The notes: generated by a model from the letters alone, not told the origin. A DNA stretch of 64,000 nucleotides from an uncultured beta proteobacterium (GCA_963719995.1 CAVRDW010000005.1:2169975-2233974); one strand, 5' to 3'; numbered from the stretch's first letter, positions 1-64,000 are shown. Translations and numbers: made by a program.

Positions 1-428
1 ACGCCCGCGGAGATCACGCAGAGCGCCACGTAGACGCCCGCGGTGTCCACCATCGGCACCTTGAGGTCGGGGTTGCGCTCCTTCTGCTTGCGCATGTAGC
101 GGAAGAGCGCGGTGAGCGGCACGCGGTCGCCCGTGCCGAAGCGCTGCGCGAGCAGGATCGGCGCGAGCACCGCCGGCAACCACTGGAAGGCGCCGATCAC
201 GCCCTGCGACACGCCGCGGTTGGCGCCGATCACGATCGCCAGCCCCACGAAGAACACGGTGCACAGGTCGGAGATGCGCGCGTAGTCCGTCGGATCGAGC
301 GCAAAGCGCATCCGCATCCACCGCGGCGCCTCCAGCAGCAACGCGAGCGGCACGGCAATCAGCAGGTTGCCGCTCTGCCAGCCCCAGAAGAGTGTGGCTG
401 CGCCGACCAGGAGGGGTGGCAGGCTCAA
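1..428 (-). CDS. Transglutaminase-associated (TgpA/DUF3488-like) integral membrane protein, N-terminal part; the gene runs off the left edge
   Basis: My own minus-strand translation is open and hydrophobic (LSLPPLLVGAATLFWGWQSGNLLIAVPLALLLEAPRWMRMRFALDPTDYARISDLCTVFFVGLAIV...). It lies directly downstream of the DUF58 gene, and MoxR-DUF58-transglutaminase membrane protein is a conserved gene order. The start (TTG at 428) is a guess. Confidence 0.45.
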   Translation of the reverse strand, partial: MSLPPLLVGAATLFWGWQSGNLLIAVPLALLLEAPRWMRMRFALDPTDYARISDLCTVFFVGLAIVIGANRGVSQGVIGAFQWLPAVLAPILLAQRFGTGDRVPLTALFRYMRKQKERNPDLKVPMVDTAGVYVALCVISAG

Positions 429-502
429 GGCGGCACTCGCAGCTCGGGCACCGGCGGCGGACGCGCCTGCGGCGCCTACTTCGGCTTCGGGGCGTCGAGC
501 GC

Positions 503-1849
503 TCACCGCAGCACCCGACTCTCCAGGCGCGCGAGGCCTGCTTCGATCGCTCCGGGATGCACGACGACGAGCCATGCGGGCGGGTTCGGCGGCGCATCGC
601 GGCGGTCGCAGACGAGGATCGCGCGCACTTCGATGCCGCTCGCGGCGAGGCGCTCGGCGAGCGCGCGGCGCGCTTCGTCCCAGTCCACCAGCACCAGGAT
701 GCAGCTCGCGAGCTGCGCGCGCTGCGCGAGCACCGCGTGCGCCAGGCGCTCGAAATCCTGCGGGGCGCTCGGGCCCACGCCGGCGAGCGTCTCGAGCATG
801 TGCTCGGCGTGCAGCTGGCCACGCCCTGCGGTGCTGTGGTGCACGCTGCCGCCTACGAACAGCAAGTCGAGCAGGCACTCCTGCGTGTCGATGGTGTAGA
901 CGAAGGACGCCGCCACCGCCACCGCGTCCTCGAAGGCGGCGTCCTCGCCGCGGCGCGAGCCGGTGTCGAGCACCAGCGCGTGGCGCTCGAAGAACTCGTC
1001 CTGGAACTCCTTGACGATCGGGCGGCCGGTGCGCGCGAAACTCTTCCAGTGGATGCGCTGCAGCGGGTCGCCCGGCCGGTACTCGCGCAGCGACAGGAAC
1101 TCCTCGGTGTCGCCCACCGAGCTCGCGAGCGACACGCCGCCGGGCTGGTGCTTGCGCCGGCCGGGGAGCGCGAGGCGCGGCAGCCGGTAGCGGCGCGGCA
1201 GGGCGACGATGCGCGCCGGCAGTGGCAGGTGCGCGAGGCCCCTCACCAGGCCGAGGGGGTCGCTGCGCTGCATCACCAGGCCCGCGAGCTCGATGCGCCC
1301 GCGGCGCCGCGGCGTCATCTGCAGCCGCAGGGTGTGGCGCGCGCCCGGCGCGAGCGCCGGCAGCGGCGCTTCGCGCAGCGGCTCCGGCGTCACGCGCTCG
1401 ATCAGCCAGCGCCAGCGGAAGTAGCCGACGTTGCGGTCGAACCAGTTGCGGTCTTCCTCGCCCGGCTCGCGTGCCCGCCGCCAGGCCGCGAAGCCCGGCC
1501 GCGGGTCGCGCACGGCTTCCACGACGCTCACGCCGGCGATCGGCCGCCTGCCCCTGTTGGCGATCTCGACGGGGTAGCTGAAGGCCTCTCCCGCCGTGGC
1601 ATAGCGCGGCAGGTCGCGTTGCACCTCCACGCGCGCGCGCAGGAAGAAGCTCCCGGCGTACGCCAGCACGAGCAGCGCGCCGAGCAGCGCTCCCGCCTGG
1701 TAGCTCGCGCCCTGCGCGGTGTCGAACCCGGCCGCGAGCGCCGCGCCGCCGGCGCCGAGCGCCAGCCAGCCGGCGGCGGTCAGCCGCTCCCGCAGCCAGT
1801 GATCGAGCGCGCTCACCGCGCGCAGGGCCGCGTAGATGAGCCGTCTCAC
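503..1849 (-). CDS. DUF58 (vWA-like) domain protein, MoxR partner
   Basis: ORF 503..2188 contains the typical DUF58 core (SVGDTEEFLSLREYRPGDPLQRIHWKSFARTGRPIVKEFQDE, HALVLDTG). A GTG at 1849 overlaps the MoxR stop (GTGA), giving 448 aa. The N-terminal half carries two hydrophobic segments. Confidence 0.85.
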   Translation of the reverse strand: MRRLIYAALRAVSALDHWLRERLTAAGWLALGAGGAALAAGFDTAQGASYQAGALLGALLVLAYAGSFFLRARVEVQRDLPRYATAGEAFSYPVEIANRGRRPIAGVSVVEAVRDPRPGFAAWRRAREPGEEDRNWFDRNVGYFRWRWLIERVTPEPLREAPLPALAPGARHTLRLQMTPRRRGRIELAGLVMQRSDPLGLVRGLAHLPLPARIVALPRRYRLPRLALPGRRKHQPGGVSLASSVGDTEEFLSLREYRPGDPLQRIHWKSFARTGRPIVKEFQDEFFERHALVLDTGSRRGEDAAFEDAVAVAASFVYTIDTQECLLDLLFVGGSVHHSTAGRGQLHAEHMLETLAGVGPSAPQDFERLAHAVLAQRAQLASCILVLVDWDEARRALAERLAASGIEVRAILVCDRRDAPPNPPAWLVVVHPGAIEAGLARLESRVLR

Positions 1850-2789
1850 GCCGGGACCTTCACCTCCCGCAGGATGTCGGCGACGAGGCCCTGCGCGGAC
1901 ACCCCGGCGAAGCGCGCCTGCGGGTCGAGCACCATGCGGTGCGCGAGCGTGGACACCGCCAGCTCTTGCACGTGCTCGGGCCGCACGTAGTCCTCGCCAT
2001 CGAAGAGCGCGAGCGCCTTGGCGGTGTGGGTGAGCGCGATCGAGGCGCGCGGCCCGCAGCCGAGCAGCACCTGCGGCGCCGAGCGCGTGCGGCGCACCAG
2101 CTCCACCACGTAGTGGCGGATCTCGTCGGCGACGCGCACGTGGCGCGCCGCGTCCTTGAGCGCGAGCACCTCTTCGCGCGCTCGCCACCGGCGCGGATCG
2201 CGTCCAGCGGATGGCCGAGGTCCTGCGCGGCGAGCACCGCGACCTCGGTGTCCGCGTCCACGTAGCCGAGCGCGAGGCAAAGCGCGAAGCGGTCCATCTG
2301 CGCTTCCGGCAGGGGATAGGTGCCGCGGAACTCCACCGGGTTCTGCGTCGCCACCACGAAGAAGAGCTGATCCATCGGGTGCGTGCGGCCCTCCACCGAT
2401 ACCTGGCTCTCGGCCATCACCTCGAGCAGCGCCGACTGCGTGCGCGGGCTCGCGCGGTTGATCTCGTCGGCGAGCAGGATGCTGGTGAATACGGGCCCCT
2501 CGCGGAACTCGAAGCTCTGGTCGCGCTGGTTGAACACCGAGACGCCGAGGATGTCCGAGGGCAGGAGATCCGGCGTGAACTGCACGCGCGCGAAGCGCGC
2601 GCCGATCGAGGCGGCGAGGCTCTTGGCGAGCGTGGTCTTGCCGGTGCCGGGGAAGTCGTCCACCAGCACGTGGCCGCCGGCGGCGAACGCGGCGAGGAGC
2701 TTCCGCACCTGCGCGTGCTGGCCGCGCATCACCTTCTCGATGTTGCCGGCGATGCGCTGGAAGAGTTGCTGCGCTTCGGGTGCCTGCAT
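1846..2789 (-). CDS. MoxR-family AAA+ ATPase (apparent frameshift near 2165-2205)
   Basis: It starts at MQAPEAQQLFQRI (ATG 2789) with Walker A GTGKT and LLADEINRASPRTQSALLEVMAE. The C-terminal part (EEVLALKDAARHVRVADEIRHYVVELVRRTR...VKVPA) continues in the frame of ORF 1846..2280. Confidence 0.85.
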
Positions 2790-2797
2790 GTCGGTCC

Positions 2798-3157
2798 TAG
2801 GGAAGCTCTGCACAAGTCGCGCGGTGGCGCGTTGCGGCCGGAACGTGGCGCCGGCTAGGCGCGCGGCCGCAGCGATATGTCGATATCGCAAGGCCGAGCA
2901 ACAACGCCGGCGCCCGTGTCATCGCGCTATCGTAAGCCAACCGTCGCGGACTTCCGGCCGCAACCCGAAGGCGGCGAGGCCTTTGCCTTGAACGCCCGCC
3001 TCGCGGCCTCGCCGCCTGGAGGGACGGGGCGAGTTTTGCCGCGATGGCATCGCCATCGGCCGCCTTGTGGGCGTCAAGCACACGGCGGCGTCCGCTGGCT
3101 CGCCCTGCACGAAAATCGCCACCGTCGCGCACGCGGGACTTGTGCAGAGCTTCCCTA
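2798..3157. mobile_element. MITE-like non-coding element bounded by terminal inverted repeats
   Basis: TAGGGAAGCTCTGCACAAGTC at 2798-2818 is repeated as a perfect 21-nt reverse complement at 3137-3157. Imperfect pairing extends about 10 nt further inward. The roughly 360-bp interior has no convincing ORF. The element fills the gap between the MoxR start and the SDR stop. Confidence 0.45.
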
Positions 3158-4007
3158 AAACTTGAGCCGCTTCATGAGCGTTGCGGGGATGTGCTTGATC
3201 ACCAGCATGATGAGGCGCCAGAAAAAGGGATGGTAGATCTCGGCGCGGCCCTTCAGCGCCGCGCGCATCATCGCGCGGGCGCAGGCCTCGGGCGAGGACA
3301 CGAGGAACAAGCCCGGGCATGCCCCAGGTCATGGCGGTGTCGACGAATCCCGGCTTGACCAGCGTCACGCTCGCGCCCGAGGCGAAGAGTCGCGCGCGCA
3401 GTCCCTCGGCATAGGTCGCGAGGCCCGCCTTGGCCGAGCCGTAGAGGTAGTTCTTGCGCCGGCCGCGGTCTCCGGACACTGAGCCCACGATGACCACGCG
3501 CCCGCCCTTCTGGCGCTCGAGCTCCGGCGCAAGGCCCTGCAGCAGCGCCATCGGCCCGGCGTAGGTCGCCTCGATCATGCGGGCGAGCAGGGCGGGATCC
3601 GTGTCCATCGCGTCCTGCGCCGGCATCTGCGCGATGGCCATGAAGACGTTGAGGGTCGTGTCCGGAAGCGGCGCACTGGCGATGCACTCGGCGCGCGACG
3701 CCGGATCCGCGGCATCGCAGGCCAACACCCTGGTTGAAGATGCGCCACGCAGCCCGAGGTCCGCCGCGGTCTCGGTGAGGTCATCCTGATCGCGGCCGGC
3801 AAGCGTGAGCTCTGCACCTCGCGCAGCGGCTTCCCGCGCGAAAGCTCGCGCCATGGCGGAGGAGGCGCCGAAAATGAGCCAGTGCTCGTTCACGGCAGGC
3901 GATCCCGCTGGCGAAGTCGCCGCGGCGGTCATCGCAGCCGATCCGCAGGCGCAGGCGCCGGCGGTCATCGCAGCCGCTCCCGCAGGCGCAGGCGACGCGG
4001 CAGTCAT
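3155..4007 (-). CDS. Short-chain dehydrogenase/reductase, DprE2-like (apparent frameshift near 3300-3315)
   Basis: ORF 2919..4007 carries WLIFGASSAMARAF (NAD(P) binding) and YGSAKAGL (the YxxxK motif). After VKPGFVDTAMTWGMPG the protein continues in another frame as LFLVSSPEACARAMMRAALKGRAEIYHPFFWRLIMLVIKHIPATLMKRLKF, ending with stop TAG 3157-3155. Start candidates are ATG 4007, 3968 and 3932, all inside a tandem repeat. Confidence 0.75.
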
Positions 4008-4031
4008 CGCAGCCGCTCCCGCAGGCGCAGC
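3928..4031. repeat. Tandem triplication (36/39-bp period) of the stop/start junction between the FAD oxidase and the SDR
   Basis: GTCATCGCAGCCG(A/C)TCCGCAGGCGCAGGC-type copies begin at 3928, 3964 and 4003. On the coding strand each copy reads ...CTGCGCCTGCGGGAGCGGCTGCGATGA, which is the oxidase C-terminus (LRLRERLR stop) plus an overlapping ATG. Confidence 0.85.
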
Positions 4032-5347
4032 CGCCGCGACATGTCCGACTGCATCCGCAAGTGTGGGTCGATCTGCGCCAGCACGTCCTGGAATCTCTCC
4101 AGGTCAGGATACATGCGGCGCAGGTTCTCCGCCGACAGCGTCGAGTCCTTGGCAAGGTAGGTGCGCCCGCCGTGGTCGCAGGTGAGGCGCTCGAGCTGCG
4201 CGATCAACTCGCGCGCGCCGCGTGCGTTCGCAAAATCCAGCGCCAGCGTATAGCCTGGGCGCGGAAACGACAGGTAGCCCAGCCCGGCCTGGCCCATCGC
4301 CTTGAGCACGGCGAGAAAGGACCCGCGGCCGGACTTCGCGATCATCTCGAGCATCTTGGCTAGCGCCGCGGGGCCCTCCCGGAAAGGCACGACGCACTGG
4401 AACTGGTGGAAGCCGCGCTTGCCGTAGATGCGGTTCCAGTCATGCAGCGCATCGAGCGGGAAGAGGAATTCCCCGTATGCCGCGCGCCGCTCGAGGCCGC
4501 CGCTTGGCACCCTCGACCAGTAGGCCTGGTTGAACATGCGCACCGACAGGGGATTGAGCGCGAACTCGGGAAAGTCGATGGGGATGCGTCTTGCCTTGCG
4601 CGGCGCCGCCTCGACGTCCTCGGCCGCCGGCGACGCCGCCTCCAGGATGCCGCGGCCCGTGGCGCCGCCCCGTGCCAGCGCGTCGATCCAGCCGACGACA
4701 TAGTGCGAGCGGTCGCGCTCCTCGTCGAACGCGACGAAGAACTCGTCGAGGTTCGCGATGCGCCGTTTGCGAACGGTGACCGCATTGGACGGCACTTGCT
4801 TGAGGCGGATGCAGACCCGTTCGATCACGCCGGTCAGGCCAATCCCCCCCAGCGTCGCCTTGAACAGGGCTTCATCGCGTGCCGGCTCGATGCGATACAC
4901 CTCTCCGCCGGGCAATCGCAGGTCGAACCACTCGAGATGCTGCCCGAGGCTGCCGGCCTGGTGGTGGTTCTTGCCGTGAACGTCGTTGGCGACGCCGCCG
5001 CCCAGGGTCGCAAAGCCCGTGCCGGGCACGACCGGGGGTGCGAAGCCGTGGGGCAGAAAGGTGTCGAGCACGTCGGCAAAGGTTGCGCCGGCCTCGGCGA
5101 CGAGCATGCCGCTTTGCGGGTCGAAGGCGAGGAAGCGGTTGAGGCGGCCCATCAGCACAGCGTGGCCGCCGGAGTTGAGCGCCGCGTCGCCGTAGCTGCG
5201 CCCGGCTCCGTAGGCGAGCAGCGAATCGCCTTGCGCACCTGCGAAGATGGCCGCAAGGTCCCGGATCCTCTCCGGCCGCGCAGCGGCAGACCGCGCCCGC
5301 AGCACGCGGCCCCATCCCGCCAGTTCCTTTTGCGCCCAGATCGGCAT
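4004..5347 (-). CDS. FAD-binding oxidoreductase, DprE1-like (FAD-linked oxidase family)
   Basis: This is an intact 447-aa ORF. It shows FAD-binding PCMH-type motifs (AYGAGRSYGDAALN, PGTGFATLGGGVANDVHGKNHH) and the tail DFANARGARELIAQLERLTCDHGGRTYLAKD. Its stop overlaps the SDR ATG (ATGA). Confidence 0.8.
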   Translation of the reverse strand: MPIWAQKELAGWGRVLRARSAAARPERIRDLAAIFAGAQGDSLLAYGAGRSYGDAALNSGGHAVLMGRLNRFLAFDPQSGMLVAEAGATFADVLDTFLPHGFAPPVVPGTGFATLGGGVANDVHGKNHHQAGSLGQHLEWFDLRLPGGEVYRIEPARDEALFKATLGGIGLTGVIERVCIRLKQVPSNAVTVRKRRIANLDEFFVAFDEERDRSHYVVGWIDALARGGATGRGILEAASPAAEDVEAAPRKARRIPIDFPEFALNPLSVRMFNQAYWSRVPSGGLERRAAYGEFLFPLDALHDWNRIYGKRGFHQFQCVVPFREGPAALAKMLEMIAKSGRGSFLAVLKAMGQAGLGYLSFPRPGYTLALDFANARGARELIAQLERLTCDHGGRTYLAKDSTLSAENLRRMYPDLERFQDVLAQIDPHLRMQSDMSRRLRLRERLR

Positions 5348-6381
5348 CAGGGCCCGCTAGCGCCGCCCGCGGAGGCGACGTTCGCGGCACGCGCCGCCGC
5401 GTTCATCGCCACCGGCATCAGCATCACCCCGATCGCCACCGCGAACCAGAACGTCGTGATGCGGATGATCGCCGTGGCGGCCAGCGCCGTGCTCAGGTCC
5501 ACGCCGAGTGCCTTGAGCAGGATCACGATCGTCGCCTCGGTGCTGCCCAGGCCGCCCGGCAGCATGCTGAGCGCGCCGACGATGATGCTGAAGCAGAAGA
5601 TGAATACGGCGTTGAGCAGCCCGATGTCGGCGCCGAGGTGGCGCAGCAGGAGGAACAGCGCCGCACCCTCGGCAAACCAGCCGAGCATGCTCGGGCCGAG
5701 GGTCAAGCCGTAGCTGCGCCAGCTGCTCAGGTCGGCCATCGCCCGCATGGTGCGCCGCGCGCGCACCAGCAGGCGGCCGCGCCGGGGGAGAAATCCGTAG
5801 AGCGCGATCAGCAGGGGCTCGAAGCGGCGCGGAAAGAGTATGGGCACGGAGATCGCGGCGATCACCAGGGCAAGCGCCGCGCCCTGCCACCGGTACTGCG
5901 CGAAGCCGGCGATCGACACGATCGACAACAGCAGCACCGCCCAGAGGTCGATGGCCCGGTCCGCGAGCATCAAGGGCAGCGACCTTGCGTAAGGCACGCC
6001 GTGGCCCGACTTGAGGAACCAGAGGCGCACCGCTTCGCCCGCCTTGCCGGGCGTCGAGGTCAGGCTGTAGCCCGCCAGGTAATAGGCCACGTTGGCGGCC
6101 ACCGGCACGCGCAGGCCGAGGAACCTGCCGAGGATCAACCAGCGCCAGGCCCGCACCGCGTAATTGACGAGCGACAGGCCGAGCAGCATCGCGACCAGCG
6201 TTGCAGGCAGGGACAACGCCGCCCGCAGCATGTCGTCGTCGATGAAGACGAACACTGCGGCGACCCCGGTCAGATAGATCGCTGCGGTGGCGCCAAGGGC
6301 TAGCCTTCTTCCGCGCGTGAAAGGGCTGGCGCGGGACTTGCCGGCATGTGTCCCTGCGCGATCGCCTGTCCCGCGTCGCAC
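5347..6381 (-). CDS. UPF0104 / lysylphosphatidylglycerol-synthase-TM-region-like (flippase-like) membrane protein
   Basis: A 344-aa polytopic hydrophobic ORF (SLVNYAVRAWRWLILGRFLG, LTSTPGKAGEAVRLWFLK, GALSMLPGGLGSTEATIVILL). It overlaps the oxidase start by 1 nt. The exact start is uncertain. Confidence 0.7.
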   Translation of the reverse strand: MRRGTGDRAGTHAGKSRASPFTRGRRLALGATAAIYLTGVAAVFVFIDDDMLRAALSLPATLVAMLLGLSLVNYAVRAWRWLILGRFLGLRVPVAANVAYYLAGYSLTSTPGKAGEAVRLWFLKSGHGVPYARSLPLMLADRAIDLWAVLLLSIVSIAGFAQYRWQGAALALVIAAISVPILFPRRFEPLLIALYGFLPRRGRLLVRARRTMRAMADLSSWRSYGLTLGPSMLGWFAEGAALFLLLRHLGADIGLLNAVFIFCFSIIVGALSMLPGGLGSTEATIVILLKALGVDLSTALAATAIIRITTFWFAVAIGVMLMPVAMNAAARAANVASAGGASGP

Positions 6382-7110
6382 TCAGAACTTCTCCGCCCAG
6401 GGCCTGAGGTCGGCCTCGAAGGTCCACGCCGTGCGCGGCTGGGCGTGGATCTGGTAGTAGAGCTCGGCGATGGCGTCGGTGGCGAGCATCGCGTCGGGCC
6501 CAAGGTCCTTCACCCGATCGGGGAAGCGCTGGCGCACCGCGGCAGTGTCGATCATGCCGTCGATCACGACGTGCGCGACGTGGATGCCCTTGGGCCCGAG
6601 CTCGCGCGCCATGGATTGCGCCACCGCGCGCAGCCCATTCTTCGCAGCGGCAAAGGCGGCGAAGTGGGAGCCGCCGCGCACCGAGGCCGTGGCGCCGGTG
6701 AAGAGGATCGTGCCCTTGCCGCGCGGCGCCATGCGCCTTGCCGCCTCGCGGCCGAAGAGAAAGCCCGCGAAGCAGCCCAGCCGCCAGATCTTCTCGAACA
6801 TGTCGGCCGGCGTCTCGTGGATCGAGGCGCGGAAATTCGCGCCCGCGTTGAACACCGCGACCTCCACCGGCCCGTGCTCGGACTCGAGCGCGTCGAAGAG
6901 CGCGATCACCTCCTGCTCCTCGCGCAGGTCGGTGGGCGCGGCGAAGGCCTTGTGCCCGGCCTTGACGATCTCGCCCGCGAGGCGCGCGAGGCGGTCGGCG
7001 CTTCGTGCGGCGAGCGCGACGTTGTAGCCCGCGCGCGCAAAGCGCTTGCCGAGGGCGAAGCCGAGGCCCTCGCCCACGCCCGCGATCACCGCGACCGGCG
7101 TCTTGTCCAT
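6382..7110 (-). CDS. SDR-family oxidoreductase
   Basis: MDKTPVAVIAGVGEGLGFALGKRF (a Rossmann GxxxGxG-like motif) and AAFAAAKNGLRAVAQSMAREL are present. An alternative upstream ATG at 7152 lies inside a tandem-repeat region. Confidence 0.8.
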   Translation of the reverse strand: MDKTPVAVIAGVGEGLGFALGKRFARAGYNVALAARSADRLARLAGEIVKAGHKAFAAPTDLREEQEVIALFDALESEHGPVEVAVFNAGANFRASIHETPADMFEKIWRLGCFAGFLFGREAARRMAPRGKGTILFTGATASVRGGSHFAAFAAAKNGLRAVAQSMARELGPKGIHVAHVVIDGMIDTAAVRQRFPDRVKDLGPDAMLATDAIAELYYQIHAQPRTAWTFEADLRPWAEKF

Positions 7111-7277
7111 GCCGGATATCTTAGCCCCGCCCGCGATCGCCGCGGCGCTCATGCCTGACGCGGATCTGCGGCGCTGCCGGCAGCCATCGCCGCGGTCATG
7201 CCTGGAGCTACGCGCCGGCAGCCGTTGCCGCGGTCATGCCTGGAGCGACGCGCCGGCAGCCGTTGCCGCGGTCATGC

Positions 7278-9369
<2,092 letters not shown>

Positions 9370-9370
<1 letters not shown>

Positions 9371-10224
9371 TAGCTGCGCGTGACCAAAACCGTCCCGGCG
9401 AGAATCAAACCTCCCCCAGCCAGCGCCGAGGCGGGGAGCGCTTCGCCGAGGAAGAGCCAGCCCCAGAAAATGCCGAACAACGGGATCAGGTAGGTGACGG
9501 TGAGCGCGCGCGTCGCGCCGACGTCGGCGATGAGGCGAAAGTAGAGGACGAACGCCACCCCGCTGGCGAGGAGCGCGAGACCGAGCAGGTTCGCGATCAC
9601 CAGCGGCGTGGGCGCGGCAAGCGGCGGCAGGAGCGGCAGCAGGGGCAGGAGCACCACCGCCGCCGCGAGCTGGTTGCCCGCCGCCATGCCGCGCGGCGTG
9701 GCGCCTTTCGCGAAGCGCTTGATCAGCACGCCGACGATGCCATAGCAGCAGCAGGCGCCGAGCGCCGCCGCGAGCGCCCAGCCAAAGAGCGGATCGGCCA
9801 TGGTGCCGGAGGGCTGCCCGATGAGCGCCACCCCGGCCACGCCAAGCGCGAGGCCCGTCGCTTTGCGCGCGGTGACGCGCTCGTCGCCAAAGAGCGCCGC
9901 CCAGGCCAGGCCGAAAATGGGCGAGGTGGCGTTGGTGATGGAAAGCAGTCCAGCCGGCGCATGCATCGAGGCAAACGAATACAGGACGAACGGCGCGGCG
10001 ATGCCGACCGCGCCGATCAGCAGGTAGAAGCGCCAGTGCGCGCGCAGCCCCGGGTCGAAGCCGAACGCGCGCAGCCACGCGAGCAGCGCCAGTCCCCCGA
10101 TCAGCACGCGCAGCTCCGCCGTCCACACCGGCCCGAGCACCGGCGCCGCGACGCGCATGAAGATAAACGCCGCGCCCCAGATAGCGGCGAGCGTTACGAG
10201 GCGCGCGTAATCGGCCGGCTTCAC
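9370..10224 (-). CDS. DMT-superfamily (EamA-like) transporter
   Basis: An intact 284-aa ORF with about 10 hydrophobic segments and duplicated EamA-type halves. Confidence 0.8.
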
Positions 10225-10375
10225 GCCGGTAGACCGCTCATGACGGAAGGGCGTTCATAGCGGGAGACTTGCCATGCCGCAGCCTGCCGCAGACCGCCTG
10301 GCCTGGCTCGCCGTTTCCGGACCTCACGGCGCCATGTCCGGAAATGGCGAGCGCGGGCCCGCCGGCGCGCCCATA

Positions 10376-11830
10376 ATGGCGCCCATGACGCTCGACTCCG
10401 CCACCTGTTACCGCGCGCTGCGCTCGCGCGACGCGCGCTTCGATGGGCGCTTCTTCGTCGCGGTGTCCTCGACGCGCATCTACTGCCGCCCGGTGTGCAC
10501 CGTGAAGCCGCCGCGGCGCGAGAACTGCCGCTTCTACCCGAGCGCCGCCGCCGCGGAATCCGCGGGCTACCGGCCCTGCCTGCGCTGCCGGCCCGAGCTC
10601 GCGCCCGGCAACGCGAGCGTGGACGCGACCACGCGCGTGGCGCAGGCCGCCGCGAGCCTGATCGAGGACCGCGCGCTCGACGCCGAAGGGCTGGAAGCGG
10701 TCGCCGCGCGCCTCGGCATCACGGACCGGCACCTGCGGCGCGCGTTCGGCGCCGAGTTCGGCGTGTCGCCCGTGGAGTACGCGCAGACGCAGCGCCTCCT
10801 GCTCGCCAAGCGCCTGCTCACCGACACCGCATTGCCCGTCACCGAGATCGCCTTCGCCAGCGGCTTCGGCAGCCTGCGGCGCTTCAATGCGCTCTTCAAG
10901 CAACGTTACCGCCTGCAGCCTCAGCAGCTGCGCCGCCACATGCGCGCGCAGACTGCGCCCGCCGCCGACGCACTGCAATTCGAGCTCTCCTTCCGCCCGC
11001 CCTACGACTGGCCGGCGCTCGCTGCGTTCCTCGGCGCACGCGCCATCGCCGGCGTCGAGGCGGTGGAGGGCGGCGTATACCGGCGCACGGCGCGCGTGGT
11101 GCTGGACGGGAAGGAGCATCGCGGCTGGATCGAGGCGGCATTGTCGCCGAAGAAGCCGGCGCTGCGCGTCGCTGTTTCGGCGTCGCTCGCGCGCGTGCTG
11201 CCGCCGGTGCTCTCGCGCGTAAAGGCGCTGATGGACCTCTCATGCAATCCGGCGGAAGTGGCGCAGGCGCTCGGCGCCCTCGCTGGCCAGCATCCCGGCA
11301 TGCGCGTGCCCGGCGCCTTCGACGGCTTCGAGGTGGCGGTGCGCGCGATCCTCGGCCAGCAGGTGTCGGTCGCCGGCGCGCGCACCGTCGCTGGCCGCTT
11401 CGCGCAGGCGCTCGGCGAGCCTCTCGCGACGCCGTTCCCCTCACTGACAACGGTTTTCCCGAACGCGGCACGCGTCGCGGATGCCCCAGTGGGACGCATC
11501 GCGCGCCTGGGCATGCCCGGGGCGCGTGCGCGCACGATCCTCGCGCTCGCGCGCGCAGTAGCGGACGGCGATCTCGTCCTCATGCCCAACGCCGACATCG
11601 AGGCCACGCTCGAGCGCCTGCGCGCGCTGCCGGGCGTCGGCGAATGGACCGCGCAGTACATCGCCATGCGCGCGCTCGCCTGGCCCGATGCCTTCCCGCA
11701 CACCGACCTGGGCGTCATGAAGGCGCTCGGCACGAAGGACGCGAAGCGCGTCCTTGCCGCCGCCGAAGCCTGGCGGCCCTGGCGTGCCTATGCAGTGATG
11801 CACCTGTGGAATTCCCTCGCAAAGGACTGA
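10376..11830 (+). CDS. ada: Bifunctional Ada-like regulator (Zn methylphosphotriester domain + AraC HTH) fused to AlkA-type DNA-3-methyladenine glycosylase II
   Basis: It carries the Cys cluster YCRPVCTVKPP...YRPCLRCRP and an AraC-type HTH (VTEIAFASGFGSLRRFNALFK). An AlkA N-terminal domain and an HhH-GPD region (LRALPGVGEWTAQYIAMRAL...FPHTDLGV) follow. The start is either ATG 10376 or ATG 10385. Confidence 0.85.
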   Translation: MAPMTLDSATCYRALRSRDARFDGRFFVAVSSTRIYCRPVCTVKPPRRENCRFYPSAAAAESAGYRPCLRCRPELAPGNASVDATTRVAQAAASLIEDRALDAEGLEAVAARLGITDRHLRRAFGAEFGVSPVEYAQTQRLLLAKRLLTDTALPVTEIAFASGFGSLRRFNALFKQRYRLQPQQLRRHMRAQTAPAADALQFELSFRPPYDWPALAAFLGARAIAGVEAVEGGVYRRTARVVLDGKEHRGWIEAALSPKKPALRVAVSASLARVLPPVLSRVKALMDLSCNPAEVAQALGALAGQHPGMRVPGAFDGFEVAVRAILGQQVSVAGARTVAGRFAQALGEPLATPFPSLTTVFPNAARVADAPVGRIARLGMPGARARTILALARAVADGDLVLMPNADIEATLERLRALPGVGEWTAQYIAMRALAWPDAFPHTDLGVMKALGTKDAKRVLAAAEAWRPWRAYAVMHLWNSLAKD

Positions 11831-11832
11831 CC

Positions 11833-12313
11833 ATGACGAGCTACGACTATTTCGAGAGCCCCTGCGGCCGGATGCTCCTCGCCGCGGACGAGAAGGCCAT
11901 CACCAGCGTGAGCTTCATCGGCCAGAAGTACGCGCCGCGCGTCGGGCGCGACTGGAAGCGCGATGCGCGCCATGCGCCGATCCGGCAGGCGAAGCGCGAA
12001 CTCGCCGAGTATTTCAGCGGACGGCGCACAGCGCTTCTCGGTGAAGCTCGCGCCGGAGGGCACGCCGTTCCAGCGCGCGGTGTGGAAGGCGATCGCGCAG
12101 GTCGGCTTCGGCAAGACCATCGCCTACGCCGAGCTCGCGCGCCGCGCCGGCCGCCCCCGCAGCGCGCGCGCCGCGGGCGCCGCCACGGGCCGGAACCCGA
12201 TCGGCATCATCGTGCCCTGCCACCGCATCGTGGGGTCGAACGGCTCGCTCACCGGATATGCGGGCGGCCTCTCCAAGAAGCGGGCGCTGCTCGAGCTGGA
12301 GGCGCGCGGCTAG
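11833..12313 (+). CDS. ogt: Methylated-DNA--protein-cysteine methyltransferase (apparent frameshift near 12015-12030)
   Basis: [31 protein letters not shown]... sits in one frame. [35 protein letters not shown]...[21 protein letters not shown] (PCHR active site) sits in the frame of ORF 11963..12313. Confidence 0.85.
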
Positions 12314-12405
12314 GCTTCTGCCGGGAGGCTGGCGTTCGCCGCCCGAGCGCTGCTGCCCGTTTCAGGGGATGGCCGACCTGGTCGCGCGAGCGTAGGATCG
12401 CCGCG

Positions 12406-13216
12406 ATGAGCAGCGTCTTCAACGCCGCGGCTAACGGCAACCTGAAAGCGGCCCTCAAGGCCGCCGTGCCCATCGCGCTCGCGCTGGCCGCCGCAGCGTG
12501 GGGCATCTTCGCGCCTCCGGTGCTGCAATCGCAGGAGTACCACCGCTTCGCCGACTCGCGCGCGTTCCTCGGGGTGGTGAACGGCGCCGACACGCTGTCC
12601 AACCTCGCCTTCCTGCTCGTGGGGGTGCTCGGCCTCGTATTCCTGCGGCGCGAGCGCGCGGCAGGCTCCAACGTGCGTTTCGCGTCGCCGCGCGAGATCC
12701 TGCCCTACTGGGTGTTCTTCGCCGGCGTAGCGCTGACGAGCGCGGGCTCCGCCTGGTACCACCTCGCGCCGGACGATGCGCGCCTCGTCTGGGACCGGCT
12801 GCCGATGACCATCGCCTTCATGTCGCTCGTCGCGGCGGTGGTGCAGGAGCGCATCAGCGTGCGCGTAGGCGGCGCGCTGCTCTGGCCGCTGGTGCTCCTG
12901 GGCCTCGCGAGCGTCGTCTACTGGCGCTGGAGCGCGCTTGCGGGCTTCGAGAACCTGCGCCCCTACCTCGCGGTGCAGTTCGGCTCGATCGCGGTGGTGC
13001 TGGCGCGTGTCGCTGCTCTACCGCTCGCGCTATACGCACGGCTGGGTGATCTTCGTCCTCGCGGCGGCCTACGGTGTAGCCAAGGTGGTCGAGGTCTACG
13101 ACCGCCAGATCTTCGAGTTCGGCCAGTGGCTGAGCGGCCACACGCTCAAGCACCTCGCCGCCGCGCTCGGCATCTACCTGCTGCTGATGGCACTGCAGCG
13201 GCGCACACGCCGCTAA
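12406..13216 (+). CDS. Ceramidase-domain (alkaline phytoceramidase-like) membrane protein (apparent frameshift near 12995-13005)
   Basis: From ATG 12406: ...NGADTLSNLAFLLVG, SAWYHLAPDDARLVWDRLPMTIAFM. It continues in the frame of ORF 12938..13216 (LLYRSRYTHGWVIFVLAAAYGVAKVVEVYD...LSGHTLKHLAAALG). Confidence 0.65.
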
Positions 13217-13220
13217 CGGT

Positions 13221-13250
13221 GGGCCCGTGCCTGGCATCGGGCGCGGGCCC
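13221..13250. terminator. GC-rich hairpin between convergent genes (possible bidirectional terminator)
   Basis: GGGCCCGTGCC / GGCGCGGGCCC form an 11-bp stem with one mismatch and an 8-nt loop. There is no T-tract. Confidence 0.35.
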
Positions 13251-13276
13251 GCTGGCGAACACCTCATTGGGCGCGC

Positions 13277-14358
13277 CTAGGCGCCCGCCAGCGCCTCGAG
13301 GTACATCTCCCGGTCGATATTGCCTCCCGAGAGAATCACGGCGAAGCGCGAGCCCTTGCGCACCGGGTCCTTGAGCATGGCCGCATACGCCGCCGCACCC
13401 GCGCCCTCGGCGATGTTGTGCGTGCAGCGATAGAGGTCGCGCATCGCCGACTTCACCTCGTCGTCGCTCACTTGCACGATGCGGTCGGCGCCCGCGCGGA
13501 TCGCCTCCAGCGCCTCGGGCACCGGCACGCGCACCGCCACGCCGTCGGCGAAGGTGATCGCGCTTTTCGTCTCGACCGGCCTTCCCGCGGCGAAGGAAAG
13601 CGCGTAGCAGGCGGCGTTCTCGGACACCACGCCCACCACGCGCGTCCTGCAGGCCCAGCGCGTCGCGCCACGCGATCACCCCGCAGATTCCCGAGCCGCA
13701 GCCGACCGGCACGTAGACCTCGTCGATGTCCTTCACTGCGCCGAAAAGCTCCATCGCGTAGCTGCCCACGCCGGTCACGAGGTGGCGGTCGAAGGGCCCG
13801 ATGTAGTAGAGGCCCTGCGCCTTCGAGATCGCATGCGCGTGCTCGCGCGCCTCGTCGTAGTCGCGTCCGTGCTCGATCAGCTCCGCGCCCCAGGCGCGCA
13901 TCGCCGCGTTCTTCTCCTTGCTGTTGCCGTGCGGCACCACGATCACCGAACGGATGCCGTGGCGCCGTCCGGCGAAGGCGACCGACTGGCCGTGGTTGCC
14001 GCGCGTCGCGCTCGCCACGCCGGCGAGCTCTGGGGTTCTCGCGCCGCAGCTGGTCGATGAGCGTGAGCCCGCCGCGCACCTTGAAGGAGCCCGTGGCAGT
14101 GTGGTTCTCGTGCTTCACCCACACCTCGGTGCCGGACAGCTCGTTCAGCAGCGGCCAGCTCAGCTGCGGCGTCGGCGGCACGACGGCGTGCACCAGCCGC
14201 GCGCCTTCCTCGAGTTGCTGGCGGGTGAGCCCGAGGATCAGGCGAGGGGCCTGCGCGCGCCCGCGCGAAACGCGCAGGCCAGGCGCCACGCGGCGGGGAC
14301 CCCGCCGCGCGCGCGCATCGCGTCGGGCGGCCGGCTTCGGGCGCTTGCGGCTAGCCAC
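13277..14358 (-). CDS. Threonine/serine dehydratase-family PLP enzyme (at least two apparent frameshifts, near 13640 and 14020)
   Basis: Three colinear pieces in three frames make up the gene. The first is ...[18 protein letters not shown] (PLP lysine motif). The second is [50 protein letters not shown]...[13 protein letters not shown]. The third is [22 protein letters not shown]...[17 protein letters not shown]. The start is uncertain. Confidence 0.75.
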
Positions 14359-15726
14359 CTTTGGGCCTCTTGTCGATCACGCGCTTCGCCTTGCCGATCG
14401 AGCGCTCGATGGTGCTGAGCGGAACGAGCTTCACGTCGGCCGAGACGCCGATGTAGGACTTGATGTTGTGCTGCAGTTTCGCCGCACCGCCGGTGTCGGC
14501 CGCGCCCGGCGCGAGCTCGACCAGCACCGCGAGGTGGTCCATCGGGCCATCCTTGGTCACCTCCAGCACGTAGTGCGGTGCGAGATCCGGCTGCTTGAGG
14601 ATCAGCTCCTCGATCTGCGTGGGAAACACGTTCACGCCGCGGATGATCAGCATGTCGTCCGACCTGCCGGTGATCTTCTCCATGCGGCGCATCGAGCGCG
14701 CGGTGGGCGGCAGGAGCCGCGTCAGATCGCGCGTGCGGTAGCGGATCACGGGCAGCGCTTCCTTCGTGAGCGAGGTGAAGACCAGCTCGCCCTTATCGCC
14801 TTCGGGCAGCACTTCGCCCGTCTCCGGGTGCACGATCTCGGGATAGAAGTGGTCCTCCCAGATGGTGAGGCCGTCCTTGGTCTCCACGCACTCCTGCGCG
14901 ACGCCCGGGCCGATGACCTCGGATAAGCCGTAGATGTCGATGGCGTCCAGGCTCGTGCGCGCCTCGATCTGCTTGCGCATCTCGTTCGTCCAGGGCTCGG
15001 CGCCGAAGATGCCGATGCGCAGGGATGACTTCTTCGGATCGAGGCCCTGCTTTTCCATCTCGTCGGCGATCGCCAGCATGTAGGAGGGCGTCACCATGAT
15101 GATCTCGGGCTTGAAGTCCCCGATCAGCTGCACCTGGCGCTCGGTCATGCCGCCCGATAGCGGGATCACCGCGAGGCCGAGCGCCTCCGCGCCGTAGTGC
15201 GCGCCCAGGCCCCCGGTGAACAGCCCGTAGCCGTAGGCGACGTGCACCTTGTCGCCGGGGCGCGCGCCCGCGGCGCGGATCGAGCGCGCCATCACGTGCG
15301 TCCAGGTGTCGATGTCCTTCTGCGTGTAGCCGACGACGGTGGGCTTGCCGGTGGTGCCGGAGGACGCATGGATGCGCACGATCTTGTCCATCGGCACGGC
15401 GAACATGCCGAAGGGATAGTTCTGGCGCAGGTCGGCCTTCGTCGTGAAGGGAAACTTCGCGAGGTCGGCGAGCGTCTTCAGGTCCTTGGGCTTCACGCCC
15501 GCGGCATCGAACTTCCTGCGGTAGTGCGGGCACGTTGTCGTAGGCGTGCTTGAGCGACCACTTCAGGCGCTCGAGCTGCAGCGTGGCAAGTGTCTTGCGC
15601 GGATGCTTTCTCGATGGGCTCGAGGGGAAATCCGCGCTTCGACGCAAGAGCCCTCGCCGTGCCCGCTCGACCCGCCGTCGCTCGAGCCTTCGTCGCTCTG
15701 CTCGCCCTCACGTGGCTCGCCGCCAT
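14351..15726 (-). CDS. paaK: Phenylacetate-CoA ligase (two or more apparent frameshifts in the first ~60 codons, 15500-15600)
   Basis: ORF 14351..15496 is colinear with PaaK ([45 protein letters not shown]). The N-terminal [27 protein letters not shown] and [19 protein letters not shown] pieces lie in three frames. The start at ATG 15726 is tentative. Confidence 0.85.
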
Positions 15727-15737
15727 CCGATCTGCCT

Positions 15738-16163
15738 TTACTCGACCCATTTGCCTTTCACCGTCGCCGACTTGCCGCGGAACACCGCGACCAATTCGCC
15801 TTTCTGGTTGGTGACCTTCGCGTCGTAGATCCCGGTGCGCCCCACGTGCCCCTCTTCGCGGCACTCGGCGGTGAGCCGGTCGCCGAGATGCGCGGGCGCG
15901 AGGAAATCGATCGAGCAGCTCGCGGCGAGCGCCCTGTGATTGTGGCTGTTGCAGGCCATGCCGAAGGCCGAGTCGGCGAGCGCGAAGATCAGGCCGCCGT
16001 GGCAGAGCGCCTGCGCGTTTGCCATCTGCTCGGTGACCAGCATCGTCATGCGTGCGTAGCCGGGCTTGAGCTCCTCGAGCTTCATGCCGAGGAACCGGGA
16101 GGCGCGGTCCTCGCGCCAGATCGCCTCGCCTGCCGCCTGCGCGAGCGCCTGGCGGTCCATCAC
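15738..16163 (-). CDS. paaI: Hydroxyphenylacetyl-CoA thioesterase (hotdog fold)
   Basis: A 141-aa ORF with the PaaI-type motif QALCHGGLIFALADSAFG, positioned between paaG and paaK. Confidence 0.8.
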   Translation of the reverse strand: MMDRQALAQAAGEAIWREDRASRFLGMKLEELKPGYARMTMLVTEQMANAQALCHGGLIFALADSAFGMACNSHNHRALAASCSIDFLAPAHLGDRLTAECREEGHVGRTGIYDAKVTNQKGELVAVFRGKSATVKGKWVE

Positions 16164-16945
16164 TTGCCTGTGAAGCGCGGCTTGCGCTTCTCGAGGAACG
16201 CGGCCACGCCCTCGCGGTAGTCGGTGTGGTGGCCGACCTCGCGCTGGTAGTCACGCTCGAGGTCGAGCTGCTCGTCGAGCGAGTTGTCGAAAGAGGCGTA
16301 GATCGCCTTCTTGATCATGCCGTAGGTGTGCGTGGGGCCGGTGGCGAGCGCGCGCGCCATGGCGTTCGCCTCGTCCATCAGCTTCGCATCGTCCACGCAT
16401 TTCCAGATGAGGCCCCAGCGCTCGGCGTCCTCGGCCGAGACGCGCTCGGCGAGCATCGACATGCCCATCGCGCGCGCGGTGCCGGCGAGGCGCGGCAGCC
16501 AGTAGGTGCCGCCGCAGTCCGGGATGAGCGCGATCTTGGCGAAGGCCTGCAGGAACGAGGTCGAGCGCGCGGCGAGCACGATGTCGCAGGCGAGCGCGAG
16601 GTTCGCGCCCGCGCCAGCGGCGATGCCGTTCACGGCGCAGATGACGGGCTTGGGCAGCGCGCGCAGGCGCCGGATGAAGGGGTTGTAGTTCGCCTCCAGG
16701 CCGCCGCCCAGGTCGAGGTTCGGGTTGTTCATGTCGCGCTCGGAGAGGTCCTGCCCGGCGCAGAAACCGCGGCCCGCACCGGTGAGGAGCACCGCGCGGA
16801 TCGTGTCGTCCTTCTCGGCCTGCGCGATCGCCTCGCGCAGCAGGCCGTGCATCTCGCTGATGAAGGCGTTCAGCTTCTCTGGGCGGTTGAGCGTCACGGT
16901 CATGACGCCCGCATCGGTCGAAACGAGGACGGAGGGCATGGGCAA
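16160..16945 (-). CDS. paaG: 2-(1,2-epoxy-1,2-dihydrophenyl)acetyl-CoA isomerase (crotonase family)
   Basis: A 261-aa crotonase-fold ORF (LLTGAGRGFCAGQDL, VNGIAAGAGANLALACD) in paa gene context. Confidence 0.75.
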   Translation of the reverse strand: MPMPSVLVSTDAGVMTVTLNRPEKLNAFISEMHGLLREAIAQAEKDDTIRAVLLTGAGRGFCAGQDLSERDMNNPNLDLGGGLEANYNPFIRRLRALPKPVICAVNGIAAGAGANLALACDIVLAARSTSFLQAFAKIALIPDCGGTYWLPRLAGTARAMGMSMLAERVSAEDAERWGLIWKCVDDAKLMDEANAMARALATGPTHTYGMIKKAIYASFDNSLDEQLDLERDYQREVGHHTDYREGVAAFLEKRKPRFTGK

Positions 16946-16966
16946 AGCTTAGCTAAAATCGGCCCC

Positions 16967-17580
16967 ATGCCCAAGGTTTACGCGATCGACGGGATCGTTC
17001 CCGTCGTGCACCCCTCCGCGTTCGTGCACGAGAGTGCAGTCCTGATCGGCGACGTGATCGTCGGCGCCAAGGCCTTTATCGGCCCCTGCGCCTGCCTGCG
17101 GGGCGACTTCGGCCGCATCGTGGTCGAGGAAGGCGCGAACATCCAGGACACCTGCATGCTGCACGGCTTTCCCGGCAAGGACACCGTGGTCGGCGCCGAG
17201 GCGACGATCGGCCATGGCGCGGTGCTGCACGGCTGCGCGGTGCGGCGCGGGGCGCTCATCGGCATGAACGCCGTGGTGAACGACAACGCGGAAGTGGGCG
17301 AGGGCGCGATGGTGGCCGCGCTCGCCTTCGTCAAGGCCGAGGCCCGCATTCCGCCACGCTCGCTCGCCGCGGGCATTCCCGCGCGCGTGCTGCGCGAGCT
17401 CACCGCCGACGAGATCCAGTGGAAGACGGACAACATGCACCTCTACCAGCAGCTCGCCGAAAGAAGCGCGACGACCATGCAGCGGGTCGAGGCGCTCACG
17501 GCGCCCGAGCCGGGCCGCAAGCGCATCGACATCCCGGGCTCCATCCCGCTTTCGGAGCTGAAGGCAAAGGCACGCGCCAA

Positions 17581-17584
<4 letters not shown>
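16967..17584 (+). CDS. paaY: Hexapeptide-repeat (gamma-carbonic-anhydrase-like) protein PaaY
   Basis: MPKVYAIDGIVPVVHPSAFVHESAVLIGDVIVG... shows left-handed beta-helix repeats. It is divergent from paaG, and its stop overlaps the next ATG (ATGA). Confidence 0.75.
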
Positions 17585-18356
<772 letters not shown>

Positions 18357-18357
<1 letters not shown>

Positions 18358-18452
18358 AAATCGGGGTCAGGGCCGAATTTTCTTGCGCGCAAAGAATTCG
18401 GCCCTGACCCCAATTTTCTCCGGCGAGATTAATTCGGCCCTGACCCCGATTT
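18357..18452. repeat. REP-like palindromic element cluster (1 forward copy, 2 inverted)
   Basis: AAAATCGGGGTCAGGGCCGAATTT at 18357. GAATTCGGCCCTGACCCCAATTT at 18394. AATTCGGCCCTGACCCCGATTT at 18431. Confidence 0.9.
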
Positions 18453-19647
18453 GCGCTCGATACCTGTAATCCTGATCGCGGCCCACATCTTCTCGATGCT
18501 GGGCTTCTCGACTTATCCGGCGCTGCTGCCCGAGCTGCAGGGCGAGTGGGCGCTGTCCAACTCGCAGGCGGGGATCGTCGGCAGCTTCTTTTTCGCCGGC
18601 TACATCGCCACGGTGTCGTCCTGGACGGCCCTTACCGACCGTATCGATGGCCGCTGGGTGTACGCCGCGGGAAGCGCGGTGGCGCTCATCGGCTGCGCGG
18701 GCTTCGGTCTGGGCGCGCAAGGGTTTCTCAGCGCCTGCGCGTACCAGGTTCTGATGGGCGCAGGGGTCGCCGGCACCTACATGCCAGGCCTGCGCCTGCT
18801 CTCCGACGTCACGCACGGCAAGTCCCAGAGCCGCTTCGTCGCGTTCTATACCTCGTTCTTCGGCATCGGCGCCGCGCTTTCCTTCGCGCTCGCCGGCTGG
18901 ATCGCCCCGATCGCCGGCTGGCGCATGGCCTTCGTTTACTGCTCCGTGGGCTCGGTGGTCTCGGGCCTGATGGTGTTCTTCAGCCTCGCGCCGAAGACGC
19001 CCGCGGGCTCGACGCACTCGATCCTTTTCCCGCTCGCCGCCTGGCGGACCGTCCTCACCAACCGGCCCGCGGCCGGCTACATCTTCGGCTACTGCGTGCA
19101 CTGCGTGGAGCTCTTCGGCTCGCGCGGCTGGATGGTGGCGTTCCTCGCTTTTGCCGCGGGCGTCGGCGCCGCGGGCGCCTCTCCGTGGAGCCCGACGGCG
19201 ATCGCGGCGCTCGTGAACCTGCTCGCGGTGCCCGCCTCCATCCTCGGCAACGAGATGGCGCTGCGCATCGGGCGCCGGCGCTGGATCCTCATCGTGATGG
19301 CGAGCTCCTCGCTCGCCGGCATCGCCCTCGCGTTCTCGGCCCCGCTGCACTGGGCGCTGGTGGTGGCGCTGCTCGTCTTCTACTCGATGCTGGTGATGGC
19401 GGAGTCGGCCACCCTCACCGCGGGCCTCGTGGCCGCGGCACCAGCCGAGCTGCGCGGGGCGGCGATGGGCCTGTATTCGCTCATCGGCTTTGGCGGCGGG
19501 ATGCTCGGGCCGGCGGTCTTCGGGGCCGCGCTCGACCTCGCCGGGGGGCAGGGAAGCATCGCCGCTTGGGCTTGCGGCTATGCGGCAATCGGCGCGGGGT
19601 GCCTGCTGGCACCCGTGGTGGTGAGGCTATTCCGGCCCGCTCGCTAG
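18451..19647 (+). CDS. MFS transporter
   Basis: A 398-aa ORF with about 12 hydrophobic segments. Its TTG start lies inside the last REP copy, so the start is uncertain. Confidence 0.75.
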   Translation: MRSIPVILIAAHIFSMLGFSTYPALLPELQGEWALSNSQAGIVGSFFFAGYIATVSSWTALTDRIDGRWVYAAGSAVALIGCAGFGLGAQGFLSACAYQVLMGAGVAGTYMPGLRLLSDVTHGKSQSRFVAFYTSFFGIGAALSFALAGWIAPIAGWRMAFVYCSVGSVVSGLMVFFSLAPKTPAGSTHSILFPLAAWRTVLTNRPAAGYIFGYCVHCVELFGSRGWMVAFLAFAAGVGAAGASPWSPTAIAALVNLLAVPASILGNEMALRIGRRRWILIVMASSSLAGIALAFSAPLHWALVVALLVFYSMLVMAESATLTAGLVAAAPAELRGAAMGLYSLIGFGGGMLGPAVFGAALDLAGGQGSIAAWACGYAAIGAGCLLAPVVVRLFRPAR

Positions 19648-19674
19648 TATCATGCCGCTCAAGGAGGAGGACCC

Positions 19675-21343
19675 ATGGAACGCATCTGGCTGAAGAGCTA
19701 TCCCGCGGGCATGCCCGCCGACGTCACCTGGGACGAGAACCAGTCCATCGGCGAGCTCTTCGAGAAGAGCTGCAAGGAGTTCGCCGAGCGCCCGGCATTC
19801 CACTGCATGGGCAAGACGCTGACCTTCGCGCAGATCGACAAGAAGAGCCGCGACTTCGCCGCCTGGGTGCAGTCCAAGGGCCTCGGCAAGGGCACGCGCG
19901 TCGCGATCATGATGCCCAACTGCCTGCAGTACCCGATCGTGCTCTTCGGCACGCTGCGCGCGGGCTACACGGTGGTGAACGTCAATCCCGCTCTACACCG
20001 CGCGCGAGCTCGAGCACCAGCTGAAGGACTCCGGCGCCGAGGTGATCGTGATCCTGGAGAACTTCGCGAACACGCTGGAGGAGGTGCTGCCGCGCACGCC
20101 CGTCAAGCACGTGGTGGTGGCTTCCCTGGGCGACCTGCTCGGCGTGAAGGGCGCGATCGTCAACTTCGTGGTGAGGAACGTGAAGAAGATGGTCCCGGCC
20201 TTCGAGCTGCCGAACGCGCAGCGCTTCAACGCCATGTTGAAGGAAGGCGCTGGCCTCGGCATGAAGCCGTTCCCCACGTCGCAGGAGGACATCGCCTTCC
20301 TGCAGTACACCGGCGGCACCACCGGCGTTTCCAAGGGCGCGATGCTCACGCATCGCAACATCCTCGCCAACATCGCGCAGAGCGAAGGCAACCTCCGCAA
20401 CGGGCTCGGCGGCGAGACGCCGGTGATCATCACCGCGCTGCCGCTGTATCACATCTTCTCGCTCACGGTGAACTGCCTGCTGATGGCGAAGATGGGCGGC
20501 TTGAACGTCCTCATCACCAACCCGCGCGACATCCCGGGGTTCATCAAGGAGCTCGCCAAGCACCGCTACAACATGATCACGGGCGTGAACACGCTGTTCA
20601 ATGCCTTCCTCAACAACCCGGACTTCCACAAGCTCGACTTCTCGCACGTCAAGATCAGCGTCGGCGGCGGCATGGCGGTGCAAAAGGCGGTGGCCGAGCG
20701 CTGGAAGCAGGTGACCGGCAAGGTGCTGCTCGAGGGCTACGGCCTCACGGAGACGAGCCCCGTCGCCACCATGAACCCGCCGAGCCTCCCCGAGTACAAC
20801 GGCTCGATCGGGTTTCCAGTGCCCTCGACCTACATCGCCATCCGCGACGACAACAACAAGGACCTGCCGGTCGGCGGCACCGGCGAGATCTGCATCAAGG
20901 GCCCGCAGGTGATGAAGGGCTACTGGCAGCGGCCCGAGGAGACCGTCAAGGTGCTCGACAAGGACGGGTTCCTCCACACCGGCGACATCGGCATCATGGA
21001 CGAACAGGGCTTCATCCGCATCGTCGATCGCAAGAAGGACATGATCCTGGTCTCGGGCTTCAATGTGTACCCGAACGAGATCGAGCAGGTGGTGGCGATG
21101 CACCCGGGCGTGCTGGAAGTGGCGGCGATCGGCGTGCCCGACGAGCACTCGGGCGAGGTGCCGAAGCTGTTCATCGTGAAGAAGGACCCGGCGCTCACCG
21201 AGAAGGACATCTTCGAGCACTGCAAGGAGCAGCTCACCGGCTACAAGCGGCCGAAGTACATCGAGTTCCGCGCCGACCTGCCCAAGACCAACGTCGGCAA
21301 GATCCTGCGCCGCGCGCTCAGGGACGAGAAGAAGGCGGCCTGA
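19675..21343 (+). CDS. fadD: Long-chain-fatty-acid--CoA ligase (apparent 1-nt insertion near 19985-19992)
   Basis: [17 protein letters not shown]...VNVNP is followed, in the frame of ORF 20042..21343, by [25 protein letters not shown]. That frame carries [22 protein letters not shown] (AMP-binding motif), GYGLTETSP and [12 protein letters not shown]. Confidence 0.9.
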
Positions 21344-21438
21344 AATCGGGGTCAGGGCCGAATTTTCGGCAAGAAGAGAAATTGGGGTCAGGGCCGAATT
21401 CTTTCCGCCGGAAAGAATTCGGCCCTGACCCCAATTTT
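21343..21438. repeat. REP-like palindromic element cluster (2 forward copies, 1 inverted)
   Basis: Copies occur at 21343, 21379 and (inverted) 21415. The first copy shares its first base with the fadD stop codon. Confidence 0.9.
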
Positions 21439-21442
21439 GTCC

Positions 21443-22363
21443 ATGACGCCCCGTTCCGACCTCTTCAAGGGCCTCGTCTGGCTCGGCATCGCCATCGCGT
21501 CCTGGGGGGCGCTATTCTCGGTGGCGAAGCGCACGCTGCCGGTTCTCGATGCCTTCTTCCTCGGCTCGGTGCGCTACACGTTCGGCGTGCTGATCTTCGT
21601 CGCCATCCTCTGGGCGGCCGAGGGGCGCCAGCACCTGCGCTACGGCGGGCGCCTCCTGCCGGCGGCGGTGTACGGGATGATCGGCTTCTGCGGCTTCAAC
21701 CTGCTCGTGTGGTGGGGCCTCAGCTTCACGCGCCCCGAGCACGCCTCGATCATCATGGCGCTGCAGACGCCGATGACGGCGATCGCGGTGTGGTTCACGC
21801 AGAGCAAGCGCCCGCAGCCCTTCACCGTCGGCTGCATTGCGGCGGCGATCGCGGGCGTGCTGCTCGTCGTGACCAAGGGCGGCATCGGCAACCTTCTCGA
21901 CGGCGGCTCGCTCTTCGGCGACCTGCTCGTCTTCCTCGGCGCGGTGAGCTGGGTGATCTACACCATGGCGGGCTGGCACTTCTCCGGCTGGTCGCCGCTG
22001 CGCATGACGGTGCTGACGGCGATCCCCGGTGCGCTTGGCCTGGTCGCCTTCAATGCCGTGGCGATTGCGGCAGGATGGTCGGTGCTGCCCACGCTCGACA
22101 CGGTGCTCTCGGTGAAGTGGCAGCTCCTGTATTTCATCGTCTTCACCGTGGTGCTCGGCGTGCTCGGCTTCAACAACGGCGTGAAGTATCTCGGTGCGCT
22201 CAATGCGATGCTGATGCTCAACCTCATTCCGGTGATCGTGTTCGCGATCGAGGCGTGGCTGGGCAGGAGCTACGTCGCGGTGGAATTGCTGGGGGCTGCC
22301 GTGGTGATCGGGGCGCTGGTGGCGAACAACCTCTTCCTCAGGCGGCAGGCGCGATCCGCATAG
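21443..22363 (+). CDS. DMT-superfamily (EamA-like) transporter
   Basis: A roughly 306-aa hydrophobic ORF. ATG 21443 is used here, and an alternative TTG at 21437 lies in the REP copy. Confidence 0.8.
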   Translation: MTPRSDLFKGLVWLGIAIASWGALFSVAKRTLPVLDAFFLGSVRYTFGVLIFVAILWAAEGRQHLRYGGRLLPAAVYGMIGFCGFNLLVWWGLSFTRPEHASIIMALQTPMTAIAVWFTQSKRPQPFTVGCIAAAIAGVLLVVTKGGIGNLLDGGSLFGDLLVFLGAVSWVIYTMAGWHFSGWSPLRMTVLTAIPGALGLVAFNAVAIAAGWSVLPTLDTVLSVKWQLLYFIVFTVVLGVLGFNNGVKYLGALNAMLMLNLIPVIVFAIEAWLGRSYVAVELLGAAVVIGALVANNLFLRRQARSA

Positions 22364-42171: not shown

Positions 42172-43368
42172 GTGCTCTACAACCTGTACGAAGCGCAGCA
42201 CATCTGGCTCACGCCCTTCCGCTTCGTTGCGGAGTGGCAGCGGGGGATGTTTGGCCACCCTTTCAGCCCCTGGGCGCTGGCGCCGATCGCCAAGCAGCTC
42301 GCCGCCTCGAACGACCTCTTCCTGCGCATCACGCAGCGCTATGAAAAGCCCGCGTGGCGCATCGACGAAGCCGAAATCGAAATCGCTCTCGATAAGCCCT
42401 TCTGCAAGCTCCTGCACTTCAAGCACCGCCACGCCGCCCCTCGCAACGCACCCAAGGTTCTGATCGTCGCCCCGCTTTCGGGCCACCACTCCACGCTGCT
42501 GCGCGACACGGTGCGCGCGCTCATGGCGGAGCACGACGTCTGGATCACGGACTGGGTGGATGCGCGCATGGTGCCGATGGCCGCGGGCGTGTTCCATCTG
42601 GCTGACTACGTGGATTACATACGTGAGTTCATTCGGCTGCTTTCACCTGACTTGCACGTGATCTCGGTGTGCCAGCCCACGGTGCCGGTGCTTTGCGCGA
42701 TCGCGCTGATGGCCGAGACGGGCGAGGTGACGCCGCCCAAGACCATGGTGATGATGGGCGGGCCGATCGACGCCCGCAAGAGCCCCACCGCGGTGAACAA
42801 CCTCGCGATGACGCGGCCGCATTCGTGGTTCGAGCGCAACGTCATCCAGCGCGTGCCCGACAAGTACCCGGGCTATTCGCGGCGCGTCTATCCGGGCTTC
42901 CTGCAGCACCTGGGCTTCGTGGCGATGAATCCCGATCGCCACCTCAACGCGCATTGGGAGTACTTCAACCACCTCGTGGAAGGCGACGACGACTCCGCCG
43001 ACCGCCACCGCGAGTTCTACGACGAATACAACGCGGTGATCGACCTGCCGGCCGAGTACTACCTCGACACGGTGAAGGCGGTGTTCCAGGACTTCGCGCT
43101 GCCCAAGGGCCGCATGTTCGTGAGGGATCGCCTCGTGCGCCCGCAGACGATCCGCGAGACGGCGCTGCTCACCATCGAAGGCGAGCTCGACGACATCTCG
43201 GGCAACGGCCAGACGGAAGCCGCGCACCTGCTGTGCCTCAACATCCCGCGCGAGCGGCGCCAGCACTACCTCGCGCCTCGGGTCGGCCACTACGGCATCT
43301 TCAGCGGCCGGCGCTGGCGCGACATGATCTACCCCCGGGTCCGGGAGTTCATCCGCATCCATGCGTGA
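42172..43368 (+). CDS. phaZ: Intracellular polyhydroxyalkanoate depolymerase
   Basis: A GTG start follows GGAGAGG. VLYNLYEAQHIWLTPFRF..., LIVAPLSGHHSTLLRDTV and GHYGIFSGRRWR match the PhaZ (PHB depolymerase) family pattern. Confidence 0.8.
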   Translation: MLYNLYEAQHIWLTPFRFVAEWQRGMFGHPFSPWALAPIAKQLAASNDLFLRITQRYEKPAWRIDEAEIEIALDKPFCKLLHFKHRHAAPRNAPKVLIVAPLSGHHSTLLRDTVRALMAEHDVWITDWVDARMVPMAAGVFHLADYVDYIREFIRLLSPDLHVISVCQPTVPVLCAIALMAETGEVTPPKTMVMMGGPIDARKSPTAVNNLAMTRPHSWFERNVIQRVPDKYPGYSRRVYPGFLQHLGFVAMNPDRHLNAHWEYFNHLVEGDDDSADRHREFYDEYNAVIDLPAEYYLDTVKAVFQDFALPKGRMFVRDRLVRPQTIRETALLTIEGELDDISGNGQTEAAHLLCLNIPRERRQHYLAPRVGHYGIFSGRRWRDMIYPRVREFIRIHA

Positions 43369-43427
43369 AATTGGGGTCAGGGCCGAATTCTTTCCGCCGG
43401 AAAAAATTCGGCCCTGACCCCAATTTT
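43368..43427. repeat. REP-like hairpin pair
   Basis: AAATTGGGGTCAGGGCCGAATTC ...(loop)... AAATTCGGCCCTGACCCCAATTT forms a near-perfect long stem immediately after the phaZ stop. Confidence 0.9.
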
Positions 43428-43444
43428 CTGGCCGCCGATTCCCT

Positions 43445-44098
43445 GTGCCTGAGGCCCGCGCTGCGCTTCTGGTTGGCGCCACAGGGCTGGTCGGTTCGTT
43501 CCTTCTTCAGCAGCTACTCGAATCCGACCGGTACGCACGCGTCGCGGTGTGGGCGCGGCGCGACATCGGCAAGACGCACCCGAAGCTGAGATCCGCGGTC
43601 GTCGACTTCGACCGGCTGCACGAGCGCCAAGTCGAGGCCGAGGACGTCTTCTGCTGCCTCGGCACGACCATCAAGGTGGCGGGCTCGCAGGCGGCGTTCC
43701 GGCGCGTGGACTACGATCTTCCCGTGGCGCTGGCGATCGCGGCGGCGGGCGGCGGTGCGCGGCGGCTGCTCGTTGTTTCGGCGCTCGGCGCGAATCCGGA
43801 CTCGAAGATTTTCTACAACCGAGTGAAGGGCGAGATGGAGATCGCGGTCCGCGCCGCCGGCGTGCCGGTGACGATCTTCTTCCGGCCGTCGCTTCTCTCC
43901 GGCCCGCGAACCGAGGTGAGAAGGGGCGAGCGCATCGGCGAGGCGATCGGCGCGCTGCTCGGGCCGCTGCTGGGTAAATACCGCCCGATCCACGCCGACC
44001 TCGTCGCCGCGGCGATGCTCAGGGCGGCGCTCGAGAACCACCCCTCCGAAATCATCGAATCCGGCGAGATCCGCAAATTGGGGTCAGGGCCGAATTAA
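43445..44098 (+). CDS. NAD(P)H-binding (NmrA/HTATIP2-like atypical SDR) protein
   Basis: LLVGATGLVGSFLLQQLL is the Rossmann GxxGxxG motif. The last residues KLGSGPN and the stop codon are encoded by a REP copy. Confidence 0.7.
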   Translation: MPEARAALLVGATGLVGSFLLQQLLESDRYARVAVWARRDIGKTHPKLRSAVVDFDRLHERQVEAEDVFCCLGTTIKVAGSQAAFRRVDYDLPVALAIAAAGGGARRLLVVSALGANPDSKIFYNRVKGEMEIAVRAAGVPVTIFFRPSLLSGPRTEVRRGERIGEAIGALLGPLLGKYRPIHADLVAAAMLRAALENHPSEIIESGEIRKLGSGPN

Positions 44099-44170
44099 TC
44101 GAGGCCAGGCGTAATTGGGGTCAGGGCCGAGTTCTTTTCGGCGAAATTTATTCGGCCCTGACCCCGATTT
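44075..44170. repeat. REP-like element cluster (2 forward copies, 1 inverted)
   Basis: Copies lie at 44075, 44111 and (inverted) 44149. The cluster bridges the convergent NAD-binding gene and cysB. Confidence 0.9.
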
Positions 44171-44171
44171 C

Positions 44172-45116
44172 CTACAGCTCGTACTTGGAGCCTTCCGCGC
44201 CCGTCACCGCCGGCTCAACGATCGAGCGCGGCAGGTGGGGGACGAACATCTCGATGAACTCGTAGGCGTATCGCCGCAGGTAGGCGCCGCGCTTGATGCC
44301 CAGGCGCGTGGTGCTCGACTCGAAGAGGTGCACGGCGTCCAGCGCTTTCAGGCCCGCGTCGCGCTTCGCGTTGAAGGCCATCGCCGCCATGATCCCCACT
44401 CCCAGGCCCAGCTCCACGTAGGTCTTGATCACGTCGGCATCCAGCGCGGTGAGCACGACCTTGGGCTGCAGCCCGCGCTGCTCGAAGGCCTTTTCCACGA
44501 GCGAGCGGTTGGCGAACGCGAAGTCGTAGGTGACGATGGGGTACTTCGCCACGGCTTCGAGCGTGAGCGGCTTCACGCGGGTGAGCGGGTGCCGCGCGGG
44601 CACCACCACGCAGCGGTTCCACTGGTAGCAGGGCAGCGACACGAGCTCCGGGTACTCGGCGATCTGCTCGGTGGCGATGGCGAACTCGGCCTCGCCGCGC
44701 AGCACCAACTCGCAGATCTGCGTCGGATTGCCCTGGTGGATGACGAGCTGCACGTCCGGGTACTTGCGCTTGAACGCCGCCACGGCCCTGGGCAGCGCGT
44801 AGCGCGCTTGCGTGTGCGTGGTGGCGATGGTGAGGGAGCCCAGCTTCTGGTTGGCGTACTCCTCGCCCGCGCGCTTCAGGTTCGCCGCCTCGGCGAGGAT
44901 GCGCTCGGCGATGGCAAGCACGGCGCGGCCGGGCTCGGTGAGGGAGGTGAGGCGCTTGCCGTGGCGCACGAAGATCTCCACGCCCAGCTCGTCTTCGAGC
45001 TCCTTCACCTGGCGCGAAACGCCGGGCTGCGAGGTGTGCAACGCCTCGGCCGCCGCCGAGACGCTCAGGTCCCTGCGCGCGATCTCGCAGAGGTAGCGCA
45101 GCTGCTGGATCTTCAT
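44172..45116 (-). CDS. cysB: LysR-family transcriptional regulator CysB
   Basis: MKIQQLRYLCEIARRDLSVSAAAEALHTSQPGVSRQVKELEDELGVEIF and the remainder resemble CysB/Cbl. The gene is divergent from the sulfite reductase gene. Confidence 0.85.
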   Translation of the reverse strand: MKIQQLRYLCEIARRDLSVSAAAEALHTSQPGVSRQVKELEDELGVEIFVRHGKRLTSLTEPGRAVLAIAERILAEAANLKRAGEEYANQKLGSLTIATTHTQARYALPRAVAAFKRKYPDVQLVIHQGNPTQICELVLRGEAEFAIATEQIAEYPELVSLPCYQWNRCVVVPARHPLTRVKPLTLEAVAKYPIVTYDFAFANRSLVEKAFEQRGLQPKVVLTALDADVIKTYVELGLGVGIMAAMAFNAKRDAGLKALDAVHLFESSTTRLGIKRGAYLRRYAYEFIEMFVPHLPRSIVEPAVTGAEGSKYEL

Positions 45117-45131
45117 AATAACCGTACCGCA

Positions 45132-45149
45132 TAAGATACTAACATCTTA
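45132..45149. promoter_or_regulatory. Candidate LysR-type (T-N11-A-like) palindrome in the cysB / sulfite reductase divergent promoter region
   Basis: TAAGATACTAACATCTTA is a perfect 6-bp inverted repeat with a 6-nt spacer, 16 nt upstream of the cysB start. Confidence 0.35.
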
Positions 45150-45262
45150 GTCTTTGTGGGCATAAGCTCCCGCGGGAGAATCAGCGCCCATGGAGCCGTC
45201 CTTCGAGATTCCTGGTGAGTTGGCGGGCGCGACCGCTGGCCGCCCGGCGAGCCGCTAGCGCC

Positions 45263-47089
45263 ATGTACCTCTACGACCCCATCGACCAGCGCATCGTCGA
45301 CGAGCGCGTCGCCCAGTTCCTCGACCAGACCCGGCGCTATCTCGCCGGCAAGCTGTCGGAAGACGACTTTCGCCCATTGCGGCTGCAGAACGGCCTCTAT
45401 ATCCAGCGCTACGCGCCGATGCTGCGCGTGGCGATCCCCTACGGGATCCTGTCCTCCACGCAGCTGCGCAAGCTCGCGCACATCGCGCGCAAGTACGACC
45501 GCGGCTACGGCCACTTCTCCACGCGGCAGAACCTGCAGCTCAACTGGCCGAAGCTGGAGGAGGTGCCCGCGATTCTCGCCGAGCTGGCAAGCGTGCAGAT
45601 GCACGCCATCCAGACCTCGGGCAACTGCATCCGCAACATCACCACCGACCACTTTGCCGGCGTGGCGCGCGACGAGCTGGTGGACTCTTTCGTCTGGTGC
45701 GAGCTGCTGCGCCAGTGGTCCGCCATCCACCCCGAGTTCGCCTACCTGCCGCGCAAATTCAAGATCGCGGTGAACGGCGCCGAGGCCGACCGCGCCGCCA
45801 CCTTCCTGCACGACATCGGCCTGCAGGCGGTCAGGAAATCGGGGTCAGGAGTCGACCCCATTTCGCTTGCGAGCGAAATTGGGGTCTGACCCCAATTTCC
45901 CCGATTTCATCGGCTTCCGGGTCATCGTCGGCGGGGGCATGGGCCGCACGCCGATGATCGGGCAGGCGATCCGCGAGTTCCTGCCGTGGCGCCACCTGCT
46001 CACCTACCTCGAGGCCATCCTGCGTGTCTACAACCGCCACGGCCGGCGCGACAACAAGTACAAGGCGCGCATCAAGATCCTCGTGCGCGAGCGCGGCATC
46101 GAGGCTTTCCGCGAAGAGGTGGAGGCCGAGTGGGAGCACCTGCGCGATGGCCCCTCCACGCTGACCGTCGAAGAGGTGCGCCGCGTAGAGAGCCGCTTCA
46201 CGCGGCCGGCGTATGAGAAGCCGGGGTCAGACCCCAATTCGGCTCGCAAGCGAAATTGGGGTCTGACCCCAATTTGGCCGGCCCCTTCGCCGCCTGGCGC
46301 AAGCGCAACGTCCATCCGCACAAGCAGCCCGGCTATGCCGCGGTGACGCTGTCGCTGAAGAAGACGGGCGTGCCGCCGGGCGACGTCACCGACGCTCAGA
46401 TGGACGCCATCGCCGATCTCGCCGATCGCTATAGCTTTGGCGAACTGCGCGTTACGCACGAGCAGAACCTCGTGCTCGCGGACGTGCGCGAGGACCGGCT
46501 GGAGGCGCTCTGGCGCGAGGCCAAAGCGCTCGGCCTCGCCACGCCGAACATCGGCCTGCTGACCAACATCATTGCCTGCCCGGGCGGGGACTTCTGCGCG
46601 CTCGCCAACGCCAAGTCGATCCCGGTCGCCGAGGCCATCCAGCGTCTGTTCGACGACCTCGATTACCTGCACGACATCGGCGAGCTCGACCTCAACATCT
46701 CCGGCTGCATCAATTCCTGCGGCCACCACCACGTCGGCCACATCGGCGTGCTGGGCGTGGACAAGCAGGGCGCCGAGTTCTACCAGGTGACGATCGGCGG
46801 GAACCAGGGAAATCGGGGTCAGGGCCGCATTTCTGCCGCCGGAAAGAATTCGGCCCTGACCCCAATTTCGGCCCCCGCGTCAGTAGGCAAGGTGATCGGG
46901 CCGGCGTTCGCCCAGCACGAGGTGCCCTGGGTGGTGGAGCGCCTGATCGAGACCTACCTGCAGCTCCGCGAAAGCGAGGAGGAGCGCTTCGTGGATTGCG
47001 TGCACCGCATCGGCATCGAACCCTTCAAGGAGAACGTCTATGGCAGCGCTGATTCGCCGCGCCAGGATCGAGAGGCTGCGCTCGCCTGA
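45263..47089 (+). CDS. cysI: Sulfite reductase hemoprotein (NirA/CysI-type sirohaem Fe-S enzyme). It is interrupted by three REP insertions, two of which are associated with frame changes.
   Basis: One piece is MYLYDPIDQRIVDERVAQF...QNGLYIQRYAPMLRVAIPYG...SGNCIRNITTD. A second is FRVIVGGGMGRTP. A third is NIIACPGGDFCALANAKS...ISGCINSCGHHHVGHIGVLG. Frame 2 runs up to about 45889, frame 0 covers 45867-46346, and frame 2 resumes from 46256. Confidence 0.85.
45836..45898. repeat. Variant REP-like palindromes inside the sulfite reductase gene (site 1)
   Basis: AAATCGGGGTCAGGAGTCGACCCCATTT followed by GCGAAATTGGGGTCTGACCCCAATTT. An in-frame TGA at 45887-45889 lies within it. Confidence 0.85.
46221..46275. 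repeat. Variant REP-like palindromes inside the sulfite reductase gene (site 2)
   Basis: CCGGGGTCAGACCCCAATT followed by GCGAAATTGGGGTCTGACCCCAATTT. This is the same 26-mer found at site 1. Confidence 0.85.
46810..46869. repeat. REP-like hairpin pair inside the sulfite reductase gene (site 3, in frame)
   Basis: AAATCGGGGTCAGGGCCGCATTT ... GAATTCGGCCCTGACCCCAATTTC spans 60 nt. It is translated in frame as [20 protein letters not shown], between VTIGGNQG and APASVGKVIGPAF. Confidence 0.9.
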
Positions 47090-47552
47090 TGCGCACCTAG
47101 CTGACACGGCCGCAGCTGGGGCGGCCGAGGTGGCTGCGGGAGAGGTGCTGCGCCTGGAGCCCGCCGACGATCCGGCGGCGTTCGCCCATCGCCTCGGCGC
47201 GGTATCGCGGGTGGAAGTGAACTTCCCGAGCTTCACGGACGGGCGCGGCTACTCGATCGCGCGCCTGCTCCGCGAGCGCCACGGCTATGTCGGAGAGTTG
47301 CGCGCGGTGGGAGATGTCCAGCGCGACCACCTCTTCAACCTCGCGCGCTGCGGGTTCGATACCTTCCTGCTGCGCAAGGACGAGGACGCCGACGAGGCGC
47401 TGGCTGCCTTCGACGACTTCAGCGAGACCTACCAGGCCTCGGTGGAGGAGCCGCAACCGCTCTTCCGCCGGCGCCGGAAATCGGGGTCAGGGCCGAATTA
47501 TTCTCGCGCGGAAAAACTCGGCCCTGACCCCGATTTCCTGAACGCGAGGTAG
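47040..47552 (+). CDS. DUF934-family protein (sulfite-reductase-associated)
   Basis: FPSFTDGRGYSIARLLRERHGYVGELRAVGDVQRDHLFNLARCGFDTF is the DUF934 core. The gene overlaps the end of the sulfite reductase gene. Its C-terminal roughly 25 residues ([24 protein letters not shown]) are REP-encoded. Confidence 0.8.
   Translation: MAALIRRARIERLRSPDAHLADTAAAGAAEVAAGEVLRLEPADDPAAFAHRLGAVSRVEVNFPSFTDGRGYSIARLLRERHGYVGELRAVGDVQRDHLFNLARCGFDTFLLRKDEDADEALAAFDDFSETYQASVEEPQPLFRRRRKSGSGPNYSRAEKLGPDPDFLNAR
47478..47537. repeat. REP-like hairpin pair shared by the 3-prime ends of two convergent genes
   Basis: The forward copy lies at 47478 and the inverted copy ends at 47537. The DUF934 gene (plus strand) reads through it to 47552, and dsbB (minus strand) ends inside it at 47498. 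Confidence 0.9.
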
Positions 47553-48037
47553 AGGGCGACGAGGGCGAAGCCCGCGAACCAGAGAAGCGACCACTCGGCG
47601 ATCGACAGGCCGAGGAATCGCCAGTGCACTTCGGCGCACTGCCCCGTGCCGCGCACGAGCATCTGCAGCGTGCGCGCGACCGGAAAGTTGTCCAGCATGT
47701 AGAAGAGATCCGGGCCGCACGCCGGCACCAGCTCTGGCGGCAAGTGCTGCAAATACACCTGGCGCGCGGCGACCCCGAAGCCGCCCGCGGCGAACAGGAA
47801 CGCAGCGCTCGAATAGATGCGCGCACCGAGCCGCGCCGGCCCGTGGATCGCGCCCGCGAGCAGCGTCAGCCCGATCGCGTAATAGAAGCCGCGCTGCAGC
47901 AGGCACAGGGGACAGGGGTCCTGGCCCTCGAAGTACTGGAGGTAGTAACCGCACGACAGCAGCCCGGCGCAGGCCACCGCGACAAAAAGAGATATCTGGC
48001 GAAACGATATCTTTGACAGCGTCCCAAAAATCTTCAT
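47498..48037 (-). CDS. dsbB: Disulfide bond formation protein B
   Basis: Four TM segments, the CPLC motif (QDPCPLCLLQR) and a second Cys pair (PACGPD...GQCAEV) are present. The C-terminal KSGSGPSFSARE is REP-encoded. Confidence 0.85.
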   Translation of the reverse strand: MKIFGTLSKISFRQISLFVAVACAGLLSCGYYLQYFEGQDPCPLCLLQRGFYYAIGLTLLAGAIHGPARLGARIYSSAAFLFAAGGFGVAARQVYLQHLPPELVPACGPDLFYMLDNFPVARTLQMLVRGTGQCAEVHWRFLGLSIAEWSLLWFAGFALVALYLAFRKSGSGPSFSARE

Positions 48038-48243
48038 GCGAATTCGGAAGTTACCACGAACGGGGGGCGCGACCTGCCAGGTGACGAAGCTGGATGGGAC
48101 GCGATTTCAACGCTCGAAGTACGTGGCATGTACCAGGACATGGGATAGACCTTTCGCGCATGACAGGAATAGACTCCGCCGAACTGGCCGCGCTATACGC
48201 CGAACGCGCTCTTGTTTTCCATTCAGCTCATTGGGGGTTGATC

Positions 48244-48535
48244 ATGCGCAAGCTCAGCAAACTCTCCATCGTTGTCCTTTGCGCGCTGGGCGTCACCGCC
48301 GTTACCGCGCAGACGGTTCAGCGCGATGGCAAGGAAGTGAATGCCCGCGCAAACGCGCGCGCCCGTCAAGGTCGCGCAGGCGCCCGCGGGTGGGGCTGCG
48401 GAAGGCGGCGCGGCAGGTGGGGCGGCCGCCGGAGGGGTTAGCGCCGGTGCAATTGTTGCGGTAGCCGTCGGCGTTGCTGTAGTTGCGGCAGCGGCGAGCG
48501 GCGGCAGCGATTCCACGCCCCAGCACAGCCCGTAA
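48244..48535 (+). CDS. Small secreted/anchored Gly-Ala-rich protein (apparent frameshift near 48345)
   Basis: The signal peptide is MRKLSKLSIVVLCALGVTAVTAQ. The sequence continues in the frame of ORF 48341..48535 (APAGGAAEGGAAGGAAAGGVSAGAIVAVAVGVAVVAAAASGGSDSTPQHSP). Confidence 0.5.
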
Positions 48536-48559
48536 GCGCGCGGAATTCCGGCTCGAAGC

Positions 48560-48581
48560 AAAGGCCCCGCGAGGGGCCTTT
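48560..48581. terminator. Hairpin between convergent genes (probable bidirectional intrinsic terminator)
   Basis: AAAGGCCCC GCGA GGGGCCTTT forms a 9-bp stem with a tetraloop, followed by TCGCGTTTCT. Confidence 0.6.
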
Positions 48582-48588
48582 CGCGTTT

Positions 48589-49034
48589 CTAGGGACGACG
48601 CAGCGTGCCCGGCAACGCGCAGGTCGCCGACTTGTGGCCGGCCTTCACCAGCATGGCCGCCATCTGCTCGCATTCCTGGCGCACGCGCTCCTTCGGCCCT
48701 TCCATCGCCAGGCGCATGCCCGGCGCGACCACCACGTGCATCGGCACTGGGTCGCCAGCGAGGAGCGCGAACTCGAAGCTCTGCAGCTCGCGCTCGCAGC
48801 GCGCATAGACGCACGTCGCACTGCAAGGCAGCGTGCCTTGATCGGCCCGAGGAAGCGGTCGTTCGCTTCGCCGCATGCGCTTCGCTGCGCGGTGCGGTCC
48901 TGCACCATGACGAAGGTGTAGCCGTCGGCCGAGGTGAGTTTGGACACCGGGTAGTAGCTCTGGTTGGCGACGTGATAGCGCGCGAGCATCGAGCCAAGCA
49001 CGAGCAGGACGAGGATGACGATGGCTTGCTTCAT
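48589..49034 (-). CDS. Hypothetical membrane-anchored protein (apparent frameshift near 48840)
   Basis: MKQAIVILVLLVLGSMLARYHVANQSYYPVSKLTSADGYTFVMVQDRTAQRSACGEANDRFLGPIKA joins GTLPCSATCVYARCERELQSFEFALLAGDPVPMHVVVAPGMRLAMEGPKERVRQECEQMAAMLVKAGHKSATCALPGTLRRP. I recognise no family. Confidence 0.45.
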
Positions 49035-49037
49035 GCG

Positions 49038-49637
49038 TCAGTAGACGCCCGGAATCAGGCGCGCGCTGCGCCTGCGGTAGTCGGCATAGTCCGGAAACTG
49101 CGCTTCCAGCACCTTCTCCTCCTCGTGCATGCGCCAGAGCTGCACTGCGAACTGCGCCGCGACGAGCAGCGCCGCGCCCACGGAGCGATATTGCAGCAGC
49201 ACGCCGATCGTCGCCACTGCCTCGGCAAGATAGAGGGGGTGCCGGATTCTGGAGTAGATGCCCTCGGTGACGAGGCGGCGCGCCTCGGGCATCACGGAAA
49301 ACGATCGCCCGAGCTGGCTGAGCGCGACTGCGCAGAGGAAATTCCCGCCAAGGAGCAGCGAGATCGAGACCGAGTCCCAGGCGGCATCGGGCGCCGCGCG
49401 CGGAAAGAGCAGCAGCGCGTAGAGCATCGTCAGCCCGGCGAGCGCGGCGATGCGCGGCAGCCAGCCCTCGGACTTGCGCAGCGGCCGGCGCCGCGCCAGC
49501 GTCATCACGGCGATGAGGGCGAGGAACAGCATCGTCGCCACGTGCGCCGAGACCTTCAGCCAGCCCTGCGCCGCCTCCAGCGCCAGCCACTCGCGCCACA
49601 AGAAATACCCCGCCCCCACCGACAGCGGCAGGCGCAT
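49038..49637 (-). CDS. Isoprenylcysteine carboxyl methyltransferase (ICMT)/phospholipid methyltransferase-family membrane protein
   Basis: These are the last 199 codons of ORF 49038..50288. RLVTEGIYSRIRHPLYLAEAVATIGVLL and EEKVLEAQFPDYADYRRRSARLIPGVY are typical of the ICMT family. Confidence 0.75.
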   Translation of the reverse strand: MRLPLSVGAGYFLWREWLALEAAQGWLKVSAHVATMLFLALIAVMTLARRRPLRKSEGWLPRIAALAGLTMLYALLLFPRAAPDAAWDSVSISLLLGGNFLCAVALSQLGRSFSVMPEARRLVTEGIYSRIRHPLYLAEAVATIGVLLQYRSVGAALLVAAQFAVQLWRMHEEEKVLEAQFPDYADYRRRSARLIPGVY

Positions 49638-49648
49638 GAGGAGGTCGT

Positions 49649-49708
49649 AAATTGGGGTCAGGGCCGAATTTTTTCCGGCGGAAAAAATTCGGCCCTGACC
49701 CCAATTTT
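49649..49708. repeat. REP-like hairpin pair
   Basis: AAATTGGGGTCAGGGCCGAATTTTTT ... AAAAAATTCGGCCCTGACCCCAATTT. Confidence 0.9.
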
Positions 49709-49711
49709 GCC

Positions 49712-50377
49712 CTAGAGACAAGGTATCCACTCCGTGGGAGTGTCCCAGACCACGTCGTCCTTTTGCAGCTCGACGCCGGCAATGACGTGGCGGTGCGTGC
49801 CGGGGTCGTTCACGCGCACGCCCACCTGTTCCCCTGAGACGCCCACCACGGTGCCGCGGATCCATTCGCCGAGCGCGATGCCGACCGGCATCTCGCGGCA
49901 GACCTTCTGGCCTTCTACCGCCACGGCCTTCTTCGCCTCCTCCTCGAACCTGTACCGCGCCATCATCATCGGCGTGGCATAGCCCGTGATGCGATCCTCC
50001 GCCCACGTCCCCTTGTAGACGTCGCCCGTCGCGAAGCGGTAGGTACCCTCGCCGTGGCGCTGGTCGGCGAGGTAGCCGCCCTCGTAGCTCTCGCCGGCCC
50101 AGCGCCCGCGGCCCCAGGTGTACTTGCCGCGACCCTCGCGGCGGTCTTCCACGAACTCGCCCTCGTAGCGGTCGCCGCTCGCCCAGGTCTTCACGCCCTG
50201 GCCGTGCTTCTTCCCGGCCCGGAAGCCGCCGCGATACTCCGCTGTCCCCTGCGCGTGCCCGGTTCCCTCGGCGAACCCGTCCTTGCACGGCCCGGCGTAC
50301 GACCCCTGCAGCTCCGGGTCGAGAACCTTGCAGGTTTGGGCCAACGCCGCCACGGGGAAGAGCGCCAAGAAGGACAC
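49712..50377 (-). CDS. MORN-repeat protein with a signal-like N-terminus
   Basis: These are the C-terminal codons of ORF 49712..51634. They carry the MORN repeats YRGGFRAGKKHGQGVKTWASGDRYEGEFVEDRREGRGKYTW...YEGGYLADQRHGEGTYRFATGDVYKGTW. No ATG is available, so GTG 50377 (VSFLALFPVAALAQ) is a guess and the frame stays open into the REP. Confidence 0.6.
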   Translation of the reverse strand: MSFLALFPVAALAQTCKVLDPELQGSYAGPCKDGFAEGTGHAQGTAEYRGGFRAGKKHGQGVKTWASGDRYEGEFVEDRREGRGKYTWGRGRWAGESYEGGYLADQRHGEGTYRFATGDVYKGTWAEDRITGYATPMMMARYRFEEEAKKAVAVEGQKVCREMPVGIALGEWIRGTVVGVSGEQVGVRVNDPGTHRHVIAGVELQKDDVVWDTPTEWIPCL

Positions 50378-50413
50378 GACAAGCGCGAGACCCGCCGTGA
50401 AAACTGGGGCAAT

Positions 50414-50472
50414 AAATGGGGTCAGGGCCGAATTAATCTCGGCGAAAAGAATTCGGCCCTGACCCCGATTTC
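50414..50472. repeat. REP-like hairpin pair
   Basis: AAATGGGGTCAGGGCCGAATTA ... GAATTCGGCCCTGACCCCGATTTC. Confidence 0.9.
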
Positions 50473-50475
50473 GGT

Positions 50476-53316
50476 TTACCAGTCCCATGCCACCGTCACC
50501 CTGTCTGTGCCCACGGCGATCTTGGGGGCGTTCTTGCCGAGGCGCGAGTCGCGGCGGGCTTGCCAGGCGAGCGAGCCCATCGCGTAGCCAAGCAGCGACC
50601 CCGCCACGGTATCCGAGAACCAGTGCTTGCCGCTTCCCACGCGCGCGAGGTTGGTGAGGCTCGCCACGCCATAGAGCCACGGCGCATCGAACTCCTTCGC
50701 GTAGGGCGTCACCGCCGCCCACATCACCGCCACGTGGTTCGAGGGCATCGAATGGAAGGCGTCGTCCGTCGTGCCTGGCTCGAACGAGCCGCGCCCCTCG
50801 CCCGTCGTGGGCCGCGCGCGGCCCAGGCCGTACTTCAAGACCTCCGAGGCCGCGAGCGCCGCCACGCCCGCCTCGAGCGCCGCCGTGCCCGCATCCGAGA
50901 GCCTCGGCCGCGACTCGTCGAACGCGAACACCGCCGAGAGCCCCATCGCGGCAAGGGGCAGCGCATCGCCCAGCTTCACCGTGCGCTTCATCCAGTCGCT
51001 GTCGGCGTACTTCACCGACCAGTCGTAGCCCGGCTGATCGACGAGCGTCGAGCCCGCGAGCAGCGCCGTGCCGAGCAGCGCCGCCTCCACCCAGTCCACC
51101 TTGCCGCTCGCGCGCCCCATGCCCACCGTGTCCTCGGCCACGAAGTCCGGCCACACGCGGTCGCGCGGCCCCGTGCCGAGGCTCGGCAGGTCGTAGTCGT
51201 CCTCCATGTCGCCGAGGTATCGCAGCCCGTCGCGCTCGTGCAGGTCGCGCACCTGGCGCTCGTAGATGCGCGCGAGGTCGCCCGGGGACTGCACCATCTG
51301 CCCTACGTCGCGCGTCCAGGGCGCGAGCGAGAAGTTCGCCGTGGCGCGCGTGTCCTTCGTCAGCAGGCTGTCCAGCGCCATCTGCATGAAGATGCCCTTG
51401 TCGTAGTACGGGCTGTCCGGCGTCCCCGGCGAGGTGATGTCGTTGCCGTTGGTGACCGTGTACCACGCGCCCATCTCGAAGCCCGAGTTGAAGCGCCGCT
51501 TCACTTCCATGCGCACGCCCTCGTCCTTGGCGAGGAAGCGCCCCGCGCGCAGGGTCGCCGTCACGCCCTGGCTCATGCGGTAGTTGAGGCTCGCGATCGC
51601 CGTGACGGTGGAATAGTCCTGGAAGCCGAACCACCCCTCGAAATCGCGCTGGCGCAGCGCATCCACCGCGAGGTCCGCCGACCAGCCGCCGTCCCTGGAG
51701 AGATACAGCGCCTGGCCGCCCGCGCCGGCGTACATCTCCTCGTAGAAGCCCGCCGAGGCGCGCGCATACACCCGCGGCGCGGGATGGTAGTACTGCTGAA
51801 ACAGCGCCCGCATCAGCTTGAAGTCGCCGCCGCGCTTGTACTCGGCGACGTCGGTGCGCACGTGCGGCAGCGTGCTGTTGGAGGGCTGGGTGACGTCGCT
51901 CACGTTCTCGTAGAGCGTGAGCTTCACCTCGCTATTGAAGAAGGTGTGCCGCGCGAGCGCGCGATCCCACGTGCCGAGCAACGAGATGTCGTACTTGAAC
52001 GCGCCGCTCGGGTCGTTGAAGAACCCCGAGACGCTCGGCCGGATGCGCCCGATGCCGCCCAGCAGGTCGTCCTTGCGGAACTGGAAGAGCTGCGGCGCGT
52101 CCACGCCCACGAGCAGCGTCCCCGGCAACGGTTCCTCGAACGCGACGAGGGCCTCGGCCTTGTCCGCGCCTTCCTGCTCCGGGTCCTCCAGCGGCTTTGC
52201 GTACCCGATGGAGACCGTCTGCGCGAGGCTCTGGCGCGTGGCCATGCCGTTGAAGTAGCGCTGCAGCAGCCGCGCGTCCGCGAAGTCGTAGGTGGCGATG
52301 GGCAGCGACGCCTGCAGGTAGGTGACGCGGATCTCGCGCACCTCGAGCGGCGCAAAGGAGAGCATGGTGCGCGCCGCGCGCCCCACCGCGCGCGGCATCG
52401 CGGAGATGCGGGTGTTGGAAAGCACCGCCTCCAGCCGCCCGTTCTCGTAGGCAATGCGCACGTCGCGGAAATCCTGGGCGTAGAGCGCGCGCTCGAGGCG
52501 CTGCCGGTGCGCGCGGTCGTCGGCCCACTGCGCCTCGGTGGGCCGCGGGTTGATCTTCGTGTACGCGGGCGGCTCGTCGATCTTCGGCACGAACTCCTTC
52601 GCCTGGAGCGGCACCGAAACCCACACGTTCGCGCCCACCTCGCCGTGCGCGGCGTAGGCCTTCGCGCCCCACCACTCGGAACGGTACTCGACGCCGGCGG
52701 CGGGGCCCTTCTTGTAGGCGGCGGCGCCGGATTGTTGTCCGAACGGGTCGTTCGGGTAGTCGAACGCGTCGTACTCGGCGACCAGCGACCAGTTGCGCCA
52801 GGCCTTCGGCGACCAGCGCACGCCGCCGAAGGCGCCGTCGATGCGCTCCGTGCCGTAGCCGAGCGTGAGGTCGAAGTCGCCGATCTGCTTCGAGGCGACG
52901 CCGTAATAGGCGGTGAAGAGCCCCGTGCCCATCACGTCCTGCGCGCCGAGCGCAAGCTGCGGCATCCAGCCGCGCTCGGGGAACGCGCGCAGCTTGAGAT
53001 CGAACTGCTTGTCCTTGTAGTCGCCGTAGTCCGCGCCGTAGCCGGGGTCGGATGGCGTCCCGGTAAAGCCCGGCACGTACATGATGCGCGTGAAGCGCAG
53101 CGACCCCTCGAGCCAGGGCAGCGCCGTGAGGCTCGACCACAGCGCCGGGTAGGGCTTGAGGTAGCTGTAGCCCGTGCGCCAGGTGCCATCGGGCGCAAAG
53201 CGCGCGTCCGGCATGCTGAGAAGGCCCGTCTGGCCGGTGGCGGAGGGTAGCGCCACCGGATCTGCCGCATGCGCCCCCGCCGAGAGGATCAAGGCGGGAA
53301 CCAGGGCGCGGCGCAT
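50476..53316 (-). CDS. YjbH/GfcD-family outer-membrane polysaccharide-export protein fused to a C-terminal PAP2 (acid phosphatase) domain
   Basis: This is an intact 946-aa ORF with signal peptide MRRALVPALILSAGAHA. The YjbH-type N-terminus reads GLLSMPDARFAPDG...DKQFDLKLRAFPERGWMPQLALGAQDVMGTGLFTAYYGVASK. The C-terminal roughly 230 aa have hydrophobic helices and the tripartite PAP2 motif KYGLGRARP / PSNH / ARVGSGKHWFSD. Confidence 0.8.
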   Translation of the reverse strand: MRRALVPALILSAGAHAADPVALPSATGQTGLLSMPDARFAPDGTWRTGYSYLKPYPALWSSLTALPWLEGSLRFTRIMYVPGFTGTPSDPGYGADYGDYKDKQFDLKLRAFPERGWMPQLALGAQDVMGTGLFTAYYGVASKQIGDFDLTLGYGTERIDGAFGGVRWSPKAWRNWSLVAEYDAFDYPNDPFGQQSGAAAYKKGPAAGVEYRSEWWGAKAYAAHGEVGANVWVSVPLQAKEFVPKIDEPPAYTKINPRPTEAQWADDRAHRQRLERALYAQDFRDVRIAYENGRLEAVLSNTRISAMPRAVGRAARTMLSFAPLEVREIRVTYLQASLPIATYDFADARLLQRYFNGMATRQSLAQTVSIGYAKPLEDPEQEGADKAEALVAFEEPLPGTLLVGVDAPQLFQFRKDDLLGGIGRIRPSVSGFFNDPSGAFKYDISLLGTWDRALARHTFFNSEVKLTLYENVSDVTQPSNSTLPHVRTDVAEYKRGGDFKLMRALFQQYYHPAPRVYARASAGFYEEMYAGAGGQALYLSRDGGWSADLAVDALRQRDFEGWFGFQDYSTVTAIASLNYRMSQGVTATLRAGRFLAKDEGVRMEVKRRFNSGFEMGAWYTVTNGNDITSPGTPDSPYYDKGIFMQMALDSLLTKDTRATANFSLAPWTRDVGQMVQSPGDLARIYERQVRDLHERDGLRYLGDMEDDYDLPSLGTGPRDRVWPDFVAEDTVGMGRASGKVDWVEAALLGTALLAGSTLVDQPGYDWSVKYADSDWMKRTVKLGDALPLAAMGLSAVFAFDESRPRLSDAGTAALEAGVAALAASEVLKYGLGRARPTTGEGRGSFEPGTTDDAFHSMPSNHVAVMWAAVTPYAKEFDAPWLYGVASLTNLARVGSGKHWFSDTVAGSLLGYAMGSLAWQARRDSRLGKNAPKIAVGTDRVTVAWDW

Positions 53317-53330
53317 GGAGACCGAAGGTA

Positions 53331-53362
53331 CAAAAAAGAAAGGCCCCGTTGGCGGGGCCTTT
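53331..53362 (-). terminator. Intrinsic terminator downstream of the FecR-domain gene
   Basis: On the minus strand it reads AAAGGCCCCGCCAACGGGGCCTTT followed by CTTTTTTG. Confidence 0.7.
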
Positions 53363-53378
53363 CAGAAGTTAGCCTCGT

Positions 53379-54152
53379 TCAGGGCGTGTGCTGCGTGGCG
53401 CTGTCGTTGCTGTTCCATGACGCTATTCCCACGGCGATGCCCGCGGCGATCGCCGCCGCCGTCCCCACGCCTGCCGCGGTGACGCCACCCGCCGCGACCG
53501 CAGGCGGGGCGCCAGCGGCCATGCCGCCCGCGACGACTCCCGCCGCCGCGCTCATGCTGCTGAAGGCGGAGCTCGCCGCGGCTGGCAGCGCCGACGACGG
53601 GATGGAGATCGCCAGCGCGTTCGCCGTCGCGACCGAGCCGAACGACCCCGCCCCGAACACCGTCGTGCCGACCGAGTTGGACACGCTGACCGTGCCAGCG
53701 AGCACACTGGTGTAGGCGGGATTGACGAGGGCCACCATGAAGTCCGTGCCGCGGATGCCGATGGTCGCCTGCGGGATGCGGAGCTGGAAGTTGTCGCGGT
53801 TCTTCGCCACGAGGGCGCCCGAAATCACGCGCAGCGCGCCGCGCAGCAGGTCGAAGATCGCGCGGTCGGCGGTCGGCTCGGCGTCCGCGCGGTAGCGGTA
53901 GTCGGTGATGCGAAAGACCGTGTTCTCGTTGATCACCACCTGCTGGCCGTCGTCGAAGCGCAGGACGGCCTGCGCGCCCGCGCCGGTGGTGATGGTGGCG
54001 CCGGAGGTGACGCGGTCCTTGGCGTTCAGCGGGACACTGCCTGCGCGCACATCGCCGCGAACCGACTGGACGTTGGCGGCGGCGAAGACGTTGCCCGCCA
54101 TGAGGAGTGCCGCGGCTACGAGTGCGGCCATCGCGTTCCGGATACCCGTCAT
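53379..54152 (-). CDS. FecR-domain protein with a signal peptide and a Gly/Ala-rich hydrophobic C-terminal tail
   Basis: The signal peptide is MAALVAAALLMAGNVFAAA. The FecR-like core reads ATITTGAGAQAVLRFDDGQQVVINENTVFRI...IGIRGTDFMV. The tail reads ...AAGVGTAAAIAAGIAVGIASWNSNDSATQHTP. The RBS GGAGG lies upstream. Confidence 0.75.
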   Translation of the reverse strand: MTGIRNAMAALVAAALLMAGNVFAAANVQSVRGDVRAGSVPLNAKDRVTSGATITTGAGAQAVLRFDDGQQVVINENTVFRITDYRYRADAEPTADRAIFDLLRGALRVISGALVAKNRDNFQLRIPQATIGIRGTDFMVALVNPAYTSVLAGTVSVSNSVGTTVFGAGSFGSVATANALAISIPSSALPAAASSAFSSMSAAAGVVAGGMAAGAPPAVAAGGVTAAGVGTAAAIAAGIAVGIASWNSNDSATQHTP

Positions 54153-54218
54153 CTGAGCCTCCCTGCGTTTCTTTTCGGTCGTGGGCCGGCCCCCGCGCCA
54201 GGGGGCATGGGCCGCATT

Positions 54219-55403
54219 CTACAGAGTCCCGCCAAACTGTCTTGGCCGCCTCCCGGAGACGTTGCCCGCTGTCCGCCGCAGGGGCCTGCCCCACGGTGCG
54301 CCGAAGCGCACGATCCGCCAGTAGATCCACAGGAAAGACAAGCGAGAAGGCCGCCGCATGGAGCTGCAGCATCCATGTCTCGTCCCAGAAGAGCCAGGCC
54401 GGAACCACGGTCAGGAGGGAGAGGGCGAGCATGATGAGAGTGGTCAGGGCGCTGCGCGCCGCCGGGCTCCTGCGGCCGTGTCCCTTCACCACGCGATGGT
54501 AGACGAGCGTGTGCAGGTGCAAGCGCGTCGGCGGCGGCGGTCGAATGGCCCTGCATCACCTTGCGGCGGTACATGGAGAAGACCGTCTCCCACACCGGGT
54601 ACCAGAGCACGAGCAGCGCGAACCACGGCGAGACTTCCGAATTGCGGTGCACCAGGAGCACGGCCAGCTCGCCGATGGCGAAGCCGAGGAAGTACGCGCC
54701 GCCGTCGCCCGCGAAGATCGCGCCGCGCGGGTAGTTCCAGGCGAGGAACCCGAGGACCGCCGCGCCGACGACGAGCGCCGCGTGCAGGACCTGCGCGTCC
54801 CCCACCTGCACCGCCACGCCCGCAATCGCGGTGAGGATCGCGATGCCCACCAGGCCCGAGAGCCCGTTCATCCCGTCCACGATGTTCTTCGCGTGCGCAA
54901 ACCCCCCTACGGCGAACAGCGTGAAGCCGAACGCGAAGATCTCGTATTGGAACAGGTGATCGTCGCCGGGCAGGTCCAGGTCGGTGATGCGGCCGTCGAG
55001 CAGCACGTAGCCCACGGCGGCTGCGCCAAAGGCGAACAGCAGGCGGCTGTAGGGCGAGACCCTGCGCGTCAGGTCCTCGAGGAAGCCCCCCACGAAGGCG
55101 GGCAGGGAGGCGAGGAGAAAGAGCGCCATCCAGGCGACCTCCGTCCCGGTCGCCGAGGAACACCGCCCCCGCCGCCACGCCGGCGAGGATGCCGAAGCCG
55201 CCGATGCGCGGCACCGGCGTGCGGTGGACCTTCTGCAGGCCGGGGATGGTGTCGTCATTCGTGAGCCGCCCATGCGCGCGGCGCGAGGCGAGCAGCAGCC
55301 AGCAGACGCCGAAGGAGGCGGCTAGGGCGGCGAGGACGGCGAGCGCCATGGCTGAGGATAGTAGCAAGGAGGCATTTGCCCACAGTCCGGCCGCTGAGGC
55401 CAT
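54219..55403 (-). CDS. Polyprenyl-phosphate sugar-1-phosphate transferase (glycosyltransferase family 4, WecA/WbpL-like). It has about 3 apparent frameshifts (near 54345, 54540, 55150).
   Basis: HRTPVPRIGGFGILAGV, AKNIVDGMNGLSGL, AIFAGDGGAYFLGFAIGELAV and WYPVWETVFSMYRR lie in shifting frames. Both ends are uncertain. The stop TAG 54221-54219 assumes the frame giving LSFLWIYWRIVRF. Confidence 0.7.
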
Positions 55404-55559
55404 ACCCAGGCCAGGGGACGGGAACTGACGAAAGTTTGCAGGATGACGCGGATAGGGGCGTCCGCAGGGCATTCTTGGCGCCTAGCTGCGCCGGAACCCC
55501 GAGCCCTCATCGCGCATCTCTATGGATTCGCGCCAGACATTCGCAGCTATAAAGTTCGT

Positions 55560-56672
55560 TCAATGGCGATTGAACGGTGCCATTGATCGCTTCAAGAACC
55601 CCGAATTGATTACCGCCAATGCCGCTTCCTCATGTCCCTTGCTGTTCCAATGGCCATCAAACGGCCATTCAAACCGTGCTTGATCCATGATATGCCGATC
55701 AATGAAGCGCGGCTGCATATCGATGACGTGATAGCCCATCTCCTTCGAGACCTGCAGCAGGAATGAACGCATCACCGCAAAGTAACTCCCCTGAGTAGCC
55801 TCCAGCGCCGCCTTGTCGTACAAGTTCGGCCGCATTCCATCCACAACGATGGCAATCCTTTCGGGCGGAAGTCCGGAGTAGCGCGGCAAGACGCTGAGAA
55901 AATGTTGCACGGCTTCCTTCGACTGCTGCGCGCGCAGAGTGTCGGCTTGGGCGGCGACGTTGCCAACGTAGTTCGCATTTCCAAACAGGCGCTGGCAAAG
56001 GCTTCCAAGTGAGAGGTTGTAGGCCAGGTATCTTGCCAATGCGCTCTGCTGCAGTGCGCGACCCCAAAGAGTCGGAGTAAAGGGCACCAAGTGCAGTTGG
56101 AATCCTGTAGCTGCGGACCGCCGCAGGTAATGGAACCCGCGATTGGACTTCTACTCCAACAGCGATTCATCAAAATCATTGCCAACCACAACTATCAGCA
56201 TCGCATGAGGGCGAAACGTGTCTTTTGCGTACTGCGCGTACGCTAGGTATTGGCTCAATGCGGAGCCGGATGAGCCGAAGCTATACACCCGGCTACGATT
56301 TCCCAAAAACGTAGCCAACCTGCCGTGCAGTGTGTCCTCGTACGGGACGATGAGCGCCTCGACGTAGCTGTCTCCAATTACAGCCAAGAGTGGCGTTGTG
56401 GAATGGTGGTCATAGTCTTGGTTGTTCACAAAGCCGTAGTTGTTTACGCGCACCCTATTTGCGACTTCAAAGTTCCACGGGGTGGAATAGAGGACTTCCC
56501 TGTTGGGTTTGAAATGCAGGCAGGGCTGCGCACTACTAACTGGCTGAACCTCAAGCGACTCGCGGACTGGAAGCAGCCGCAGGGCAGTTTCAAGTACTAG
56601 CAGCGCGCCCAGTACGCTCAGCGCGACGGATAGCGTCCGGAAGGCTATTGAGCGTGCCCGGCCTTGGATCAT
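55560..56672 (-). pseudogene. SGNH/GDSL-hydrolase-like protein (AlgX/AlgJ-like, possible polysaccharide O-acetylation), interrupted by an in-frame TAG at 56153-56151
   Basis: ORFs 56151..56672 (TM anchor, LLAVIGDSYVEAL, VVVGNDFDES) and 55560..56090 (...FEWPFDGHWNSKGHEEAA) are in the same frame. They are separated only by one amber codon and 20 sense codons. Confidence 0.55.
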
Positions 56673-56757
56673 TTGTAGATGGGGCAGGCCTGAGACCTAG
56701 TCAGGCGCAAACGCACACCCATACCCTTCCGTGTCAGACAAATTCTGGCCCCTTGCG

Positions 56758-57900
56758 CTAGTCGTGCAAGAAGATTGAGGTCTTCCCTGTTACTTCACGA
56801 ATCGCGACCAAGTAACGCTCGTAGACTATATGGTCGTCAAACTCCTTCTCCATTTTCTGTCTTCCACGCATGCCCATTGCAGATCTTTCGGACTCGGAAA
56901 GCCGCATCATCTGCTTCATCTTTTCGGCGAGGTCGCCAGCATCCCGCACTTTCACAAGATAGCCGGTGACGCCGTCTTCTACGACTTGCCTGCAGCCTGG
57001 CACATCGGTGGTGATAATGGGTATCGCCATGCTACTGGCCTCAAGCAGAGACTTGGGCGCTCCTTCCCGATACGACGGCAATACCACACAGTCCGCCTGC
57101 GCCAGTTGTCCGCGTACATCAACCGGCGGAGACACGTAGGTCACTACCCCCCTGCGCTCCCAATCCTGGACCTTCGAGAGTGGAATTGCAGTGAGATTGT
57201 CGGTCCCTGTGAACCCCATAAGAACGAACTCGGATTGAGGACGCTCGGGCTTCACCCGTGCAGCAGCCTCCACAAACTCCCCGACCCCCTTGTCCCACAG
57301 CAATCTGCCCAGCAGCAAGAACCGGAACTTCTCCCGACGCTGATGCGACTGGGCTGGGGGTGCAAACCAACGAATGTCCACGCCTGATCCGGGTAGCAGC
57401 CGCGCCTTAGAGGGATTGACCAAGTGCCCCTGCACGAATAGCTGCATGTCTTCCGGGTTTTGAAAGAACGCCGTAGAAGCCCGTCGTAGTGCACTCCGGT
57501 ATAGGAAACGGACAACTGCGGTGACCCAGTTCGGCCTGATGAACGCGGTGCCGAGGCCTGAAACATTGGCGACTACCGGGATTCCCAGAGAATTGGCAGC
57601 GAAAGCCCCGAAAACATTGGGCTTTACGGTGAAGGTGAGCGCACAGCAGGGGCGCTCCTGTTTCAAGAGTCGACGTAGTCCGAACGCCAGCAATAGATCT
57701 TTGACCGGGTTCGTGCCCTTGTTGTCCATTGGCTGGGGCAGGAACCTTACCCCGCCTGCTGTTAGCCGCTCCGAATACTCGTCGGTCGGGGCGATGGCAA
57801 TAACCGAATATCCCTCTCGCTGGAGCTCCTCAATCAATCGACGGCGGAAGTTATAGATGTACCAGGACGTATTCGCGATAAGGGCGATCTTGTCTTTCAC
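56758..57900 (-). CDS. Glycosyltransferase (GT-B fold, family 4-like)
   Basis: An intact 380-aa ORF. ADCVVLPSYREGAPKSLLEASSMAIPIITTDVPGCRQVVEDGVTGYLV is the typical EX7E-type C-terminal domain. Confidence 0.8.
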   Translation of the reverse strand: MKDKIALIANTSWYIYNFRRRLIEELQREGYSVIAIAPTDEYSERLTAGGVRFLPQPMDNKGTNPVKDLLLAFGLRRLLKQERPCCALTFTVKPNVFGAFAANSLGIPVVANVSGLGTAFIRPNWVTAVVRFLYRSALRRASTAFFQNPEDMQLFVQGHLVNPSKARLLPGSGVDIRWFAPPAQSHQRREKFRFLLLGRLLWDKGVGEFVEAAARVKPERPQSEFVLMGFTGTDNLTAIPLSKVQDWERRGVVTYVSPPVDVRGQLAQADCVVLPSYREGAPKSLLEASSMAIPIITTDVPGCRQVVEDGVTGYLVKVRDAGDLAEKMKQMMRLSESERSAMGMRGRQKMEKEFDDHIVYERYLVAIREVTGKTSIFLHD

Positions 57901-59307
57901 TCGACGGCGGACAGGAGCGAAGGGATCTTGCTGCGACCATGCGCGCTAATTGACAATAGCCAATCCTTTATGCGGTCTGCCCTCACCCTAGGCCTTGCCT
58001 GCATGGGCGTGGTTCCAGTTGGTCGTCCAGAAAGCACCGCAAGTGAGCCTTCGCGTATGTGGTAGCCGGTGCCTGGCTCGATGTCCTGCTTGCGAATCCC
58101 TGCTTCGTGCCACTTCACCTGTCGTCCAGCGATGTTGAAGCCATCGTCCCCAATATCCCTCAGGGGCGGAGTGGCGACTGTGATGCTCAAGCTGGGGCCA
58201 ATTTCCTGGACTCGAATGAATTGTCTGTGGTCACCGCAGAACGCTTCTTCGAGAATTGAGTGCGTCTTCGCGCGCGATGCCTCATCGTGGATCTCCACGG
58301 CAACCTGAGGCGCCATGGCCAACAGGGGGGTGTACTGAGCGCGAGACAGCCCCGCTTGGCCCATCAGCATGGCCAGATCCTCAATTACCAATTCCACGCC
58401 TTCGTGATTGCTGCGATGCACTGCAGCTTGCCCCATGCTGGAGGCAAACACCACTACAAGTTCTGGATTCGAGTTGGCCCAATCCAAGACATCCCGGAGC
58501 ATGTCGTTCAATACTCTTACCGCAAACTGCATTAGCCATTTGCGCGACGCGCCGGTATTGCCAGGTTGTCCTCGGAAGTCTTCCGGAAACACGTCCCTCC
58601 AATAGCGATGCATCACGCCAGCAACATGGTTCGTGAAGAACGTACTCAAGTGTGGTGGCCGGTGCGCATTGAAATGCTTTCGAAACACATCCCAAAAGAG
58701 AATGGTCTGGAAGATCGGGCGCCTCGCCGACAATGATTTGTCGACTCGCTCGCGCAGAGAGCTGGGCGAGAATTCTCGCGCCGGTGCGCAACCTGACCCC
58801 GGATTTCAATGATGTGGATGCAACGCCCACCACGTCGCTGGCGCGAGGCATTGAGTCGCTCACGACTCTTGCGTTCTTGCCTACCTGCGCAAGATTGAAT
58901 GCCTGTAGTGGATTGAGGTATGGGGGGTAGCATCGTTCATCGTGGGCGAAGGTGTCCGGCACATAGAAGCCGCCCTCGCCCGGTGCCACTGGTGGCCAGC
59001 TTTGCATTGAGCCGCAAATACCGATAGAGCCGCCACGTTCACGGATTTCCTGCCAAATCGGCTTTCCCTTGAACGTCGACGGGTCCTGTCCCAGATTCTT
59101 GATCCCGTGTTGTTCGTTGTTCATCCCGCGATGAAACGTCGGCCATGTCACCCAGGGAGAAAGCTCACCGGTATCCACGGCCAGTGTGGTGTAGTGATCT
59201 GATCGCCGGAAGAAGCAATTCAGGTTTCCAAACTCGGGACGGTCCACGTACCGATCGAGCAAACGCCAGGGAATCTCGTTGATCTCCAGGAGCAGGATGG
59301 GCGTCAT
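57897..59307 (-). CDS. Alkaline-phosphatase-superfamily-like (nucleotide pyrophosphatase/phosphodiesterase-like) protein (apparent frameshift near 58700-58740)
   Basis: MTPILLLEINEIPWRLLDRYV...LSPWVTWPTFHRGM comes from ORF 58381..59307. It joins RRPIFQTILFWDVFRKHF...THSILEEAF... from ORF 57897..58733. The functional call is weak. Confidence 0.45.
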
Positions 59308-59321
59308 TGGCGTGGGTGTGA

Positions 59322-61264
59322 TCAGGAATTCTGGTGTTCAAGCCAGGCCTGAAACATCAGCACATCCCAAAGATGGGATTGCCAGTTGCGTTTTCCGGAC
59401 AGGTGCTCATCCCACTTGCGGCGAATTGGTGCTGGATACAAGTAGCCGTCCCGTCTTAGCCGCGCCTCGCTCAACAGTCCTTCCGCCCATTCACGCAGTG
59501 GGCCACGCAGCCACAAGCCGATTGGCACTCCGAATCCCATCTTTGGTCTGTCAATCAGGCTGTGCGGTACGTACTTGTAAAGTACTTGTCGCAGAAGCCA
59601 CTTTCCCACGCCGTCGCGGATCTTGTATCGCATGGGCAGCCGCCAGGCAAACTCGAATACGCGGTGGTCGAGAAATGGCACCCGTGTTCTAGGCTTACCG
59701 CCATGGCGGCTCGGTCCACTTTCACGAGGATATCGTCAGGAAGATATGTGATCGCATCTAGGGCCATCATTGATTCTGTAAGTCCAGAAAGCGGTTGCGA
59801 TTGACCGGAGAGCACCGTCGTCGGCTCCACGGCCCCAATTACGAGCTGAGCGGGCTCCCAATGGCTCACGAGGCCCCGATACAGCGCCATGCCGCTGCCC
59901 GCGAGAAGCACAGGCGCACCTTTGTGCAGCGTGTAACCCGGACTCGCCAAACGCAATCTTCGCGGAATGAGCGGGCAAATCAGGGAATGGAGCCGATCCC
60001 ACAACTCAGGCGAGCCCGCGAGAATGACTTGGGCAGCCAAGTTGCGTACTGTTTTCGGAATGCGGCTTAGTACGCGCCAACTGCGTGCTGCCAAAAAATA
60101 TCTGTTGTAGCCGCAAAAGAGTTCGTCACCTCCGTCACCAGAAAGGGATACGGTCACATGCTGCCGAGCAAGCTGTGCCACAAGGTAGGTGGGAATCTGC
60201 GAGGAGTCGGAAAACGGCTCGTCGTAGATCTGAGGTAGCTTCGGAATCGTTCCCTGCGCGTCGGACGGCGTGACGTAAAGCTCGGTGTGGTCCGTGCCGA
60301 GATGCCGCGCGACGGCATTTGCATGCTGCGCTTCGTCGTACCCGGCCTCCAGAAAGCCAATGGAGAAAGTCTTGACAGGCCGATTTGCTTTAGCCTGCAT
60401 GAGCGCCACTATTGTGGATGAGTCCACCCCGCCAGAAAGAAAGGCTCCCAGCGGCACGTCTGAGATCATCTGCGCAGCGACTGCACGTGAGAGCACATCT
60501 TCCAGGGCCACTGCCGCGCTTGCATCGGAATCGAGGCACATTGGCTCTGCCATGCCGATCCTGGCCGCTTCGAGCGCCGACCAGTACGGCCGCATTGTCG
60601 GCATTTCTCTCTTGTAGATGTATGGCGCAGATATTTCTAGGTACGTACCCGGCCGCACCTTGTTGAAATGCTGGTAAATGCAGTGGGGCGCGGGGACGTA
60701 GTTGTGACGCAAGAGCAAGGCCAGTGCCTCTCGGTTGATCTCTCCAGCGAATCCGGGAAGCCCAGCAAGAGCCTTCAACTCTGACGCAAACGCGAATACA
60801 CGTCCGACGTAGCCGCAATAGAGAGGCTTCTCGCCCAGTCGGTCTCGCGCCAGAACCAGCTTGCGCGTCTGTCGGTTCCAGAGTGCAAACGCAAACATTC
60901 CGACCACCGACTTGAGCGTCTTTTCCGTGCCCCAGGCGCCGAAGCAGGCAAGCAGGGTTTCGGTATCGGAATGCCCGCGCCACGCAGGCGCATGGCCGCC
61001 GAGCATTTCGCGCAATTCAAGATGGTTGTAGATCTCGCCATTGAAGACGATCACGAATTGGCCGCATGCCGAATGCATCGGTTGATGGCCGGCAGCCGAA
61101 AGATCGAGCACCGAGAGCCTGGCATGCCCCAACGCGACTCCACTTTCCGGCTCTGCCCACAATCCCGAATCGTCGGGTCCACGGTGGCGAAGGCGGCGAA
61201 TTGCCATGTCAAGCGCGTCGTCGCTATGTGGAGCCCGGCCCCAAGTTCCGATGATGCCGCACAT
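59322..61264 (-). CDS. Asparagine synthase (glutamine-hydrolysing)-family amidotransferase, WbpS-like (apparent frameshift near 59690)
   Basis: MCGIIGTW is the N-terminal Cys nucleophile. [32 protein letters not shown] (PP-loop) and [10 protein letters not shown] are present. The C-terminus ([16 protein letters not shown]...) lies in the frame of ORF 59322..59681. Confidence 0.85.
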
Positions 61265-61273
61265 GACCGATGC

Positions 61274-62065
61274 CTATGGCCTATTCGCCAAGATCACCAT
61301 TCCGGCCAGTCGCCGGCAGAAAGCTCTTGCCGATCCTGCCAGCAGCGCCGATCTCGCCAATCCCGCCAATCGATGGAGGCTCAGTCTGCCGAGCCTGAAG
61401 CCAATGTAGTCCTCTTCAATATGTCGCAGCACGAAGCCGGCTTGCCGGAACGAGGCTTGCACTTCGCAATAAGTGCGATACGTGGTAAAGCTATCGAGCC
61501 AGCCAATGAAGTCGCGAGCCCACTCGGCCTGTGCCTTGCCTGCCTTGAAGTAACCGAGCCCTAGCGCACGCATTAGGCGCATGTAGGGAAGGCGCAATGT
61601 GCTCTCTCTGGAAAACCAGTGGATCATCGGTACACCGCAATGGCCCTCCCTTATGACCTCTCGGGACGGAAATAGCGTCAGCAACCGACCTCCAGGCTTG
61701 AGCACGCGAGCTATTTCTGTGAGCACTAGGTCTAGATTCTCGACATGTTCGAACACTTGATTCGAGATCACGAAGTCGAAATAGCGATCCACAAAAGGGA
61801 TGACACCGCCTTCACCTAGCTCCAAGACCGCGCTTCCGAGTAAACCCCTTTCCGCAGCGGCCTGCCTGGCGTTGCTTCCAGCGTAGAAGACTTCAACTCC
61901 GCATATATCCATCGCTTCGCGCCTGCCCATTGCCACGACCTCGCCACCGCCACACCCATAGTCGAGGATGCGGCCCCGAGGGCATATAGCACGGCACTTG
62001 CCGAGCACGTATTCGTAGTTCGGATGCACTAACTCATCGCTTCCGCACTTCTGACTTTGATCCAC
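61274..62065 (-). CDS. Class I SAM-dependent methyltransferase
   Basis: ILDYGCGGGEVV is SAM motif I. DFVISNQVFEHVENL and LKPGGRLL are also present. Confidence 0.8.
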   Translation of the reverse strand: MDQSQKCGSDELVHPNYEYVLGKCRAICPRGRILDYGCGGGEVVAMGRREAMDICGVEVFYAGSNARQAAAERGLLGSAVLELGEGGVIPFVDRYFDFVISNQVFEHVENLDLVLTEIARVLKPGGRLLTLFPSREVIREGHCGVPMIHWFSRESTLRLPYMRLMRALGLGYFKAGKAQAEWARDFIGWLDSFTTYRTYCEVQASFRQAGFVLRHIEEDYIGFRLGRLSLHRLAGLARSALLAGSARAFCRRLAGMVILANRP

Positions 62066-63171
62066 AAACCTTGATACGCGCGCACCATCGTCTCAAGGCT
62101 GAACTTCTCCTCTATGCGTGCACGGCATCTCTGACCCAACGCAGCACGACCCTTCGCAGCCACGACCGACAGCGCCTCCGCGATCGCGCGTGCCAACGCT
62201 TCTGGGTTGCGGCGCGGAACCACCCACCCGGTTTCACCAACAATCAGACGCGCATCGCCGACATCAGTGACCACACACGGTGTGCCGCAGGCCATTGCTT
62301 CGGCCACGGTGTTCGGGAACGCTTCGCCAACGCTTGATAGGACGTGCAAGTCGAGGGCGTTCATTACCGCGGGAACATCATCCCGAGCACCCGCGAGGAC
62401 CATCGTGTCATCCAGTCCGAGCTGGCGCACCCTCGCAGCCAGGACGGGATTGGCCCAGGCCATGTTTGCGCCAACCAGGACGCATCGAAACACTGCACCA
62501 GCCGTTCTTAGCTTGGCAAGTGCGTGCAGGAGGTTATTGTGATCCTTCTGCGGATCCCAGCGAGCTACCATCCCCAAGAGAGGTCCTTGTGGAGCGATTC
62601 CCCACTCTCTTCGCAGCCGCGCGCGGGCTTCCGAATTCGGCGAGAAGCAAGAAAGGTCATAGCCATTCGCGATAACGACGAAAGTGCCGTTCTCATAGCC
62701 CATGGTTTTGTGAAACCTAGTCGCCTCTTCGGAACAGCAAACGATGGCAGCTGGGATCCGCGTGGACAAGAGGGCGCAGATTCTGGCGGCGGCGCGAGCA
62801 CTGAAGCTGACCTTGTCTGTGTCCAAGTTGGAGTTGCGAATTCCCCACACCACAGTCCGGACACCGGCGCTGCGGGCTGCCAATCCCCCCAGGAGATCTC
62901 CGTGATACATCCACGTCTGGACAACGTCCGGATGCGCCCGGACAATTATCCGCCGCAAAGTCAGGATGCCATTGATACCAGTCCAACCCCGAAGGTTTCC
63001 AACTGAATGTACTTCCACACCGAGCTCGCGCAGGCGTGGGCCATAGTGGCCACTGTTCTTCAGCGAAACGACTGTGTGTGTGAAGTCCGGCGGCGACGCA
63101 GAAATGAGCCGATATAGCACCGCCTCTGCGCCGCCTTGTGCCAAGTCCGTGATGACATGCAAGACCTTCAC
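62029..63171 (-). CDS. Glycosyltransferase (GT-B fold, family 4-like)
   Basis: An intact 380-aa ORF with a GTG start. MKVLHVITDLAQGGAEAVLYRL and LHVLSSVGEAFPNTVAEAMACGTPCVVTDVGD are typical. Confidence 0.8.
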   Translation of the reverse strand: MKVLHVITDLAQGGAEAVLYRLISASPPDFTHTVVSLKNSGHYGPRLRELGVEVHSVGNLRGWTGINGILTLRRIIVRAHPDVVQTWMYHGDLLGGLAARSAGVRTVVWGIRNSNLDTDKVSFSARAAARICALLSTRIPAAIVCCSEEATRFHKTMGYENGTFVVIANGYDLSCFSPNSEARARLRREWGIAPQGPLLGMVARWDPQKDHNNLLHALAKLRTAGAVFRCVLVGANMAWANPVLAARVRQLGLDDTMVLAGARDDVPAVMNALDLHVLSSVGEAFPNTVAEAMACGTPCVVTDVGDARLIVGETGWVVPRRNPEALARAIAEALSVVAAKGRAALGQRCRARIEEKFSLETMVRAYQGLWIKVRSAEAMS

Positions 63172-64000
63172 AAAGATCTTGGCAATGCCACGGATTCGTC
63201 AAATAACTTGTCCCACATGGCAAGTACTCTCTTCATCGAATATCGCTCTCTGACTTCCACGGCGCGCAGCGCCATCCGCTCCCGCGCCGGGTCTATCCGC
63301 CATCAACCGGTCCAGAGCTCGAGTCAATGCTGCGATATCTCCGACCGGCGAAACGAGCAGGCCATCTAGCCCGTGACGAATAATGTCCCTTGGTCCTGTG
63401 TCGCAGTCGTAGCTGACCGCTGCGCATCCATGCGCCATTGCCTCTGCGAGTGTATTGGGAAAGCCCTCGAAACGAGAGGTCATCACGTAGAGCGAGGCAC
63501 GCCTGTACCAGTCGTCAATATTGCCAACGAGTCCGGGAAGAGCCACCCGGCCCGCTAGGCCCATCGTTTCAACTTGCTGCTTCAAGCGAATGGTCTCTTC
63601 CCCCTCCCCGACTATTGCCAGATTCCAGGAAGGATATCGGGGAGCGAGGTCGGCGAACGATGCAATGAGCCGATCGAACTGCTTGCCTTCATCGAGCCGA
63701 CCAACTGCAAGCAACAGCTTGCAGTCTGGCGCGACGATCAGCTCGGGTTGCAGCACGGGCTCCCCCCGTTCCAGGGGAACCTGCACAGGATTGGAAATTA
63801 CAACGCCTCTCGCCCCGGGAACGGTCGATTCCAGCCAACGCAAGCCTTCCGTGGTTAGCATTACGACGCCGGATGCGCACGGATACATAAGCCTTCGTAA
63901 CGTATCTAACAACCTGCCAATCTGTCGTGCCGGAGGATAGGTGCGTTCAGACACGAACAATTTGCAGCCCAGCCCCATAGTGGCGAGAAGGACTGCAACG
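63168..64000 (-). CDS. Glycosyltransferase (GT-B fold, family 4-like), C-terminal part; the gene runs off the right edge (apparent frameshift near 63300)
   Basis: LYVMTSRFEGFPNTLAEAMAHGCAAVSYDCDTGPRDIIRHGLDGLLV is present. The likely true C-terminus, ARERMALRAVEVRERYSMKRVLAMWDKLFDESVALPRSL, lies in another frame. It ends at TGA 63170-63168, overlapping the next GTG (GTGA). Confidence 0.75.

Follow-up and report, generated by a model that had tools for sequence, protein, structure and literature searches.

In-frame palindromic repeats and probable assembly frameshifts in a sulfite reductase gene of an uncultured Burkholderiales lineage

Is the sulfite reductase gene described here broken into three parts by palindromic insertions, or is it an intact gene that carries such insertions in frame? 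The question is raised by a NirA/CysI-type assimilatory sulfite reductase hemoprotein gene (45263-47089, plus strand; two NIR_SIR_ferr domains and a NIR_SIR domain), referred to here as cysI, in the window, which is the whole 64-kb stretch of DNA that was analysed. An initial annotation, made from the sequence of the window, had described REP-type insertions at three places in this gene and a change of reading frame at two of them, and had offered two accounts of the latter: a pair of compensating indel errors in the two hairpins, or a gene split into three ORFs at the REP sites.

Gene layout and the three palindromic elements

The product of cysI is 77-90% identical to hundreds of Burkholderiales sulfite reductases with lengths of 557-614 amino acids, and its nearest solved structure is Mycobacterium tuberculosis NirA (PDB 1ZJ8; E=4e-42). 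Upstream of cysI is a divergent gene for a CysB-like LysR regulator (44172-45116, minus strand), and downstream are a DUF934 gene and then a convergent dsbB. Three-frame translation of the deposited sequence bore out the reported frame order of 2 to 0 to 2, with the middle segment in a different frame from its flanks. The N-terminal 190 residues are encoded in frame 2, in which ORF1 (45263-45889) runs to a TGA stop codon (45887-45889) within the first element; the conserved middle block (approximately 45900-46220, FIGFRVIVGGGMGRTP...RPAYEK) is in frame 0; and the C-terminal part, from approximately 46278 to the stop codon at 47087-47089, is back in frame 2. An RTX protein at 26.9-33.9 kb has an apparent 2 to 0 to 2 frame course as well.

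Palindromes are present in the gene at all three of the places that had been named. The element at site 1 (45834-45900; 67 nt) belongs to a subtype designated type B, consists of nested hairpins, and is associated with a +1 break of frame; the adjoining CCCGATTTC (45901-45909), directly on its 3' side, resembles what is left of the end of an older element. The element at site 2 (46221-46277), also of type B, is associated with a -1 (+2) break. The element at site 3 (46811-46870) is of type A and is exactly 60 nt long, so that it adds 20 codons in frame, just as initially described; the distance between its flanking anchors is 123 nt, versus 63 nt in 17 relatives in which the site is empty. Elements 1 and 2 have in common the previously noted 26-mer GCGAAATTGGGGTCTGACCCCAATTT (45873-45898 and 46250-46275), and they are mutually complementary across 38 nt. 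They do differ from element 3, but their description as a shorter variant holds only in part, as they form a distinct subtype with double GGGGTCWGACCCC hairpins and element 1, at 67 nt, is longer than element 3. Each of the cysI elements has a predicted folding energy of -39 to -41 kcal/mol, with z-scores of -6 to -8 versus shuffled sequences.

The first insert site precedes the GFRV motif in a stretch of variable sequence, the second is the linker that joins the two halves of the protein, and the third is another variable stretch, which follows the GGNQG motif. The sites match alignment gaps or the inter-domain break in comparison with NirA (1ZJ8), and variable columns among orthologues. An AlphaFold2 model of an in-frame relative of 604 amino acids had a mean pLDDT of 59, too poor for loop mapping, with values below 50 in the insert segments.

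The palindrome family and its counterparts in relatives

The cysI elements are members of a dispersed family: the window contains 33 matches to the half-site GGGGTCWGNNC, versus 1.4 expected by chance, and these cluster into at least 12 loci in the 64 kb. The hairpins of the family fold at -39 to -48 kcal/mol (z-scores of -6 to -10), and unit sizes span the range from a minimal palindrome of 25 nt, GAAATCGGGGTCWGACCCCGATTTC, which is found as an independent unit in relatives, to hairpins of 60-67 nt. Type A, the commonest, consists of GAAATCGGGGTCAGGGCCGAATT, a loop and AATTCGGCCCTGACCCCGATTTC, for a total of approximately 60-65 nt; type B, found at cysI sites 1 and 2, has two GGGGTCWGACCCC mini-hairpins flanking a central GCGAAAT/ATTTCGC stem. 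The elements have terminal inverted repeats (GAAATCGGGGTCAG ... CTGACCCCGATTTC).

Six of the 12 loci are intergenic, two overlap the 3' ends of genes, and four are within coding sequence, namely the three in cysI and a composite of approximately 2.5 units (41215-41345) that is in frame in a penicillin amidase gene (minus strand), just upstream of the SNNW motif. Intergenic copies typically begin directly at a stop codon (TGA-AAT...), as do the composites at 18355-18455 (TGA-AAATCGGGG) and 21340-21440 (TGA-AATCGGGG) and the copy at 43365-43425 (TGA-AATTGGGG). Another intergenic composite (9274-9370) spans an operon gap between minus-strand genes, from the stop codon of one to the start codon of the next. 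The composite at 44076-44170 encodes the C-terminal residues ...RKLGSGPN and the stop codon of an NAD-binding protein, whose gene is convergent with the LysR/CysB-like gene. A type A copy between the convergent DUF934 and DsbB genes (47476-47540) encodes the last residues and stop context of both; at this site the contig of a close relative (L001, described below) has TAG directly before its element. The remaining copies are between a MORN-repeat gene and a PEMT/ICMT-like gene (49650-49706; intergenic) and between a YjbH/PAP2 gene and the MORN-repeat gene (50414-50470), all of these genes being on the minus strand.

No Rfam family matched anywhere in the window at the gathering threshold. A role in intrinsic termination is not indicated: one or two copies were flagged as terminators, the window-wide count of nine predicted sites versus 6.2 expected is no enrichment, and the hairpins have AATTT tails rather than T-runs. 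A literature search found nothing specific on such an element family in Burkholderiales. The family was not found in the 80 GTDB representative genomes listed, with CysI proteins at most 80% identical, and was seen only in close relatives.

Alignment with orthologous proteins, which had been proposed as a means of defining the insert boundaries, gave a clear result. An element-free protein query retrieved hundreds of Burkholderiales orthologues of 557-563 amino acids and a minority of 580-614 amino acids, in which the extra length falls at exactly the three cysI sites and the inserted peptides are recognizable as translations of palindromes, for example SGSGPNSFSQREFGPDPNF and NWGQTPISPKLGSDPNF. 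The nearest relative (P0001; 604 amino acids) comes from two JGI soil-metagenome contigs (L001 and L002), which were assembled from short (Illumina) reads and are syntenic with the window at 95% DNA identity. On both contigs cysI is a single intact ORF with all three sites occupied in frame. The site 1 element of the window is 25 nt longer than the allele of L001 and L002, whereas its site 2 element is 13 nt shorter than that of L001, which is of type A; these differences of length from an in-frame relative exist because the subtype found at both sites in the window lineage is not that of the relative. They sum to +12, an exact compensation that two random errors would achieve with a one-in-two chance, and a real compensated pair of changes would look alike.

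A pattern scan of JGI metagenomes across site 1 found nine of nine loci in frame, with six palindrome variants (the nine loci correspond to eight distinct contigs; L085 is the L001 contig and L086 is the L002 contig), and at site 2 and site 3 all relatives recovered have lengths divisible by three. A second long-read contig (L083; ENA ERZ25039502, contig_76791) is 99% identical to the window and has elements at the same three sites; the site 3 element is identical in the window, L001, L002 and L083. Logan contigs over the region are fragmentary and come from relatives with yet other element variants, and give no verdict on the deposited bases. Since the three sites are occupied by elements in independent assemblies too, made on other platforms and from other samples, the insertions are real: judged by sequence comparison, the elements in cysI are genuine, and their identification as REP-type insertions within a sulfite reductase gene was correct.

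Contig L087, the only one in which the distribution of a site 1 variant could be examined, has its own variant of that element outside cysI as well, and the intergenic regions of another contig (L090) contain additional copies of that contig's element types. Such lineage-own variants outside cysI suggest either repeated colonization of the same sites or homogenization among copies. We consider it an evenly balanced possibility that the three fixed loop positions are long-lived 'landing pads', at which the palindrome family of each lineage repeatedly replaces or homogenizes the resident copy.

The three palindromes are genuine members of a lineage-specific family of small nested palindromic repeats, which is probably dispersed throughout the genome of an uncultured member of the Burkholderiales. 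Most copies are intergenic and frequently abut a stop or start codon. Some copies persist in genes, probably where the host protein tolerates extra residues, and these are kept free of stop codons, at lengths that are multiples of three, and are probably translated as peptides rich in G, S, P, D and N. Sulfite reductase appears to offer three permissive sites, in which related lineages carry their own versions of the palindrome.

Origin of the frame breaks

Of the two accounts offered initially, compensating indel errors in the two hairpins are favoured, since other genes of the window are frameshifted too and site 2 is in frame in L083. The window is part of a 2.24-Mb metagenome contig and was probably assembled from long reads, a platform deduced solely from the size and naming of its contig. 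A frame plot of GC content at the third codon position displayed many same-strand frame switches in the window, and at least seven further frameshifts were identified in three other conserved genes by the presence of consecutive Pfam profile coordinates in different frames. A MoxR gene has one shift, with its AAA_3 and AAA_lid_2 domains in different frames; a PLP enzyme gene of the PALP family has two, with profile positions 5-54, 56-177 and 185-295 in three frames; and the penicillin amidase gene has four, with profile positions 1-21, 20-80, 75-511, 480-577 and 530-675 in five frame segments. As these frameshifts affect unrelated genes across the window, breaks of frame are a general property of the assembly, and not special to the REP sites. 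Indels are the dominant error type of nanopore sequencing, and inflate apparent pseudogene counts in metagenome-assembled genomes (PMC8103633).

The second long-read contig permits a direct comparison. In the penicillin amidase gene, the window has a single extra base at each of two shifts (41698 and 41861); L083 lacks both bases, and its call for this gene is an intact ORF of 821 amino acids. L083 has its own indels elsewhere, at positions where the window agrees with the Illumina contigs, and because each sequence has indels that the other contradicts, both long-read assemblies are considered noisy. Outside the elements, the window and the Illumina contigs differ by no indel over 2.4 kb except for one 75-nt intergenic difference. 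At site 2, L083 has an extra 9-nt direct-repeat unit (CGGAGAAGG) and one T (GGGGTCAGATCCCC) in comparison with the window, and reads through in frame as ...EKPEKAGSDPQFGSQAKLGSDPNLAGPF.... A discrepancy of one base per element is, at the level of the sequence, sufficient for loss of frame, and at site 2 this can be seen directly. At site 1, both the window and L083 are out of frame and differ by a 3-nt and a 2-nt indel within 40 nt, which would fit a single one-base error in each assembly together with a real 3-nt polymorphism. The type B allele of site 1 has no in-frame form in any short-read contig recovered. We infer the exact erroneous bases at site 1 and the mode by which the elements spread; likewise, the assembly errors are inferred and not observed, because no raw reads of the source were found (a search of sequencing runs returned no run containing the window, the best share of sampled words being 0.34). 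The motif CTCGC/GCGAG was considered as a mark of systematic error and rejected, because it occurs approximately once per 140 nt in this GC-rich DNA.

A real and very recent pseudogenization, in which slippage at a palindrome or replacement by a type B element put element 1, element 2 or both out of frame, is an unlikely alternative. In its favour, hairpins are naturally prone to indels, turnover of the elements at sites 1 and 2 is clear among close relatives (to the extent of +25 and -13 nt and a change of subtype relative to L001), and two independent long-read contigs are both out of frame at site 1. However, the window and L083 disagree within element 1 by two indels, so that at least one of them must be wrong there; L083 is in frame at site 2; and the other frameshifts in conserved genes of the same assembly, at least seven in number, include two that L083 contradicts. 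Every relative recovered, all short-read contigs included, has kept the frame at all three sites. When each segment of cysI is compared with L001 in its own frame, there are 53 synonymous versus five non-synonymous codon differences (seven versus zero in the middle segment), and no segment has an excess of non-synonymous differences; purifying selection has therefore acted on the cysI product as a single protein, at least until very recently. If pseudogenization were nevertheless true, the strain would have lost assimilatory sulfite reduction, possibly as a result of life on reduced sulfur in sediment or of having a second enzyme.

Far less probable is that the gene functions as deposited, either as three ORFs whose products co-assemble into a split enzyme, or through ribosomal +1/-1 frameshifting or bypassing at the hairpins. 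The two shifts compensate each other, both hairpins are strong, element 1 has AGGAG upstream of in-frame TTG codons, and its UGA-C stop follows a G-rich run, which are points in favour of such an arrangement. Inspection of the sequence, however, revealed no credible signals for prfB-like +1 frameshifting, a -1 slippery heptamer, or gene 60-like take-off and landing. Site 2 has no slippery heptamer, the GUC-to-UCU re-pairing that would be needed at site 1 is implausible, and bypassing would have only GTC to GTC available as matching take-off and landing codons, a jump that would remove the invariant G-F-R of GFRV. As for a split enzyme, AGGAG is separated from the TTG codons by 15 or 27 nt and ORF3 is without a Shine-Dalgarno sequence, which leaves no usable ribosome-binding site for ORF2 or ORF3. 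The proteins of ORF1 (208 amino acids) and ORF2 (155 amino acids) were found by exact-sequence look-up on only one contig, of 2,240,224 nt, among approximately 15 billion proteins, whereas relatives make the same protein by plain in-frame reading. The proposed split into three ORFs at the REP sites, lacking credible ribosome-binding sites and start codons and unique to one contig, describes the deposited sequence but is biologically unsupported. Although the 26-mer and the 38-nt complementarity shared by elements 1 and 2 could confuse an assembler, the idea that the palindromes are foreign to the gene and were spliced in through repeat collapse is effectively refuted by the independent assemblies that carry them.

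We conclude that cysI is probably an intact gene with three tolerated in-frame palindromes, and that its deposited frame breaks are probably indel errors of assembly in two hairpins. The frame order of 2 to 0 to 2 would then reflect a miscounted base in each of two highly stable hairpins rich in G4 and C4 runs; these miscounts would be errors in the consensus sequence of a metagenome assembly built from long reads, in which frameshifts are found throughout. An intact gene, or at most one that is 'frameshifted, probably artefact', is the appropriate annotation. Strong intragenic palindromes in long-read-only metagenome assemblies may give rise to 'split genes' of spurious biological appeal, of which this locus is a clear warning. 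The in-frame palindromes themselves are of greater interest: they represent an RPE-like colonization of housekeeping enzymes outside the obligate intracellular bacteria, in what appears to be an abundant uncultured Burkholderiales lineage of soil or sediment, and the three shared loop positions offer a natural system for the study of how elements spread or are homogenized and of the amount of foreign peptide that an enzyme loop can accommodate.

Comparison with known repeat systems

Several known classes of repeats share features with the elements described here. Rickettsia palindromic elements (RPEs), described by Ogata et al. (2000) and summarized in PMC10969869, are a dispersed family of palindromic repeats of approximately 100-150 bp that have inserted in frame into many unrelated genes, with further copies in intergenic locations. 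The elements of the window are likewise dispersed, present without stop codons in housekeeping genes where they are translated as tolerated peptides, and found between genes in other copies. They have the general traits of an RPE-like class, being a dispersed family with stable hairpins inserted in frame and free of stop codons in comparison with empty orthologues, although the in-frame trait rests on the exact 60-nt insertion at site 3 and on the relatives at sites 1 and 2, where the window itself is out of frame. Unlike RPEs, they are only 25-67 nt long, GC-rich, and nested or composite; different lineage-specific palindrome variants occupy the same three sites; and the host is a free-living soil or sediment member of the Burkholderiales with 66% GC, in contrast to the reduced genome of the obligately intracellular Rickettsia. 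Length, GC content and host set the elements apart from the RPE families proper, and they are not filed here as members of those families.

REP sequences and BIMEs of Proteobacteria are palindromes tagged with GTAG or CGTC and mobilized by RAYT transposases (PMC3733652). The present elements resemble them as short, GC-rich, imperfect palindromes in high copy number that form composite clusters and are situated after stop codons or between convergent genes. Their termini read (G)GAAATYGGGGTCAG, with no GTAG or CGTC tag, and no RAYT gene was seen within the 64-kb window. Whereas REP/BIME sequences are extragenic, four of the 12 loci here are within coding sequence and translated, and two more overlap the 3' ends of genes.

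Bacterial MITEs, such as ERIC/RU, Correia and cyanobacterial elements, are known to have intragenic in-frame copies (PMC2759123, PMC10969869). Like MITEs, the elements of the window are non-autonomous, have terminal inverted repeats, and may either fuse in frame with a gene or disrupt it, depending on the strain. They have no known parent insertion sequence, and their units are far smaller than those of typical MITEs. At site 3, where the insertion is exactly 60 nt, a target-site duplication is not evident, and the insertion at site 2 replaced the original loop.

The MIRU-type intercistronic repeats of mycobacteria fill operon gaps and overlap the flanking stop and start codons, as does the copy at 9274-9370, but they are tandem direct repeats rather than hairpins. 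Translational bypass elements, exemplified by gene 60 of phage T4 and the 'byp' insertions in the mitochondria of Magnusiomyces, are also short hairpin-forming insertions that interrupt the reading frames of essential genes. Here, in contrast, no matched take-off and landing signature is present and relatives read straight through; if, improbably, the breaks were real and the enzyme were still made, cysI would be a bacterial chromosomal counterpart of the mitochondrial 'byp' elements. The palindromes of this Burkholderiales lineage extend a known phenomenon and do not constitute a new kind of system: they are a further case of small palindromic repeats that are able to persist in frame inside genes.

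Frameshifts outside cysI

Three conserved genes other than cysI, the sulfite reductase hemoprotein gene, are frameshifted without any involvement of palindromes: those for a MoxR AAA ATPase (1849-2918, minus strand; one frameshift), a PALP-family PLP enzyme (13280-14376, minus strand; two) and a penicillin amidase (39554-42176, minus strand; four). Successive Pfam profile coordinates lie in differing frames in each of them, and these shifts point to an assembly that is prone to indels in general.

A giant RTX (HemolysinCabind)-repeat protein is encoded at 26930-33880 on the plus strand, within a stretch of lower GC (55-59%). Its gene has an apparent frame switch from 2 to 0 to 2 near 31.2-31.6 kb, and this 'compensated' frame pattern appears to be common to it and cysI. 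A lower-GC block (56-59%) at 56000-64000, which encodes glycosyltransferases and an asparagine synthase, is probably a polysaccharide biosynthesis island; palindromic elements are absent from this block within the window.

Variation at and beyond cysI

At the first and third palindrome sites of cysI, the palindrome sequence differs by lineage at identical positions in the contigs of four relatives (L084, L087, L090 and L092), examples being GGGGACAGGCACC, AGGGACAGTCCC and GGGGTCAGATCAAC. The site-1 variant of L087 is found again elsewhere on the same contig, which suggests either concerted evolution or repeated re-colonisation.

The interval between the cysI stop codon (47089) and the DUF934 gene is 75 nt longer in Illumina relatives (L001, a syntenic soil-metagenome contig) than in the window. 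The additional 75 nt consist of GCTGACGC/GCTGATGC-like short repeats, which are missing from both the window and the long-read contig L083.

Elements at gene ends and within penicillin amidase

One palindromic element of the window (47476-47540) lies where the DUF934 and dsbB genes converge, and it codes for the C-terminal residues of both products. Due to a CGG-to-TAG difference in L001 (about 5330-5400), its DUF934 stop codon falls right before the element, and so these repeats alter protein C-termini among close strains.

Intergenic copies (18355, 21341, 43366 and 9273-9372) begin exactly at stop codons (TGA, then AAT...), and the copy at 9273-9372, within an operon, reaches exactly from one gene's stop codon to the following gene's start codon. 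This exact abutment suggests that the element end provides translational signals, or that selection keeps it adjoining them.

A composite of approximately 2.5 palindromic units (41215-41345, minus strand) is inserted in frame within the penicillin amidase gene and translated, with an SNNW motif directly downstream. Because SNNW is the start of the beta chain in related acylases, the insert may, by analogy, be located in the excised spacer peptide.
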